Virus record (IMG/VR): IMGVR_UViG_3300018411_000004 | Length of the DNA: 53,756 nt | Direction: 5' to 3' (one strand) | From: a virus | In this document: positions 1 through 53,756 of the stretch, in pieces | How positions within the stretch are numbered: the stretch's first letter is position 1 | Layout of the letters: each line of letters begins with the position of its first letter | Translations under genes and position numbers: made by a program | The notes under the pieces: model-generated | What the model was told of the DNA's origin: nothing | Databases searched by the model: none | Seen by the model: the letters and a program-made list of their open reading frames with translations, nothing else

Positions 1-123
1 GAAAAGGAAGCTTAACAAGCTCCTTTCTCTTTTTGGCACGCGAAAATAACATATCATTATATGAAGAGAAGGCTTAGCTCAGAGGTAGAGCACTGGTGAA
101 AACCCAGGTGTCGTGAGGTTCGA
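1..123. repeat. Terminal direct repeat, copy 1 (identical to 53634-53756). Either circular-assembly overlap or terminal redundancy
   Basis: Read directly: both copies run gaaaaggaagcttaacaagc ... gtgtcgtgaggttcga. Confidence 0.95.
38..66 (+). promoter_or_regulatory. Phage-specific early promoter-like box ACGCGAA-N12-TTATATGAAG
   Basis: acgcgaa at 38-44 and ttatatgaag at 57-66. Same bipartite motif and spacing as about 11 other sites. Confidence 0.6.
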
Positions 124-138
124 ATCCCACACCTTTCT
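68..138 (+). tRNA. tRNA-like element, possibly a degenerate tRNA. Anticodon loop UGAAAAC, nominal anticodon AAA
   Basis: Canonical D-arm TAGCTCAGAGGTAGAGCA and T-loop GGTTCGAATCC. The acceptor GAAGGCT/ACCTTTC has one G-U pair and one C-C mismatch. The anticodon stem has only 4 clean bp (CTGG/CCAG). G sits where U33 is expected, and the T-stem has a bulged A. No encoded CCA. Confidence 0.45.
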
Positions 139-201
139 TCAAAGAAAAAGAATCAGCAATGATGGTGTGAAGCGAATGTTGGAGGTGAAAACCCTCTCGC
201 C

Positions 202-240
202 GCTGTAGGAGTTCGACTCTCCCTACAGCTCTTTTTATTT
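202..240 (+). terminator. Intrinsic terminator with a T-loop-like loop, preceded by a small hairpin at 181-197
   Basis: gctgtaggag / ctccctacagc forms a 10-bp stem with one bulged C and loop ttcgact, followed by tctttttatttt. The hairpin at 181-197 (ggagg-tgaaaac-cctct) has the same loop as the tRNA-like anticodon loop. Confidence 0.6.
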
Positions 241-268
241 TATTTTTAAAAATCATAGGAGGTACGAA

Positions 269-1138
269 ATGGTTAAGAATGTATTCAGAGGTAAAGAGAG
301 TCTTATTTTGACATCTCTAGGAGCAGTGGGGGTTATTGGTACGGGGATAAGTGCTGCATTGGCAACCCCTAAAGCTTTGAAACGGTTGGAACAGTTTGAG
401 GACTTCGAGTACGAAAAACAGATGCAAGAATATGAGGACAATGGTGGCGAAATGGCAGATGGTGGGTGTGCGTATATACCAATCGACTTTGAGTATAAAA
501 TGCCGGTATGGAGAAAAGCTTTAACGATTGCTCCATATTACTTACCATCTGTAATCATTGCCTCAGGCACAATCGCATGTATTATTTCCGCGCATAATCA
601 TAATTCAAAAATGCAGAAATCCTTAACAAGTGCTTATTTGGTCTTGGATGGTATGTATAAAGAATATCAAAACTCAGCAAAAGAATTGTATGGTGATGAT
701 GCCGATCATGATATTAAAAGGCAAATTGCGATTGGTCATTACGAGGATATCGTGTTATTTGAAGGTGAGACCTTGTTCCATGACGAATACTCTGGTCGAT
801 TTTTTAAGAGTACCATGGATGATGTTAAAGAAGCGGAATATCACTTGAACCGTAATTTTGCTTTACGTGGATATTGTGAGTTAAACGAGTTCTACGAGTT
901 CTTAGGCTTGGAAACAACAGATTACGGGCACACGATTGGATGGTCGCAAGAAGCAGGATTCGATTACGGATATTACTGGATCGATTTCAAACATTCTTTG
1001 GAGGTTACAGATGACGGTATTGAGTTTTATACAATATCTTACCCTTTCATGCCAACCAATGATTTTGACTACGAGTACAGAGATTATGAAGGATACTCAC
1101 GTTTTGTACCTCAAACATTGCAAGACACGCGAAAATAA
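269..1138 (+). CDS. Membrane-anchored protein, paralog family A copy 1 (function unknown)
   Basis: 289 aa, RBS aggagg. N-terminal TM helix plus ATPKA motif, and a C-terminal LNEFYEFLGL..IGW block shared with the ORFs at 2257 and 3700. Confidence 0.8.
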   Translation: MVKNVFRGKESLILTSLGAVGVIGTGISAALATPKALKRLEQFEDFEYEKQMQEYEDNGGEMADGGCAYIPIDFEYKMPVWRKALTIAPYYLPSVIIASGTIACIISAHNHNSKMQKSLTSAYLVLDGMYKEYQNSAKELYGDDADHDIKRQIAIGHYEDIVLFEGETLFHDEYSGRFFKSTMDDVKEAEYHLNRNFALRGYCELNEFYEFLGLETTDYGHTIGWSQEAGFDYGYYWIDFKHSLEVTDDGIEFYTISYPFMPTNDFDYEYRDYEGYSRFVPQTLQDTRK

Positions 1139-1155
1139 CATCTTATTATATGAAG
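1127..1155 (+). promoter_or_regulatory. Early promoter-like box ACGCGAA-N12-TTATATGAAG
   Basis: acgcgaa at 1127 and ttatatgaag at 1146. Overlaps the last codons of the upstream CDS. Confidence 0.55.
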
Positions 1156-1179
1156 AATAAATTTTAGGAGGATGTTAAA

Positions 1180-1365
1180 ATGAAATTTGGTATTGATTTA
1201 GATAATGAAAAGGTAGTAAAAGTTATTGGCGGTATCACAATGGTAGCTGGGGTTGGATTATCAATCGCAGAGAGCATATTGAGCGACAAGGCTATGGACA
1301 GAAAAATTGATAAAAGAATATCAAACAAAATGAAACACTCACATAGAGGGTATTCAAAACATTAG
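1180..1365 (+). CDS. Small single-TM early protein
   Basis: 61 aa, RBS taggagg. Its TM segment GGITMVAGVGLSIAES resembles that of the ORF at 1450. Confidence 0.7.
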   Translation: MKFGIDLDNEKVVKVIGGITMVAGVGLSIAESILSDKAMDRKIDKRISNKMKHSHRGYSKH

Positions 1366-1392
1366 GGAGCGACAAGCTCTCTTTTGTTTTTA
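1366..1392 (+). terminator. Weak intrinsic terminator
   Basis: ggagc-gaca-agctc hairpin followed by tcttttgttttt. Confidence 0.4.
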
Positions 1393-1420
1393 CGCGAATT
1401 TTACACCTCATTATATGAAG
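1392..1420 (+). promoter_or_regulatory. Early promoter-like box
   Basis: acgcgaa at 1392 and ttatatgaag at 1411. Confidence 0.55.
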
Positions 1421-1449
1421 AATATTAAAGTACATGGAGGTACGAAGAA

Positions 1450-1638
1450 ATGAACTTAAAAGGTATTAATTGGATGAAGATTGCTAGCGGAGCAACAACA
1501 GTTGTAGGTATTGGTTTAACCTTTGCAAACGACTGGTTGGCAGAAAAGAATCTTGATGCAAAAATTACTAAGAAAGTTGAAGAGAAGTTTTCTCAACTGA
1601 ACTTAAGTATTGATTCAAAAGAGGATAAAGAGTCTTAA
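1450..1638 (+). CDS. Small single-TM early protein, paralog of 1180..1365
   Basis: 62 aa, RBS catggaggtacgaagaaatg. Its stop codon lies inside the terminator hairpin. Confidence 0.7.
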   Translation: MNLKGINWMKIASGATTVVGIGLTFANDWLAEKNLDAKITKKVEEKFSQLNLSIDSKEDKES

Positions 1639-1657
1639 CAGGCTCTTTTCTCTTTTG
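1629..1657 (+). terminator. Intrinsic terminator (cassette type)
   Basis: gagtct-taac-aggctc hairpin followed by ttttctctttt. Confidence 0.6.
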
Positions 1658-1690
1658 GCTAAAAATATAAGTACGTGGAGGTACGAAGAA

Positions 1691-2257
1691 ATGAAACCAG
1701 TAGATACGGTTATTGATAATTATTGTTACGAAGACGCTAAATCAACATATGACGCATATTTAAAATTTAAAAAGAGTAAAATTAAAAAAAATATGGTAGT
1801 TGGAGTTGCGGCGTTAGTATTAGGAGGTATTGTTGGTGCTGGGATTATGAAAGGTGTAATGACTATTCAACTTAAAAATGGTTTGGAAGATTTTAAAAAG
1901 AACTTTAAGTCTGAATTAGAATCGGCTTTGGAGGCCGATCGAAAAGAATCTTTATCAAAACGATCTATCTATTCAAACCATAATGGTCTGATAAGAAAAC
2001 AAGTTATTGACCAACCATCAGATGTTATCTTTGGTAATGGACAAATAGCCTGGAGTGTTGTCAGCGACATGGAGGATCTTATAGCTCGTTATGGTAAAGT
2101 GACCGTTGGCGATTTCTACCGTATATCTGGGATCGAAGGACAATACACAGACGAATCCATGGGTTGGACAAATATAGACAACATAACGAGTCGTGAGAAC
2201 AGATGTGGTGTATCTTTAAATATACCAGAACCAATTGAATTAGAAGGAGAAAAATAA
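1691..2257 (+). CDS. Paralog family B copy 1 (function unknown), with an N-terminal TM segment
   Basis: Start chosen at the ATG after gtacgtggaggtacgaagaa. The C-terminal block YGKVTVGDFYRISG..YTD..GW...LNIPEPIEL parallels the ORF at 3025. Confidence 0.75.
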   Translation: MKPVDTVIDNYCYEDAKSTYDAYLKFKKSKIKKNMVVGVAALVLGGIVGAGIMKGVMTIQLKNGLEDFKKNFKSELESALEADRKESLSKRSIYSNHNGLIRKQVIDQPSDVIFGNGQIAWSVVSDMEDLIARYGKVTVGDFYRISGIEGQYTDESMGWTNIDNITSRENRCGVSLNIPEPIELEGEK

Positions 2258-3015
2258 TGAAAAGTAAAATGAGAACATACGCAGAAGATCATGCATCTGA
2301 AATATTAACAGGTGTAGGGATTGTTGGAATGGTTGGAAGCACGGTGTTAGCGGTAAAAGCTACACCTAAGGCTATGATGTTAATTGAGGAGAAGAAAGAT
2401 GAACTTGAGACTGAAAAACTTAACCACGTTGATCTGCTCAAAACTACTTGGAGAGCATATTTACCAGCAACCGCCGTTGGAGTGCTTTCTATTACTTGTC
2501 TGGTGGGGAGTGCTAGTGTAAATGCGAAACGTAGCGCAGCTTTAGCAGCGGCCTGCACGTTATCGGAAAATGCATTCAGAACATATGCCGAGAAAACGCT
2601 TGAGGTAGTCGGTAAGGAAAAAGAACAAGAAATCAGACAATTTGTAGGACGTCAGAAAATTAAGGATAACCCTCCACCGGATAGTACAAATCAAATCTAT
2701 ATTTGCAGTGATGGTGAGGAAGTATGTTTCGAAGGAACATCTGGGCGATATTTCAAGACGAATATGAATTCCATCAAGCAGGCTGAGAACGCTTTTAATA
2801 AACGAATGCTTGAAGAAATGACGATGTCTCTGAACGACTATTACTACGAACTTGGATTAGACAGTGTTAGTCTCGGGGATATTATCGGATGGGATTTAGA
2901 AGACGGTATGGTTGAATTTAAGGTTGGATCGATCCTTTCAGATGATGGTAAGCCATGTATATACCTGGAACCGTCAATTCAACCACGTCACGATTTCAGA
3001 GATCGATATAGATAG
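2257..3015 (+). CDS. Membrane-anchored protein, paralog family A copy 2
   Basis: 252 aa. N-terminal ILTGVGIVGMVGSTVLAVKATPKA, and C-terminal RYFKTNM...LNDYYYELGL..IIGW. Confidence 0.8.
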   Translation: MKSKMRTYAEDHASEILTGVGIVGMVGSTVLAVKATPKAMMLIEEKKDELETEKLNHVDLLKTTWRAYLPATAVGVLSITCLVGSASVNAKRSAALAAACTLSENAFRTYAEKTLEVVGKEKEQEIRQFVGRQKIKDNPPPDSTNQIYICSDGEEVCFEGTSGRYFKTNMNSIKQAENAFNKRMLEEMTMSLNDYYYELGLDSVSLGDIIGWDLEDGMVEFKVGSILSDDGKPCIYLEPSIQPRHDFRDRYR

Positions 3016-3024
3016 GAGGATAAC

Positions 3025-3669
3025 ATGGATTACACCAAATCAAACTCTCATAAGAGTAAAGCCGTTGCGAAAGAAAATGCCGAACCGAAGAAGAAAAACA
3101 TCGGCAAGGTTATAGAAGGTCAGGCTAAAATCGGTAAGAAGAGTGAACTGCAGAAAATGGCAGATGCATTCTTACCGGAAGAAGGATTGTCTGGTATTAA
3201 AGACCATATTATTATGGACGTAGTTGTGCCAACAATCAAAAAGATTATTTCGGACACTGTAGAGACTATTCTCTACGGTGCTACCGGGATGACTCCAAGA
3301 AATGGTTCGAATTCGAATAAATCAAAAACTTCATACGGAAGTTATTACGCTCGTAAAGAGGAAGAAGAAAGATATGCAAGACCTGTAGGATCTTCTAGAA
3401 TGAACGCTACTTATAGTTATGAGGAAATCATCTTAGAAACTCGTGGTCAAGCTTTAAATGTCATTGCTTGTATGGAAGATATAATCGAAACATACGAATG
3501 CGTCAGTATCGCTGATTTATACGAAATGGTCGATCTTACCGGAAATTACACAGATAATAACTATGGATGGCTTGATCTTCGAGGAGCTAGAGTTGAACAG
3601 TTAAGACGTGGTGGGTATGCTTTGAGATTACCAAAGCCTATAAAATTACCAATGGCAGTAATCGGTTAA
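3025..3669 (+). CDS. Paralog family B copy 2
   Basis: 214 aa. C-terminal YECVSIADLYEMVDLTGNYTDNNYGW...LRLPKPIKL matches the ORF at 1691. Confidence 0.8.
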   Translation: MDYTKSNSHKSKAVAKENAEPKKKNIGKVIEGQAKIGKKSELQKMADAFLPEEGLSGIKDHIIMDVVVPTIKKIISDTVETILYGATGMTPRNGSNSNKSKTSYGSYYARKEEEERYARPVGSSRMNATYSYEEIILETRGQALNVIACMEDIIETYECVSIADLYEMVDLTGNYTDNNYGWLDLRGARVEQLRRGGYALRLPKPIKLPMAVIG

Positions 3670-3699
3670 TAAAATATAAATAATAAGGAGAATATAATA

Positions 3700-4632
3700 A
3701 TGAACTTAAAAAATACAGTAAGTAAAGTAGGATTCGCATTGCAGAAAAATGCCCCAGACATCTTAATGGGTGTTGGGGTTGTAGGATTCGTAACCAGTTC
3801 GGTTTTAACCGGTCGAGCAAGTACGAAACTAAATACGCATCTGGAGGAAGTAAAGGAAAATTTACAGAATGTTGACAAGGTTCTCGAGGGAGCTAAAAAC
3901 GGTACTGTCGACTACACAGAAGAAGATGCTAAGAAAGATCGGGCGCTTATTTATGTACAAGGAGCTTTAAAGATTGGCAAGTTATATGCCCCAGCTGTAT
4001 CAGTAGGCGTGTTCTCAATCGGTTGCGTGTTGAAATCTCATGACATCATGAAAAACCGTATGTTATCTTTAAGCGCTGCCTATGCGACATTAGCTGTAGG
4101 ATTCAAAGCATACCAAGAACGAGTGGCTGCAAGATATGGTGAGGAAGCCGAACGAGAAATTCGATATAACATCAGCACTGTTAGAACCACCGAAACGGTT
4201 GTTGGTAAAAAGGGTAAGGAAACTGAAATCGTAACTGACACAAAAGTTATTGACGCTGAAAACATGCACAGCCCATACGCAAAGATCTTTGACGAAACAA
4301 ATCAGTATTGGGAGCGAGATCCTGAATTCAACTTATCGTTCCTGACAGCTCAGCAAAGATTTGCAAATGACAAGCTTCATGCTCGTGGTCATTTATATTT
4401 GAATGAGGTATATGATATGTTAGGATTCCCTCGAACCAGAGCAGGTCAAGTAGTAGGTTGGATCTGGGATAAGACGAATGAAAGTATTGGCGATAACTAT
4501 ATTGACTTTGGAATCTTCAATGTTAATAGTAAAAAAGCTGCAGATTTTGTAAATGGGTATGAACCAGCAATTGTGTTAGATTTTAATGTCGATGGCAATA
4601 TTCTGGATCGACAATTCGAAACTATGGGTTAA
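3700..4632 (+). CDS. Membrane-anchored protein, paralog family A copy 3
   Basis: 310 aa. N-terminal ILMGVGVVGFVTSSVLTGRAS, and C-terminal LNEVYDMLGF..VVGW. Confidence 0.8.
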   Translation: MNLKNTVSKVGFALQKNAPDILMGVGVVGFVTSSVLTGRASTKLNTHLEEVKENLQNVDKVLEGAKNGTVDYTEEDAKKDRALIYVQGALKIGKLYAPAVSVGVFSIGCVLKSHDIMKNRMLSLSAAYATLAVGFKAYQERVAARYGEEAEREIRYNISTVRTTETVVGKKGKETEIVTDTKVIDAENMHSPYAKIFDETNQYWERDPEFNLSFLTAQQRFANDKLHARGHLYLNEVYDMLGFPRTRAGQVVGWIWDKTNESIGDNYIDFGIFNVNSKKAADFVNGYEPAIVLDFNVDGNILDRQFETMG

Positions 4633-4644
4633 GGAGGAATATCA

Positions 4645-5373
4645 ATGAATGCACCATATGCAATTTTGGCTTTCGTAACGGGCGCTCTCTTAGGGGTATC
4701 CGTTACGGGAACTATATTAAAAATAAAGTATGCTAAAGATCTGGAAAGAGAGGTTGATTCTGTAATCGAATCATTCTCAGCTGCGCCAAGAGTTATATTC
4801 AAGGATAAGAAAGATGAAGTTGAGGAACACGTCGAATCTTCAACCGTATCTGGAGATGCTCCGAAATTATCACTTGTAAATGATGAGGGTACCGATATAG
4901 CTCAAGGATTTTACTACAGCCCAGAAAACGATGCGGATAAGTTCAAACCGCAGGTTAAAAAATACTACGACGTTCATGGAAATGAATTGGTAGTAAATGA
5001 TGACGGTGTTTATGAAGAAGAATATGAAGAGGAGCTTCCTGAACTAACTGAGGACGACGCGTTTGCTTACGAAGAACCATATTCCATAAGTCCTGATGAA
5101 GTTGAGCCGCTTATTGAAGAAGGATATTCGGTTCTTAACTGGACTGTATATCAAGGATGCGATGATAGTAAACTGGTTGCAGACGAAAATGATGAGTTGG
5201 TAGATCACGCCGAGATTGAACGGACTATCGGCGTTGGGGTTGAGTGTCTAGGCGAATATGAGCCGGACATAGCGCATATATGCAACGACCGCTTACGTTG
5301 CGTTATTGAATTAACGGAAGACTTGCGTAACTATTCCGATATAATGAAAGCGATGTCGTTCATAAATCAATAG
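4645..5373 (+). CDS. Hypothetical protein with an N-terminal TM segment and a very acidic body
   Basis: 242 aa, RBS aaggagg. Confidence 0.75.
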   Translation: MNAPYAILAFVTGALLGVSVTGTILKIKYAKDLEREVDSVIESFSAAPRVIFKDKKDEVEEHVESSTVSGDAPKLSLVNDEGTDIAQGFYYSPENDADKFKPQVKKYYDVHGNELVVNDDGVYEEEYEEELPELTEDDAFAYEEPYSISPDEVEPLIEEGYSVLNWTVYQGCDDSKLVADENDELVDHAEIERTIGVGVECLGEYEPDIAHICNDRLRCVIELTEDLRNYSDIMKAMSFINQ

Positions 5374-5927
5374 TGATTCGAGAAGAATATTACAAATGGT
5401 TATGTCACTTCGTTTTTACCTCACGTAGAAGAAATTACAAACGTCTGATTAAATATCTGCATAGCGTAGAGTTTACATATTTCATACCATTCGATGAAAA
5501 CCGGTACGAAGATGGTATTGAATTACGCAGACGATTTGCAATCGAATCCGGTTATATGCAAGATCATTTAATAAATATCATGGGTGACGATCCGTGTAGC
5601 GTATTAGAAATGATGATAGCATTGGCGATTCGATGTGAGGAAAATATAATGGAGGACATCGAAATTGGCGATAGAACGGGTCAATGGTTTTGGGCCATGA
5701 TCGATAATGCGGGGTTCGGTTCGCTGACTGATATTAATTTCAATTCGAGAGAAGCTGATTTTATAACAAATAGAATACTTAATCGTGAGTACGGTCCTTG
5801 TGGTGAAGGTGGGTTATTTTACATAAAACACAATTGTCATGCGGACTTACGTACGGTTGAACTTTGGTATCAACTTAATTGGTACTTAGCATCATATATT
5901 AAGGAGATGAACGAATATGAATACTAA
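5373..5927 (+). CDS. Hypothetical protein
   Basis: 184 aa, TAGTG start/stop overlap with the upstream gene. Confidence 0.7.
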   Translation: MIREEYYKWLCHFVFTSRRRNYKRLIKYLHSVEFTYFIPFDENRYEDGIELRRRFAIESGYMQDHLINIMGDDPCSVLEMMIALAIRCEENIMEDIEIGDRTGQWFWAMIDNAGFGSLTDINFNSREADFITNRILNREYGPCGEGGLFYIKHNCHADLRTVELWYQLNWYLASYIKEMNEYEY

Positions 5928-6096
5928 ATTAGCTAAGACGGTTGTTGTAATCGAGTTAGATGATAAATTTATAAGAGCTTACACCAGAGCTCGCAGACGA
6001 CGAGGTTTTAATAAGCTCTTAAGATGGGGCGCGGTTCTGGTGTTATCGTATTATATCTACGAGTTTTTAGAAGGACGGTATAAGAAAGGGATGTAG
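5917..6096 (+). CDS. Small hypothetical protein (59 aa) with a C-terminal TM segment
   Basis: Below the ORF-track cutoff. aaggag lies 10 nt upstream of the ATG, and the ORF fills the gap before the replicase gene. Confidence 0.45.
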   Translation: MNTKLAKTVVVIELDDKFIRAYTRARRRRGFNKLLRWGAVLVLSYYIYEFLEGRYKKGM

Positions 6097-6099
6097 GAT

Positions 6100-9000
6100 G
6101 TGCTAGACTTTTTAATGATTGCAACCAGAAGCACTAAGAAAGGTGCTATTGAAGTATATCCTAAATTCTTAATAAAGAAGAGTAAGGATCTTATGATTCG
6201 AGGTGGGGATTTCTATGCTGTGTGGGACGAGGCTCAAAATCGATGGTCTTTAGATGAACACGCAGCCTTACGAATGATCGACAAGGAATTGGTAACATAC
6301 ACCGAAGAACGATGCGATAAATTTGATGGTGAAGTTCGAGTGCTACATTTATGGGATTCATCTTCAGGCATGATCGATAACTGGCATAAATATTGTCAGA
6401 AACAAATGCGAGATTCGTTCCACCCACTTGATGAAAAACTGGTATTCGCAAATGAGGAGACAACCAAAGAGGATTATGTTACACGAACTTTAACATATCC
6501 TTTAGAGTCTGGGGATATCTCGGCATACGAACGTATGATGTCAGTGTTATATTCTCCGGATGAACGTATGAAAATTGAGTGGGCGATCGGATCGATCGTT
6601 ACTGGCGAATCCGTTAATATACAGAAGTTCTTAGTATTCTACGGATCTGCCGGTACAGGTAAATCGACAGTTCTTAATTTGATTCAGAAGTTATTTGATG
6701 GATATTACACGGTCTTCGATGCTAAAGCATTGGGATCTACGAGTAACTCATTTGCTCTGGAAGCATTTAAGACGAACCCATTAGTAGCGATTCAGCACGA
6801 CGGGGATCTTTCGAGAATTGCAGATAATACTCGACTTAACAGCGTGGTTTCACATGAGTTAATGACTGTAAATGAGAAGTTCAAAGCTACATACGCTAGT
6901 AAATTCAAATGTTTCTTATTTATGGGTACGAACAAACCGGTAAAGATCACAGACGCTAAGTCGGGACTTATCCGAAGACTTATTGACGTTTCTCCCACCG
7001 GGGATAAATTACCGTCAGTAGAATATAAAGCAGTAGTACATCAACTTGATTTCGAATTGGGTGCCATCGCATATCATTGCGCTGAAGTTTACAAAAACAA
7101 CAAATCGAAATATGATGATTACATCCCAACTACAATGCTGGGCGCTTCGAATGATTTCTATAACTATATTGAAGACGCTTTTTATGTGTTTAAGGATGAA
7201 GACGGTGTAACTCTTAAAACTGCTTGGGAACGATATAAAACATATTGTACGGAGGCACATGTTCAGTATCCATTTTCACAAAGAGCGTTTAAAGAAGAAC
7301 TGAAGAATTACTTTAAAGAATATAAAGAACGTCATGTTTTAGCGGATGGAACGAGGGTGAGAAGTTATTTTGAGGGCTTTCGTTATGATAAGTTTGAAAG
7401 AGTTCAAGAGGAGGATCACGACGAATGTCCTGAGAATTTAAAGACTATTATATTTAATGGTAAAGAATCTGAATTTGACAAACAGTGCAAATCTTGTCCA
7501 GCACAGTACGCATCCGAGCAAGGATCGCCTGTCATGAAGTGGGCAAATGTGAAAACTAAGCTATCTAAAATAGACACATCCAAGTTGCATTATGTAAAAG
7601 TTCCAGAGAATCATATTGTGATCGATTTCGATTTGACGGAGAATGGCGAGAAGTCGCTGGAACTGAATTTAAAAGAGGCTAGTAAATGGCCAGAGACATA
7701 CGCTGAGGTAAGTAAAAGTGGTAAAGGTATCCATCTGCATTATATTTATTCAGGTGATGCTTCCAAACTGTCTCGAGTATATGACGAACATATAGAAATA
7801 AAAGTGTTTGTCGGTAACGCTTCGCTACGAAGGAAACTAACGAAGTTTAACGATAAACCTATAAACACTATAAGCTCTGGCCTACCCTTGAAAGGAGACA
7901 AGGTGATTAATTTCGATTCGGTAAAAAATGAAAAGGCGATACGTACGTTAATTCATAAAAATATTTATAAGGAATACCACCCTGGCACCAAACCAAGTAT
8001 CGAGTTTATACACAAGATACTCGAGGATGCTTATGAAAGTGGAGTACCTTATGATGTTCGAGATATGGAAAATGTTGTGTTTGCATTTGCAGCGAGTAGC
8101 ACCAACCATGCTGAATATTGTATGGATTTGGTTGAGACTATGAAGTTTAAATCGGAGGATATTTCCGAAAATGGCGTTAACGAGGATGTTTCGGCGCTGG
8201 TGTTTTATGATGTTGAGGTCTTTCCAAATTTATTCATTGTAAACTATAAGGCGGAAGGAGAAAATAAACCTGTTGTACGAATGATCAACCCAACGTCAAA
8301 AGATATTGAAGGATTACTTCGATACAAACTTGTAGGATTCAACTGTAGGCGTTACGATAATCATATTCTTTACGGACGTCTTATCGGGTATACGAACGAA
8401 CAACTGTATGAGTTATCAATGCGGATTATCAATAATAAACCAAATGCATATTTCGGTGAGGCTTGGAATATATCTTATACGGATGTATACGACTTCTCAT
8501 CTGAAAAGAAATCTTTGAAGAAGTTTGAAATCGAACTGGGTATTCACCATCAGGAACTTGGACTGCCTTGGGATCAACCTGTGCCTGAAGAACTTTGGGT
8601 TAAGGTCGCTGAGTATTGTGATAACGATATTATTGCGACCGAAGCAGTGTTCCATGCAAGACAATCGGACTGGTTAGCACGACAGATACTGGCAGATATT
8701 GCTGGAAAATCTGTTAACACGACTACGAACTCCCTATCGACTCGAATTATATTTGGAGATAACAAGACTCCTCAGGATGAGTTTAATTATCGTGATATGG
8801 GTAAAGTGGATGATAAATGCTCAACGATATCCATGACTGATAAAGGCGTGTTGTTTGACAACTTTGCGGACGATGAGCATTGTTTATTTGACGAGTTTAA
8901 TCGACCGGTGTTCCCTGGCTATAAATATGAAGCTGGTAAATCGCATTATCGTGGAGAAGTTGTTGGAGAAGGCGGTTACGTATATTCTGAACCGGGCATG

Positions 9001-10125
9001 TATGGAAACGTTGCATTACTTGATATTGCATCAATGCATCCGACAAGCGCAATTCAGGAAAACTTATTCGGTGATGTATATACTAAGAAGTTTAAAGAAA
9101 TTGTAGATGCTCGACTCGCGATAAAACATAAGGATCTTGATTCTGCTAGACAAATGCTGGGTGGGGCTTTAGCTAAATATCTTGACGATGAAAGTCTACT
9201 CAAGGATTTATCGACAGCGTTGAAGATCGTTATCAACTCTGTATACGGTTTAACGTCAGCAAGTTTCGAAAACCCATTCAGAGATCCAAGAAATATCGAT
9301 AATATCGTAGCCAAACGTGGAGCGTTATTTATGGTAAACCTGAAACATGCAGTTCAAGCACGAGGTTTTACCGTTGCTCATATTAAGACCGACTCGATTA
9401 AGATACCAGATGCAACTCCTGAGATTATTCAGTTTGTTACGGATTATGGTGAGATGTACGGTTACACCTTTGAACACGAGGCTACATACGATCGCTTATG
9501 TCTGGTTAATGATGCTGTTTATATCGCTCGATATTCTGGAGAAGGTGTAAAGTGGACTGCTACGGGTACTCAATTCGCGGTGCCGTATGTATTCAAGAAG
9601 TTATTTACTGGCGATGATATCGAATTTAAAGATCTCTGTGAAACAAAATCCGTAGCATCCTCCATATATTTGGATATGAACGAGTCGCTTCCCGATGTTA
9701 AAGAGTATGAAAAAGAGCGGGATAAGATATGGAAGAAACTTCTTTCCGATGAACCGATGGATAAATCTGTTGTCGACGATCTAGAACAACGATATTTGGA
9801 ACTTGAAGAACTGATCGCTCCGGGACACAATTATATATTTGTAGGAAAGATAGGTCTGTTCTGCCCAATCAAATCTGGACATGGCGGTGGTATACTTTTA
9901 AGAGAGAATAACACTGCTAAAAACGGTAAGGTTGGATATGCATCTGTAACTGGCACTAAAGGATATCGTTGGTTAGAAGCTGAAATGGTGGAGAACTTGG
10001 GTAAATATGATTCTATAGATAGATCATATTATGACAACTTGGTAAATGATGCGGTCGACAGCATTGCTACATATGGTGATATTGAATGGTTTGTATCAGA
10101 AGAAACATATTTAAAGAAAGATTAA
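6100..10125 (+). CDS. Replicase fusion: SF3 (D5/P4-like) helicase, AEP primase-like domain and family-B DNA polymerase
   Basis: 1341 aa. Helicase: Walker A GSAGTGKST (aa 182-190), Walker B VAIQHDGD, FMGTNKP. AEP: IVIDFDL and SKSGKGIHLHY (aa 506-548). PolB: ExoI FYDVEVF, ExoIII YCDNDIIAT, motif A LLDIASMHPTS, motif B KIVINSVYG, motif C HIKTDS. Confidence 0.85.
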   Translation: MLDFLMIATRSTKKGAIEVYPKFLIKKSKDLMIRGGDFYAVWDEAQNRWSLDEHAALRMIDKELVTYTEERCDKFDGEVRVLHLWDSSSGMIDNWHKYCQKQMRDSFHPLDEKLVFANEETTKEDYVTRTLTYPLESGDISAYERMMSVLYSPDERMKIEWAIGSIVTGESVNIQKFLVFYGSAGTGKSTVLNLIQKLFDGYYTVFDAKALGSTSNSFALEAFKTNPLVAIQHDGDLSRIADNTRLNSVVSHELMTVNEKFKATYASKFKCFLFMGTNKPVKITDAKSGLIRRLIDVSPTGDKLPSVEYKAVVHQLDFELGAIAYHCAEVYKNNKSKYDDYIPTTMLGASNDFYNYIEDAFYVFKDEDGVTLKTAWERYKTYCTEAHVQYPFSQRAFKEELKNYFKEYKERHVLADGTRVRSYFEGFRYDKFERVQEEDHDECPENLKTIIFNGKESEFDKQCKSCPAQYASEQGSPVMKWANVKTKLSKIDTSKLHYVKVPENHIVIDFDLTENGEKSLELNLKEASKWPETYAEVSKSGKGIHLHYIYSGDASKLSRVYDEHIEIKVFVGNASLRRKLTKFNDKPINTISSGLPLKGDKVINFDSVKNEKAIRTLIHKNIYKEYHPGTKPSIEFIHKILEDAYESGVPYDVRDMENVVFAFAASSTNHAEYCMDLVETMKFKSEDISENGVNEDVSALVFYDVEVFPNLFIVNYKAEGENKPVVRMINPTSKDIEGLLRYKLVGFNCRRYDNHILYGRLIGYTNEQLYELSMRIINNKPNAYFGEAWNISYTDVYDFSSEKKSLKKFEIELGIHHQELGLPWDQPVPEELWVKVAEYCDNDIIATEAVFHARQSDWLARQILADIAGKSVNTTTNSLSTRIIFGDNKTPQDEFNYRDMGKVDDKCSTISMTDKGVLFDNFADDEHCLFDEFNRPVFPGYKYEAGKSHYRGEVVGEGGYVYSEPGMYGNVALLDIASMHPTSAIQENLFGDVYTKKFKEIVDARLAIKHKDLDSARQMLGGALAKYLDDESLLKDLSTALKIVINSVYGLTSASFENPFRDPRNIDNIVAKRGALFMVNLKHAVQARGFTVAHIKTDSIKIPDATPEIIQFVTDYGEMYGYTFEHEATYDRLCLVNDAVYIARYSGEGVKWTATGTQFAVPYVFKKLFTGDDIEFKDLCETKSVASSIYLDMNESLPDVKEYEKERDKIWKKLLSDEPMDKSVVDDLEQRYLELEELIAPGHNYIFVGKIGLFCPIKSGHGGGILLRENNTAKNGKVGYASVTGTKGYRWLEAEMVENLGKYDSIDRSYYDNLVNDAVDSIATYGDIEWFVSEETYLKKD

Positions 10126-10137
10126 AGAGGTAAAGAA

Positions 10138-10701
10138 ATGAGTTTATTAGAAGCAGCAAGAAACAGTGAGTTTAAAAGATTGGTTAATGGAGATTTATCG
10201 GTAGAGAATGCCGTTATTATTTGGACAAATTTTGCAGGGAAACCTACTAAATTTAATCCACAAGGTGGAAAGCGCACGTTCGCACTGGTGTTAACTGAAG
10301 AAGTTGCTGAACGACTTCGTAACGAGGGTTGGAATATCAAGATGCGAGAAGGACGTGAAGAAGGAGAAGATCCTTTATATTTCACCGAGATCGTTGTTAA
10401 CATGGAAAGTACCTATCCGCCTAAGGTTGTGTTATATACCGAATTCAGAGGTAAAAAGAGCGCCAACAAATTAACAGAGCGAACTGTGGGGCAATTGGAT
10501 ACTATCGATATCGCAAACGTAGATCTTGTAGTACATCCATATGAACACGGGTTCAGTTCGGTGGCAACCGTCAAAGGTTACGCTCGAGCACTGTATGTAA
10601 CCCAAGGTCAGGATTCATATTTCGGAGGCAAGTATTCTGAGTATGAGGAGGTACCACTTGGAGGAGACGTTACGGACGACGATATTCCTTTCGATTTGTA
10701 A
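10138..10701 (+). CDS. Single-stranded DNA-binding protein (gp2.5/DUF2815-like)
   Basis: 187 aa. The acidic C-terminal tip DVTDDDIPFDL matches the bacterial SSB tail DDDIPF. The gene sits next to the replicase. Confidence 0.7.
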   Translation: MSLLEAARNSEFKRLVNGDLSVENAVIIWTNFAGKPTKFNPQGGKRTFALVLTEEVAERLRNEGWNIKMREGREEGEDPLYFTEIVVNMESTYPPKVVLYTEFRGKKSANKLTERTVGQLDTIDIANVDLVVHPYEHGFSSVATVKGYARALYVTQGQDSYFGGKYSEYEEVPLGGDVTDDDIPFDL

Positions 10702-10718
10702 AAGAGTAGGTTTATATT

Positions 10719-11939
10719 TTGGCAGGAGTACAACTAGACGATAAACAAATTACTGCCGTAAGAAATATGAAGAACGGTTGTATTCTTTGTGGCGGTGTTG
10801 GTAGTGGTAAGTCGAGAACCTCTTTGGCTTACTACTACCTTATTAATGGTGGTAAACTTAATACGAAGACCTACACTCGAATGCCAGGACGACCGAAAGA
10901 TCTTTATATTATCACAACTGCTCGTAAGCGAGATCAACTGGAATGGGAGGAGGAGCTTTTACCGTTCCTTCTCTATCCTGATGACGTTCGAGAAAAGTTA
11001 TATGGTAATAAGGTTATCGTTGATAGTTGGAATAACGTTGTTAAGTACAAAGATGTTGAGAATGCGTTCTTTATATTTGATGAGCAGAGAGTTGTTGGTA
11101 GTGGTGCTTGGGTTAAAACTTTTTTAAAGATCTGTAAGAAGAACTCATGGGTATTGTTGTCAGCTACTCCTGGAGATACTTGGTCTGATTATATTCCAGT
11201 ATTCGTTGCTAATGGGTTCTATAAGAATCGATCAGAGTTTCTAAAAAGACACGCGGTATATTCTCGCTTTACAAAGTTTCCAAAGATCGAGAAATACATT
11301 GAGACTAAGCGACTTGAGCTTCTGAAGAACTCTATATTAGTGCCAATCGAATTCAAGAGACATACCGAATCGATTAACATTAATCGAGAAGTTGTGTATG
11401 ACATTGCGAAATATAAGGAAGTCGGAAAGGAACGTTGGGACCCATATAAAAATGAGCCAATAGTTAATGCCGGATCTTTATGTTATATTTGGCGTAAGGT
11501 CGTTAACTCAGATCAGTCAAGAGCTTCTGAGGTTTTAAGGATTTATAAGGATCATCCACGAGTAATCATATTTTACAACTTTGATTACGAATTGGAAATC
11601 CTTAAGAATCTAAACTATGGTAAAGATGTATCTGTAGCTGAGTGGAATGGCCACAAACACGAGAATATCCCTAACACAAAGAACTGGGTGTATTTGGTTC
11701 AGTATACAGCTGGTAATGAGGGTTGGAACTGTGTACTTACGGATACGATCATATTCTATTCGCAGAACTATTCCTATAAGGTAATGGTGCAAGCGGCTGG
11801 TAGAATTGACAGACGTAATACACCTTTTACTAAACTATATTACTACCACTTAAGAAGTAAAGCGCCTATAGATTTAGGCATTGGTAGAGCGTTACATGCG
11901 AAGAAGAAGTTTAATGAAAAGAATTTTGTGAAGTTTTAA
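10719..11939 (+). CDS. SF2 DNA/RNA helicase
   Basis: 406 aa with a TTG start. Motif I GGVGSGKS, II FDEQ, III SATPG, VI QAAGRIDRR. Confidence 0.8.
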   Translation: MAGVQLDDKQITAVRNMKNGCILCGGVGSGKSRTSLAYYYLINGGKLNTKTYTRMPGRPKDLYIITTARKRDQLEWEEELLPFLLYPDDVREKLYGNKVIVDSWNNVVKYKDVENAFFIFDEQRVVGSGAWVKTFLKICKKNSWVLLSATPGDTWSDYIPVFVANGFYKNRSEFLKRHAVYSRFTKFPKIEKYIETKRLELLKNSILVPIEFKRHTESININREVVYDIAKYKEVGKERWDPYKNEPIVNAGSLCYIWRKVVNSDQSRASEVLRIYKDHPRVIIFYNFDYELEILKNLNYGKDVSVAEWNGHKHENIPNTKNWVYLVQYTAGNEGWNCVLTDTIIFYSQNYSYKVMVQAAGRIDRRNTPFTKLYYYHLRSKAPIDLGIGRALHAKKKFNEKNFVKF

Positions 11940-11966
11940 AAAGTACGTGGAGGTACGAAAAAAAAA

Positions 11967-12449
11967 ATGAACAGTGATTTATTAAAAAGAATTCATATTA
12001 TCGGTTACGAATTAAATATGTACGGAACCCTTGAAGAACCCTTATTCTTAGCTGTTGAGGTAGCTAAACTAATCGATTATAGTGTTGGTAATACTGGCCA
12101 AATGTTAAATACGGTAGATCCTGATGAAAAGCAGACCCTTACAATGCAAAGGTCAGGTCAGAACCGTGATATGTGGTTCTTAACAGAATCCGGACTATAT
12201 GAAGTGTTGATGCAATCCCGTAAACCTGTAGCCAGACGATTCAAACGAGCTGTTAAATCGGTTCTTAAGGGTCTGAGATTATCTGGTAAGGCTGATCTTG
12301 AGGATTGGATGAATCATCCAGACCCATATTTAGACGAATGGGAGAAAGAAAGTGAACGAAGAGATCGTAACGGTGAAGAAGAGATCACGTTTGATGATTT
12401 CTTGAGAAATAAGGGGTATACTGAGGATATGTTATGCCTGGAAAATTAG
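11967..12449 (+). CDS. Bro-N domain protein (antirepressor-like)
   Basis: 160 aa. Bro-N-like pattern PLFLAVEVAKLIDY...WFLTESGLYEVLMQSRKPVARRFKRAV. Preceded by the early-type RBS box gtacgtggaggtacgaa. Confidence 0.65.
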   Translation: MNSDLLKRIHIIGYELNMYGTLEEPLFLAVEVAKLIDYSVGNTGQMLNTVDPDEKQTLTMQRSGQNRDMWFLTESGLYEVLMQSRKPVARRFKRAVKSVLKGLRLSGKADLEDWMNHPDPYLDEWEKESERRDRNGEEEITFDDFLRNKGYTEDMLCLEN

Positions 12450-12450
12450 T

Positions 12451-12479
12451 ACGCGAATTTAACATGGCATTATATGAAG
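12451..12479 (+). promoter_or_regulatory. Early promoter-like box
   Basis: acgcgaa at 12451 and ttatatgaag at 12470. Confidence 0.55.
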
Positions 12480-12503
12480 AATAAATTTTAGGAGGATATT
12501 GTA

Positions 12504-12782
12504 ATGGATGAAGTAAAAGAAGTTTTAGAGACAGGTGTTGAGGATTCAAACTTAACTGTTGAAATGCTGGAGACATTACTGGACGAAGCAGATCTTATAA
12601 TTACAGATTGTAAGCATACTATCGCAGACTTAACAAAGAAAGTTGGCGTTAGTTTTACTACAGGAGTTATTTGTGGAGGTGCTATCGGAGCAGTAAGTGT
12701 TGTTGGTGGATATTTTACAGGTAAAAAGATTAAAGAATACTTGGTTAAAAAGAAACTTGAAAAACCAAAACAAGAAATCTAA
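12504..12782 (+). CDS. Small protein with a C-terminal TM segment
   Basis: 92 aa, RBS taggagg, with its own promoter box and terminator. Confidence 0.7.
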   Translation: MDEVKEVLETGVEDSNLTVEMLETLLDEADLIITDCKHTIADLTKKVGVSFTTGVICGGAIGAVSVVGGYFTGKKIKEYLVKKKLEKPKQEI

Positions 12783-12801
12783 AGAATTTGAAAATGAGAA
12801 G

Positions 12802-12832
12802 GAGTGCTAACAAGCGCTCTTTTCTTTTTTTT
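12802..12832 (+). terminator. Intrinsic terminator
   Basis: gagtgct-aaca-agcgctc hairpin followed by ttttctttttttt. Confidence 0.65.
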
Positions 12833-12848
12833 ATGAAAGGATATTTAC

Positions 12849-13238
12849 ATGATAGATACATTTGATAATTATGATAACATCAAACCAATTAAAGACTCAG
12901 GTAACCGTACAAAGTTCCAAACAGGCGCGGTAAGAGACATGCATCAGGGAAAAGGACGTTGTGATTTATTGCCACCAAATGCATTATTGCGATTGGCTAG
13001 ACACTTTGAAAGTGGTTCTCTAAAATATGGAGATCGTAATTGGGAATTAGGTATTCCTTGTCACAGTTTTGCAGACTCGGCCTTACGTCATTACTTACGA
13101 TATATGGCAGGGGATACAGATGAGGATCATTTGATTGCTGCTATTTGGAATTTGATGTGTTTGGCCGAGACGGAGGAGTTGAGACCCGGTATGCAGGATA
13201 TTCCTAGCAGATTAAAGGAGAAGGAAAATGAAAAGTGA
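12849..13238 (+). CDS. Nucleotide pyrophosphohydrolase-like protein (dATP/dGTP diphosphohydrolase N-terminal-like)
   Basis: 129 aa. The pattern RCDLLPPNALLRLARHFESGSLKYGDRNW...RHYLRY..GDTDEDHL resembles that family, judged from memory. Confidence 0.45.
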   Translation: MIDTFDNYDNIKPIKDSGNRTKFQTGAVRDMHQGKGRCDLLPPNALLRLARHFESGSLKYGDRNWELGIPCHSFADSALRHYLRYMAGDTDEDHLIAAIWNLMCLAETEELRPGMQDIPSRLKEKENEK

Positions 13239-13749
13239 AGATTATATTAGTTGGTCTGAATTCTTTATGGGGGTTGCTGAACTTGCAGCCAAACGGAGTA
13301 AAGACCCAAACACTAAAGTTGGTGCTTGTATCGTTAATGATCGTAATATCATATTGTCTACTGGTTATAACGGTATGCCAATTGGTTGTGATGACGATGA
13401 CATGCCTTGGTGTAGAGAAGGAGCTTTTGACAAGTCTAAATATGCGTATGTTTGTCATGCAGAGCTTAACGCCATTCTTAATTGCGATGGTCGGTCTTTA
13501 GTAGGTTCGACATTATATGTTACTAATTTCCCATGTAACGAATGTGCTAAAGCTATTATTCAAGCCGGAATCAGAAAAGTAATATTCAAAGAAGATAAGT
13601 ATCCAGATTCAGACGCTACACAAGTAGCTAAAATGTTATTCGTAACATGCGGTGTTTCTGTGTTGAGTTATTACGTATGCGATAAAGATGAATTTACATT
13701 TTTAGCTGGCGGTAAGAAATTCAAGATGTATGTAGATAAGGAGGATTAA
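13228..13749 (+). CDS. dCMP (deoxycytidylate) deaminase
   Basis: 173 aa. Zinc motifs CHAELNAI and PCNECAKAI. Confidence 0.85.
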   Translation: MKSEDYISWSEFFMGVAELAAKRSKDPNTKVGACIVNDRNIILSTGYNGMPIGCDDDDMPWCREGAFDKSKYAYVCHAELNAILNCDGRSLVGSTLYVTNFPCNECAKAIIQAGIRKVIFKEDKYPDSDATQVAKMLFVTCGVSVLSYYVCDKDEFTFLAGGKKFKMYVDKED

Positions 13750-13751
13750 TT

Positions 13752-13994
13752 ATGTTTAAGGTTGCGGGGGAATTGTATGAGGTTGGTGATATTGTGGTTG
13801 TGTGTTGGTCTAAATACGAATCTAATCATGAGGTTCGTGGAAGATTAGTTGGTGTTAAAACAGATCTTAATAAGCAACATCAACCAAGAGTTAAATTCAT
13901 TATTAGTGGATGTTTAGCTGCAGATTGCGGTCATAAGAAACCGGAACGATTAAGTTTCGTCCTTACAGACGATCTATATATTCAAAAAGTTTAA
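13752..13994 (+). CDS. Hypothetical protein
   Basis: 80 aa, RBS aaggagg. Confidence 0.65.
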   Translation: MFKVAGELYEVGDIVVVCWSKYESNHEVRGRLVGVKTDLNKQHQPRVKFIISGCLAADCGHKKPERLSFVLTDDLYIQKV

Positions 13995-14006
13995 AGGAGA
14001 TGCGTA

Positions 14007-14519
14007 ATGAAGAAGTTAATGATTTTATTAGGAGTTGTGTTGATGGTTGCTGGACTCAGTGGGTGTTCGAAAGTTGATGAAAATAAGTTAGACGTGACTA
14101 ACATGACATCATCTGAATTGGTTGCGATATTTGTAGATGCCGGTTATCCGATTGGTGAGGTTGAGGATTATACTGCTGAGAGCGATCTTAACCATTTGTT
14201 GGGACGTCCTGGAGCATATACGAGTAAGACCACCTTTGCTGATAGCCGGTTAAAACAGATTACCTTATTTGAAGCGCCTCCGTTGGGTGGGACATTTGAG
14301 GTGTTTGATAACGAGGCAGATGCTCAAAACCGCATAAGTTATTTACATCAGATTGTTGGTACGTCTGGACCATTCTTTCAGTATGAGTATTCGTATAAAA
14401 ACGTATATTTCAGAATTGAAGGTGCTCTAACACCACAACAAGCGCTTCAGTACGAACAAGCTTTCAATGATATTTGTGATGGTGATTTACCGCAGACTTA
14501 TGTTGAGTGGAGTGAGTGA
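14007..14519 (+). CDS. Lipoprotein
   Basis: 170 aa. Signal peptide with lipobox LSGC (MKKLMILLGVVLMVAGLSGC). Confidence 0.75.
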   Translation: MKKLMILLGVVLMVAGLSGCSKVDENKLDVTNMTSSELVAIFVDAGYPIGEVEDYTAESDLNHLLGRPGAYTSKTTFADSRLKQITLFEAPPLGGTFEVFDNEADAQNRISYLHQIVGTSGPFFQYEYSYKNVYFRIEGALTPQQALQYEQAFNDICDGDLPQTYVEWSE

Positions 14520-14725
14520 GTATGAATCTTATAGAAAATCACTATGAAGTAAGTGTTCAACTGATAAACAAATACTCTGGTCATATTGAAAAGCTTGATG
14601 TATTCGCTGAAAATATTGGAGAAGCTTTTTTAAAAGCTGAGAAGTATTGTAAGAATGATGTTGATAGTTTTCATAAAAGTATCATAATAAAAATCGAATT
14701 AATTGATCAAATAGGAGATATGTAA
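14516..14725 (+). CDS. Hypothetical protein
   Basis: 69 aa, GTGA start/stop overlap. Confidence 0.6.
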   Translation: MSMNLIENHYEVSVQLINKYSGHIEKLDVFAENIGEAFLKAEKYCKNDVDSFHKSIIIKIELIDQIGDM

Positions 14726-15267
14726 TGTTTAAATTCAAAATTTTGGCTGTAGACTTTGATGGTACATTGTGTGAAAATCGTTTTCCAGATATTGGATTAC
14801 CTAATACCGAGTTCATTAATTATTTGAAGGGCGAGAAACTTAAAGGTAACAAACTTATTCTCTGGACTTGTCGTACAGGATTGCGGTTAATCGAGGCTGT
14901 TGACTGGTGTAATCGTCATGATTTATTTTTCGATGCGGTTAACAAGAATGTCCCTGAGATTATTAACGCTTTTGGTGGTGATCAGAGAAAGATATATGCC
15001 GATGAGTATATAGACGATAAAGCATCTCAAAGATTCACATTACCATTCGTGAGGGATCTTGGTGAAGTGAGCGATGGTTATCATACGTTCAACGGTCTTT
15101 ACGCTCAACGAAGAGTCTTATTTGCTACATTATGCAACTTATTCAAAGAATCTTCCTGGAAATCTCGAAGACATTCAGACGGGAAGTTATGTTTTGATGG
15201 AAAGTGGTTTATCGTAGGTATTGATACCCCTAAAGGATCTTATACCTATCATTACCAAATGGAATAA
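14725..15267 (+). CDS. HAD-superfamily phosphatase/nucleotidase-like protein. The frame continues into 15274..15480 across one TAA
   Basis: 180 aa. DxDGT motif VDFDGTL. Confidence 0.7.
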   Translation: MFKFKILAVDFDGTLCENRFPDIGLPNTEFINYLKGEKLKGNKLILWTCRTGLRLIEAVDWCNRHDLFFDAVNKNVPEIINAFGGDQRKIYADEYIDDKASQRFTLPFVRDLGEVSDGYHTFNGLYAQRRVLFATLCNLFKESSWKSRRHSDGKLCFDGKWFIVGIDTPKGSYTYHYQME

Positions 15268-15273
15268 TGGAAC

Positions 15274-15480
15274 ATGTTCAAATGTGCCGAGTTAGATCGT
15301 GGTAAGGAATGGGATGGTCATACCGAAAAAGATGTCGAACGATTATTATCATTGGAAGGACGTATTTGTAAGTGTAAAAACAAGAGTATTGAAATCGACC
15401 TTCCGGAGTATACTGAGTCTATATCTGATGGTTTAATTTATACTAAGAGTAGCGATCATGGAGGATGTAAATATGTATAA
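15274..15480 (+). CDS. C-terminal continuation of the HAD protein (contains WDGHT), separated by an in-frame TAA. Either a split gene or a readthrough candidate
   Basis: Same frame as 14725 (offset 549 nt). No recognisable RBS before the ATG at 15274. Confidence 0.4.
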   Translation: MFKCAELDRGKEWDGHTEKDVERLLSLEGRICKCKNKSIEIDLPEYTESISDGLIYTKSSDHGGCKYV

Positions 15481-15736
15481 GGATTGCGCAATGGTTATCC
15501 ACAACGAATTGGTTATTTCGTTTCCGACATCTGACAATAAATTTATTGTAGGAGATTTGGTAACTGTGGAGTTCTATAAAACCGATGAAGTTGTTTTACC
15601 GATAACTGGTCGGATATATAAAATATGTGAAGACTATAAAGTCATGATCGACTGTAGTACGCTTTACAAAGCTGATATTCAAGAATTTTATCTTGATAGT
15701 GTTAGTAAAATGGTAAGACTGAAGTATAATATTTAA
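15473..15736 (+). CDS. Hypothetical protein
   Basis: Start chosen at the ATG preceded by ggagga. ATGTATAA overlap with the upstream stop. Confidence 0.6.
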   Translation: MYKDCAMVIHNELVISFPTSDNKFIVGDLVTVEFYKTDEVVLPITGRIYKICEDYKVMIDCSTLYKADIQEFYLDSVSKMVRLKYNI

Positions 15737-15763
15737 TAGTAGTTTTAGAAAGGAATTAAACAA

Positions 15764-16402
15764 ATGATTAAAATTGAAGAGGTAGAAGTTGTTGGTTTGA
15801 GACATGCGATTCGAGGTATGCGTAATCCTATGAATAGTTGGGATAAGAGTGATAGCTGCTTTGAATATGGTTTAGATCTTGATGCCACTTTTGTCGTTGG
15901 TGAAAACGATCTAAAGACAATGCAAAACCTTTCAAACGGCGGCCCCGTGCATGGTAAGTTTAAACGTATGATCGTTGTGTATATGGATATCACGGCTCCA
16001 CTATATTGGTGGAAAGAGTTTGACACATACAAAGTTGGTACGGTTGCTAATAGCTGCTCGACTATGCATAAGATTCATGCTAAAAGATTTTATTTACAGG
16101 ATTTCAGTTCGGAACATCTTGATGCGGAAAATGAACATTTCATGTTGGATACAATTGTCATGTTAAACAGAGCTAGAGAAAAATATATTCACGGTGGCGA
16201 TAAAAACGATTGGTGGCAGATGATTCAACTCTTACCATCGTCTTATAATCAGAAACGTACGGTCATGTTAAATTACGAGGTGCTTACTCCGATATATCGG
16301 GATCGTAAGAACCATAAGCTGGACGAGTGGCATGGACTTTGTGAAGTTATCGAGGGACTTCCACATAGCGAACTGATTACGGAAAGACCGAGTTATTTTT
16401 AG
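15764..16402 (+). CDS. ThyX-like (flavin-dependent thymidylate synthase fold) protein with a substituted RHR motif
   Basis: 212 aa. HGKFKRMIVVYMDITAPLYWWKEFDTYKVGTVANSCSTMH aligns by eye with the ThyX core, with TYK in place of RHR. This is a memory-based call. Confidence 0.35.
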   Translation: MIKIEEVEVVGLRHAIRGMRNPMNSWDKSDSCFEYGLDLDATFVVGENDLKTMQNLSNGGPVHGKFKRMIVVYMDITAPLYWWKEFDTYKVGTVANSCSTMHKIHAKRFYLQDFSSEHLDAENEHFMLDTIVMLNRAREKYIHGGDKNDWWQMIQLLPSSYNQKRTVMLNYEVLTPIYRDRKNHKLDEWHGLCEVIEGLPHSELITERPSYF

Positions 16403-16576
16403 ATGGTATTAGTTTTTACAGACGGTAACGCTCCTCAGCAAGTGGTTGAGATCCTTCAATCATTTGTTGGTGGAGCTTTATTCACAAATATATCTACGGC
16501 AATTAACCGTTTGGAAGAACTTGGTTTGGATGGTGGCGATATTCTACATTGTCGATTCGTTGAGGTTATTAATTAA
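16403..16576 (+). CDS. Small hypothetical protein (57 aa)
   Basis: Below the ORF-track cutoff. The ATG directly abuts the upstream TAG, and the ORF fills an otherwise empty 190-nt gap. Confidence 0.45.
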   Translation: MVLVFTDGNAPQQVVEILQSFVGGALFTNISTAINRLEELGLDGGDILHCRFVEVIN

Positions 16577-16591
16577 AGAGAGGTAATTATT

Positions 16592-16939
16592 ATGGAGATG
16601 CGTAAAAACAAAAGGGGACATACGAAAGTTAAATTTACTCGGGCTGAGCAGGACGCTATGAATCGTGAGATCGAGGATCAGCTTTTAGATTTTGTCGGTC
16701 GAAATCTTCTAGAGATTGAAGCAATGATGATGGTTCAGTTGCGAGAACAATTGGGATTTGGTAAGAAGAGATTAAAACAATTTTATACTGGCTTCAGTCC
16801 GACCATTTATGATTTCATGGTGCGAAGTCTCAAATATCGTGAAGGCGGTGCTGAAAAAAGTTGTGTTGAGAAACTTGACGATTATGGTTGTCCTTTAGAG
16901 GAGTGGGCTATTGAACGAGAGGAATTGCTTAATGAATAA
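16592..16939 (+). CDS. Hypothetical protein
   Basis: 115 aa, RBS agagagg. Confidence 0.65.
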   Translation: MEMRKNKRGHTKVKFTRAEQDAMNREIEDQLLDFVGRNLLEIEAMMMVQLREQLGFGKKRLKQFYTGFSPTIYDFMVRSLKYREGGAEKSCVEKLDDYGCPLEEWAIEREELLNE

Positions 16940-17183
16940 CGAGTTTAAAAAAGACAGAATTTTATTTAAAGAGAAAGATCCTAGAAAAAACGCTTCTGGT
17001 TGTAGTGATCTGACTGCATACAACGCTATTCAGAATATCGATGAGGAAGAAGAAGAGTTTAAAAAGTTGCTTCGGACTCTACGTTATATTTGTAATGTTG
17101 CAGTTTCGAGTTTGACGGACGGGTTTGTATTCGTAACAAAGAGAGTGGGAGGGTTTACAAATGATGCTAAAATATTTTGTTGA
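16932..17183 (+). CDS. Hypothetical protein
   Basis: ATGAATAA overlap with the upstream stop. Confidence 0.55.
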   Translation: MNNEFKKDRILFKEKDPRKNASGCSDLTAYNAIQNIDEEEEEFKKLLRTLRYICNVAVSSLTDGFVFVTKRVGGFTNDAKIFC

Positions 17184-17283
17184 CGTTGTATTGGTATGTG
17201 CTGGTATCGCAGTGATCGTATTTACTGGTTTGACTATTGTAACTGTGGTTCGTAACTTTATTAAGAGTTGGAGAAACCAATGA
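17161..17283 (+). CDS. Micro-protein, 40 aa, single TM
   Basis: MMLKYFVDVVLVCAGIAVIVFTGLTIVTVVRNFIKSWRNQ. gggaggg RBS, and ATGA overlap with the next ORF. Confidence 0.45.
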   Translation: MMLKYFVDVVLVCAGIAVIVFTGLTIVTVVRNFIKSWRNQ

Positions 17284-17417
17284 GTTTGTTGAGTGATATT
17301 TTCTCGTCCGTATTCTTTGTTTGTGGAACTATCATCATAGTAATCATTACCGGGTTATTTATTGGGATGGTTACTCAGACCCTTTTAGAATTCTATAGAA
17401 AGAGTAAAAAGAAATGA
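17280..17417 (+). CDS. Micro-protein, 45 aa, single TM
   Basis: MSLLSDIFSSVFFVCGTIIIVIITGLFIGMVTQTLLEFYRKSKKK. Translationally coupled at both ends. Confidence 0.45.
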   Translation: MSLLSDIFSSVFFVCGTIIIVIITGLFIGMVTQTLLEFYRKSKKK

Positions 17418-17530
17418 TGGAAGCAGCTTGGACGGTGTTGTTTGGTGGTATAGGTATTTCTATGATTGGATTTGGCATTGTAGATTTGCTTGAGGATTAT
17501 TCTGATGAAAAGAAAAGGAGGAATTCATAA
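17414..17530 (+). CDS. Micro-protein, 38 aa, single TM
   Basis: MMEAAWTVLFGGIGISMIGFGIVDLLEDYSDEKKRRNS. Start overlaps the upstream stop. Confidence 0.4.
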   Translation: MMEAAWTVLFGGIGISMIGFGIVDLLEDYSDEKKRRNS

Positions 17531-17619
17531 TGGGTAAAGTATTGTTACATACATTTTTGGTATTTGCTACTGGTGGTATCTGGGGCGTTGTTTTGATCGT
17601 TCGATATTTGTTGAAGTGA
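17530..17619 (+). CDS. Micro-protein, 29 aa, single TM
   Basis: MGKVLLHTFLVFATGGIWGVVLIVRYLLK. aaggagg RBS, and TAATG overlap. Confidence 0.4.
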   Translation: MGKVLLHTFLVFATGGIWGVVLIVRYLLK

Positions 17620-17627
17620 GGTAACTG

Positions 17628-17765
17628 ATGTATAGTGTGGAAACTTGTGGTTGTTGTATACATGAAAAGAAGTGCGCCTACGAATCTCCTTGTGATGATT
17701 GTAATGTCTTGAGAAGTCGTTGTAATGAGAGTCATTTCGAGGAGGCTGAAAAGGATGATGACTAG
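17628..17765 (+). CDS. Cys-rich micro-protein, 45 aa
   Basis: MYSVETCGCCIHEKKCAYESPCDDCNVLRSRCNESHFEEAEKDDD. Eight Cys residues. Confidence 0.4.
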   Translation: MYSVETCGCCIHEKKCAYESPCDDCNVLRSRCNESHFEEAEKDDD

Positions 17766-17798
17766 AACAAAAGTATTGATTGGGATTGGTTGGTTGTT

Positions 17799-18098
17799 GT
17801 GAATAGATTCGAGTTAATGGGTTATTCTCATGAGGCGAGTATTATTCTTCAAGATTGCTATGAATCGACAAAGGCTCTTTGGGAATGTTTCGCAGATGCG
17901 TTTGAAAGCTTTTCATATACAATGATGAAACCAATAGAGGATGCTTTTTATGAACTGTTTGACAACTACTATATTGGGAAGGATGTGAAACATTTTGATG
18001 GTGTATACAACAGGCCGAAGATGAGAGAGTATTTTAAGATGCAGCCAAACGTCTGTAATCTTAACAATAAAATTAGGAAAGCGAGGAATTTACTATGA
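17799..18098 (+). CDS. Hypothetical protein
   Basis: GTG start overlapping the TGA of a 15-codon upstream micro-ORF. An ATG at 17817 is an alternative start. Confidence 0.55.
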   Translation: MNRFELMGYSHEASIILQDCYESTKALWECFADAFESFSYTMMKPIEDAFYELFDNYYIGKDVKHFDGVYNRPKMREYFKMQPNVCNLNNKIRKARNLL

Positions 18099-18199
18099 CG
18101 ACTAGAACAAAGATATTGGTGGGGATTGGTTGGTTGGTTTATGCTACTGGATTTTGTTTCGGACTCGGGATGTTATTTGGATTGTATGGAGCACTATGA
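18095..18199 (+). CDS. Micro-protein, 34 aa, single TM. A truncated copy lies at 17755-17802
   Basis: MTTRTKILVGIGWLVYATGFCFGLGMLFGLYGAL. ATGA overlaps on both sides. Confidence 0.4.
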   Translation: MTTRTKILVGIGWLVYATGFCFGLGMLFGLYGAL

Positions 18200-18441
18200 G
18201 AGAGTGGCTGGAAGTTGATTTATCACCTGATAAGTCATTTACCATTCGTGTACATTTCGGACCATACGATGTTGATGTGATGACTAAATTTGCGTTCGTA
18301 AAGTCTTTAATATCGATGGAAGTATCTAATACGGAAGGTTTACAAATGTCGGTGGATAAGGTCGAATTATTGATAAAAGGGCGTGATTTGGAGCATGATT
18401 TGGAGTTTTGTGATATAATTGTTACAGGGACAATTTTGTGA
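18196..18441 (+). CDS. Hypothetical protein
   Basis: 81 aa. Start at the ATGA junction with the micro-ORF. Confidence 0.55.
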   Translation: MREWLEVDLSPDKSFTIRVHFGPYDVDVMTKFAFVKSLISMEVSNTEGLQMSVDKVELLIKGRDLEHDLEFCDIIVTGTIL

Positions 18442-18466
18442 AAAAGTAGTAAAAATGGTCAATTTT

Positions 18467-18724
18467 CTGCCCACTTTTAAAAATGCAAAAGTGGGCAGAG
18501 ACAAAAATTGATGAAATTTGGAGTAAAAATTGATGAAAAAATCGAAAAAATTCGCGAAATGGCCAAAAAAAGTGGGCATTTGCCCACTTTTAAAATCAAA
18601 AGTGGCCACGAACTTTGGCTTATTAGAGCCGTTTGAAGGGCCTTGGTCAAAAACCCACTTTTCTTTTACACTAATGTGAGAGAAAAGTTAATAATATATA
18701 TAAAGAATGGCAAACAAAAGTGGG
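18467..18724. repeat. Iteron-like array: seven copies of AAAAGTGGG(CA) / its complement, including two near-perfect palindromes
   Basis: Palindrome 1 is ctgcccactttt (18467-78) with aaaagtgggcag (18487-98). Palindrome 2 is aaaagtgggca-tt-tgcccactttt (18568-91). Further copies at 18598-608 (variant), 18654-62 and 18716-24. Also a 14-bp direct repeat aaaaattgatgaaa at 18503 and 18525. Confidence 0.8.
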
Positions 18725-18840
18725 TTTTTGGCCACGAGTGATTTTTGGCAATTTTTTGTACGAATCGGTCGTCAAATTTTGCAAAGTATTTTCTTTTTGA
18801 ATTTTTGTCAGATTAATGGTGATTTTGTGGACTTTTACAT

Positions 18841-18869
18841 ACGCGAAAAATACAAAGCGTTATATGAAA
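18841..18869 (+). promoter_or_regulatory. Early promoter-like box (variant TTATATGAAA)
   Basis: acgcgaa at 18841 and ttatatgaaa at 18860. Confidence 0.5.
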
Positions 18870-18892
18870 TAAAAGTACGTGGAGGTACGAAT

Positions 18893-19189
18893 ATGAAAAA
18901 TTTAAAAGAAATCAAAAAGCAGTTTGTGAAGAAATATTTTTATGAGATGTCTTTTGACAGAATAATTGGCGCTGAATTAATATCGCTGGTAATAACTAAA
19001 GTGTACATACGTTCCAAATATTGGGAAGGCGTAAGCTATAGATATATTGGCGACGATGTTAAAGTATCGGTAAGAAACTCTGTTGTAGACATTGATGTAA
19101 TGATTCAAGAGCTTACAAAAACTTTTGATAAGTTAAAGTTTGAAAAAGTGAACAATCAAATTTTTATATCAAAGAAGATGGAGTCGTAA
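18893..19189 (+). CDS. Hypothetical protein
   Basis: 98 aa. Start after gtacgtggaggtacgaat. The longer ORF-track version runs through the iteron region and has no RBS. Confidence 0.65.
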   Translation: MKNLKEIKKQFVKKYFYEMSFDRIIGAELISLVITKVYIRSKYWEGVSYRYIGDDVKVSVRNSVVDIDVMIQELTKTFDKLKFEKVNNQIFISKKMES

Positions 19190-19206
19190 AAGACTCTTTT
19201 CTTTTT
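19181..19206 (+). terminator. Intrinsic terminator (cassette type)
   Basis: gagtcg-taaa-agactc hairpin followed by ttttcttttt. Confidence 0.6.
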
Positions 19207-19221
19207 AGTCTAAAATCAGCC

Positions 19222-19250
19222 ACGCGAAAAAAACACGCCCTTTTATAGAG
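19222..19250 (+). promoter_or_regulatory. Degenerate promoter-like box (ACGCGAA ... TTATAGAG)
   Basis: acgcgaaaaaaacacgcccttttatagag. The upstream half is conserved and the downstream half diverges. Confidence 0.3.
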
Positions 19251-19330
19251 GGAGGATAGAATGTGAACTTTTTTAGAAGTTACTAGTATCACTCTCTAAA
19301 CTTTTTAAACTTTATGTGGAGGATTTATCT

Positions 19331-19636
19331 ATGCGAGGTAATAAAGTGTTGGAGAAAAACTTTCAATCAAAACTCATCAAAGAGTTAAAACAAATGTTTG
19401 AAGGTTGTATTGTAACAAAATTAGATTCAGGTCATATTCAAGGAATACCCGATCTCTTGATTTTGTACAAAAATAAATGGGCGACTTTGGAATGTAAGAA
19501 ATCGAAAGGTGCTAAAAGACAACCGAACCAAAAATATTACGTTGACATCATGGATAAGATGTCCTTCTCTAGATTCATCGATCCAAACAATAAAGAGGAG
19601 GTGCTCCATGATCTTCAACAAGCATTTCAATCTTGA
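19331..19636 (+). CDS. VRR-NUC domain nuclease
   Basis: PD-(D/E)xK signature GIPDLLI...ATLECK. RBS ggagga 7 nt upstream of the ATG. Confidence 0.7.
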   Translation: MRGNKVLEKNFQSKLIKELKQMFEGCIVTKLDSGHIQGIPDLLILYKNKWATLECKKSKGAKRQPNQKYYVDIMDKMSFSRFIDPNNKEEVLHDLQQAFQS

Positions 19637-20171
19637 GGGTAGTCACGCTTTTCTTGGAGCGAGTAAATATCACTGGATAAATTATGACGAAAATAAAGTT
19701 GCAGATTCATATTTAAGATTCTTGGCAAGTCGAAAAGGAACTGAGCTTCATGACTTTGCGGCTCGATGTATTTCTTTGAAACAGAAGTTACCAAAATCCA
19801 AGAAGACTTTAAATGCTTATGTAAATGACGCTATAGGTTTTCATATGATTCCAGAACAAACCTTATATTTCTCAGACAATTGTTTCGGAACAGCTGACGC
19901 TATAACCTTTGCTAATAATACTTTGAGAATTCATGATCTGAAAACCGGAGTTATTCCAGGACATATGGAACAGCTTGAAGTTTATACCGCGTTATTCTGT
20001 TTGGAGTATGTGATCGATCCAAAAGATATTAATATCGAATTACGTATTTACCAGAATGATGATATTCTGATTCATAATCCTGATGAGGATGATATTCGTT
20101 ATGTGATTGATAAAATGGTTACGTTTGATAAAATCATTACCAAAATAAAGATTGAGGAGGGTATGGCTTAA
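19608..20171 (+). CDS. PD-(D/E)XK-family nuclease-like protein
   Basis: 187 aa, RBS gaggagg. TADAITF...IHDLKTG motif. Confidence 0.5.
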   Translation: MIFNKHFNLEGSHAFLGASKYHWINYDENKVADSYLRFLASRKGTELHDFAARCISLKQKLPKSKKTLNAYVNDAIGFHMIPEQTLYFSDNCFGTADAITFANNTLRIHDLKTGVIPGHMEQLEVYTALFCLEYVIDPKDINIELRIYQNDDILIHNPDEDDIRYVIDKMVTFDKIITKIKIEEGMA

Positions 20172-22957
20172 TGTATTATTTCGATGATGAGTTAGAACAT
20201 GTTGGAACTAAGAAACATTCAGGCCGATATCCTTGGGGGTCTGGTAAGAATCCATATCAACATAGTGGAGACTTTCTTAGTCGAGTTGAAGAACTTTCTA
20301 AGAATGGTATTTCTCAAAAAGATTTAGCTGATATTTTAGGTATGTCGACAACCGATTTAAGAATGCAGTTGAGAGTTGCCAATCATGAGCGACGCGAATT
20401 ACAAAGAGATCGAGCTAAATCTTTGAGAGCTGACGGTAAGAGTTTACAAGAGATATCTCAGATTATGGGTTTTAAAAATGACTCATCTGTAAGATCTTTA
20501 TTGAACGATAATACCGCAGCTAATAAGAATAAAGCTAAAGTAACTGCTGAGATTCTCAAGAAAGAACTCGAGAAGAAGGGTGACATGCTTGAAGTTGGTG
20601 CAGGTGTTGAAAGAGTTCTTGGTGTATCTAAATTAACTCTTAAAGAAGCGTTATTTACCCTCGAGACGGAAGGTTATAATGTTTATAAAGTTGGAATACC
20701 AGATATGTCTAAACCTGGTAGGCAGTCCAACACAGCTATATTAGCTAAGAGTCATGTTCCGTATGCCGATGCTTATGCGAAGATGGAAACCGTTCAGTCT
20801 GTTGGTGACTATCATTCCAAAGATGGTGGTGACACCTTTAGTCAAAAGAAATATCCAGCTAGTGTTGATTCTAAAAGAATTCATGTTAGATATGGAGATC
20901 AAGGTGGCGCTGCTAAAGATGGAACTATTGAGTTAAGGCGAGGTGTTAAAGATTTAGATCTTGGAACATCTAGTTATGCTCAGGTTCGTATATTAGTTGA
21001 CGGCACTCATTACCTTAAGGGTATGGCTTTATATTCCGATGATATGCCGGATGGCGTTGATATCGTATTTAACACAAATAAGAAGTCTGGAACGCCTAAG
21101 CTAGATACTTTGAAAGAAGTTAAATCTGATAAGTCGAACCCTTTTGGAGCGTATATTAAGGCTCAAGGTCAGAGTACCTATATTGACAAAGATGGTAAAG
21201 AAAAACTTTCAGCTATCAACAAGTTGAAAGAAGAAGGTGACTGGGATAAGATGTCTGAAAACTTATCTTCTCAGTTCTTATCTAAACAACCAATGCAGCT
21301 AATCAATAAACAGTTGAATCTAACATATGCCGATGCTCGAGCATATTTAGATGAGTTGAACTCTTTAACCAATCCGACTATTAAGAAAAAACTCTTATTA
21401 GATTTTGCTGGTAACTGTGAAAGTAAAGCTGTTCATCTTAAAGCGGCTGCACTACCAAGACAGAAAACTCAGGTTATATTACCCTTGACCGGTATATCTG
21501 ATAAGGAAATCTACGCGCCAAACTTTAAAGATGGTGAAAAGGTATCTCTTGTTCGATATCCTCATGGTGGTATATTTGAGATCCCGCAATTAACAGTTAA
21601 CAATAAGAATGCTCAAGGCAGAAGAGTTCTTGGAACCAACGTTAAAGACGCTGTTGGTATACACCCAAACGTTGCTGAAAGATTATCTGGAGCCGACTTC
21701 GATGGCGATCAAGTAATTGTTATTCCAGAATCATCAAAGGTTCATGTTAAATCTAAAGCTCGATTATCTGGGCTTATAGACTTTGATGGAAAGACAGCAT
21801 TCCCACCCAAGACTGAAGACACTTTATATGTGAAGAAAGGTCCTGATGATAAGACTCCACTGTACAACGGTAAGAAAATTTTATCTAAAGTCATGACTAA
21901 AGAGAACACTCAAAGAGAAATGGGTATCGTATCAAATCTTATTACTGATATGACTTTAAGGGGCGCTTCTGATGAGAAGTTAACGAGAGCTATCAAGCAT
22001 AGTATGGTCGTTATTGATGCTGAGAAACATAAATTGGATTATAAAGAATCCGAAAAGGTTAATCGTATCAAAGAACTTAAGAAAGAATATCAGTTACAGT
22101 ATGACGAAAATGGTAAGGAAAAATATGGTGCGTCTACGTTACTCTCTCGTAGAAAGCAAACCGTTGACGTTGATGAGCGTAAAGGTAGCGGCGTTATTGA
22201 TCCAGATACAGGTGTTGTGACATATAAGACTTCTGGTAGAGAATATAAAGAAATTGTTAAAGATAAAGCTACAGGTAAAAGCGTCGAGACTGGAAATATG
22301 ATCAAAGCTAAGTCTAAAGTTAAATTGGTATTAGCAGTTGATGATGTTAAGTCTTTATCTTCTGGAACTTTAGAAGAAGATGCATATGCTGACTATGCAA
22401 ATAAGATGAAAGCTTTAGCGAATGAAGCTAGGAAATTATATAAGTCTACAGGTAACTTAACATATTCTAAAGAAGCCCGTATAAAATATGACAATGAAGT
22501 TCAAGCGTTAAATGCTAGACTTAATATCGCTGCAATGAATGCTCCCAAAGAAAGACAGGCTAGGATAATTGCTAATGGAGTCCTTAAAGCTAAGAAGCAG
22601 GAATATCCTGAGCTGGTCAAAGATAAGAAAGAATCTAAGAAGATATATCAGCAGGCTATGGAGGATGCACGAGCAGCTGTCGGATTGAATAGCAAGGCAG
22701 ATAAGATAGTCTTCTCAGATAAAGAATGGGAAGCCATACAAGCTGGCGCTATCACTGATAATAAGTTAGCTCAGTTACTACGTTATGCTGATGAGGATAA
22801 GTTTAAGGAGAGAGCACTACCCAGAGCTACCACTGAACTATCCCCCGCTTCTATTAGTCGTATCAAAGCTATGCAACAAAGTGGTTACACTAATGAACAG
22901 ATAGCTTCACGATTAGGTAAGTCTGTATCGACAGTGTTTAAGTATCTTAATCAATGA
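20171..22957 (+). CDS. Single-polypeptide two-barrel RNA polymerase (YonO/RdRP-like, beta-prime-type catalytic loop) with HTH modules and an N-terminal leader motif
   Basis: 928 aa. VSLVRYPHGGIFEIP...AVGIHPNVAERLSGADFDGDQVIVIPE aligns with bacterial beta-prime NRAPTLH...[25 protein letters not shown]. DFDGD lies at nt 21695-21709. HTH-like segments near aa 45-110 and at the C-terminus (GYTNEQIASRLGKSVSTVFKYL). Confidence 0.65.
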   Translation: MYYFDDELEHVGTKKHSGRYPWGSGKNPYQHSGDFLSRVEELSKNGISQKDLADILGMSTTDLRMQLRVANHERRELQRDRAKSLRADGKSLQEISQIMGFKNDSSVRSLLNDNTAANKNKAKVTAEILKKELEKKGDMLEVGAGVERVLGVSKLTLKEALFTLETEGYNVYKVGIPDMSKPGRQSNTAILAKSHVPYADAYAKMETVQSVGDYHSKDGGDTFSQKKYPASVDSKRIHVRYGDQGGAAKDGTIELRRGVKDLDLGTSSYAQVRILVDGTHYLKGMALYSDDMPDGVDIVFNTNKKSGTPKLDTLKEVKSDKSNPFGAYIKAQGQSTYIDKDGKEKLSAINKLKEEGDWDKMSENLSSQFLSKQPMQLINKQLNLTYADARAYLDELNSLTNPTIKKKLLLDFAGNCESKAVHLKAAALPRQKTQVILPLTGISDKEIYAPNFKDGEKVSLVRYPHGGIFEIPQLTVNNKNAQGRRVLGTNVKDAVGIHPNVAERLSGADFDGDQVIVIPESSKVHVKSKARLSGLIDFDGKTAFPPKTEDTLYVKKGPDDKTPLYNGKKILSKVMTKENTQREMGIVSNLITDMTLRGASDEKLTRAIKHSMVVIDAEKHKLDYKESEKVNRIKELKKEYQLQYDENGKEKYGASTLLSRRKQTVDVDERKGSGVIDPDTGVVTYKTSGREYKEIVKDKATGKSVETGNMIKAKSKVKLVLAVDDVKSLSSGTLEEDAYADYANKMKALANEARKLYKSTGNLTYSKEARIKYDNEVQALNARLNIAAMNAPKERQARIIANGVLKAKKQEYPELVKDKKESKKIYQQAMEDARAAVGLNSKADKIVFSDKEWEAIQAGAITDNKLAQLLRYADEDKFKERALPRATTELSPASISRIKAMQQSGYTNEQIASRLGKSVSTVFKYLNQ

Positions 22958-22970
22958 AAGGAGTAAGACT

Positions 22971-23222
22971 ATGAAACGATGTGCATTAACAACTACTGAT
23001 AATCCTTATGATCCATTTGAACAATTCGATTCTTGGTATATGTTTGATCTAACTAAAGGTTATAACTCTTGCTCCTATCTTGCAAGGATTGCTCGAACTG
23101 CTGATCAACTATCTGATGAAGAGAATGCTTTGGAGATTGAGAGAGCGATCGATGAAATCATTGAGTTAGACTTTATGGATCGCTATAGAAAAGTTTGTAT
23201 TGATGAAACGAAAGCTTCATAA
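22971..23222 (+). CDS. Hypothetical protein
   Basis: 83 aa, RBS aaaggag. Confidence 0.65.
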   Translation: MKRCALTTTDNPYDPFEQFDSWYMFDLTKGYNSCSYLARIARTADQLSDEENALEIERAIDEIIELDFMDRYRKVCIDETKAS

Positions 23223-23459
23223 CTGTTTGTTCGAATCAATCAACTAAGTTTTAAAAACTTTTTTTATAAATCATAGGGGTGTTTATTATTTAAAAGTTCT
23301 AAAAGTCATGTTTATTAAGTCGTTCAATCTTTTTAGTGTCATGTTAATATTGCATGAACGACTAGACATAAGGGGGGTCTCTGCAAAAACAGCACCCCCT
23401 ATGCATCGCTCTCGTCCTCAAAAATTCCCCGGGGGTGATTTTTAGTCAATGTAAACCAA

Positions 23460-23627
23460 TTACTTACTGTCTGAAAAGTTCCGTGAGAGCCATTACGTAT
23501 CTCCACGACACGTCGCTTCATTAATCGCCTCCTATTGATTAATAAATTTTACCATCCATCCGTCACAGCCTCGCAACCTGTTAAGACTGAACTAAAAGTC
23601 TCACGGAACTTTTCAGACAGTAAGTAA
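23460..23627. repeat. Perfect 29-bp inverted repeat enclosing 110 nt, inside a 439-bp non-coding region
   Basis: ttacttactgtctgaaaagttccgtgaga (23460-88) and tctcacggaacttttcagacagtaagtaa (23599-627). Confidence 0.9.
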
Positions 23628-23661
23628 AACCACACCAAATCTACTAGAAAGGAGGCTAGAA

Positions 23662-24012
23662 GTGAAAAAGAGTAAATCGAAAGACAACACAAAAGGGTCG
23701 ACCAGAACTATGAGACCCGCCGCAACACCAGAAGCAAGAGAGAATCAGTTAGTATCCTTGGCAGTTGAACTTGCAGAGAAGCAATTACTCGATGGAACAG
23801 CCTCCTCTCAAGTCATCACCCACTATCTGAAACTTGGATCAACAAAAGAGAAACTCGATTACGAATTCAAGAGGAAACAGATGGAGCTTATCGAAGCCAA
23901 AACAGAATCACTGCAATCTGCCCAGAGAGTTGAAGAGCTTTACAAGAATGCCCTTGATGCGATGAAAAGTTACAGCGGTGGTATTTCTGGAGCGAACGAT
24001 TACGATGAATAA
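23662..24012 (+). CDS. Putative small terminase / DNA-packaging accessory protein
   Basis: 116 aa with a GTG start after aaaggagg. Basic N-terminus and coiled-coil C-terminus. Sits immediately upstream of HNH. The call rests on position only. Confidence 0.35.
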   Translation: MKKSKSKDNTKGSTRTMRPAATPEARENQLVSLAVELAEKQLLDGTASSQVITHYLKLGSTKEKLDYEFKRKQMELIEAKTESLQSAQRVEELYKNALDAMKSYSGGISGANDYDE

Positions 24013-24415
24013 GTGTTATTCGGAACTTACACAGTTTGAAACGCTTGTAGAACGTTACCGATATTTAAAACTTGGCGGAGAACTTGGAGCGTCTACTTTT
24101 GGTTTCGATCGATATTTAAACCAGCAGTTTTATAAACTTAAAGAATGGAAAATCGCCAGAACACGAGTTATTGTAAGAGATAATGGTTGCGATCTAGGTA
24201 TTCCTGGTTTGGAAATTGTTGGGATGGTTATTGTACACCATATAAACCCAATAACGATCGACGATGTCAAAAATCGAAACCCAATCTTATTCGATCCTGA
24301 GTTTCTAATATCCACACAATTAAATACTCACAACGCTATTCATTACGGGGACGAATCGCTATTGATATCTGAAACCCCGTTAGAAAGGAGTCCGAATGAT
24401 ACAAAATTATGGTAA
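24005..24415 (+). CDS. HNH endonuclease
   Basis: RDNGCDLG...VHHINP...NTHNAIH. ATGAATAA overlap with the upstream gene. Confidence 0.8.
   Translation: MNKCYSELTQFETLVERYRYLKLGGELGASTFGFDRYLNQQFYKLKEWKIARTRVIVRDNGCDLGIPGLEIVGMVIVHHINPITIDDVKNRNPILFDPEFLISTQLNTHNAIHYGDESLLISETPLERSPNDTKLW
24381..24415 (+). repeat. 35-bp direct repeat, copy 1
   Basis: tagaaaggagtccgaatgatacaaaattatggtaa, identical to 25109-25143. Confidence 0.9.
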
Positions 24416-25127
24416 CAAATCATTGCTTCACTACGGCGTTAAGGGTATGAAATGGGGTGTTAGAAATGTAGACACTAGAATTAGTAAAAACACATCACTA
24501 TATCGGGTTAGTCCTGTTGTGGAAAATAAAACAAAAATTCACCGAACATACTTAGCTTATACTGAAAAAGATATTAATTTTTATAAAGAACACATAACAA
24601 AATTTCGAAGAGTCGATGATTCCCAACCCATGTTTTTGGTCGAATATAAGAATTTAAAAGCTATAAAACATCCATCGTCTAAAAAACAAGCCGACGAATT
24701 TTATGAGTTTTATAAAGATCATAAGGTTTTGATCGGTAAAGAAATTGCAGATGAGATGGTCACCCGATTAGGTTACACCGAACCTTCTGGCGTTAGAACT
24801 ATGTTTCACGATTTTTATTCACAACAATATTCTAATTTAAAAGATAAAGAAATTAGAACAAAAGGTTATGAGATGTTTATGCAGACTTATAGCAACACAC
24901 CAGTGGCCGATCTATTCCAAGAACAATTGAAACGAAAAGGGTATAACGCGTTATTGGATGATAACGATGTTAAGAATAACGATTTAGACGTTTTTAAACC
25001 TGAAAAACCAATAATAGTTTTCGATCCTCCAGAGAATTTAAAAATCGTTGATAATAAAAAAATATCTGAGCAAGAACTTCAAACCGCTTTATTGGAGAAT
25101 GAAAAACGTAGAAAGGAGTCCGAATGA
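24396..25127 (+). CDS. Leader-motif family protein 1 (C-terminal domain unknown)
   Basis: 243 aa. N-terminal MIQNYGNKSLLHYGVKGMKWGVR. Confidence 0.75.
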   Translation: MIQNYGNKSLLHYGVKGMKWGVRNVDTRISKNTSLYRVSPVVENKTKIHRTYLAYTEKDINFYKEHITKFRRVDDSQPMFLVEYKNLKAIKHPSSKKQADEFYEFYKDHKVLIGKEIADEMVTRLGYTEPSGVRTMFHDFYSQQYSNLKDKEIRTKGYEMFMQTYSNTPVADLFQEQLKRKGYNALLDDNDVKNNDLDVFKPEKPIIVFDPPENLKIVDNKKISEQELQTALLENEKRRKESE

Positions 25128-33945: not shown

Positions 33946-34332
33946 ATGTTAAAAAAAGCTATTAGATACATAGATTATAATGATGTCGAAAGAACCGAAG
34001 AGTTCTACTTTAATTTATCAAAAGCTGAATTGGCGGAGATGGAGTTATCAACAAAGGGTGGCTATGCCGAAATGCTGAAGCGGATTGTTGAAGCTGAAGA
34101 TGCTCCGACAGTTATTGCTGAATTTAAAGATTTAATCTTAAAATCTTACGGTAAGAAATCTGATGACGGTAAACGATTCATCAAATCTAAAGAATTATCG
34201 GAAGAGTTCTCACAAACGGAAGCTTATTCAGAATTATTTATGGAGCTCGCAGTCGATGCAGATGCTGCTTCAGCATTCGTAAACGGCGTAATCCCAGCTC
34301 AGCTCCAACCCGCGGAATCGGAATCGAAATAA
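33946..34332 (+). CDS. Tail assembly chaperone (tentative)
   Basis: 128 aa, acidic. Lies between the major tail protein and the tape measure. Confidence 0.5.
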   Translation: MLKKAIRYIDYNDVERTEEFYFNLSKAELAEMELSTKGGYAEMLKRIVEAEDAPTVIAEFKDLILKSYGKKSDDGKRFIKSKELSEEFSQTEAYSELFMELAVDADAASAFVNGVIPAQLQPAESESK

Positions 34333-34354
34333 AAATGTAAAGGAGAACTAGAGA

Positions 34355-34900
34355 ATGTTACAAATAACTATTCCCGCTACTGAAATGTGGGACGAACTTA
34401 ACCAAGAATTTACTTCAACAAAAGCACAAACAATACAACTGGAGCATTCTCTAGTATCCATTTCAAAATGGGAAGCAAAATGGCAAAAACCATTCCTAAC
34501 AAAAGAACCAAAAACATCAGAAGAGATTTTGGACTACATAAAATGTATGACTCTGACTCAAAACGTTAACCCCTCAACATATGAACGATTATCATTCAAG
34601 AATGTTACCGATATTAACGACTACGTAGAATCGGCAAGGACCGCTACGTCCATTAACGAACAAAAGAAAACTCACACCGGTAACGGGGAACAGATAACTT
34701 CAGAATTAATTTATTACCGGATGGTGGCTTTAAATATCCCGTTCGAATGTCAGAAGTGGCATTTAAATAGATTACTCACACTTATCAGGATATGTAACAT
34801 AAAGAATCAACCTCCTGAAAAGAGAAACAAGCGAGAAATAATGAGTAGAAACGCTGCTTTAAACGCTGCCAGAAGAAAACAATTAAACAGTAAGGGGTGA
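34355..34900 (+). CDS. Tail assembly chaperone-like (Gp15-like) protein
   Basis: 181 aa. Call from position and the LEHSLVSISKWEAKWQKPFL pattern. Confidence 0.45.
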   Translation: MLQITIPATEMWDELNQEFTSTKAQTIQLEHSLVSISKWEAKWQKPFLTKEPKTSEEILDYIKCMTLTQNVNPSTYERLSFKNVTDINDYVESARTATSINEQKKTHTGNGEQITSELIYYRMVALNIPFECQKWHLNRLLTLIRICNIKNQPPEKRNKREIMSRNAALNAARRKQLNSKG

Positions 34901-34904
34901 CGAC

Positions 34905-35282
34905 ATGATCACTTTTAAACAGACAGGAGATTTTTCCAAGACTAAAAAATCTATGACTAAAATGAAAGAAGCGACCAGAAAAGGTATACTGGATAAATAC
35001 GGACAGGCTGGAGTTTCAGCTTTAGCCGGGGCGACTCCGTTGGAGAGTGGTAGAACAGCTTCATCTTGGACCTATGAGATCGAAAGTAATTCATCTGGCG
35101 CTAAAATATCCTTCTCGAACACCAATGTTAATCAAGGTGTAAACATTGCAATTATTTTACAATACGGTCATGGTACAGGGACTGGTGGTTGGGTCGAAGG
35201 TCAAGATTATATTAATCCAGCCATAAGACCAGTGTTCGACAACATCGTTGATGCTGTTTGGAAGGAGGTAACTAGCGCATGA
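34905..35282 (+). CDS. HK97 gp10-like virion protein
   Basis: 125 aa. GATPLESGRTASSW...QYGHGT pattern. Confidence 0.4.
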   Translation: MITFKQTGDFSKTKKSMTKMKEATRKGILDKYGQAGVSALAGATPLESGRTASSWTYEIESNSSGAKISFSNTNVNQGVNIAIILQYGHGTGTGGWVEGQDYINPAIRPVFDNIVDAVWKEVTSA

Positions 35283-38200
35283 GTAACACGATAGATCAAA
35301 AAGTTGTAGAAATGCGGTTCGACAATGCTCAGTTTGAAAAAAATGTAAACAATAGTATGTCGACTATCGATAAATTAAAACAGGCTCTAAACTTCAAAGG
35401 CACTTCAGATGGCCTCAGTAACTTATCAGCTAATATAAAAGGTTTTACAATGACCGCGATGTCCACTGCAGCTGAGCAGGTTGGAATGAGGTTTTCAGCA
35501 TTAGAAGTAATGGGTGTAACGGCCCTAGCCAATATTACAAATGCTGCAGTCAACGCTGGTAAAAACATTATATCAGCGTTGACCATTGAGCCCGTACTAT
35601 CGGGTTTCCATGAATACGAAACTAAGATGGATTCCATACAAACAATTATGACAAACACAGCCAGTAAAGGCACGACGATGAATGATGTCATAAAAGTTAT
35701 CGACGACTTAAATCTTTATGCTGATAAGACCATTTATAATTTTGCTGAGATGACTCGAAATATCGGAACCTTTACCGCAGCTGGAGTTGGTCTAGAACCT
35801 GCCGCCGCAGCTATTAAAGGTATTGCCAATCTTGCAGCAGCATCTGGATCTAATTCAATGCAAGCATCGACAGCCATGTATCAGCTATCTCAAGCATTGG
35901 CAACCGGTACTGTAAAACTCATGGACTGGAATTCTGTAGTTAATGCTGGTATGGGTGGTGAGTTATTTCAAAATGCCTTGAAGGATACAGCTAGAACTCA
36001 TGGTGTGGCGGTAGATGCCATAATTGCAAAGCAAGGTTCTTTTAGAGATTCATTACAAGAAGGCTGGTTAACGGCGGATATCCTAAATGAGACTCTTAAC
36101 AACTTCACTAAAGACGGAGCAGCTAATTACGCTAAGAGTATGGTTGAATCCGGTAAGTGGACTCAAGCTCAAGCCGACGCATTGATGAACCAAGCAGCTA
36201 TGATGGAAGATGCTGCGACTAAAGTAAAGACGTATACTCAATTATGGAGCACTTTGAAAGAAGCTGCCCAATCAGGTTGGGGTAAAACCTGGGAGATAAT
36301 CATTGGCGATTTCGGTGAAGCTAAAGAACTATTCACCTCAATATCCGATGTTATTGGAGGTATGATAAATCGATCTTCGGATGCTCGTAACGAACTATTA
36401 ACATTATGGAAAGCTTTTGGCGGACGAGATATATTATTCGACGGCGTTCGAATATTATTCGACGATGTCATGATTGTGGTCAACGCCTTTAAAGAGGCTA
36501 TGGCTGAGATATTTCCTCCGATAACTTACGATAAATTAGTATCTTTTTCAGCATCATTCAAGGAATTCGCATATAACTTACGACTCAGCGATGATAATGT
36601 AGCAAAACTTAAGGATGTCTTTAGCGGCTTATTATCAATAATTGACATGGCGATCAAAGGTATATCTAACTTCTTGGGAGTTGTCAGTCCAGGCGCTTCT
36701 ATTCTTGGAAATTTTGCTCAATCAGCGTTAGACTGGGCTGCTGGTGTTGGTCGATGGTTAACCGAGCTTAATAAAGGTTATGAAGGTTTTAAAGAAGTTG
36801 GAACTGCCGCCGAAACAATGCATGAAAGCGTTAATACCTCGGTTAAAGGTGTGGAACAAACATTAAAGGACTCTGGAATTGAGCCATTAGTATCTAAAAT
36901 AAAAGAAGCGTTTTCAAGTCTATCAGGAGCTGGTGAAGGTGGTAGTCCTTTAGGTTTTGATAACATTGCTAAAATTTTAGGTGCTGGGTTTGTTGGTGGG
37001 ATTGGCCTCGGTTTTGTAAAACTCGTTATGGGTTTAAGTAAACCAATGGAAATACTTAACAGTATCGGAGATTCTATTGCTAAAAGTTTTAAACAATTAA
37101 CTGGGATACTGAAAGCGTTCCAAATGCAAATCCAGGCTAAAGCCTTATTGTCAATAGCGATTGCTATAGGTATTTTAGCAGCATCCTTATGGTTATTATC
37201 AACGATTGATACGACACAATTATTAGTGTCGATGGGCGGTATAATCGCTTTATTCGCAGTTCTTATCGGATCTATGAAAGTTCTATCGATGCTCGATCTA
37301 GATTTCAAAGGTAAACTGTTTAAAAATATAGCATTAATGTTTGCTCTGGCTACAGCTATATTAATACTGTCATTTGCGTTGAAGAATATCGCAGACCTTA
37401 GCTGGGAACAATTAGCGAAGGGATTGATCGGTATAACGGTATTACTTGGAGCCATGACAGGCGTTCTATTTATTTTAGCAAAAGGAAAAGGTAAGATTTT
37501 AGAAGGTACCATGACCATTGCCGCTTTTGCAGCAGCAGTGCAAGTTTTAGTAACTGCCGTTGAGAAACTAGCAAATTTAAGTTGGGAACAACTAGCAAAA
37601 GGTCTTCTTGGAGTATGCGTGCTGCTAGCGGCAATTGTTTTAGTAAGTGAAAAAGTTCAAACAACTGATAAATTAGCTGCTATCGGCTTTGGGATAATTT
37701 TAATGGCCGTGGGTATAAAAATCATAGCATCTGCAGTTGAAGATTTAGCTTCTCTGGAATGGGAACAGCTATTGAAAGGTTTGATAGGCTTTGCGGCGAT
37801 ATTAGCAGGACTAACGTTATTTATATCGAAATTATCAGGTATAATGGATAATGGTAAGGGCGGTTTAACTGTCAACTTAATCAAAATAGGGGCTGGGTTA
37901 GTATTATTGGCAATAGCTCTTAATTTATTAACGGATGCCGTTAGAAGTTTAGCTGGATTAAGCTGGGAACAATTACTTACAGGACTTACTGGTGTTGGAG
38001 CTTTGTTGGTTGGTATAGCTTTATTCGCAAAGGCTAACAATAAATTAGAAGCCGATCTAATACGTGTTGGTTCCGGTGTCTTGATAATGGCGGTTGGTAT
38101 AAAAATTTTAGCAAGCGCTGTTAGAGATCTTGCTGGGTTAAATCCCGAGCAACTCATAACAGGACTTATCGGCGTTGGAGCCTTATTAGGCGGTTTAGCC

Positions 38201-40048
38201 GCTTTTGCAAGTTTACCAGAGCTTAATAAAGACCTACTTGTAGTGGGTGCAGGTTTACTTCTGGCGTCGATCGGTATAAAAATATTAGCCGGAGCGTTAG
38301 TTACTCTTGGATCTATGAGTCCAGAGCAGTTAATCACCGGATTAGCAGCTATTGGTGGGTCATTACTTATACTTTCAGTTGGGTTATTGGCAATGTCCGA
38401 AACGATTGGTGGATCAATAGCTTTAGGTATAGCGGCATTTGCGATAGCAATATTAGTTCCATCGTTATTGTTATTATCTACAGTTAATCTTGGTCAACTT
38501 GGGCTTAGTTTATTAGCCGTAGCGGGTGCGCTTGCGGTATTTGGCGTGGCTGCGAGTTTGCTAACTCCGGTGATTATACCATTACTCTTATTATCTGGAG
38601 CCTTCGCACTAATCGCTGTTGGAGCTTTGGTATTAGCAACTGCTTTCTACGTTGCCGCAAGTAGTCTAACGGTTTTGGCCGACGGTTTAACAAAACTTGG
38701 ATCTATATCACCTGACACCATTGGAGCAGCTTTCGAGACTCTTAAAACCACATTAGATAGCTTTGCTCAAATAATACCCTCACTCGTGAACGTTATGACT
38801 CAAGGGATCATCGCCATGGCTCAATCAGTTATAACAACTGCTCCTGTAATTGCGGCGGCTATATTAACAGTACTTGGACAGGTTCTAGCTGGTTTTGGAA
38901 CATTACTACCGCAGATAGCAACCTTATTCATGCAATTATTAACGGTGTTGTGTCAGGTAATCGTTGAGGGCATACCGATGATTGCTCAAGCGTTCTTAAC
39001 ATTGATTATATCTTTGTTAGAAACGATAGCAACAAATATACCACTCTTAATACAAGCGGGAGTCGACATCATCGTAGCATTCGCAATGGGCGTAGCTACC
39101 GCCGTACCTCAATTAGTAGATGCTGGTTTTCAAGCTATCATAGCTTTCATAAACGGTCTTGCGGAAGCCATCCGAAGCAATACTGATCCAATGATCGCAG
39201 CTGTGAATAATTTATTCGATGCTGTTGTCGAAGCTGGTAAAGCGGTTCTAATGAATTCTATCGGTGGTTTCTTAGACGCCGGTAGTGCGATCATGAATAG
39301 TGGTTTCATATCAGGTATTACCGGAGCTATTGGCGGGGTTATCGGAGCAATTGGCAACATCATATCTTCGGCTTACAATGCGGCTAAAAACGGCATTAGT
39401 CAATTCTTCCAAGTTGGTGCTGATATGATTCAGGGTATGATCGATGGTATATTGGGAGCTGTTGGAGGTTTAATCGACGCTGCAGCAAGCGCTGCTTCAA
39501 GTGCGTTGACAGCAGCTAAAAATGCTGTGCTAAGCAACTCACCATCCAAAAGATTCATGTGGCTTGGTGAAGACTGCGACGACGGTATGGTTATTGGTTT
39601 CTACAACAACGCAGGACTCGTCGCAAATGCCGCTGCGTCGGTCGCTAAAGATTCGTTATCGGTTATGAGTAACACTATATCTAAAATCGGAACATCTATA
39701 TTAGATGGTATTGATGCTCAACCAACGATCAGACCGGTAATGGATCTGACAGGAATTCAAAATGGAGTAAAAGAAGCGAATAGTCTATGGGGAAATAATA
39801 GTATGAATCTGGCAACATCTGCGAGAGTTACTAAAACCATTCAACCATCAGTATTAGACGTCTTAGATGACGTTGTATCATCAACTGTAAACAAAGTTGT
39901 AGCTTCTCTAAGTAACTCTGATGATTCAAAAATATCAATAGAAGTTCCAGTGAATCTGGACGGTAAACAAATAGCTAAAGTTTCAGCGCCACATATCAAC
40001 AACATTTTAGGCGTTAAAGTCGGTTTAGCAGCGAGGGGGCAAGCATGA
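35279..40048 (+). CDS. Tape measure protein with a multi-TM repeat core
   Basis: 1589 aa, Ala/Gly/Leu-rich, with six repeats of about 59 aa containing LSWEQLAKGL. Confidence 0.85.
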   Translation: MSNTIDQKVVEMRFDNAQFEKNVNNSMSTIDKLKQALNFKGTSDGLSNLSANIKGFTMTAMSTAAEQVGMRFSALEVMGVTALANITNAAVNAGKNIISALTIEPVLSGFHEYETKMDSIQTIMTNTASKGTTMNDVIKVIDDLNLYADKTIYNFAEMTRNIGTFTAAGVGLEPAAAAIKGIANLAAASGSNSMQASTAMYQLSQALATGTVKLMDWNSVVNAGMGGELFQNALKDTARTHGVAVDAIIAKQGSFRDSLQEGWLTADILNETLNNFTKDGAANYAKSMVESGKWTQAQADALMNQAAMMEDAATKVKTYTQLWSTLKEAAQSGWGKTWEIIIGDFGEAKELFTSISDVIGGMINRSSDARNELLTLWKAFGGRDILFDGVRILFDDVMIVVNAFKEAMAEIFPPITYDKLVSFSASFKEFAYNLRLSDDNVAKLKDVFSGLLSIIDMAIKGISNFLGVVSPGASILGNFAQSALDWAAGVGRWLTELNKGYEGFKEVGTAAETMHESVNTSVKGVEQTLKDSGIEPLVSKIKEAFSSLSGAGEGGSPLGFDNIAKILGAGFVGGIGLGFVKLVMGLSKPMEILNSIGDSIAKSFKQLTGILKAFQMQIQAKALLSIAIAIGILAASLWLLSTIDTTQLLVSMGGIIALFAVLIGSMKVLSMLDLDFKGKLFKNIALMFALATAILILSFALKNIADLSWEQLAKGLIGITVLLGAMTGVLFILAKGKGKILEGTMTIAAFAAAVQVLVTAVEKLANLSWEQLAKGLLGVCVLLAAIVLVSEKVQTTDKLAAIGFGIILMAVGIKIIASAVEDLASLEWEQLLKGLIGFAAILAGLTLFISKLSGIMDNGKGGLTVNLIKIGAGLVLLAIALNLLTDAVRSLAGLSWEQLLTGLTGVGALLVGIALFAKANNKLEADLIRVGSGVLIMAVGIKILASAVRDLAGLNPEQLITGLIGVGALLGGLAAFASLPELNKDLLVVGAGLLLASIGIKILAGALVTLGSMSPEQLITGLAAIGGSLLILSVGLLAMSETIGGSIALGIAAFAIAILVPSLLLLSTVNLGQLGLSLLAVAGALAVFGVAASLLTPVIIPLLLLSGAFALIAVGALVLATAFYVAASSLTVLADGLTKLGSISPDTIGAAFETLKTTLDSFAQIIPSLVNVMTQGIIAMAQSVITTAPVIAAAILTVLGQVLAGFGTLLPQIATLFMQLLTVLCQVIVEGIPMIAQAFLTLIISLLETIATNIPLLIQAGVDIIVAFAMGVATAVPQLVDAGFQAIIAFINGLAEAIRSNTDPMIAAVNNLFDAVVEAGKAVLMNSIGGFLDAGSAIMNSGFISGITGAIGGVIGAIGNIISSAYNAAKNGISQFFQVGADMIQGMIDGILGAVGGLIDAAASAASSALTAAKNAVLSNSPSKRFMWLGEDCDDGMVIGFYNNAGLVANAAASVAKDSLSVMSNTISKIGTSILDGIDAQPTIRPVMDLTGIQNGVKEANSLWGNNSMNLATSARVTKTIQPSVLDVLDDVVSSTVNKVVASLSNSDDSKISIEVPVNLDGKQIAKVSAPHINNILGVKVGLAARGQA

Positions 40049-40737
40049 TTGCTGATGTAAAAATCGGAGATAAATGGTTACAGGGTGATTTGGGATATGC
40101 ATTCAATGACAAAAACATATCTCAACCAGAACCAAAACTTGTACAATTAGAGATTCCAGGAACGTCTGACATAGTCGATCTTACCGATAGTATCAGCGGA
40201 GATATTGAGTACAAACAGCGAACGATCACTATAAAATTAGAATCAACTCATGGTAAAAATTCCATGTTTGCCAAATTCTCAGATCTGGCTAACCGTTATC
40301 AAGGACGTAAGTTAAAAATCGTTTTCAGCAAAGATTCTGGTTGGTATTGGTTAGGTCGTATATCAGTTTCTGAAGTAACTTCGAAATTTTACGGATCGGT
40401 AATAACCATAACGGCAATTGTCGACCCGTATAAATACGAAACTCAATCGAGTTTAGAACCTTGGTTGTGGGATACCTTTTCATTTAACGATGGTATCATA
40501 AGAAATTACTACGATATCCAAGTTCCAGGGTCACTGACTATAGTAGGTAGACGTAAAAGAGTTTGCCCAAAGATTATCTGTTCAGCAGCAATGAACGTTT
40601 CATATCTTGGAAACATATACCCCTTATCAGCAGGAGAGAACACTGTGCCAGACATATACATCGGTGAAGGCGAGCACATTTTAACCTTTATCGGTTATGG
40701 CACAGTCTCCGTTGACTATAGAGGAGGTTCGTTGTAG
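40045..40737 (+). CDS. Distal tail protein (Dit)
   Basis: 230 aa, directly after the tape measure. Confidence 0.6.
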   Translation: MIADVKIGDKWLQGDLGYAFNDKNISQPEPKLVQLEIPGTSDIVDLTDSISGDIEYKQRTITIKLESTHGKNSMFAKFSDLANRYQGRKLKIVFSKDSGWYWLGRISVSEVTSKFYGSVITITAIVDPYKYETQSSLEPWLWDTFSFNDGIIRNYYDIQVPGSLTIVGRRKRVCPKIICSAAMNVSYLGNIYPLSAGENTVPDIYIGEGEHILTFIGYGTVSVDYRGGSL

Positions 40738-43700
40738 TGAAAATAGGTTATAAAACACATATACAAAATCGAGGTTGGAATCTACAAGTTGTGGATGGCA
40801 CGACCTCAGGAACTGTTGGTGAGGGTCTTCGTATGGAGGCTCTCATATTGGAGTTACTTGAAAAGAACGGTCTCGATATTGCGATCGAAGCTCAGGCGCA
40901 TGTTCAAAATGTAGGCTGGCAACCGTTAAAAACTGACGGTGAGATAATCGGAACAGTTGGTGAATCGTTACGTCTTGAAGCCATACGAATCAGATTAAAA
41001 GGTTTGAACTCTGATAAATACTCAATTAAATATCGAGTGCATGTTGAGAATATTGGTTGGCAGAATTGGTGTAAAGATGGAGAAGTTGCCGGAACAACCA
41101 GTGTAGCTTTAAGAGCTGAAGCAATCGAGATAGTTCTTGAGAAACATAAAGAAGATGTCGTGGTTGTAGTCCCTAACACTCCTACAGATGATCCTACTCA
41201 GAAAATCATACCGATAACAAACCCGAACATCGCCATTCCTCCCGAAAAGATACTGTGTGCAAGTTATTCGACACATGTAGAAAATTACGGATGGGGTAAA
41301 GATGTTACTGACGGTCGACTGAGTGGTAAAGTTGGACAAGGATTACGTATTGAAGCTATCCGAATAGGTCTCATCAATTATGGAAACTTGAATCTAGGAG
41401 TCGCATACTCAACCCATGTTGAAAACCAAGGATGGTTACCAGAGGTAGTAAATAACGCAACATCAGGGACAACGGATCAAGGTTTACGACTTGAAGCAAT
41501 CAAAATCAGATTAACCGGAACAGATTCGGATAAGTATTCTATCTGGTATCGAGTACATGTCCAAAATATCGGTTGGCAGGATTGGTGTAGAGATGGCGAT
41601 GTGGCTGGAACGACTGGCTACGCATTACAAGCCGAAGCGATCCAAATAATCATCACTTTAAAATCTCAGAATATATTAAGAAACCCTGGAGAAGCACCAT
41701 TAATCGCAGTTAACTATAGATCCCATATTCAAAATTTAGCTTGGGGCTCATGGGTTAAAAATGGCGCTAAGTCTGGAACTACCGGTCTTGGTTTACGTAT
41801 GGAAGCTTTCGAAGCGAACCTAACATCTTTGGATGGACTCAACATCGGTATATCCTATCGAGTGCATATCCAAAACGTCGGTTGGCAGGAATGGAAATCA
41901 GACGGTGTAACTGCTGGAACGGTAGGTCAGAGTTTAAGAATCGAAGCTATCGAAATAGTCTTGACCGGTGCCGACGCTTCAAAATACACCGTACAGTATC
42001 GAGGACATCTCGAAAATTCTGGTTGGACTTCTTGGAAGAAGAACGGCGCGACACTTGGAACTACTGGACAAGAATTAAGACTCGAAGCAATATCGATTGT
42101 GCTTATTAAGAATGTCGATCTGAACACCACCATTACAAATGAAATTAAAAACAAAGCTCCAATTATCCAAATATGGGCGTCAGACTTTCCAAAAGCGGAC
42201 GTGTTACTACACGACATTCGAACTGAGTATGAGTTACTTAGTGCCAAGATGGTGGAGGGTATTAATAAATCAACAGGGTTTAACTTCACAATCGATCCAG
42301 AACATCCACACTACAAGAAGTTACGTAAGATGAGCACCACCATTCTTGTATATGAGATTTATTCGAATCTTAAGAAAGAACGCATATTTGAAGGTAGAAT
42401 CACGTCAGATGAGGAAGGTTGGAACAAAACTCGAGACGTAACTTGTGAAGGTGAACTTGGTTATTTACTTGACAGTATACAAAGACCAGCGACGTACGTA
42501 AATGTCACACCAGAGCAATGGATGACGATGGTTCTTGACAACCATAACAGTCAGGTAACATCTGATAAAAGACTTCACATGGGCATATGTACTGTGCTTG
42601 GAGATGGCTCAGGCGTAAATATATCAACCGTTTACAGAACTCATATCGAAAACCTTTCTTGGTTATCATGGGTCCAAAATGGAGTATATAGCGGGACGAC
42701 GGGTTCTGCTTTGCGTATGGAAGCTCTTGAACTTAAACTCGACAAGATTGGAAGTTTAAATATCGGAGTTACGTATCGAGTTCATCTGGGAGATATCGGT
42801 TGGCAGGAATGGAAATCGGACGGAGCAACCGCCGGTACGGTAAGTCAAGGAATCCGTATGGAAGCTATCGAAATAAAGCTAACCGGTGAAGATGCTGGTA
42901 AGTTCTCTATACAGTATTGCGTACATGTTCAAAACGTTGGTTGGCAGGATTGGAAGAAAGATGGAGAAACAGCCGGTACAACAGGTCAAGCTTTACAAGC
43001 AGAAGCCATATCAATCGCTATCGTGTCTAAAGTTGACGGTACGAATGGAAAGCTTGTAGACGGTTTATTCAGAGAGAACGACTACTGTAATACTCTAGAA
43101 CTAATCAAGACTACAATGCTTGACACTCTTGGTGGCGTATTGGTTATCGAGAGAATTGGCGGTATTAAATTCCTAAATTATCTCGAGAATTATGGATCGG
43201 TCAATTCGCAACCTATAATGTTTGGAGTTAATTTACTCGACTATAACAAGATTACGGATGCTAGCGGGATATATACGGCTTTAGTACCTTACGGTAAAGA
43301 AATTGACGGGAAGAAATTAACTATAGCGACAGTGAACAACGATTGCGACTACATCTATGACGAACTGGCTGTTGCCGAGTATGGTTGGATTTTCAAGGAA
43401 TGGGAATGGCCCGATATTGACAGTCCGTCAGCATTATTATATGCGGCTAAGTTAAAATTGGCAGGTCTTATCAAACAGGGAATATCGTTAGATTTAACAG
43501 CGCTTGACTTAAGCATGGTAAATGTTGATATTCAGAAGTTCCAAGTTGGAGACATGGTGCGATGTGTTTCACAACCACATGAGTTCGACACTTTCTTATC
43601 CGTAAGTAAAAAAGAAAGAGATTTATTCGAGCCTGGTAATGACACAACAGTATTGGGTGGAGTAACTCAATCTTTAACAGATAGAATAAGCGGTCCACTT

Positions 43701-45158
43701 GGTGGCGGAATCATGGGGTTTGCTATAACCACTGCAAACACTGTAAAGAACATGGAATACGTTGCTAACGAGCTATCGTTCCAGATTAAGATCACAGCTG
43801 ACACCGTTACAGAGCAAGGAACAACGATTAATGAGACAAAGCTCGAAATGACAGCATTTCAGATCAGTTTATCAGCTTTAGAAACAAGAACTCTCGAAAC
43901 TGAGACGGCTATAGATGCTGCGGAATTGAAAATAACACCACAAGCAATAACTCAAACGGTTCGGTCTAGCGTTGATTATACAGCAGATCTGGCAAATAAA
44001 GCATCAACTGCTGATTTAGCTGGAAAAGCTAGCGCAACAGATCTCGGAGCATTAACATCAAGAGTTTCGACTGCCGAACAAAAGATCACATCAGATGCGA
44101 TTGTGTTAACTGTAACGCAGAGTTCGACATACACGAATGCTATGACCGGTAAGGTTAGCACTAACAATGTAATAAATTCGATTAATCTATCAACAGAAGG
44201 AATCAAAATCAGCGCTGATAAAATAACTATATCGGGCTTTGTAACCTTTACCGAAGCTCAAAATTTAGCTAATACGGCTGAGAGTAATGCGGAAAGCACG
44301 GCGGCAACACTGGCTTCAAATGCTCGAACTGGCGCAGTTGGCGATATAAATACTAAACTCGGAACAAAACAATCAACAACGTTTATTGATGGTGGCAATA
44401 TATCCACAGCCAACTTGACGTTTACTGGCGGGATTACTGGGAGTATGTTTGGTATAACGAGTTCGTTCAGCATAAGTACGGATGGAAATATAAACATACC
44501 AAGCTCTGGCGTATTGAATTTTGGTTCTACTAACAAGGGGACAATCACCAAGAATTCATCTGCAGCTTTATGGATTTCAAATCCTGGGGACATATACATA
44601 GCTCCATTTAGTGGCTATTATACCAGAATATATTCATTAAGCGCCGAAGATCAACCACGTAACATACCATTGACGTCAACGACTGCGGCTAATAAAATTA
44701 ATAAAATCCAATATATCCCGAATGGTAGTGAGCCAAACGATTATGTTCAATTTGAATTGGCGTCACCATCTTGGGGTCAGTCGTTGGTTGGCGTGAACCC
44801 GTGGCAAAGTGACAGAAATTTAAAAACTAATATCCAAGAATCAAAGATTGATGCTCTTGCTACTATTAGCAAAATAAGACCCAGGTCTTACAACTGGAAG
44901 CGAAGCGGAGAATATGAAGATTGTGGATTTATTGCACAGGAGATAGAGCAAGACCTTGGCGAAAAACATGTTATGAAGATAAAGCAAGATGACGGAAGTA
45001 TATCTTATCAGTTAAAGGAAAAAGGGTTCGTTCCGTTACTAACAAAAGCCATTCAAGAGTTGAACGCCAAACTAACCGCAACAACCATGAAACAAGCAAA
45101 CGAAATCGCAACACTCAAATATCAAATTAAAGAACTTAAAGGAGAAAAAACATGTTAG
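40737..45158 (+). CDS. Tail-associated (Tal-like) protein with 12 ChW repeats and a C-terminal S74 intramolecular-chaperone domain
   Basis: 1473 aa with a GTG start. Nine N-terminal ChW repeats, and three more inserted in the Tal N-terminal domain (Y.VHVQNIGWQ.W..DGE.AGT.G...R.EAI.I.L). C-terminal SDRNLKTNI...CGFIAQEIE. Confidence 0.8.
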   Translation: MKIGYKTHIQNRGWNLQVVDGTTSGTVGEGLRMEALILELLEKNGLDIAIEAQAHVQNVGWQPLKTDGEIIGTVGESLRLEAIRIRLKGLNSDKYSIKYRVHVENIGWQNWCKDGEVAGTTSVALRAEAIEIVLEKHKEDVVVVVPNTPTDDPTQKIIPITNPNIAIPPEKILCASYSTHVENYGWGKDVTDGRLSGKVGQGLRIEAIRIGLINYGNLNLGVAYSTHVENQGWLPEVVNNATSGTTDQGLRLEAIKIRLTGTDSDKYSIWYRVHVQNIGWQDWCRDGDVAGTTGYALQAEAIQIIITLKSQNILRNPGEAPLIAVNYRSHIQNLAWGSWVKNGAKSGTTGLGLRMEAFEANLTSLDGLNIGISYRVHIQNVGWQEWKSDGVTAGTVGQSLRIEAIEIVLTGADASKYTVQYRGHLENSGWTSWKKNGATLGTTGQELRLEAISIVLIKNVDLNTTITNEIKNKAPIIQIWASDFPKADVLLHDIRTEYELLSAKMVEGINKSTGFNFTIDPEHPHYKKLRKMSTTILVYEIYSNLKKERIFEGRITSDEEGWNKTRDVTCEGELGYLLDSIQRPATYVNVTPEQWMTMVLDNHNSQVTSDKRLHMGICTVLGDGSGVNISTVYRTHIENLSWLSWVQNGVYSGTTGSALRMEALELKLDKIGSLNIGVTYRVHLGDIGWQEWKSDGATAGTVSQGIRMEAIEIKLTGEDAGKFSIQYCVHVQNVGWQDWKKDGETAGTTGQALQAEAISIAIVSKVDGTNGKLVDGLFRENDYCNTLELIKTTMLDTLGGVLVIERIGGIKFLNYLENYGSVNSQPIMFGVNLLDYNKITDASGIYTALVPYGKEIDGKKLTIATVNNDCDYIYDELAVAEYGWIFKEWEWPDIDSPSALLYAAKLKLAGLIKQGISLDLTALDLSMVNVDIQKFQVGDMVRCVSQPHEFDTFLSVSKKERDLFEPGNDTTVLGGVTQSLTDRISGPLGGGIMGFAITTANTVKNMEYVANELSFQIKITADTVTEQGTTINETKLEMTAFQISLSALETRTLETETAIDAAELKITPQAITQTVRSSVDYTADLANKASTADLAGKASATDLGALTSRVSTAEQKITSDAIVLTVTQSSTYTNAMTGKVSTNNVINSINLSTEGIKISADKITISGFVTFTEAQNLANTAESNAESTAATLASNARTGAVGDINTKLGTKQSTTFIDGGNISTANLTFTGGITGSMFGITSSFSISTDGNINIPSSGVLNFGSTNKGTITKNSSAALWISNPGDIYIAPFSGYYTRIYSLSAEDQPRNIPLTSTTAANKINKIQYIPNGSEPNDYVQFELASPSWGQSLVGVNPWQSDRNLKTNIQESKIDALATISKIRPRSYNWKRSGEYEDCGFIAQEIEQDLGEKHVMKIKQDDGSISYQLKEKGFVPLLTKAIQELNAKLTATTMKQANEIATLKYQIKELKGEKTC

Positions 45159-45403
45159 AAGTAGTAAAAACAACAACCTTCACTGGATCGTCAAAAATTG
45201 GTGATACCGTATTAAAAATGTTTACAGCCACGATCAACACCGAAACACCTGAAGAAATGGGTTTAAACCACTGGGTTGTAAACTATCCACTGTATGGACC
45301 AAACAGAGCCGCGGTAGCTGCTGATGAAGTAGCGTTTGAAGACATGGCATATGCTTTTCAACAACAATTGATCGATGAAAAGAACGCGGTGACATCAGCA
45401 TGA
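45152..45403 (+). CDS. Hypothetical tail-module protein
   Basis: 83 aa, overlapping the upstream stop. Confidence 0.6.
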   Translation: MLEVVKTTTFTGSSKIGDTVLKMFTATINTETPEEMGLNHWVVNYPLYGPNRAAVAADEVAFEDMAYAFQQQLIDEKNAVTSA

Positions 45404-45735
45404 AACTAACAAACCAGGAAATAATCAACCATTTGAACTCTATTCCTGTATTAGCCGGGGTAGAGTTCCCTGTAAAGATTACATATGTCTTGAAGAAGAA
45501 TCATCGTAAACTCGTAACCGAATATAAGGATTACGAAGCACAACTTGATGAACTTCGAGAGAAATATCCGAAGCTGGATGAAGACGAAGACTTCAATATT
45601 GCTGTTAAAGAATTGTTAGCAATTGAAAACGAGATTGATATTTTCATGCTCGACGAATCTATATTCGAAACCGGCGATTTTAACGTAACTGCAACACAAC
45701 TCGAGATCCTGGAATTCATGATCGAAACAGAATAG
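45400..45735 (+). CDS. Hypothetical tail-module protein (acidic)
   Basis: 111 aa, ATGA overlap. Confidence 0.6.
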   Translation: MKLTNQEIINHLNSIPVLAGVEFPVKITYVLKKNHRKLVTEYKDYEAQLDELREKYPKLDEDEDFNIAVKELLAIENEIDIFMLDESIFETGDFNVTATQLEILEFMIETE

Positions 45736-45747
45736 GAGGTATTCAAC

Positions 45748-47790
45748 ATGGCCGATATTACAAACGCTATAAATGATTTTAAGACGGCGGCAAATGGCGA
45801 AGCTGTTAGAGACAGTTTCGTCGCCACCATCAACCTAGTGAATGATGATAACGTAAACATCATTGGAAAACTTAACACCCTCGAACCAAAACTTGATAAC
45901 TTAGACGAAAGTGTTTCTAGCGCTCAAACGAGCGCTAATAATGCTGCTGGTTCTGCGACAATCGCTACCACACAAGCTGGGATATCCACCACGAAAGCTT
46001 CTGAATCTTCCGCCAGTGCGGCGGCATCACAAACAGCTAAGAATGATTCGGTTACGGCAAAGAACGCTTCTCAACTAGCTGAAACAAATGCTAAAGCTTC
46101 TGAAAATGCTGCAAAGTTATCCGAAACTAATTCCAAAGCTTCTGAAAATGCTGCAAAGTTATCCGAAACTAATTCCAAAGCGTCGGAGACAAATTCTGTC
46201 ATAAAAGCTGCGGAGGCTCTGGCTTCTAAAACCGCCGCAGAAACAGCTAAAACACAAACTCTAGAATATAAAGACGCCGTCTTAGCAGCGGTTGGCGGAT
46301 CAACTAACTTAGCAGAAATTATTGAAGCTCGGAAAACAAAAGCAACACTAGGAGAAAAGATTTCCGATATTGATTCGCAATTGGCAGATATTCGGGACAG
46401 GGATAAAACGGTAAAAGAATTTGGAGTCCGTATATACGATGGTCAATCCTCAGGAACTTTAGAGCGAATCCTCGACAGCATCGGTATGGTTGCAAATGCA
46501 GCGGTAGGCACTGGAAGTGTCGTCAACGATTTTGACACTGCAATTGGTTGGCCACGCAGACGGACTGTGAACGGTTATTATGACGAGACTGCTAAGAAAA
46601 TGATTGTTACAGCAAGTAAAGGTGAACCGGGATTTAAGACGGACGGTACAAATGGTAATGTTTGGGTTGAGACTGAAAAGTTCTACGTAAAACGAGTGGT
46701 TGGGGCTGGATATGTTGACGAAAGTATTTGTAAGGAGCAACTACCTGGATATACGTTATTTGATAAATTCAGAGGGTTAGACGGTGAAGAATTAGATTTT
46801 GGATATTCCGGTGCCTATGAAGTCGGAACGGATGGTAGCGGTAATCCTATTTCATGGTCAGGCGTAAATCCAACCAATATTTCTCACGATTCAGGATTAA
46901 CTTTAGCAAGAAAACTCGGTACTCGCTACCACATGGACGACACGACCGATATTGAACTCGTCCGTTTAATGATGATGATCGAATTTGCGACGCTTAATTC
47001 TCAAACCGCAATTGGTCAAGGAGTTTGTAGCCTTAATTACAGTAATGCAAGCTCAGTTGCCACCATAGCAGAAACATCCGTCAATCGTGTAATCCTTGCG
47101 AACGCTCAAGCTAATTTATTTGTAGTCGGTCAAACGATCATAATCGGAACTACGAACAATAATACAAATGTTGCAAACAACCGAAAAGTGTTATCGATCG
47201 ACGTTTATGATGCGAGCAACAAAGCATTAACTTTCGATGGAGCAGCTGTAAACATCGCTGTCGGCAACTTCGTAGGCTCTCGAATAACTCGTACAGGCGA
47301 AACGGACACGATAACTGCAAGCTCTGGAACATTAGTAAACGATGGTAAACACGCAGTAATATATCGTGGTACTGAAAATCCTTTTGGAAATGGCTGGAAG
47401 GTTGCATCTGATGTTGTCTTTAAAAATGAAGATTCTATAATGTATATATGCAGAGATCCACGAAAAAGAGTCGTTGGAATGTCGGCCTTAACAGCTGATT
47501 ATAAACCGATTGGATACACTTTAGCAACATCCGAAGGATATGTAACAGCTTTAGGCTACGATCCTAACTACCCAAGCGCAAGATTTGCAACCGCAGTTGG
47601 AGGATCTTCAAGTACATACTTTGGAGATTATTTCTACCGCAACACAGTCGCAACTATCGGATTAAGAGAAGTTTTAAACGGCGGTTATTTCAATGATGGC
47701 GCGGGCGATGGCTGTTCTTATTGGCTCTTGTTCCACGCTCTGTCGTCGTCGTACTTCACTCTTGCCGGTCGGCTTTCTGTGACTGGATAA
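45748..47790 (+). CDS. Tail fibre / receptor-binding protein, the DGR target (C-terminal variable region)
   Basis: 680 aa. The N-terminus is a Ser/Ala/Asn-rich coiled region with a 42-bp tandem repeat. The C-terminal 34 codons match the downstream template repeat except at template adenines. Confidence 0.85.
   Translation: MADITNAINDFKTAANGEAVRDSFVATINLVNDDNVNIIGKLNTLEPKLDNLDESVSSAQTSANNAAGSATIATTQAGISTTKASESSASAAASQTAKNDSVTAKNASQLAETNAKASENAAKLSETNSKASENAAKLSETNSKASETNSVIKAAEALASKTAAETAKTQTLEYKDAVLAAVGGSTNLAEIIEARKTKATLGEKISDIDSQLADIRDRDKTVKEFGVRIYDGQSSGTLERILDSIGMVANAAVGTGSVVNDFDTAIGWPRRRTVNGYYDETAKKMIVTASKGEPGFKTDGTNGNVWVETEKFYVKRVVGAGYVDESICKEQLPGYTLFDKFRGLDGEELDFGYSGAYEVGTDGSGNPISWSGVNPTNISHDSGLTLARKLGTRYHMDDTTDIELVRLMMMIEFATLNSQTAIGQGVCSLNYSNASSVATIAETSVNRVILANAQANLFVVGQTIIIGTTNNNTNVANNRKVLSIDVYDASNKALTFDGAAVNIAVGNFVGSRITRTGETDTITASSGTLVNDGKHAVIYRGTENPFGNGWKVASDVVFKNEDSIMYICRDPRKRVVGMSALTADYKPIGYTLATSEGYVTALGYDPNYPSARFATAVGGSSSTYFGDYFYRNTVATIGLREVLNGGYFNDGAGDGCSYWLLFHALSSSYFTLAGRLSVTG
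46096..46179 (+). repeat. Perfect 42-bp tandem repeat x2 (ASENAAKLSETNSK)
   Basis: gcttctgaaaatgctgcaaagttatccgaaactaattccaaa at 46096-46137 and 46138-46179. Confidence 0.9.
47678..47778 (+). repeat. DGR variable region (VR)
   Basis: 101 bp aligned by hand to 47824-47924. There are 21 differences, and 20 of them fall at template adenines. Confidence 0.85.
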
Positions 47791-47823
47791 ACTTCAACAA
47801 AATATTTTAGGGACTCGAAGTCT

Positions 47824-47924
47824 ACGGCGGTAATTTCAATGATGGCACGAACGATGGATGTTCTAATTGGAACTTGAACAACGCTCTGTCGAATTCGAAC
47901 TTCACTATTGCCGGTCAGAATTCT
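47824..47924 (+). repeat. DGR template region (TR)
   Basis: Non-coding copy. In the VR frame it reads NGGNFNDGTNDGCSNWNLNNALSNSNFTIAGQNS, rich in AAY codons. Confidence 0.85.
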
Positions 47925-48038
47925 TTTAAAATGCAACACGACTTCGAGAGTCCTTACCTCTAGGTAAAAATTAAGCGATAAAACGGGGCTAGTAATGAGA
48001 GTGAAACTCCTGTAGCTGAAAGAAAGGTAACAACGTTA

Positions 48039-49130
48039 TTGAAACGATATCATATAGACACTATATTAGAACTTGACAAAATAGAGGAGGCTATCATAGT
48101 GGCCTCAAAGCACAAAAGACACAGAGCATCAGTTCAGAGAGTATTAGATAATAAAGAGATGTACGCTAGAAGAATAAGACATTTATTAATATTTGAACTC
48201 TTTGAACCGACTTTGAGACCTCCATTTAAAATAATAGATGGAGTATCCAGAAAAGAACGTATGATAGATTCTGCGCCATTCTATCCGGATCAAATAATAC
48301 ATACATTATTAGTTGCGGCGTTTAAACCGTATTTCATGAAAGGTATGTATGAATTTTGCAGTGCATGTGTACCAGGACGAGGAGTACATTATGGTAAAAA
48401 ATACGTAGAGCGATGGTTGAAAAATGATTTAAAGAATACCCGATATTTCTTAAAACTTGATATCAGGAAGTATTACCCAAGTTTAAAACCTAAGGTGGTA
48501 TGGTCTTTGTTGTGTAGAAAATTTAAGGATTCTAAGGCTATGAGAGTTTTGAAAAAGATAGTCTTCGCCTATCCAGGATTACCAATAGGTCTTTTAACCA
48601 GTCAATGGTTAGCCAATTTTTGTCTCCAAGGTCTCGATCACTATATAAAAGAGGTTCTTCATATACCGTATTACATTCGATATCTAGATGATATGGTGTT
48701 ATTTTCGGATGACAAAAAACTTCTACATAAAGCAAGACTTAAAATAAAATGCTACCTATCAAAACTAGGACTAGCCTTGAAGAGTAACTGGCAGGTAAAT
48801 AAGTTCGATTACGATTATGGTACAGCTCGTAGAAAAGGTCAAGATTTAGATTTCATGGGGTTTAGATTTTTTAGAGATAAAACAATAATAAGAAAAGCTA
48901 TAAGTTTACGTATCAGAAGACGCGTGAAAAAGGTTTCTAAAACAACCAACCCTCGTATGAAAGACGTTAAGGCGGTGTTATCTTATTTGGGATGGGTAAA
49001 ACATACGGATAGTTATATATTTTATAACGAAACGTTTGGGAAGTATTTAAGTATTAATAAATTAAGAAAGATGGTGAGTGTTCATGACAGGAAAAAGCAA
49101 TCTACGACCTCCGAAGTTCAGTATTGTTGA
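48039..49130 (+). CDS. DGR reverse transcriptase
   Basis: 363 aa with a TTG start. YIRYLDDMVLF (YxDD) and the DGR-typical LPIGLLTSQ (IGxxxSQ). Confidence 0.85.
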   Translation: MKRYHIDTILELDKIEEAIIVASKHKRHRASVQRVLDNKEMYARRIRHLLIFELFEPTLRPPFKIIDGVSRKERMIDSAPFYPDQIIHTLLVAAFKPYFMKGMYEFCSACVPGRGVHYGKKYVERWLKNDLKNTRYFLKLDIRKYYPSLKPKVVWSLLCRKFKDSKAMRVLKKIVFAYPGLPIGLLTSQWLANFCLQGLDHYIKEVLHIPYYIRYLDDMVLFSDDKKLLHKARLKIKCYLSKLGLALKSNWQVNKFDYDYGTARRKGQDLDFMGFRFFRDKTIIRKAISLRIRRRVKKVSKTTNPRMKDVKAVLSYLGWVKHTDSYIFYNETFGKYLSINKLRKMVSVHDRKKQSTTSEVQYC

Positions 49131-49401
49131 GTTAGCAAACGGTATGTCAGAAATCATGCTTTATGAAAACGTGATTGAAAAAGAAACCATTGATCCAGAT
49201 GGTGATACACAACCAGTATTTGAATACGATCAGTACGAATTGCATGTAGCATCGAGATCTGGATTGCAACAAGATGTAGATTTGGATTTTGATCAATGGT
49301 TATTATTTGCAAAAGGTCAAACATCAAAACCCTTAAGCGATAAAGAAAAACTGGCGGTTCTAGATCAAGTCGTTACCGAACTTATACTTGGAGGTGTCTG
49401 A
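49084..49401 (+). CDS. Hypothetical acidic protein
   Basis: About 105 aa. The start is uncertain (GTG 49078 or ATG 49084). Confidence 0.5.
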   Translation: MTGKSNLRPPKFSIVELANGMSEIMLYENVIEKETIDPDGDTQPVFEYDQYELHVASRSGLQQDVDLDFDQWLLFAKGQTSKPLSDKEKLAVLDQVVTELILGGV

Positions 49402-49403
49402 TA

Positions 49404-49544
49404 ATGATTGTAAAATTTTTAAGCGAAAAAATCATTAACCACGAATTAACATATGAATACGTGGTTGGCAAACGCCCAGACTTAAAAGAGTCTATAGATT
49501 CGTATTTAACGAACAAAGGCTTTTCAAATATGATTCAAAACTAA
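49404..49544 (+). CDS. Small protein (46 aa), XkdX-like by size and position
   Basis: Below the ORF-track cutoff. MIVKFLSEKIINHELTYEYVVGKRPDLKESIDSYLTNKGFSNMIQN. Lies upstream of holin and lysin. Confidence 0.4.
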   Translation: MIVKFLSEKIINHELTYEYVVGKRPDLKESIDSYLTNKGFSNMIQN

Positions 49545-49579
49545 ACACCAAAAAACTTTAGACATCAAGGGGGTATTAC

Positions 49580-49996
49580 TTGGACCAATATCAGATAATT
49601 GTAGGTGTAGCGGCTGGAGCACTGACGCTCTTCGCTTTTGGTGGTAAAATATGGGGGGTTGTTTGTAAAGGTTTTGCGTGGGTTTTTCTAAGACCGCATA
49701 TAGCCATACGGACGACCATAGACGAGAGGTGTATCCAATTGAGCGAACGAATAGAGCAAGTTAGCACCAGACAAGAGACTAAAATTCTTGAGATGAACGC
49801 TATGAGCGCTGGTTTGTTGGCCATATTACACGATGTAGTGTTTCAGAGATGTATGCATTTTATTGAAAAAGAGTCAATATCTTGTGACGAACTAGAAAAC
49901 CTTGAGTATCTTTACAGAGGATATTCGGGTTTGGGTGGTAATGGTACGTGTGAAACTCTTATGCTTAAAGTAAGGACTTTAGATATAACAAATTAA
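49580..49996 (+). CDS. Membrane protein (N-terminal TM) in the lysis module
   Basis: 138 aa with a TTG start after aaggggg. Confidence 0.5.
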   Translation: MDQYQIIVGVAAGALTLFAFGGKIWGVVCKGFAWVFLRPHIAIRTTIDERCIQLSERIEQVSTRQETKILEMNAMSAGLLAILHDVVFQRCMHFIEKESISCDELENLEYLYRGYSGLGGNGTCETLMLKVRTLDITN

Positions 49997-50010
49997 AAGG
50001 AGAAATCAAA

Positions 50011-50217
50011 ATGAGTGAAAAAACTAAAACATGGTTAAAAGCAGCTGGTGTCAGAGCAGTTAAAACAGTAGCACAAACAGCTATTGCTACAATCGGTACC
50101 ACGGCAGTATTAACTGGAGTTGACTGGGCTATTGTGGCTTCGTCTGCAGCCGTTGCTGGTATCGTATCCTTATTAACATCTTTGGCTGGCCTACCAGAAG
50201 TTAAAGAGGTCGAATAA
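50011..50217 (+). CDS. Holin
   Basis: 68 aa with two TM segments (VRAVKTVAQTAIATIG...IVASSAAVAGIVSLLTSLAGLPE). Immediately upstream of the endolysin. Confidence 0.7.
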   Translation: MSEKTKTWLKAAGVRAVKTVAQTAIATIGTTAVLTGVDWAIVASSAAVAGIVSLLTSLAGLPEVKEVE

Positions 50218-51197
50218 TGCGATACAAAGTACATATTCAAAATAAAGGATGGACGACATTTTTTGAAGAAGGTCGCTTCGCAGGTACAGTAGGGGAATCC
50301 TTACGTATCGAGGCTATTGTTATCGAAGGTGTCGACAAGTACCGAGTCCATATTCAAGACAAAGGTTGGAGCGAATGGGTAAAGGCTGGAGAAATCGCTG
50401 GAACCGTTGGTGAAGGAAAACGTATTGAAGCTATTGAAATAAAGGGTACAAACGTCAACTATCGAGTCCACGTTCAAAATGAAGGTTGGTTAGACTGGGC
50501 TAGAGATGGTGAAATGGCTGGAACGGAGGGTGGAGGATTGCGAGTAGAAGCTATTCAAATCCTAACCTCAAAAGATCCACTAGCGGTTGATAATAAAGAA
50601 GCAAGTATCAAAATCGCACCCAAACCAATTCCTGTGCCAGATCCAAAACCAGTAACCCCATCGCAAAAACCAAAGTCTGGTAAAGTATATTTGGCAGTTG
50701 GTCACGGGGTCAGTTCAAATGGCGCTTGGGATAGTGGATGTGTCGATGGTAATCTTACAGAGGCTGATCTGATGTTAGCTATTGGTAAGGTTGCAGTTGC
50801 CCATTTACGTAACATGGGCTTTACAGTGCTTTCAGACGCTGATACAAATAATGACAAGAACATTGCTGCATGTGTCGCTGAAGCAAATGCTTGGGGTGCC
50901 GATGTATATGTCTCGTTGCATTGCGACTATAACCTAGCTCCATCCGGATTATTACCAATCATATATCCAGGCAGTAACGATGGTATGAATCTTGCGAACA
51001 GTCTTATCGCTGCTGTAAACGCGGCTAATGGTCTTAAAGTACGCGGAATCATCCAAAGAGATGACTGGGAAGTATCCGATACAAATATGACAGCATGTAT
51101 TTTCGAGACTGGAAGTATTCGATATGATATTGGTAAGCTTTTGGACGCGGAGACATACGGAAAAGCTGTAGCACAGGGTATTTACAACGCAATGTAG
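50217..51197 (+). CDS. Endolysin: 3 ChW repeats plus an N-acetylmuramoyl-L-alanine amidase (Amidase_3-like)
   Basis: 326 aa. RYKVHIQNKGW.. three times, a Pro-rich linker, then LAVGHG...DVYVSLHCDY. Confidence 0.8.
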   Translation: MRYKVHIQNKGWTTFFEEGRFAGTVGESLRIEAIVIEGVDKYRVHIQDKGWSEWVKAGEIAGTVGEGKRIEAIEIKGTNVNYRVHVQNEGWLDWARDGEMAGTEGGGLRVEAIQILTSKDPLAVDNKEASIKIAPKPIPVPDPKPVTPSQKPKSGKVYLAVGHGVSSNGAWDSGCVDGNLTEADLMLAIGKVAVAHLRNMGFTVLSDADTNNDKNIAACVAEANAWGADVYVSLHCDYNLAPSGLLPIIYPGSNDGMNLANSLIAAVNAANGLKVRGIIQRDDWEVSDTNMTACIFETGSIRYDIGKLLDAETYGKAVAQGIYNAM

Positions 51198-51395
51198 CCT
51201 AAATAAGGCTCAAAATTGGTCAAAAACAGGTCATTTCTTATATAACGCTCATATCCGTGATTTAACAGACTTTAAGGGTTTTAACATATTAAGTGACCTG
51301 TAATTTATTTAAACGCTTCTATGGGGCTCTGAGAGGCTATGTTTTTTTTCGGAAGTCCTGTAAAAATGACGTAAAACGAAAAGTGGAGGTACGTA

Positions 51396-51611
51396 ATGGT
51401 AAATATGGCGGTAATGTTTGTTCTATCGTTTGTAAGCGTTCAAATAGGTTATTGGTTCTGCTATTTAATGAGACCAAAGACGGTTGGTAACATCCTTATA
51501 AACGATACTGAAGGTTTTGATGGTCCGTTTTTATTACTCGAATTAGATGGTAGCGTTAAGGACTTAACTACCAATGCTAAAGTTTGCGTACGAATCGTTA
51601 AACAATCCTAA
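51396..51611 (+). CDS. Small early protein with an N-terminal TM segment
   Basis: 71 aa, RBS aagtggaggtacgtaatg. Confidence 0.65.
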   Translation: MVNMAVMFVLSFVSVQIGYWFCYLMRPKTVGNILINDTEGFDGPFLLLELDGSVKDLTTNAKVCVRIVKQS

Positions 51612-51639
51612 CGCGAATAAAACATATCATTATATGAAG
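51611..51639 (+). promoter_or_regulatory. Early promoter-like box
   Basis: acgcgaa at 51611 and ttatatgaag at 51630. Confidence 0.55.
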
Positions 51640-51663
51640 TAATAAAATAGGAGGATTAAAACT

Positions 51664-52083
51664 ATGAATGACAGAATTGAAGAATTGTTGGACGAGGTTA
51701 TTGAATCTGAATTGGAGAAAATGAAAGACTCTTTGGAGAGTCCGGAAGAAAAGAAAGTAACGGTTGATTATTTGGTAAAACTGAATAACATACAAACCGA
51801 ACGTAAGGAAGTTAAACGTAAAGAAACTGAACTTGAATTAAAGCATTTAGAGTTAGAGGACAAAATAGAAGTCCAATCTGACGATAAAGCGTATAAGGAA
51901 GTTTTAGTGAAGCGTGAAATGTTACAGACGTTCGTAAAGGGTGGAATTGAAGTTTTCGGAGTAGTCGCACCAATTATGTTCTATTCGGCATGGATGAAGC
52001 GAGGTCTGAGATTTGAAGAGACAGGTACATATACGTCACAGACGTTCAAAGGTTTGTTTGGTAAATTTAAACCAACTAAGTAA
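51664..52083 (+). CDS. Early protein (coiled-coil plus a C-terminal hydrophobic segment)
   Basis: 139 aa, RBS taggagg. Confidence 0.7.
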   Translation: MNDRIEELLDEVIESELEKMKDSLESPEEKKVTVDYLVKLNNIQTERKEVKRKETELELKHLELEDKIEVQSDDKAYKEVLVKREMLQTFVKGGIEVFGVVAPIMFYSAWMKRGLRFEETGTYTSQTFKGLFGKFKPTK

Positions 52084-52096
52084 TACTGATAGGATT

Positions 52097-52124
52097 GAGA
52101 GTTAAAACACTCTCTTTTCTTTTT
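52097..52124 (+). terminator. Intrinsic terminator (cassette type)
   Basis: gagagt-taaaac-actctc hairpin followed by ttttcttttt. Confidence 0.65.
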
Positions 52125-52136
52125 GGAGATTTACAT

Positions 52137-52165
52137 ACGCGAAAAAAACATTGACTTATATGAAG
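52137..52165 (+). promoter_or_regulatory. Early promoter-like box
   Basis: acgcgaa at 52137 and ttatatgaag at 52156. Confidence 0.55.
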
Positions 52166-52195
52166 AATAAAAATATAATACGTGGAGGTATTAAA

Positions 52196-52435
52196 ATGGA
52201 AAGTATTTTGAGAACAAAGATTGAAGAATTGGAAGAGTTATTAACGGTTGAGATTATCAACACCGCTGGAGGAATATCCGACGACGAGATAGAAGCGCTG
52301 ATTAATTTAAAACAAACAATTCGACGATCTTTGAAAATAACTGCTGGACGTGAAGAACTTCGAGATGTTAAAAAGATATTCGAACTGAATAAGAGACTTA
52401 AAGAATTGGATAAGCCGTTAAACTTTAAAAAGTAA
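52196..52435 (+). CDS. Small early protein
   Basis: 79 aa. Start after acgtggaggtattaaa. Confidence 0.65.
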   Translation: MESILRTKIEELEELLTVEIINTAGGISDDEIEALINLKQTIRRSLKITAGREELRDVKKIFELNKRLKELDKPLNFKK

Positions 52436-52445
52436 TGGTTGATTT

Positions 52446-52471
52446 GAGGGCGTAAGCTCTCTTTTCTTTTT
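52446..52471 (+). terminator. Intrinsic terminator (cassette type)
   Basis: gagggc-gtaa-gctctc hairpin followed by ttttcttttt. Confidence 0.55.
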
Positions 52472-52500
52472 GCGCGAATTTAACATACCCTTATATGAAG
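52472..52500 (+). promoter_or_regulatory. Early promoter-like box (GCGCGAA variant)
   Basis: gcgcgaa at 52472 and ttatatgaag at 52491. Confidence 0.5.

Positions 52501-53756: not shown

Follow-up and report, generated by a model that had tools for sequence, protein, structure and literature searches.

The non-coding block and its repeat array

The window analysed here, the whole 53,756-nt stretch of viral DNA held as IMG/VR record IMGVR_UViG_3300018411_000004, encodes a 1341-aa replicase (6100-10125) that joins SF3-helicase, AEP-primase and PolB parts, the SF3 module being identified by DUF5906 and Pox_D5 matches; this gut phage also encodes an ssDNA-binding protein and an SNF2-like helicase. 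An initial annotation had described positions 18442-18892 as one 450-bp non-coding block, a candidate replication origin or operator array. Its gene-free status is reasonable; the next gene most likely starts not at ATG 18707 but at ATG 18893, behind the ribosome-binding site GGAGG (18882-18886), and this 98-aa gene (18882-19189 with its ribosome-binding site, + strand) is conserved in the nearest relatives only. The block is not a single element: it consists of a repeat array at 18466-18736 and, separately, a promoter box with the ribosome-binding site at 18842-18886.

The word AAAAGTGGG occurs as six exact copies, three on each strand, at 18470(-), 18487(+), 18568(+), 18583(-), 18654(-) and 18716(+). 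All lie within 18470-18724 (255 bp), and there are none elsewhere in the 53.7-kb circular genome. A variant, AAAAGTGGCCA at 18598, makes a seventh copy, so that the seven copies in both orientations within 260 bp that had been reported are borne out as six exact and one variant. The enrichment statistics that had been proposed were run: shuffled sequences contain an expected 0.50 copies per window, and none of 100 shuffles reached six. Beyond the block we found only four copies when one mismatch was permitted, compared with an expectation of about 15 for the full window. Iterons are expected as at least four short repeats that are clustered and unique in the replicon, and the seven copies are arranged in this manner.

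Read from the left, the array opens with a palindrome, TCTGCCCACTTTT-N8-AAAAGTGGGCAGA (18466-18499), whose perfect 13-nt arms are two inverted sites with their A/T ends facing; it is preceded by GGTCAATTTT, and the homologous site TCTGCCCACTTTT is nearly invariant across an alignment of 62 sequences from relatives. It is followed by an A-tract-rich linker (18500-18567) with the reported 14-nt direct repeat, two copies of AAAAATTGATGAAA at 18503 and 18525 (a 22-nt period), and the reported TTCGCGAA palindrome at 18551-18558. In this linker the A-tracts recur at intervals of about 10-11 or 20-22 nt. A comparable linker is confined to the closest low-GC relatives (L002), high-GC relatives instead carrying ...TGTACGGACG..., and it is therefore the least conserved part of the array. 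The second palindrome, AAAAGTGGGCA-TT-TGCCCACTTTT (18568-18591), lies within a unit at 18560-18610 that reads TGGCCA-A7-GTGGGCA TT TGCCCAC-TTTT and continues into AAAATC-AAAAGTGGCCACG, which holds the variant seventh site (18598-18608). This unit aligns with a conserved GTTTTTGCCCACTTTTA-TTTCAAAAGTGGGCA block in relatives. Both palindromes, found as the initial annotation had given them, form hairpins in a predicted single-stranded DNA fold of 18455-18745 (-57.5 kcal/mol; z = -7.9 versus shuffles). A short G+C-richer linker (18611-18642), containing an GGCTTATTAGAGCC mini-hairpin and CCGTTTGAAGGGCC, aligns with the relatives' conserved GAAACCGTTG...CAAGGnTTTGCGGG; changes in its putative stem are not compensatory, and so its sequence is conserved rather than a structure proven. 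The two TGGCCACG words reported for the block are at 18603 and 18729, and a further copy is at 46549.

The right-hand part of the array is its core. Its left arm, TTGGTCAAAAACCCACTTTT (18643-18662, - strand), is a composite site made up of TGGYCA, A5, CCCAC and T4, and its right arm, AAAAGTGGGTTTTTGGCCACG (18716-18736, + strand), is an inverted copy. The two are 62 nt apart from start to start (18654 to 18716), and the same distance in relatives is 62-63 nt, about six helical turns. Between them, as expected of an AT-rich region flanked by oppositely oriented iterons, lies a stretch of 25% G+C containing ...TGTGAGAGAAAAGTTAATAATATATATAAAGAATGG... (18663-18715), a candidate DNA-unwinding element. 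A 23-nt inverted repeat (18644-18666 and 18712-18734, 91% complementary) encloses this AT-rich stretch and is absent from the initial annotation. The core thus consists of two inverted 19-nt sites, TGG(C/T)CA-A5-CCCAC-TTTT, around a spacer of fixed length. Measured from the CCAC word of one inner site to the AAAAGTGG word of the other, with the T-run of the site included, the spacer is 57.0 ± 1.2 nt long in 68 loci from gut phages and has 20% G+C, versus 49% for the whole loci. The repeat unit had been put at 9-11 nt; that word is present, but the functional unit appears to be the 19-nt composite TGGYCA-A5-CCCAC-TTTT and not the shorter word only.

Part of the composite site recurs far from the array. 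As had been noted, TTGGTCAAAAAC occurs both at 18643 and at 51216 (51216-51227, + strand), the latter near an inverted repeat ACAGGTCA/TGACCTGT at 51226 and 51294. This isolated half-site is followed by AGGTCA, not CCCAC, and lies at the late-to-early gene boundary; TGGYCAAAAA has three copies in the array and this one. A relation between the half-site and the array is unproven.

Conservation in related phages

Absence of the repeats from related phages had been named as an observation that would tell against the initial annotation. Instead, hardly any non-coding DNA of the family is better conserved than the array, whose layout is seen a single time per genome. The same word is found at the same place, and the array is kept in its entirety, in the gut-phage relatives that have enough upstream DNA to show it, namely 68 IMG/VR loci (62 distinct sequences), although their RNA polymerases are only 57-76% identical and their G+C contents run from 36 to 55%. 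Relatives have 3-7 clustered copies. The left core arm is doubled in gut relatives (CTGCCCACTTTCCCACTTTT), and the TATATA of the AT-rich core is invariant in the alignment. Among isolates, the array is present in Faecalibacterium phage FP_oengus, where the left arm has the form TTTGGCCAAAAACCCACTTTT, and in Arthrobacter phage Lewando, whose array region blastn detects, completely or partially, in another 42 Arthrobacter phage records; a megablast of the region from the window against phage records gave no match. The small genes that flank the array are not conserved among relatives. Several GenBank records place a hypothetical protein over or beside it, and our literature search found no paper describing the array and no described origin or regulatory map for the family.

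Other clades carry a syntenic array built on a different word: GCCACTTTT, GTGAAATCT, AATCTTGACGAATCTGA, TTAATACCCTATA or AAAATCCCGGA. Clade-specific words at a syntenic site are the behaviour expected of iterons that co-evolve with their initiator. In actinophages the array follows the SNF2-like helicase gene and precedes the HNH, VRR-Nuc and Cas4 genes, 4.5-7.9 kb past the replicase.

The conservation pattern also bears on the idea that the array is a transcribed element, either a structured non-coding RNA or a terminator cluster closing the replication-gene operon. The strong predicted folding would suit such an element, and the second palindrome is shaped like a weak bidirectional terminator, with an identical 25-mer in terminator position in the unrelated contig L081. 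(That contig, the sole IMG/VR match to the exact 24-mer palindrome, has nothing else in common with the window, and we read the match as a coincidental terminator.) Yet no Rfam 15 family matched at the gathering threshold, the matches seen being at chance level (E up to 1), and a T-run, four T's long, follows only one of the hairpins. The word is invariant where an RNA stem would co-vary, tandem direct copies (CCCACTTTCCCACTTTT) cannot pair with one another, and between clades the word is replaced wholesale under a constant layout. We consider a transcribed element very unlikely.

Promoter boxes and the late genes

The last 50 nt of the block hold a feature that the initial annotation did not list, a promoter box CGCGAAAAATACAAAGCGTTATATGAA preceded by TTTACATA (18842-18868, + strand). 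It is separate from the array and is one of about 13 copies on the same strand. In the window there are 16 matches to the box versus 2.7 expected, and the strong ones are all on the + strand and ahead of genes; FP_oengus has 12 copies, and the box of actinophages takes the form (T)CGC(A/G)-N5-6-TACA-N5-YTATAATGAG. We also considered the array itself as a promoter for the phage RNA polymerase and rejected this, as the box is another word, present in multiple copies and conserved across clades. On the coding strand the array has no match to the polymerase box CGCGAA-N13-T(A/T)TATG, which 18842-18868 does match.

A weaker box, CGCGAAAAAAACACGCCCTTTTATAGA (19223-19249, + strand), stands ahead of a conserved block of VRR-Nuc, Cas4 exonuclease and RNA polymerase genes (19316-22957). 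It is the last before about 32 kb that lack strong boxes and have only two matches with three mismatches. Its counterparts are at 27684 in FP_oengus, 26109 in Lewando (L086) and 24713 in Secretariat (L092), and in these three genomes and the window, all four that were checked, the array lies just upstream of this last box. The box heads the nuclease and polymerase genes and, where the genome ends are joined, probably the structural genes as well. According to a note in the ReqiPoco6 record, the RNA polymerase is a virion protein of phage 1706, so the polymerase gene is plausibly late. A unique extended -10 promoter is found within about 45-60 nt past the array in 63 gut loci; after it these relatives have a structured RNA of about 115 nt, which the window lacks, and a terminator.

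This arrangement could mean that the sites bind a phage regulator that activates or represses the boxes at 18842 and 19223, giving an early-to-late switch with no origin function. A constant place just upstream of a promoter, ahead of a long stretch without strong boxes in four genomes, fits transcription control as well as it fits an origin, and the unique promoter of the 63 gut loci and the plausibly late polymerase gene point the same way. GC skew has a break at the array in four of the six genomes compared, a point in favour of an origin. The cumulative skew proposed as a check does change at the array, but its polarity is opposite to that of a classical bidirectional origin, and because its step coincides with the early/late gene boundary, as would suit a control array, it may reflect transcription. 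We have discarded cumulative skew as an origin test, since all genes lie on one strand and it is thereby confounded. A promoter box always follows the array. Against a control array, the distance between the two ranges between 34 and about 110 nt, with one or two intervening genes in some relatives, and 5-10 sites over 270 bp with a fixed AT-rich spacer exceed what late activators or operators are known to employ. Nor did we find a conserved small DNA-binding regulator adjoining the array or common to all the phages, or a cognate nearby regulator that co-varies with the sites; the recognition helices of the polymerase helix-turn-helix domains likewise do not partition with the word. We regard a control array without origin function as the main rival reading, possible but rather unlikely. 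The statement that the block is an "origin or operator array" still covers two readings, and the evidence favours the origin.

Repeated sites in both orientations are also known from pac and cosB regions, and a set of accessory sites for terminase at pac or cos would share this feature with the array. The genome ends, however, lie about 4.7 kb further right, beyond the polymerase gene and its small downstream neighbour (about 23.2-23.7 kb). Several relatives' contigs end 200-450 nt past the polymerase gene, ReqiPoco6 has a 3' cos overhang annotated past that gene, and a structured G+C-rich gap of the window itself (23223-23661) falls at the end position. For AU-cluster phages, PMC5513430 lists 9-base 3' cos ends. 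A packaging site is thus largely excluded.

Candidate binding proteins and the origin reading

We looked for a protein that could read the word. The initial annotation had put forward Bro-N (11967-12449), which has a counterpart in none of five related genomes and so cannot read a word common to these phages. No protein is restricted to phages with the common word, and by windowed identity and column comparison of eight shared proteins, coarse with six genomes, no domain tracks the word in the replicase, helicase, polymerase or other shared proteins. The replicase has no detected winged-helix or other origin-binding domain. A small column cluster at its residues 471-484 proved to be linker, and its C-terminal 162 aa, promising in a comparison of three genomes, gave no clean split in cross-genus tblastn. 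Pfam and PHROG scans of the shared proteins found helix-turn-helix domains in the polymerase only. They are unlikely binders: the N-terminal helices are near-identical even where the words differ, and the C-terminal helix varies between phages whose word is the same. Predicted structures of two conserved proteins of unknown function, p184 (5373-5927; pLDDT 90) and an 83-aa protein (22971-23222; pLDDT 84), had no PDB fold match at E < 1 and gave no lead, and we found no plasmid homologues of the replicase.

The SNF2-like helicase has nine columns common only to same-word phages, versus 2-5 in control pairings, a weak excess over six genomes. This signal, the position of the actinophage array between the helicase gene and the HNH, VRR-Nuc and Cas4 genes, and the cruciform-capable palindromes, which are substrates of structure-specific nucleases, would suit another kind of nucleoprotein site, whether for recombination or replication restart (by the SNF2 helicase, VRR-Nuc or Cas4), for genome tethering or as a decoy for host factors. 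SNF2 helicase, VRR-Nuc and Cas4 proteins, however, are not known as readers of specific sequences, and no specific pointer to any such function was seen. We think such a site improbable.

From the layout of the sequence we propose that 18466-18736 is a cis-acting assembly site for a phage nucleoprotein complex, most likely a replication origin, a reading that we prefer with middling confidence. A phage with its own SF3 helicase-primase-polymerase, ssDNA-binding protein and helicase needs an origin, and no second iteron-like locus was seen in the genome. In the proposed mechanism, a phage initiator would bind the 19-nt composite sites, the best candidate being the 1341-aa replicase, possibly aided by the SNF2-like helicase. 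The two inverted core sites would clamp the easily melted, very AT-rich spacer, and the outer palindromes (18466-18499 and 18568-18610) may provide extra sites, higher local occupancy and possibly cruciform extrusion. Melting of the core would then allow helicase rings to load in opposite orientations, and the primase and polymerase of the same protein would start synthesis. The last boxes (18842, 19223) come directly after the array and head what are probably the late genes, so that origin firing and late transcription are probably coupled.

The proposed origin resembles known systems in several respects. SaPI origins have iterons of opposite orientation to the left and right of an AT-rich region, and the protein that reads them is a self-loading SF3 helicase (PMC9371898). 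The array shares with them 6-12 short repeats, an AT-rich middle with opposite orientations on its two sides, words that differ between related elements, and a phage-type SF3 helicase as initiator (a candidate here; primase-fused in PriRep5). SaPI iterons, however, are 5-6 nt long and immediately downstream of rep, whereas the array has composite sites of about 19 nt and lies 8.3 kb downstream of the replicase gene rather than beside it. The SaPI Rep reads its iterons through a C-terminal winged helix, of which we found none in the replicase, where AEP and PolB domains come after the helicase part. The origins of both SaPIs and phage P4 adjoin their initiator gene. The P4 ori and crr carry octamer iterons in both orientations that are read by the D5/SF3-type alpha primase-helicase, crr being a distant second cis site of which the half-site at 51216 in the window is no more than a faint analogue. 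In HSV-1 oriS, two inverted boxes for the initiator helicase UL9 clamp a short, hairpin-capable AT-rich spacer of fixed length, 18 nt compared with 57 nt in the array; proteins and words of both P4 and oriS differ from those of the array. In lactococcal phage c2, an early promoter and a short non-coding "ori transcript" form part of the origin. A non-coding AT-rich region adjoining a promoter is likewise found here, and the 63 gut relatives have the RNA of about 115 nt after the array, which the window, in this respect different, lacks. With the same middling confidence, we consider the array an iteron-plus-unwinding-element origin of the SaPI, P4 and HSV oriS type that is coupled to a late promoter.

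A bolder combination, which we advance as a long shot, would make the locus a joint replication-transcription switch. An origin complex on the clamped core would license the adjacent promoter of the single-chain two-barrel RNA polymerase, and no genome other than a replicating or end-joined one would serve as template for the late genes, that of the virion-packaged polymerase included; the recognition code (TGGYCA-A5-CCCAC) would have survived unchanged as the lineage passed between Firmicutes and Actinobacteria. If true, such a switch would be of a kind not yet described. The family is very large, with 250 sequenced isolates from Arthrobacter, Gordonia, Streptomyces, Lactococcus, Faecalibacterium and other hosts, as well as abundant human-gut phages. 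A conserved cis element with a defined 19-nt site offers a handle for finding the initiator of the fused helicase-primase-polymerase, for building replicons and reporters in hosts with few genetic tools, and for testing the expression timing of the family's unstudied RNA polymerase. Kept across a phylum-level host jump and swapped in sister clades, the word also provides a natural experiment on the evolution of protein-DNA recognition.

A clustered repeat word and its surroundings

The window is a complete, circular assembly of ~53.6 kb (38.5% G+C), as judged from an exact 123-nt terminal direct repeat (1-123 = 53634-53756), and its + strand carries all of the gene-like large ORFs (at least 100 aa). 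A small ORF stops at 18441, and 451 nt without a credible gene separate it from the ATG at 18893, which has its own ribosome-binding site (GGAGG, 18882-18886, +). The initial annotation had treated 18442-18892 as a single gene-free block; it does appear gene-free but contains two elements, a repeat array (18466-18736) and a promoter box, CGCGAA-N13-TATATG (18842-18868, +). The remaining repeats, palindromes and motifs described there were all located at the positions given. The word AAAAGTGGG occurs six times in the genome, three times per strand and always within 18470-18724, against an expected count of 0.50; six copies were reached in 0 of 100 shuffles. A variant seventh copy, AAAAGTGGCCA, lies at 18598, and with one mismatch allowed just four copies were found outside the block, versus ~15 expected genome-wide.

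The array is made up of palindrome 1 (13-nt arms, 8-nt spacer), an A-tract-rich linker with a 14-nt direct repeat and TTCGCGAA, palindrome 2 with the variant site, a short linker richer in G+C, and a core in which the inverted composite sites TTGGTCAAAAACCCACTTTT and AAAAGTGGGTTTTTGGCCA enclose 53 nt of 25% G+C containing TATATATAAAG. From these two composite sites, a working site of ~19 nt can be deduced: TGG(C/T)CA, five A's, CCCAC and a T-run. Folded as single-stranded DNA, the array forms three hairpins (z = -7.9 versus shuffles); that it acts as an RNA or a cluster of terminators is nevertheless one of the weaker explanations. The exact 25-nt palindrome AAAAGTGGGCATTTGCCCACTTTT is also present in an otherwise unrelated 5.7-kb viral contig (L081 3388-3411, IMGVR_UViG_3300013103_000992), where it has the position of a terminator and a perfect TTGACT-N17-TATAAT promoter follows it directly; this is probably a coincidence among terminators.

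Upstream of the array are genes for a fused SF3-helicase/AEP-primase/PolB replicase (6100-10125), an ssDNA-binding or annealing protein, an SNF2-like helicase and nucleotide metabolism. Downstream are VRR-Nuc, a Cas4-type exonuclease and a 928-aa single-chain RNA polymerase of the YonO/RdRP-like two-barrel class (bioRxiv 10.1101/842583) with helix-turn-helix domains at both ends, followed by a conserved 83-aa protein, a structured gap (23.2-23.7 kb) and the packaging and structural genes.

Conservation of the layout and exchange of the word

The polymerase served as bait to collect 80 IMG/VR loci (polymerase identity 57-76%, G+C 36-55%), of which 68 have a core with this layout. In most of the others, the DNA ahead of the polymerase gene is too short; one (L062), with 6 kb of upstream DNA, has neither word nor core, and another (L059) has one exact copy of the 8-mer. 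In these 68, AAAGTGGG forms a cluster of 3-7 copies at a distance of 1-4 kb from the conserved nuclease-polymerase block, on its upstream side, and is rare in the rest of the locus. When 62 distinct copies of the element were aligned, its whole length of ~250 nt proved to be conserved, beyond the repeated word alone; the small genes flanking it are not. The inner inverted sites keep a fixed distance: the CCAC-to-AAAAGTGG tract measures 57.0 ± 1.2 nt and has a G+C content of 20%, against 49% for the loci themselves. The array is also present in two isolates, Faecalibacterium phage FP_oengus and Arthrobacter phage Lewando (polymerase identity only 45%), and blastn recovered the Lewando region, in full or in part, from 42 further Arthrobacter phage records, several of which annotate a hypothetical protein over or beside it. 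The initial annotation, which proposed a replication origin or operator array, would have been refuted by a lack of its repeats in related phages; given their presence in the 68 gut loci, FP_oengus and the Arthrobacter phages, this is clearly not the case. Our literature search found no description of the element.

Other clades have, at the syntenic site (after a helicase or ligase gene and before HNH/VRR-Nuc/Cas4/polymerase), an array of similar layout built on a different word: GCCACTTTT in Streptomyces TieDye, GTGAAATCT in Streptomyces HotFries, AATCTTGACGAATCTGA in Gordonia Secretariat, TTAATACCCTATA palindromes in ReqiPoco6 and AAAATCCCGGA in Lactococcus P162. The promoter box, in contrast, keeps one recognisable consensus across these clades, and thus array and promoter appear to be read by different specificity determinants. 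To judge from these sequences, the array behaves as iterons would if they evolved in step with the protein that binds them.

Within ~45-60 nt downstream of the array, 63 of the 80 gut loci have a unique extended -10 promoter (CTCTTCC-N17-TGTGnTATACT) that drives a structured RNA of ~115 nt, with a terminator after it (L005 4110-4310; also L003, L017, L029, L032 and others). The closing helix of this RNA shows compensatory changes (GCGACACAAT/ATTGTGTCGC, GCCACACAAT/..GTGGC, GCTACACAAAC/..GTAGC), and the RNA has a GNRA-like hairpin as well as a CU-rich strand, which could base-pair with a downstream GGAGAGA. Rfam gave no match for this RNA up to E = 1, and it is absent from the window.

Promoter boxes, GC skew and genome ends

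About 13 same-strand copies of the promoter box stand in front of genes in the window (39-65, 1128, 1393, 12452, 18842, 19223 and 51612-53672), a weaker copy at 19223 preceding the VRR-Nuc gene. The box is conserved family-wide (12 copies in FP_oengus), reading CGCGAA-N13-TWTATG in Firmicutes phages and (T)CGC(A/G)-N5-6-TACA-N5-YTATAATGAG in actinophages (Gordonia, Streptomyces, Arthrobacter); the TACA-to-TATAAT distance of the latter is too short for a sigma-70 promoter. The multi-copy box is consistent with a promoter used by the polymerase that the phage itself encodes. Strong boxes near the array but outside the early-gene cluster occur, in the window, FP_oengus, Lewando and Secretariat, only just downstream of it, before VRR-Nuc. 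Past them extends a long stretch free of strong boxes, in which lie the polymerase gene and, once the ends are joined, the structural genes. According to the ReqiPoco6 record (L090), gp75 of Lactococcus phage 1706, a homologue of the polymerase, is a structural protein, which supports the idea that the RNA polymerase is packaged in the virion.

Two RNA calls lie elsewhere in the window. Infernal called a tRNA at 68-138 (44 bits; repeated at the contig end), directly after a promoter box, and ARAGORN found no tRNA in the window. An Rfam RT-18 RNA at 47955-48026 (42.1 bits, barely over threshold), directly upstream of ORF 48039-49130, fits the diversity-generating retroelement of the initial annotation.

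In four of six genomes, coding-strand GC skew drops sharply at the array, from +0.34 to +0.18 in the window, +0.18 to +0.05 in FP_oengus, +0.12 to 0.00 in Lewando and +0.06 to -0.03 in HotFries; the array is therefore a real boundary. In these genomes (window 16500-21000), at least 9 kb to the left of the array show a steady climb in skew towards it, and on its right the skew resets abruptly, with no change in gene orientation. A classical origin would show a step of the opposite polarity, and this one falls where early genes give way to late genes. Both this step and the position of the array favor the main rival to a replication origin, a pure control array for the late promoter; however, the failure to find any cognate regulator and the size and geometry of the array speak against it. 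We consider this reading rather unlikely. The physical genome ends of relatives lie just after the 83-aa gene, where several IMG/VR contigs stop and a 3' cos overhang is annotated in Rhodococcus phage ReqiPoco6; 9-base 3' cos ends are listed for AU-cluster Arthrobacter phages (PMC5513430). By analogy, the physical ends of this genome are probably at ~23.2-23.7 kb of the window. The position of these ends largely rules out the array as the packaging site, one of the weaker explanations.

Candidate binders and a putative replication origin

Comparison of the proteins of six genomes identified none restricted to phages with the CCCACTT word. The shared non-structural set comprises three membrane-protein families, p184, the replicase, the ssDNA-binding protein, the SNF2-like helicase, VRR-Nuc, Cas4, the polymerase and the 83-aa protein. 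Windowed-identity and column tests detected no word-tracking domain in the eight shared proteins covered, with a weak excess in the SNF2-like helicase only. The polymerase would be an attractive reader of the array, but is disfavored because its helix-turn-helix recognition helices do not partition by word. In all six genomes, the replicase gene is closely preceded by that of p184 (5373-5927, phrog_4678; >3800 homologues); the confident, all-helical AlphaFold model of p184 (pLDDT 90, pTM 0.88) has no PDB fold match at E < 1, the best, insignificant matches being to sigma-factor domain 2. The 83-aa protein, also modeled confidently, has no PDB fold match. Of the shared proteins, the most plausible candidate initiator is the SF3-helicase part of the replicase, since SF3 helicases of SaPIs serve as sequence-specific self-loading initiators (PMC9371898).

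Taken together, the array is best explained as a replication origin of iterons plus an unwinding element, a reading to which we would give about an even chance. It is favored because the locus is unique, its multiple sites occur in both orientations, inverted sites clamp a very AT-rich spacer of fixed length, words are exchanged by clade while the layout stays constant, and the phage encodes an SF3 helicase-primase-polymerase. Initiator sites would clamp the AT-rich unwinding element, and the SF3-helicase part of the replicase may act on them. The layout resembles those of P4 ori and HSV oriS. It also matches that described for SaPI origins with self-loading SF3 helicases (PMC9371898). Some other nucleoprotein site is a weaker explanation than an origin. 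The late unit always has its promoter right beside the array, and origin and late transcription are therefore likely to be coupled in these phages.

Follow-up and report, generated by a model that had tools for sequence, protein, structure and literature searches.

A predicted single-chain two-barrel RNA polymerase of phages and a co-inherited candidate promoter element

The window analyzed here is the whole 53,756-nt stretch of IMG/VR virus record IMGVR_UViG_3300018411_000004, and its ends repeat each other. An ORF with an ATG start at 20171 and a stop at 22957 encodes a protein of 928 aa (Table 1). As an earlier note on this DNA had read it, the protein contains the strings VSLVRYPHGGIFEIPQLTV (residues 457–475) and AVGIHPNVAERLSGADFDGDQVIVIPE (residues 494–520). 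The gene is located at the end of the replication module and immediately 5' of the late genes, which form a co-directional block of 28 kb (about 23.6–51 kb). The endonuclease and exonuclease genes next to it are also kept beside the polymerase in phages of Firmicutes and of Actinobacteria (FP_oengus, Circum, Bilo, Secretariat, ReqiPoco6, and Damascus). The order of endonuclease, exonuclease, polymerase, and small ORF, beside a genome end, is shown to be conserved.

Table 1. Positions of the polymerase gene, its predicted parts, its neighbors, and the element copies in the window.
Feature	Coordinates	Strand	Basis
Single-chain two-barrel RNA polymerase gene (predicted)	20171..22957	+	PHROG 4291 family; homologue of Lactococcus phage 1706 orf75
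N-terminal conserved peptide LEHVGTKKHSGRYPWGSG, residues 8–25, DUF7211-like variant	20192..20245	+	Invariant columns, homologues
N-terminal helical region, two HTH-like units, residues 35–136	20273..20578	+	Weak Pfam/PHROG HTH matches, model helices
Beta-rich region, residues 237–354, candidate first (beta-like) double-psi barrel	20879..21232	+	Model secondary structure, QDE-1 alignments
Second (beta-prime-like) double-psi barrel, residues 432–519, R462-x-P464 and catalytic loop	21464..21727	+	Invariant columns, model, RpoC matches
DFDGD metal-binding triad, D509/D511/D513	21695..21709	+	Invariant in 72 homologues
C-terminal HTH (sigma region 4/HTH_38-like), residues 889–927	22835..22951	+	Pfam
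Upstream operon partners: endonuclease 19316–19636, Cas4-like exonuclease 19509–20171	19316..20171	+	phrog_93, phrog_3953
Small ORF, 83 aa, phrog_4303	22971..23222	+	3' of polymerase in all relatives examined
Head/packaging module with four DUF7211 proteins: 24396–25127, 25517–25933, 25935–26828, 28776–29261	24396..29261	+	Pfam DUF7211
Element, "operon" variant ACGCGAAAAAAACACGCCCTTTTATAGAG	19222..19250	+	Directly upstream of the endonuclease-exonuclease-polymerase operon
Element copy	18841..18869	+	Element scan
Element copy, replication module	12451..12479	+	Element scan
Element copy, early region	1392..1420	+	Element scan
Element copy, early region	1127..1155	+	Element scan
Element copy, ends 2 nt before Rfam-called tRNA (68–138)	38..66	+	Element scan; Rfam
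Early region, six element copies: 51611, 52137, 52472, 52772, 53133, 53396	51611..53424	+	Element scan

Over its full length the protein belongs to PHROG 4291, which is labeled "RNA-dependent RNA polymerase": residues 5–927 are aligned to positions 9–906 of the 909-position profile (E = 0, 1121.7 bits). Homologues are found in 250 GenBank phage records, and the family comprises at least 1,231 clusters at 50% identity (E <= 1e-30). Lactococcus phage 1706 orf75 is 38% identical (BLASTP E = 7e-180) and also contains the DFDGD triad. A DNA-level search against GenBank phages gave no near match for the window phage, an uncultured relative of Firmicute type. Most of the homologues are named "HTH DNA-binding domain protein" in GenBank, and others "RNA-dependent RNA polymerase". 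The polymerase reading is thus already known from PHROG 4291, from GenBank annotations, and from two publications. Koert et al. 2021 (10.1101/842583) described the same protein features, with an HHpred probability of 95.7% and an alignment to Pfam RdRP, and Ruprich-Robert and Thuriaux 2010 (PMC2919709) listed the phage 1706 family and grouped it among "YonO-like" proteins. Published experiments or assays on PHROG 4291 were not found in the literature. Against Pfam RdRP (PF05183) the protein scores 17.4 bits, below the gathering threshold of 23.8 (E = 0.0019, residues 500–649 only). By this profile score it is related to the eukaryotic cellular RNA-dependent RNA polymerases but falls outside the family as Pfam delimits it.

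The catalytic core is strongly conserved. Among 72 homologues that are 44–77% identical, the GADFDGD loop (residues 507–513) is invariant, including D509, D511, and D513, as are R462 and P464. The aspartates correspond to the metal-binding triad that the earlier note had pointed out. The R462-Y-P464 motif is invariant and sits on a strand of the second barrel in the AlphaFold (AF2) model; judging from their position, R462 and P464 may be the equivalents of Rpb1 R446 and P448. In the candidate first barrel, D250, R273, K283-G284, N301, N303, and K304 are invariant. The conserved basic residues and aspartate of the Rpb2 barrel are K979, K987, and D837 (PMC2919709).

The full-length model has a pLDDT of 80.2 and a pTM of 0.68. 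When it was compared with the PDB by Foldseek, Neurospora QDE-1 (E = 1e-7), P74-26 gp62 (1.4e-6), and RDR2 (4.4e-6) were matched, all with a probability of 1.00. Beta-prime and Rpb1 chains were matched as well and rank after these three; crAss gp66, which the earlier note had named for this comparison, is not among the matches listed from the PDB and BFVD. With a core-only model, QDE-1 and RDR2 were recovered again, together with local matches to bacterial beta-prime (~140 columns at ~3 A) and to the double-psi barrel of the p97 N domain. The alignments to QDE-1 cover 490–930 columns across the two models. In the viral library BFVD, P23-45 gp64 (A7XX94, 4.9e-6) and other phage "RdRP" entries were found. 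The TM-scores of the models to solved structures are low (0.2–0.34).

The primary sequence similarity to the bacterial enzyme is much more restricted. The segment had been described as collinear with beta-prime. In a Smith-Waterman comparison with E. coli beta-prime, this stands for 24 residues around DFDGD (RpoC 445–468; 9 of 1000 shuffles), and nothing else in the sequence beats chance. The family HMM gave no further similarity to RpoB or RpoC, and for the beta-like barrel nothing was found in RpoB by Smith-Waterman or HMM. Together, the structural matches and the invariant triad agree with the earlier reading. The models support a single-chain polymerase of the two-double-psi-barrel class, for which catalysis is predicted. 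Its branch of this class probably also holds the QDE-1/RDR enzymes, YonO, P23-45 gp64, and the crAss-like virion RNAP.

Three HTH-like units had been proposed in the protein. The one at the C-terminus, resembling sigma region 4, is significant (Pfam HTH_38 E = 3.3e-8; Sigma70_r4_2 E = 1.3e-6). The signals for the two N-terminal units are weak: an Xre-like HTH in Pfam at E = 0.004, the lambda cI HTH with the family profile at E about 0.02, and helix pairs at residues 35–56 and 92–111 of the AF2 model. These two are consistent with HTH folds, but no strong match was obtained.

The N-terminal peptide is carried by 239 of 240 homologues, with the family consensus MNPxAEDILMHYGVKRRSGRYPWGSG. H10, G12, S17–P21, and G23–G25 are invariant among the 72 homologues, and residues 1–33 are predicted to be disordered (pLDDT < 50). 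A leader-like motif shared with the packaging-module proteins had been suggested. The four downstream proteins starting at 24396, 25517, 25935, and 28776, whose genes flank TerL (27018–28763), pass the Pfam DUF7211 cut-off of 27 with 30–37 bits, but the N-terminus of the polymerase does not match DUF7211 (PF23847) at E <= 0.1. The link comes instead from the family consensus and from P0109, a natural fusion that joins a polymerase-type N-terminal peptide to a canonical DUF7211. On these two grounds, the N-terminus of the polymerase is a variant of DUF7211. In FP_oengus and 1706, the polymerase motif is present, and canonical N-terminal DUF7211 proteins are few or none.

A repeated element of ~30 nt, CGCG-N6-ACA-N5-TWTAWT followed by purines, is seen in 12 unique copies, all on the + strand. 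The scan gave 13 matches on this strand against 0.02 expected, because the window ends repeat and the copy at 38..66 is therefore doubled at 53671–53699. The copies lie 5' of early and replication genes and 5' of the polymerase operon, and none is present between 19.3 and 51.6 kb. Each of the six copies in the early region 51611..53424 has an intrinsic terminator on its 5' side and an RBS with a small gene on its 3' side; eight intrinsic terminators were noted there against 1.1 expected. As the copy at 38..66 ends just before the tRNA, the start site is constrained to the TTATAT-GAAG part.

The element is also found in relatives. In 80 related viral loci there are 97 matches, all on the gene strand and most ~940 nt upstream of the polymerase. 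A positional orthologue of the "operon" copy is present at this distance in nearly all of these loci, and in FP_oengus and Circum as well. A syntenic contig, with proteins of no more than 25–47% identity, has five copies. With a model built from Firmicute-phage sites only, five intergenic copies were detected in Arthrobacter phage Circum (E = 7.5e-6, 2.2e-4, 0.019, 0.019, and 0.17). The element was not found in the parts of phage 1706 that were searched (1–30 kb and 44–55.6 kb). These comparisons show, at the sequence level, that element and polymerase are inherited together across bacterial phyla. The element, its 12 copies, and its recurrence in relatives, as a candidate promoter, are new here, and so are the deposited label of the 1706 homologue (below) and the relation of the N-terminal peptide to DUF7211.

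A link to the virion is suggested by annotation. 1706 orf75 is labeled "structural protein" by the depositor in the original record EU081845.1, and the ReqiPoco6 record repeats the label. 1706 orf7, which contains two DUF7211 motifs, is labeled in the same way. The N-terminal peptide of the polymerase, invariant although disordered, is a further hint. The polymerase is thus possibly packaged in the virion. Because the element was not found in the searched parts of 1706, the virion and the promoter draw their evidence from separate branches of the family.

The best explanation, which we consider probable, is that the protein is a two-barrel phage transcriptase with its own promoter, possibly delivered by the virion; its activity is a prediction. 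The enzyme would be DNA-dependent. Its HTH domains would read the upstream CGCG...ACA part of the element, and the polymerase would melt the A/T hexamer and start at the purines that follow. It can be speculated further that copies of the polymerase are packaged and injected, so that early genes might not need the host polymerase for their transcription, as with N4, crAss-like phages, and P23-45. The disordered DUF7211-like peptide might be the signal for incorporation into the virion, and the "operon-variant" promoter might supply new enzyme for packaging. Points against this explanation are the low TM-scores, the lack of RpoB similarity in the candidate beta-like barrel, the N-terminus that stays below the DUF7211 cut-off, and the scarcity or lack of canonical DUF7211 proteins in FP_oengus and 1706. 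The strongest form of the proposal is a self-sufficient minimal transcription machine, in which HTH domains replace sigma and read a ~30-nt promoter, and which a siphovirus carries by means of a DUF7211-like general capsid-cargo tag and injects for early transcription. This form is tentative and, taken as a whole, somewhat doubtful.

The alternative that survives best is a YonO-like non-virion late transcriptase. The host RNA polymerase, perhaps with a regulator bound at CGCG...ACA, would use the element for early and middle genes, including that of the phage polymerase, and the latter would transcribe the late operon from a single promoter. YonO itself transcribes the late genes of SPbeta as one operon (PMC5467207). 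The gene studied here lies directly 5' of a late block that contains no element copies and is itself 3' of a copy, and the early units end in intrinsic terminators, a signal that bacterial RNA polymerase recognizes. The site of the gene, closing the replication module just before the late genes, suits such a late transcriptase as well as it suits the favored explanation. In Circum the hexamer of the element is a perfect TATAAT, and the element may therefore be a host sigma-A promoter combined with an operator for a phage regulator. In the window, however, the hexamers (TTATAT and TTTTAT) combine −11 A with −7 T in no register, and no −35 match is present. Sigma70-like sites are not enriched (10 found in the early region against 10.3 expected). 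CGCG and ACA are not at the positions of sigma70 elements, yet they are conserved between Firmicute and Actinobacteria phages. Judged by its bases, the element is not sigma70-like. The virion label of the 1706 homologue also argues against a late-only role, and so do two loci, L037 and L040, in which an element copy is present downstream of the polymerase as well, 5' of late genes. We regard this alternative as rather doubtful.

The protein could instead be a QDE-1-like RNA-dependent or mixed-template polymerase that works on nucleic-acid intermediates instead of serving as the phage transcriptase. Its products might be antisense or double-stranded RNA, or it might act as a primer of replication or of recombination, together with the adjacent endonuclease and exonuclease. 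QDE-1 and RDR2 are the best structural matches, and these closest solved relatives are RNA-dependent, which is a point against the transcriptase. The weak Pfam RdRP match and the linkage to VRR-Nuc and Cas4-like nucleases, invariant across phyla, point in the same direction, and QDE-1 accepts both single-stranded DNA and RNA templates (PMC9508822). Yet the characterized phage relatives YonO, P23-45 gp64/gp96, and crAss gp66 are DNA-dependent transcriptases (PMC5467207, PMC10770324). Besides, the three HTH domains point to the reading of sites in double-stranded DNA, the window already has a primase-polymerase gene at 6100–10125, and the repeated promoter-like element would be left unexplained. 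This role is quite unlikely. A DNA-binding regulator or structural protein with a vestigial polymerase core, as the common name "HTH DNA-binding domain protein" and the single deposit as "structural protein" might suggest, is highly improbable, since DFDGD, R-x-P, and dozens of core residues are invariant down to 44% identity in a family of more than 1,200 clusters, the signature of a predicted active enzyme.

These results bear on the question of how a minimal two-barrel polymerase locates its promoters when it has no sigma or TFB-like factor. The transcriptase favored here belongs to a family that is uniform in architecture, with HTH domains fused to the catalytic core, and is distributed in hundreds of cultured actinophages and in dairy and gut phages. 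With an enzyme and a concrete candidate promoter, the question can be addressed directly with a single purified protein on short DNA templates, and relatives have hosts in culture (Arthrobacter, Gordonia, Streptomyces, Lactococcus, and Faecalibacterium). If the virion link is true, a role as a capsid-cargo tag could be assigned to DUF7211. Many "HTH DNA-binding protein" annotations would need correction, as would the "RNA-dependent RNA polymerase" labels that have been misread as RNA-virus-like (PMC13587820).

The closest known relatives are 1706 orf75 and the other PHROG 4291 proteins: AUV56548.1 of Faecalibacterium phage FP_oengus and the "RdRP/HTH" proteins of Arthrobacter, Gordonia, Streptomyces, Rhodococcus, and Microbacterium phages. 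They are homologous to the window protein over the full length (37–51% identity) and share the HYG...SGRYPWGSG peptide, the GADFDGD loop, and the C-terminal HTH. Their neighbors are also shared: nucleases 5', a small ORF 3', and a genome end close by. Unlike the 1706 family, the window phage has four extra DUF7211 proteins, and the element is clear in the window and Circum, in contrast to the searched parts of 1706.

YonO of the Bacillus prophage SPbeta is likewise a single-chain two-barrel phage RNA polymerase of ~100 kDa. The "YonO-like" assignment of the 1706 family is taken from PMC2919709, and YonO is likened here by description. In the available text of PMC5467207, YonO is not a virion enzyme and begins late-gene transcription at a single start site, its promoter determinants are given as unknown, and neither HTH domains nor the N-terminal peptide is reported. 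QDE-1 and plant RDR2 share the two-barrel core and the DxDGD loop, but they serve in eukaryotic RNA silencing, copy RNA or single-stranded DNA, do not have HTH domains, and are only 11–14% identical.

The N4 virion RNA polymerase and the two-barrel gp66 of crAss-like phi14:2 follow the same proposed logic, a particle-carried polymerase and phage-specific early promoters. The fold of N4 vRNAP is, however, T7-like and unrelated to the two-barrel fold. N4 and phi14:2 have podovirus-like particles, whereas the window phage has a long tail, and its virion location, unlike theirs, is suggested by the depositor's label on the 1706 homologue. The non-virion P23-45 gp64 and P74-26 gp62, and the virion gp96, which is fused to the tape measure protein, are minimal single-chain two-barrel polymerases with promoter motifs of their own (PMC10770324). 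Among phage proteins in the PDB, P74-26 gp62 gives the best match, at about 12% sequence identity. These Thermus phage enzymes differ in that they either have 600 aa and lack HTH domains or belong to a tape measure protein of 5,002 aa, and in using other promoter motifs (PMC10770324).

The 928-aa ORF on the plus strand contains VSLVRYPHGGIFEIPQLTV (residues 457-475) and AVGIHPNVAERLSGADFDGDQVIVIPE (residues 494-520), the two strings from which the earlier note had read a phage single-chain two-barrel RNA polymerase. The phrog_4291 "RNA-dependent RNA polymerase" profile matches the protein at full length (E = 0, residues 5-927). In an alignment of 72 homologues, 44-77% identical to the polymerase, the proposed metal-binding aspartate triad (D509, D511, and D513) is invariant. 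R462, P464, and many core residues, including D250, R273, K283-G284, N301, N303, and K304, are also invariant. The C-terminal HTH (residues 889-927) has significant matches to Pfam HTH_38 (E = 3.3e-8) and Sigma70_r4_2 (E = 1.3e-6), in agreement with its proposed likeness to sigma region 4. For the pair of HTH units proposed near the N-terminus, the signals are weaker than that of the C-terminal HTH: an Xre-like HTH (E = 0.004), PHROG regulators and transposases on residues 40-117, lambda cI with the family profile (E about 0.02), and helix pairs in the AlphaFold2 model.

The AlphaFold2 model of the full-length polymerase, built on the same alignment, has a mean pLDDT of 80.2 and a pTM of 0.68, with disorder confined to residues 1-33. 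Foldseek against the PDB matches it to QDE-1 (E = 1.0e-7, 930 columns), Thermus phage P74-26 gp62 (E = 1.4e-6, 544 columns), and maize and Arabidopsis RDR2 (E = 4e-6 to 3e-4, about 540-590 columns), all with probability 1.00. The beta-prime/Rpb1-type largest subunits (bacterial, archaeal, eukaryotic, and viral) follow at E about 5e-3 or weaker with lower probability. In a viral predicted-structure library, P23-45 gp64 (4.9e-6) and several uncultured-phage entries named "RNA-dependent RNA polymerase" are matched. A core-only model (residues 225-735, pLDDT 70) is poorer than the full-length model. It again matches QDE-1 (1.2e-6) and RDR2, along with the double-psi barrel of the p97 N domain, and its matches to bacterial beta-prime are local (~140 columns, ~3 A rmsd, 18-20% identity). 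Since global TM-scores to solved structures are low (0.2-0.34), homology is claimed for the catalytic core and not for the overall shape.

The proposed collinearity with the beta-prime barrel holds by fold but not by sequence, except around the catalytic loop. Smith-Waterman comparison with E. coli beta-prime aligns only AVGIHPNVAERLSGADFDGDQVIV with RpoC 445-468, at a score that 9 in 1000 shuffled queries also attain. In E. coli RpoB and RpoC, the family HMM matches the DFDGD loop alone, with a negative score, and finds no similarity outside it. Sequence searches of the PDB, whether started from the protein or from the family profile, return HTH proteins alone and no polymerases. An alignment made by eye, of YLK283GMALYSDDMPDGVDIVFNTN to the beta signature KGVISKINPIEDMP...VDIVLNPL, was unsupported by Smith-Waterman and shuffles and was dropped as evidence. 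The first, beta-like barrel may correspond to residues 237-354 of the model. As modelled, the polymerase combines a two-barrel fold with fused HTH domains and keeps its catalytic loop intact; the observation in the earlier note is confirmed, and its interpretation is supported.

A repeat search of the window revealed a ~30-nt promoter-like element, ACGCGAA-N4-ACA-N5-TTATATGAAG. With up to three mismatches it has 13 matches, all on the plus strand, against 0.02 in shuffles; because the window ends repeat, these represent 12 unique copies. A sequence-only model scores the copies at 28-37 bits and everything else in the window at 7 bits or less. The copies precede early and replication genes and directly precede the nuclease-polymerase operon, and the stretch from 19.3 to 51.6 kb has none. 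Within the early region, every copy sits after an intrinsic terminator and before an RBS. Eight such terminators are found there against 1.1 expected, and sigma70-like sites are not enriched (10 against 10.3 expected). A tRNA matched by Rfam (44 bits) and not reported by ARAGORN starts 2 nt after the copy at 38-66, and transcription must thus begin inside TTATAT-GAAG or directly behind it. This tRNA is followed by another stretch, which contains a T-arm-like GGAGTTCGACTCTCC, and both immediately follow the first element copy.

If the hexamer is set at -12 to -7, CGCG lies around -30 to -27 and ACA around -20 to -18, and these two are not sigma70 promoter elements. The window hexamers TTATAT and TTTTAT lack the -11 A/-7 T pair in any register. 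The reading of ACA as the end of a -35 box, with a -10 box downstream of GAAG, is rejected on account of the tRNA 2 nt after GAAG in one copy and of the differing registers of the two strong sigma70-like matches. A hairpin like that of N4 promoters pairs in 75% of cells against 71% in shuffles (a level reached by 1 of 500 shuffles), which, the sequences being related, supports it weakly.

An exact-motif scan of IMG/VR gives only three single matches, so degenerate and model searches are needed for this element. In 80 IMG/VR loci with polymerases 48-76% identical, the model gives 97 matches at E <= 0.01, without exception on the gene strand, and a copy ~940 nt ahead of the polymerase start recurs in almost all of the loci. 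This copy is a distinct variant (...ACA-N5-TTTTATGGAGAG...), which Faecalibacterium phage FP_oengus has too. A 57-kb contig, syntenic with the early region of the window at 25-47% protein identity, contains five copies, and two relatives have a further copy downstream of the polymerase, ahead of the late genes. The early region of Arthrobacter phage Circum contains five intergenic copies on one strand with identical spacing, e.g., TCGCGTAAATTACATGCCCTATAATAGAAG, detected at E = 7.5e-6, 2.2e-4, 0.019, 0.019, and 0.17 by a model made from Firmicute-phage sites only. An earlier cross-phylum model search, made on right-end fragments from six phages, gave no significant match (E = 0.12-2.7); the significant sites of Circum are in its early region. 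In phage 1706, a search of 1-30 kb and 44-55.6 kb found no copy.

Downstream of the copy heading the operon, a purine-rich tract comes first and next, at a fixed distance of 9-11 nt, a conserved ATGTG (window 19251-19268), likewise placed in the related loci L009-L089, FP_oengus, and Circum. In the window and Circum it reads ATG-TGA, a start codon and then a stop, and in other relatives ATGTG begins a short ORF. A leader or regulatory role is conceivable.

As judged by sequence comparison, the element is phage-specific, not sigma70-like, placed on one strand ahead of early genes and the polymerase operon, and inherited along with the polymerase across phyla. The most likely reading is that the polymerase is the phage DNA-dependent transcriptase for the units headed by the element. 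"Funnel" and "switch 2" elements are said to mark enzymes that depend on DNA (PMC2919709). Its HTH domains would read CGCG...ACA, the A/T hexamer would be melted, and RNA synthesis would begin at the following purines. The main alternative is a YonO-like division of labor, in which the host polymerase uses the element and the phage enzyme transcribes the late operon. The position of the polymerase gene fits this, as do the perfect TATAAT hexamers of Circum; beside the non-sigma70 layout of the window copies, we consider it rather unlikely. It is improbable that the polymerase instead acts, as QDE-1 does, on RNA or single-stranded templates in concert with the neighboring nucleases, the closeness of the fold to QDE-1 notwithstanding.

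The polymerase might also be carried in the particle. Four proteins of the head/packaging module open with L-x-H-Y-G-x-K-G-M-K/R-W-G-x-R. They are otherwise dissimilar, and all match Pfam DUF7211 (PF23847), a 25-aa motif (HYGxKGMKWGxR), above threshold. The polymerase starts with ...ELEHVGTKKHSGRYPWGSG, below the Pfam threshold. The family consensus start is MNPxAEDILMHYGVKRRSGRYPWGSG, and the N-terminal motif is present in 239 of 240 homologues. The metagenomic homologue P0109 (1128 aa) is a fusion of a canonical DUF7211 start (MNPVAEDILMHYGIKGMKWGIRR), a ~230-aa domain, and a complete polymerase keeping its own variant. The consensus, its near-universal presence, and this fusion link the polymerase peptide to DUF7211, so that the leader-like motif noticed earlier as common to polymerase and packaging-module proteins stands, if sub-threshold by Pfam. 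H10, G12, S17-P21, and G23-G25 are invariant among the 72 homologues, and few parts of the polymerase are as conserved as this peptide. It is predicted to be disordered in the model. High conservation with predicted disorder is the pattern of a docking peptide.

In the original deposit of Lactococcus phage 1706 (GenBank EU081845.1), "structural protein" is applied selectively, to 11 of 76 ORFs. Both motif-bearing proteins carry this label, which is the statement of the depositor and would coincide by chance at ~2%: orf7, just upstream of TerL, with two DUF7211 motifs (41.8 bits), and orf75, 38% identical to the polymerase (E = 7e-180). The ReqiPoco6 record repeats "1706_gp75 structural protein", and RefSeq later renamed orf75 "RNA-dependent RNA polymerase". 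A literature search found no paper on DUF7211. The motif may be a capsid cargo or assembly tag. More speculatively, the polymerase could be packaged via its N-terminal peptide and then injected, which would account for the transcription of early genes with non-host promoters, and the promoter variant ahead of the operon could supply new polymerase for the next particles.

All genes of the window are on the plus strand. Its ends are identical over 123 bp, and the genome is thus circular or terminally redundant, with 53,633 bp.

Features of the window in order of position, with strand where reported
Feature	Position	Strand	Remark
Terminal repeat	1-123 = 53634-53756		identical
Small early genes	from 51.6 kb, across the junction, to ~6 kb	+
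Element copies	38, 1127, 1392, 12451, 18841, 19222, 51611, 52137, 52472, 52772, 53133, 53396	+
tRNA	68-138		Rfam
T-arm-like stretch	~150-235
phrog_2152 paralogues	269-1138, 2257-3015, 3700-4632	+
Primase-polymerase, then helicase	6100-10125 (primase-polymerase)	+
Nucleotide-metabolism and small genes	between helicase and endonuclease	+
Short-repeat cluster	~18450-18750
Endonuclease	19316	+
Cas4-like exonuclease	19509	+
Polymerase	20171-22957	+
Conserved 83-aa ORF	22971	+	directly after polymerase
440-nt gap	after 83-aa ORF
26-bp perfect inverted repeat	23463-23626		in 440-nt gap
HNH, DUF7211 proteins, TerL	27018 (TerL)	+	after 440-nt gap
Proteins with DUF7211 start	24396-25127, 25517-25933, 25935-26828, 28776-29261	+
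Portal, protease-capsid, tail, tape measure, tail fibre genes, then lysis genes	downstream of TerL	+
~141-nt repeat units	40949-43016, 50282-50561		in 40737-45158 and 50217-51197 proteins
42-nt tandem repeats	46063-46188		three, tail fibre gene
RT-18 sRNA match	47955-48026		between tail fibre gene and next gene

Endonuclease, exonuclease, polymerase, and small ORF form a block common to FP_oengus, Circum, Bilo, Secretariat, ReqiPoco6, and Damascus, where it lies at the right genome end, adjoining cos. The inverted repeat (cttactgtctgaaaagttccgtgaga ... tctcacggaacttttcagacagtaag, arms ~105 nt apart) may mark the site of packaging or the end of the genome, since the cos ends of the actinophage relatives are at the equivalent position. 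Just upstream of the operon, short TGGCCA, GGCCAAA, GTGGGC, and GCCCAC repeats are dense, with a similar cluster at an equal relative position in FP_oengus, Circum, and Microbacterium phage Damascus. The cluster may serve as a replication origin or as an array of protein-binding sites, and mechanical ORFs overlapping it may not be genes. The ~141-nt units (families D1, D4, and D5), shared by the large tail protein and a second protein, look like a common repeat domain, which might bind the cell wall or a receptor. The RT-18 match scores 42.1 bits against a threshold of 41.3. The three paralogous early proteins, of unassigned function, are multiplied also in the related contig L006.

By tblastn, 250 GenBank phage records have a polymerase homologue, full-length in 249. 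Their hosts are Arthrobacter, Gordonia, Streptomyces, Lactococcus, Curtobacterium, Microbacterium, Rhodococcus, and Faecalibacterium, and their labels are "RNA-dependent RNA polymerase", "putative RNA polymerase", "HTH DNA-binding domain protein", or hypothetical. The best match is FP_oengus (51% identity); GenBank phages include no near DNA match to the window. In metagenomes, two word-indexed searches each yield at least 8000 scored candidates. An exhaustive profile search gives at least 1,231 clusters at 50% identity (E <= 1e-30), and nearly all of the best 150 are about 870-1070 aa. The Pfam RdRP model scores the polymerase at 17.4 bits, below its gathering threshold of 23.8. Recent genome papers repeat the RdRP label, and one interprets it as RNA-virus-like. 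The literature search found no experimental work on the family, and the supplements of PMC10770324 do not name it. A concrete candidate promoter and a hint of virion location, both testable in cultured relatives, add to the value of this large family, whose activity is so far putative.

Both the class of enzyme and this very family are on record in literature and databases. Koert et al. (bioRxiv 10.1101/842583) presented the protein as a signature gene for a supercluster of actinophages and Firmicute phages, with an HHpred match to Pfam RdRP (95.7%), HTH domains at both ends, and a DxDGD loop. Ruprich-Robert and Thuriaux (2010; PMC2919709) placed the phage 1706 protein among five "YonO-like" families.

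Follow-up and report, generated by a model that had tools for sequence, protein, structure and literature searches.

An intergenic 439-bp gap in an uncultured phage genome, best explained as the junction of its cohesive ends and the leader of its late operon

What is the role of the 439-bp gap (23223-23661) that precedes the packaging genes of an uncultured phage? The window, by which we mean the whole 53,756-nucleotide stretch of viral DNA analysed here, is a circularly closing assembly with a terminal overlap of 123 bp and 53,633 unique bases, and the gap lies in it between a PHROG 4303 gene (83 aa) and a PHROG 4259 gene (116 aa). The original prediction, made from the letters alone, had noticed several inverted sequences and an antisense reading frame in this gap, and had offered a cos site, an RNA element and a toxin-like locus among its candidate roles. 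According to our comparison with relatives, the gap is best explained as the junction of both physical genome ends, the cos part being placed through relatives, together with the leader of the late (packaging and structural) operon. We have good confidence in this joint reading, that is, a cos site here and the 29-bp inverted repeat as a hairpin of the leader RNA. The coordinates of the features are collected in Table 1.

Table 1. Features in and around the gap (positions in the window)
Feature	Position	Strand	Remark
Two-barrel, RdRP-like RNA polymerase gene	20171-22957		Precedes the PHROG 4303 gene
PHROG 4303 gene, 83 aa, predicted last gene of the physical genome	22971..23222	+	Homologue is last in Mudcat and in 1706 (orf76)
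Right-end cos element: G6 run, CAAAAA, C5 run	23371..23400		Imperfect hairpin/dyad; ends 6 nt before the predicted nick
Antisense ORF, 40 codons, judged fortuitous	23399..23521	-	Presence, length and sequence not conserved
Putative cohesive end, 9-nt 3' overhang 5'-CGCTCTCGT-3'	23407..23415	+	Deduced from relatives
Left-end cos element CCTCAAAAATT-CCCCGGGGG-TGATTTTTAG	23416..23449		CCTCAAAAATT-CCCCGGGGG at 23416-23435
5' arm of the long leader hairpin	23460..23488	+	
Loop region, 110 nt	23489..23598	+	Holds the apical hairpin TTAATC/GATTAA (23521-23542)
Anti-SD-like motif GCCUCCUAUU	23527-23536	+	Inside the 110-nt loop, displayed by the apical hairpin
3' arm of the long leader hairpin	23599..23627	+	
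Shine-Dalgarno AGGAGGC and GTG start of the first late gene	23650..23664	+	Shine-Dalgarno at 23650-56
PHROG 4259 gene, 116 aa, predicted first gene at the physical left end	23662..24012	+	
HNH endonuclease gene (PHROG 4321)	23978..24415	+	Candidate terminase partner, by analogy with HK97 gp74
Large terminase subunit gene (TerL)	27018..28763	+	ATPase and nuclease domains

Genes downstream of the PHROG 4259 gene encode the HNH endonuclease, a connector, three proteins of the DUF7211 type and TerL. The arrangement is that of the family, with the RdRP-like RNA polymerase (RNAP) and PHROG 4303 genes at the right end and the PHROG 4259 and HNH genes at the left end. In protein searches, a PHROG 4303 homologue was found to close Arthrobacter phage records and a PHROG 4259 homologue to open Streptomyces phage records, and TerL of the window is 79% identical to that of actinophages carrying the same cos motifs. 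A family in which conserved blocks of genes occupy the two opposite ends of the genome was described by Koert et al. (10.1101/842583); the searched parts of that preprint do not mention cohesive ends or overhangs. For the 1706 family, it has been reported that all genes lie on one strand (PMC4110766). The window phage is a cos-type siphophage and falls in one group with Lactococcus phage 1706, with Faecalibacterium phage FP_oengus and with an actinophage supercluster (Mudcat, Bing, Gravy and others). When phage records were searched at the DNA level with 23100-23800, no match was obtained, and relatives were collected from IMG/VR through the flanking proteins. The PHROG 4259 protein had no match in Pfam, PDB sequences or Foldseek, and its structure was modeled as a basic tail with two long helices (pLDDT 79). 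No recognisable small terminase (TerS) was found in the window phage; that the PHROG 4259 protein might be the small terminase is a guess from this model.

The gap had been described as the only GC-rich island of the genome, which is not the case: over its 439 bp the GC fraction is 0.376, below the genome mean of 0.385. A core of 70 nt (23365-23434) has a GC fraction of 0.557, within the top 0.18% of segments, and richer segments exist elsewhere in the genome. The individual sequence elements are present as originally reported, including the G6...C5 hairpin, the CCCCGGGGG palindrome (23427-35), the perfect 29-bp inverted repeat with 110 nt between its arms, and a small TTAATC-GCCTCCTATT-GATTAA hairpin inside that loop.

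We analyzed where the contigs of relatives end. For 48 of 80 IMG/VR relatives of the PHROG 4259 gene, the contig ends 0-290 nt upstream of that gene. The motif CCGGGGG occurs within the first 60 nt of 42 contigs, and 32 of these 42 begin exactly 11 nt before it. Three more contigs (L024, L058 and L070) carry a remnant of the Illumina adapter fused at the same base, 11 nt before CCGGGGG, which brings the starts at exactly this distance to 35 independent relative contigs. Since an adapter was ligated at the start base, this base is a physical DNA end rather than an assembly break. A relative that is 97% identical to the window (L001) starts at the base equivalent to 23416. On the other side, right-end contigs, collected via the upstream gene, stop at ...G-run-CAAAAA-C-run-N-CAT, and one of them (L103) has the adapter fused there.

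Contigs that span the junction read ...CAT / CGCNNNNNT / C.T.AAAAATTC.CCGGGGG, with nine bases that are missing from both kinds of end contig. Their absence from both kinds is what end repair would produce from a 3' overhang, whereas fill-in of a 5' overhang would leave the nine bases on either kind of end. Read in the same way across the putative site, the window has ...CACCCCCTATGCAT (up to 23406) / CGCTCTCGT (23407-15) / CCTCAAAAATTCCCCGGGGGTG (from 23416), so that its right duplex end would be ...TATGCAT (23406) and its left duplex end would begin with C23416. The 3' polarity of the window overhang is inferred from these absent nine nucleotides at the contig ends of relatives and from published relatives.

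Published records display the same layout. The Mudcat record ends with ...TGCAT-CGCCGGCCT, and the records of Madamato, Bing, Gravy and Mudcat open with CC.NAAAAA.NCCCCGGGGG. The 1706 record starts with CTCTAAAATTTCCCCG and ends with ...GGGGGG..CAAAAAA..TTTGCATCGCCCTGTCT; its cos was determined by sequencing, and 3' protruding ends of 9-10 nt have been measured for 1706 and its relatives (PMC4110766). The right-end element is conserved in sequence among the right-end contigs of relatives, and likewise in Mudcat, 1706 and FP_oengus; as DNA it folds at −7.8 kcal/mol (z = −2.3). The left-end element is an imperfect 26-bp dyad, composed of an A-tract, CCCCGGGGG and a T-tract with the palindrome at its centre, and is a probable recognition site of the terminase or the HNH endonuclease. 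By comparison with these sequences, the cos elements that the family conserves are the G/C hairpin at the right end and the CCCCGGGGG palindrome at the left end.

Unique ends are thus indicated by homologues and by the 97%-identical relative, and genes for an HNH endonuclease and TerL lie beside the site. The cos is almost certainly at these bases, the window's own ends being assigned by homology and one near-identical relative. As far as sequence comparison can place it, the site is an ordinary cos, the phage family being a known one, and the cos role in the original prediction can be located to the base through relatives' contig ends and published ends. We propose that TerL, with the adjacent HNH endonuclease, would make staggered nicks, after 23406 on the partner of the top strand and before 23416, which would leave the 9-nt 3' overhang CGCTCTCGT. 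The G6...C5 element on the right and the A-tract/CCCCGGGGG/T-tract dyad on the left would be the recognition sequences, and the packaged genome would run from 23416 around the assembly to 23415, with a unique length of 53,633 bp.

The 29-bp repeat is the longest inverted repeat in the window, and the RNA of 23455-23670 is predicted to fold at −62.2 kcal/mol (z = −8.1 compared with shuffled sequences). An inverted repeat scoring at least 13 was found in 50 of 55 distinct leaders, in none of 165 shuffled sequences and in 1 of 163 coding controls. The repeats of relatives have arms of 17-36 nt and loops of 37-123 nt. In a second, independently fetched set of contigs that span the junction, a long repeat was again present in 34 of 35.

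We aligned the arms with MAFFT, with the caveat that the rows had been cut around the repeat found by our own script. In this alignment 91% of the cells are paired; sliding the partner columns by 1-3 lowers the figure to 33-45%. Changes on both sides were observed at 33 of 33 pairs, with 225 compensatory cells versus 63 ± 8 in shuffles. RNAalifold, run on uncut leaders, recovered this helix too, and 23 of its 28 pairs were compensatory. The arm sequences diverge widely yet stay complementary, while TerL, the HNH endonuclease and the PHROG 4259 protein are 65-80% conserved. Covariation with homologous regions, which the original prediction had proposed to check, is seen for the long stem, and the stem recurs in relatives. 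There is very little doubt that the long hairpin is a selected structure. Searches of Rfam 15 with the window and 15 relatives gave no match at the gathering score, and the only matches below threshold were to long-hairpin miRNA precursors.

The loop of the hairpin carries a second conserved feature. CTCC-type motifs occur in the loops of 50 of 53 relatives, and CTCCT was counted 73 times on the + strand, compared with 0 for AGGAG. The motif is mostly TCTCCTTTC and sometimes CACCTCCTTTC, which is the 3' tail of 16S rRNA. Anti-Shine-Dalgarno (anti-SD) motifs of the CUCCUUUC type are always on the + strand and are invariant across relatives with wholly different stems; the window is without the invariant CUCCUUUC and has the GCCUCCU variant only. 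The predicted probability of being unpaired is 0.53 for the motif versus 0.18 for loop 6-mers generally, and reaches 0.99 in the window.

The complementarity between GCCTCCT (23527-33) in the loop and the SD AGGAGGC, pointed out in the original prediction, is real and extends to 13 Watson-Crick pairs and one G-U pair over 17 nt. In the window, this complement reaches the GTG start, with a duplex energy of −19.6 versus −14.7 kcal/mol for shuffled loops (p = 0.03). Across relatives, the complementarity between loop and SD exceeds that of shuffled loops only modestly (mean z = −1.6). The pairing of loops with their own SD (−17.2 kcal/mol) versus that of other leaders (−16.7 kcal/mol) gave no specific signal, as there is little variation among the SDs. 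With the long stem in place, pairing of the loop with the SD would amount to a pseudoknot.

We also scanned for transcription signals. No sigma-70-like site was found on the + strand of the leader region, and the early promoter box 'TTATATGAAG' is absent between 18.9 and 26.7 kb. The leader thus yielded no promoter, and late transcription may begin farther upstream and cross the joined cos. The terminator scan found none, and no U-tract follows the stem. A strong SD lies 10-120 nt downstream of the hairpin. The predicted stem has 29 perfect base pairs in the window and 17-36 bp in relatives and is located between + strand genes; in a transcript it would be a candidate RNase III site, for which a double strand of about 20 bp or more is expected.

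Taken together, the leader RNA hairpin is well supported as a structure, with a putative role in front of the first late gene. In the mechanism that we propose, the 29-bp repeat would close a hairpin of about 170 nt in the + strand RNA of the late operon. The module is separable and always lies just upstream of a gene with a strong SD. Its loop displays a pyrimidine mimic of the 16S rRNA 3' tail, CUCCUUUC in most relatives and GCCUCCU in the window. Our best guess is that the hairpin would control the first late cistron post-transcriptionally. The perfect stem, of at least two helical turns, would be a substrate of RNase III, a stabiliser of mRNA ends, or both, and the exposed anti-SD could base-pair with 23650-23664, where the SD and the start codon lie, which would make translation dependent on processing or refolding. 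This specific anti-SD/RNase III mechanism, read from the anatomy of the leader, is put forward only tentatively.

An extension of it is somewhat speculative, and we consider it rather unlikely as a whole: the hairpin may represent an undescribed family of phage regulatory RNAs, in which the 16S tail mimic CUCCUUUC would mask SDs and gate late translation until RNase III cleavage or refolding. The masking might concern the first late cistron in cis, or be exerted in trans by a small RNA released through processing. As the position of the leader is just inside the left end, late expression driven by read-through from the right end would then also require the cohesive ends to be joined.

Alternatively, the hairpin may be a passive RNA element, namely a barrier or terminator between middle and late genes or a stabiliser of 5' or 3' ends, with the CUCC motif having no translational role. 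Its long stable stem, its position where the polymerase/replication module gives way to the late operon, and the lack of specific SD/anti-SD covariation in our comparison would suit such an element. A passive stem needs neither an invariant CUCCUUUC in the face of wholly different stems nor a preference of that motif for the unpaired state, and a terminator is at odds with the missing U-tract. We regard the passive reading as unlikely.

All of the above takes the hairpin to act as RNA. Could the repeat instead be a double-stranded DNA site resembling cosB, with inverted sites of the small terminase or another dimeric protein joined by bending of the spacer? Its position near the end is consistent with this, as the left arm begins 39-51 nt from the physical end in most relatives, and it is known that R3 of N15 lies at bp 48-59 and that R2 of lambda is inverted relative to R3 (PMC4669245). 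In L001, L036 and L052, furthermore, a gene was inserted after the hairpin, and the repeat stayed beside cos. The opposite arrangement was seen in L040, L061 and L066, whose contigs start at the physical left end. In these, one or two + strand genes come first, the hairpin follows 1.2-2.5 kb from the end and immediately precedes the PHROG 4259 gene, and no repeat adjoins cos. In L170, whose hairpin is 98.5% identical to that of the window, it is located between two DUF7211-type genes. Because the hairpin is displaced from cos or a cos-like motif in these four relatives, it is most likely an RNA leader module rather than a part of cos, and of all the observations on this question the displacement carries the most weight. 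Of the elements listed in the original prediction, the G/C hairpin and the palindrome are thus assigned to cos, and the 29-bp repeat most likely does not belong to it.

The actinophage relatives examined lead in the same direction. They share the cos motifs with the window and are without the hairpin (best inverted-repeat score 8-10), so the hairpin is not essential to the biology they have in common. Moreover, covariation at all 33 positions is expected of base pairing and not of protein half-sites, the arms have strongly diverged between relatives whose packaging proteins are still 65-80% identical, and the strand of the loop motif is fixed. Mismatches within the arms are also asymmetric, with a ratio of G·T to A·C of 90:27 overall and of 60:17 after dereplication to 35 representatives (p ~1e-6), and the alignment of the stem contains conserved G·U columns. 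The G·T excess could partly reflect a C-to-T mutation bias on the + strand. Folding energy was dropped as evidence: the + strand folds better in 49 of 53 leaders and likewise in 89 of 106 coding controls, so this bias is uninformative. On these grounds a cosB-like DNA site is improbable, and we think that the long hairpin acts as RNA, with considerable though not complete confidence. A cosB of the lambda type, taken seriously on account of the 39-51 nt spacing, was largely rejected on the displaced hairpins, as neither a fixed short distance from the nick nor a repeat that co-varies with its DNA-binding protein and is constrained only at contacted positions was seen.

Next, the loop motif could be read on the other strand, where GAAAGGAG (AGGAGG) would be the ribosome-binding site (RBS) of a toxin-like peptide gene. 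In the window AGGAGG-N6-ATG does open a 40-codon ORF, and the motif is a canonical strong SD on the minus strand in nearly all relatives. An SD-coupled start is nevertheless found in only 34 of 53 leaders and in none of the other 19, and the frames it opens have 2-35 codons (median 13) and no peptide in common. The ORF of the window crosses the cos cut and would hence be severed in virion DNA, the stem mismatches favor the + strand, and all other genes lie on the + strand. The micro-ORF announced as the only minus-strand gene thus exists as a reading frame and is most likely fortuitous; we consider a toxin-like antisense locus very improbable.

Finally, insertion of a MITE-like miniature mobile element near cos, as the perfect 29-bp terminal inverted repeats of the 168-bp segment and its sole Rfam similarity, to hairpin-shaped miRNA precursors, might suggest, can be dismissed as extremely improbable, since a search of IMG/VR found the arm sequence in one contig and the window yielded no further repeat of this size, there is no target-site duplication, homologous covarying hairpins stand at the same place in about 85 relatives, and the leader of 235 nt from the CCGGGGG motif to the start codon has a length typical of the family (134-291 nt), which shows that the repeat is not an insertion.

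The assignment of cos would provide true ends and an orientation for an uncultured phage genome, with the left end deduced to be at 23416 and a length of 53,633 bp. It also yields a rule for finding ends, ...C-run-N6-8-CAT / CGCNNNNNT / C.T.AAAAATTC.CCGGGGG, which is usable for hundreds of related phage contigs from gut and soil and holds for the Firmicutes and Actinobacteria phages examined. In the searched parts of the family papers (10.1101/842583, PMC4110766), we found no mention of such conservation of cos. As for the leader, a covarying, strand-specific hairpin with an invariant anti-SD-like loop occurs in about 85 distinct contigs and has no counterpart in Rfam. In phages with a two-barrel RNA polymerase of their own, this hairpin is a testable candidate for controlling late genes after transcription. 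Culturable entry points are Lactococcus phage 1706 on L. lactis and FP_oengus on F. prausnitzii.

Among known systems, 1706 and P078, P092, P118 and P162 (the Fremauxvirus group) resemble the window in having a two-barrel RNAP gene, then a PHROG 4303 homologue and then the end, with genes on one strand. Their measured 3' protruding ends (9-10 nt) start with (C)GC, whereas the putative overhang of the window is CGCTCTCGT. In addition, 1706 has a different first gene after cos and a weaker long-range stem with two CUCC motifs, and its similarity to the window at the DNA level is confined to short motifs. The actinophage supercluster (Arthrobacter phage Mudcat, Streptomyces phages Bing and Madamato, Gordonia phage Gravy) has the same flanking genes as the window, and the end of Mudcat, G-run..C-run..TGCAT-CGCCGGCCT, follows the same layout. 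Unlike the window, these phages have a second copy of CCGGGGG about 50 nt in, no long hairpin, a high GC content and other hosts.

Farther away, the HNH protein gp74 of HK97 stimulates cos cleavage by TerL, and the phage has a 3' overhang (PMC9410871, PMC3592412). As in the window, the HNH gene of the HK97 type lies beside cos and the terminase genes, and the HK97 overhang is about 10 nt (PMC9410871, PMC3592412). The window differs in having no recognisable TerS and an unrelated cos sequence. With cosB of lambda and N15 (R3-I1-R2-R1), the window shares inverted sequences that start some 45-50 bp away from the nick, towards the end that enters first during packaging (PMC4669245). In the window family, by contrast, the arms are twice as long and paired throughout, and they are located kilobases from cos in some relatives. 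Hairpins cleaved by RNase III and anti-SD leaders are represented by T7, the N-leader sites of lambda and the early RNA sites of SP82, and C-rich loops by small RNAs of the RsaE/RoxS type. The window hairpin is like these leaders in its long, near-perfect intercistronic stem and its exposed pyrimidine loop complementary to the SD.

The first 123 bp of the window are repeated exactly at its other terminus (1-123 and 53634-53756). As this overlap demonstrates, the window is an assembly that was closed into a circle; in its real linear form the genome would begin at 23416, the left duplex end at cos (the inferred cut site). Illumina adapter sequence was found joined to phage physical ends in public IMG/VR contigs from relatives, namely L024, L058 and L070 (5′) and L103 (3′). 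Such remnants are helpful evidence for the ends, yet they contaminate those records. On either side of cos lie GGGGTG-T-rich words, a direct repeat with 78% identity.

Near-identical relatives carry extra DUF7211-leader genes (N-terminus HYGVKGMKWG) adjoining the leader hairpin, the 29-bp inverted repeat before the first late gene, and in the 97%-identical relative L001 the ribosome-binding site of the next gene is present in duplicate. Given these abutting insertions and the doubled site in L001, the hairpin base appears to mark a boundary at which DUF7211-leader cassettes recombine.

Elsewhere in the window, an RT-18 RNA motif, scored by Rfam at 42.1 bits, slightly above the gathering threshold, stands directly 5′ of an ORF whose product carries a reverse-transcriptase domain (RVT_1, E = 1e-10). 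The pair is possibly a diversity-generating or other reverse-transcriptase system. The adjoining 680-aa ORF (45748-47790) had no Pfam match. A further inverted repeat sits within a non-coding block. In contrast to the tRNA call from Rfam, ARAGORN found no tRNA over the window.

Coordinates of features in the window and in relatives (L handles denote contigs of relatives)
Feature	Location	Details
RT-18 motif and 363-aa RVT_1 ORF	window 47955-49130	Rfam, RVT_1 match
Inverted repeat, second longest in window	window 18644-18734	23-nt arms, 91% complementary, 45 nt apart
tRNA call	window 68-138	Rfam, 44 bits
GGGGTG-T-rich word	window 23276-23293	~130 nt ahead of nick
GGGGTG-T-rich word	window 23432-23449	within left-end dyad
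Extra DUF7211-leader gene directly 3′ of hairpin	L001 241-1029	
Extra DUF7211-leader genes on both sides of hairpin	L170 1-258 and 470 onward	
Left ends with second CCCCGGGGG-A/T copy	L167, L168, L169, L163	Mudcat, Gravy, Bing, Madamato

Within the first 80 nt, the left ends of these four actinophages repeat the CCCCGGGGG-A/T motif once more in direct orientation, ~50 nt in from the end, whereas the window and most low-GC relatives have no such second copy.
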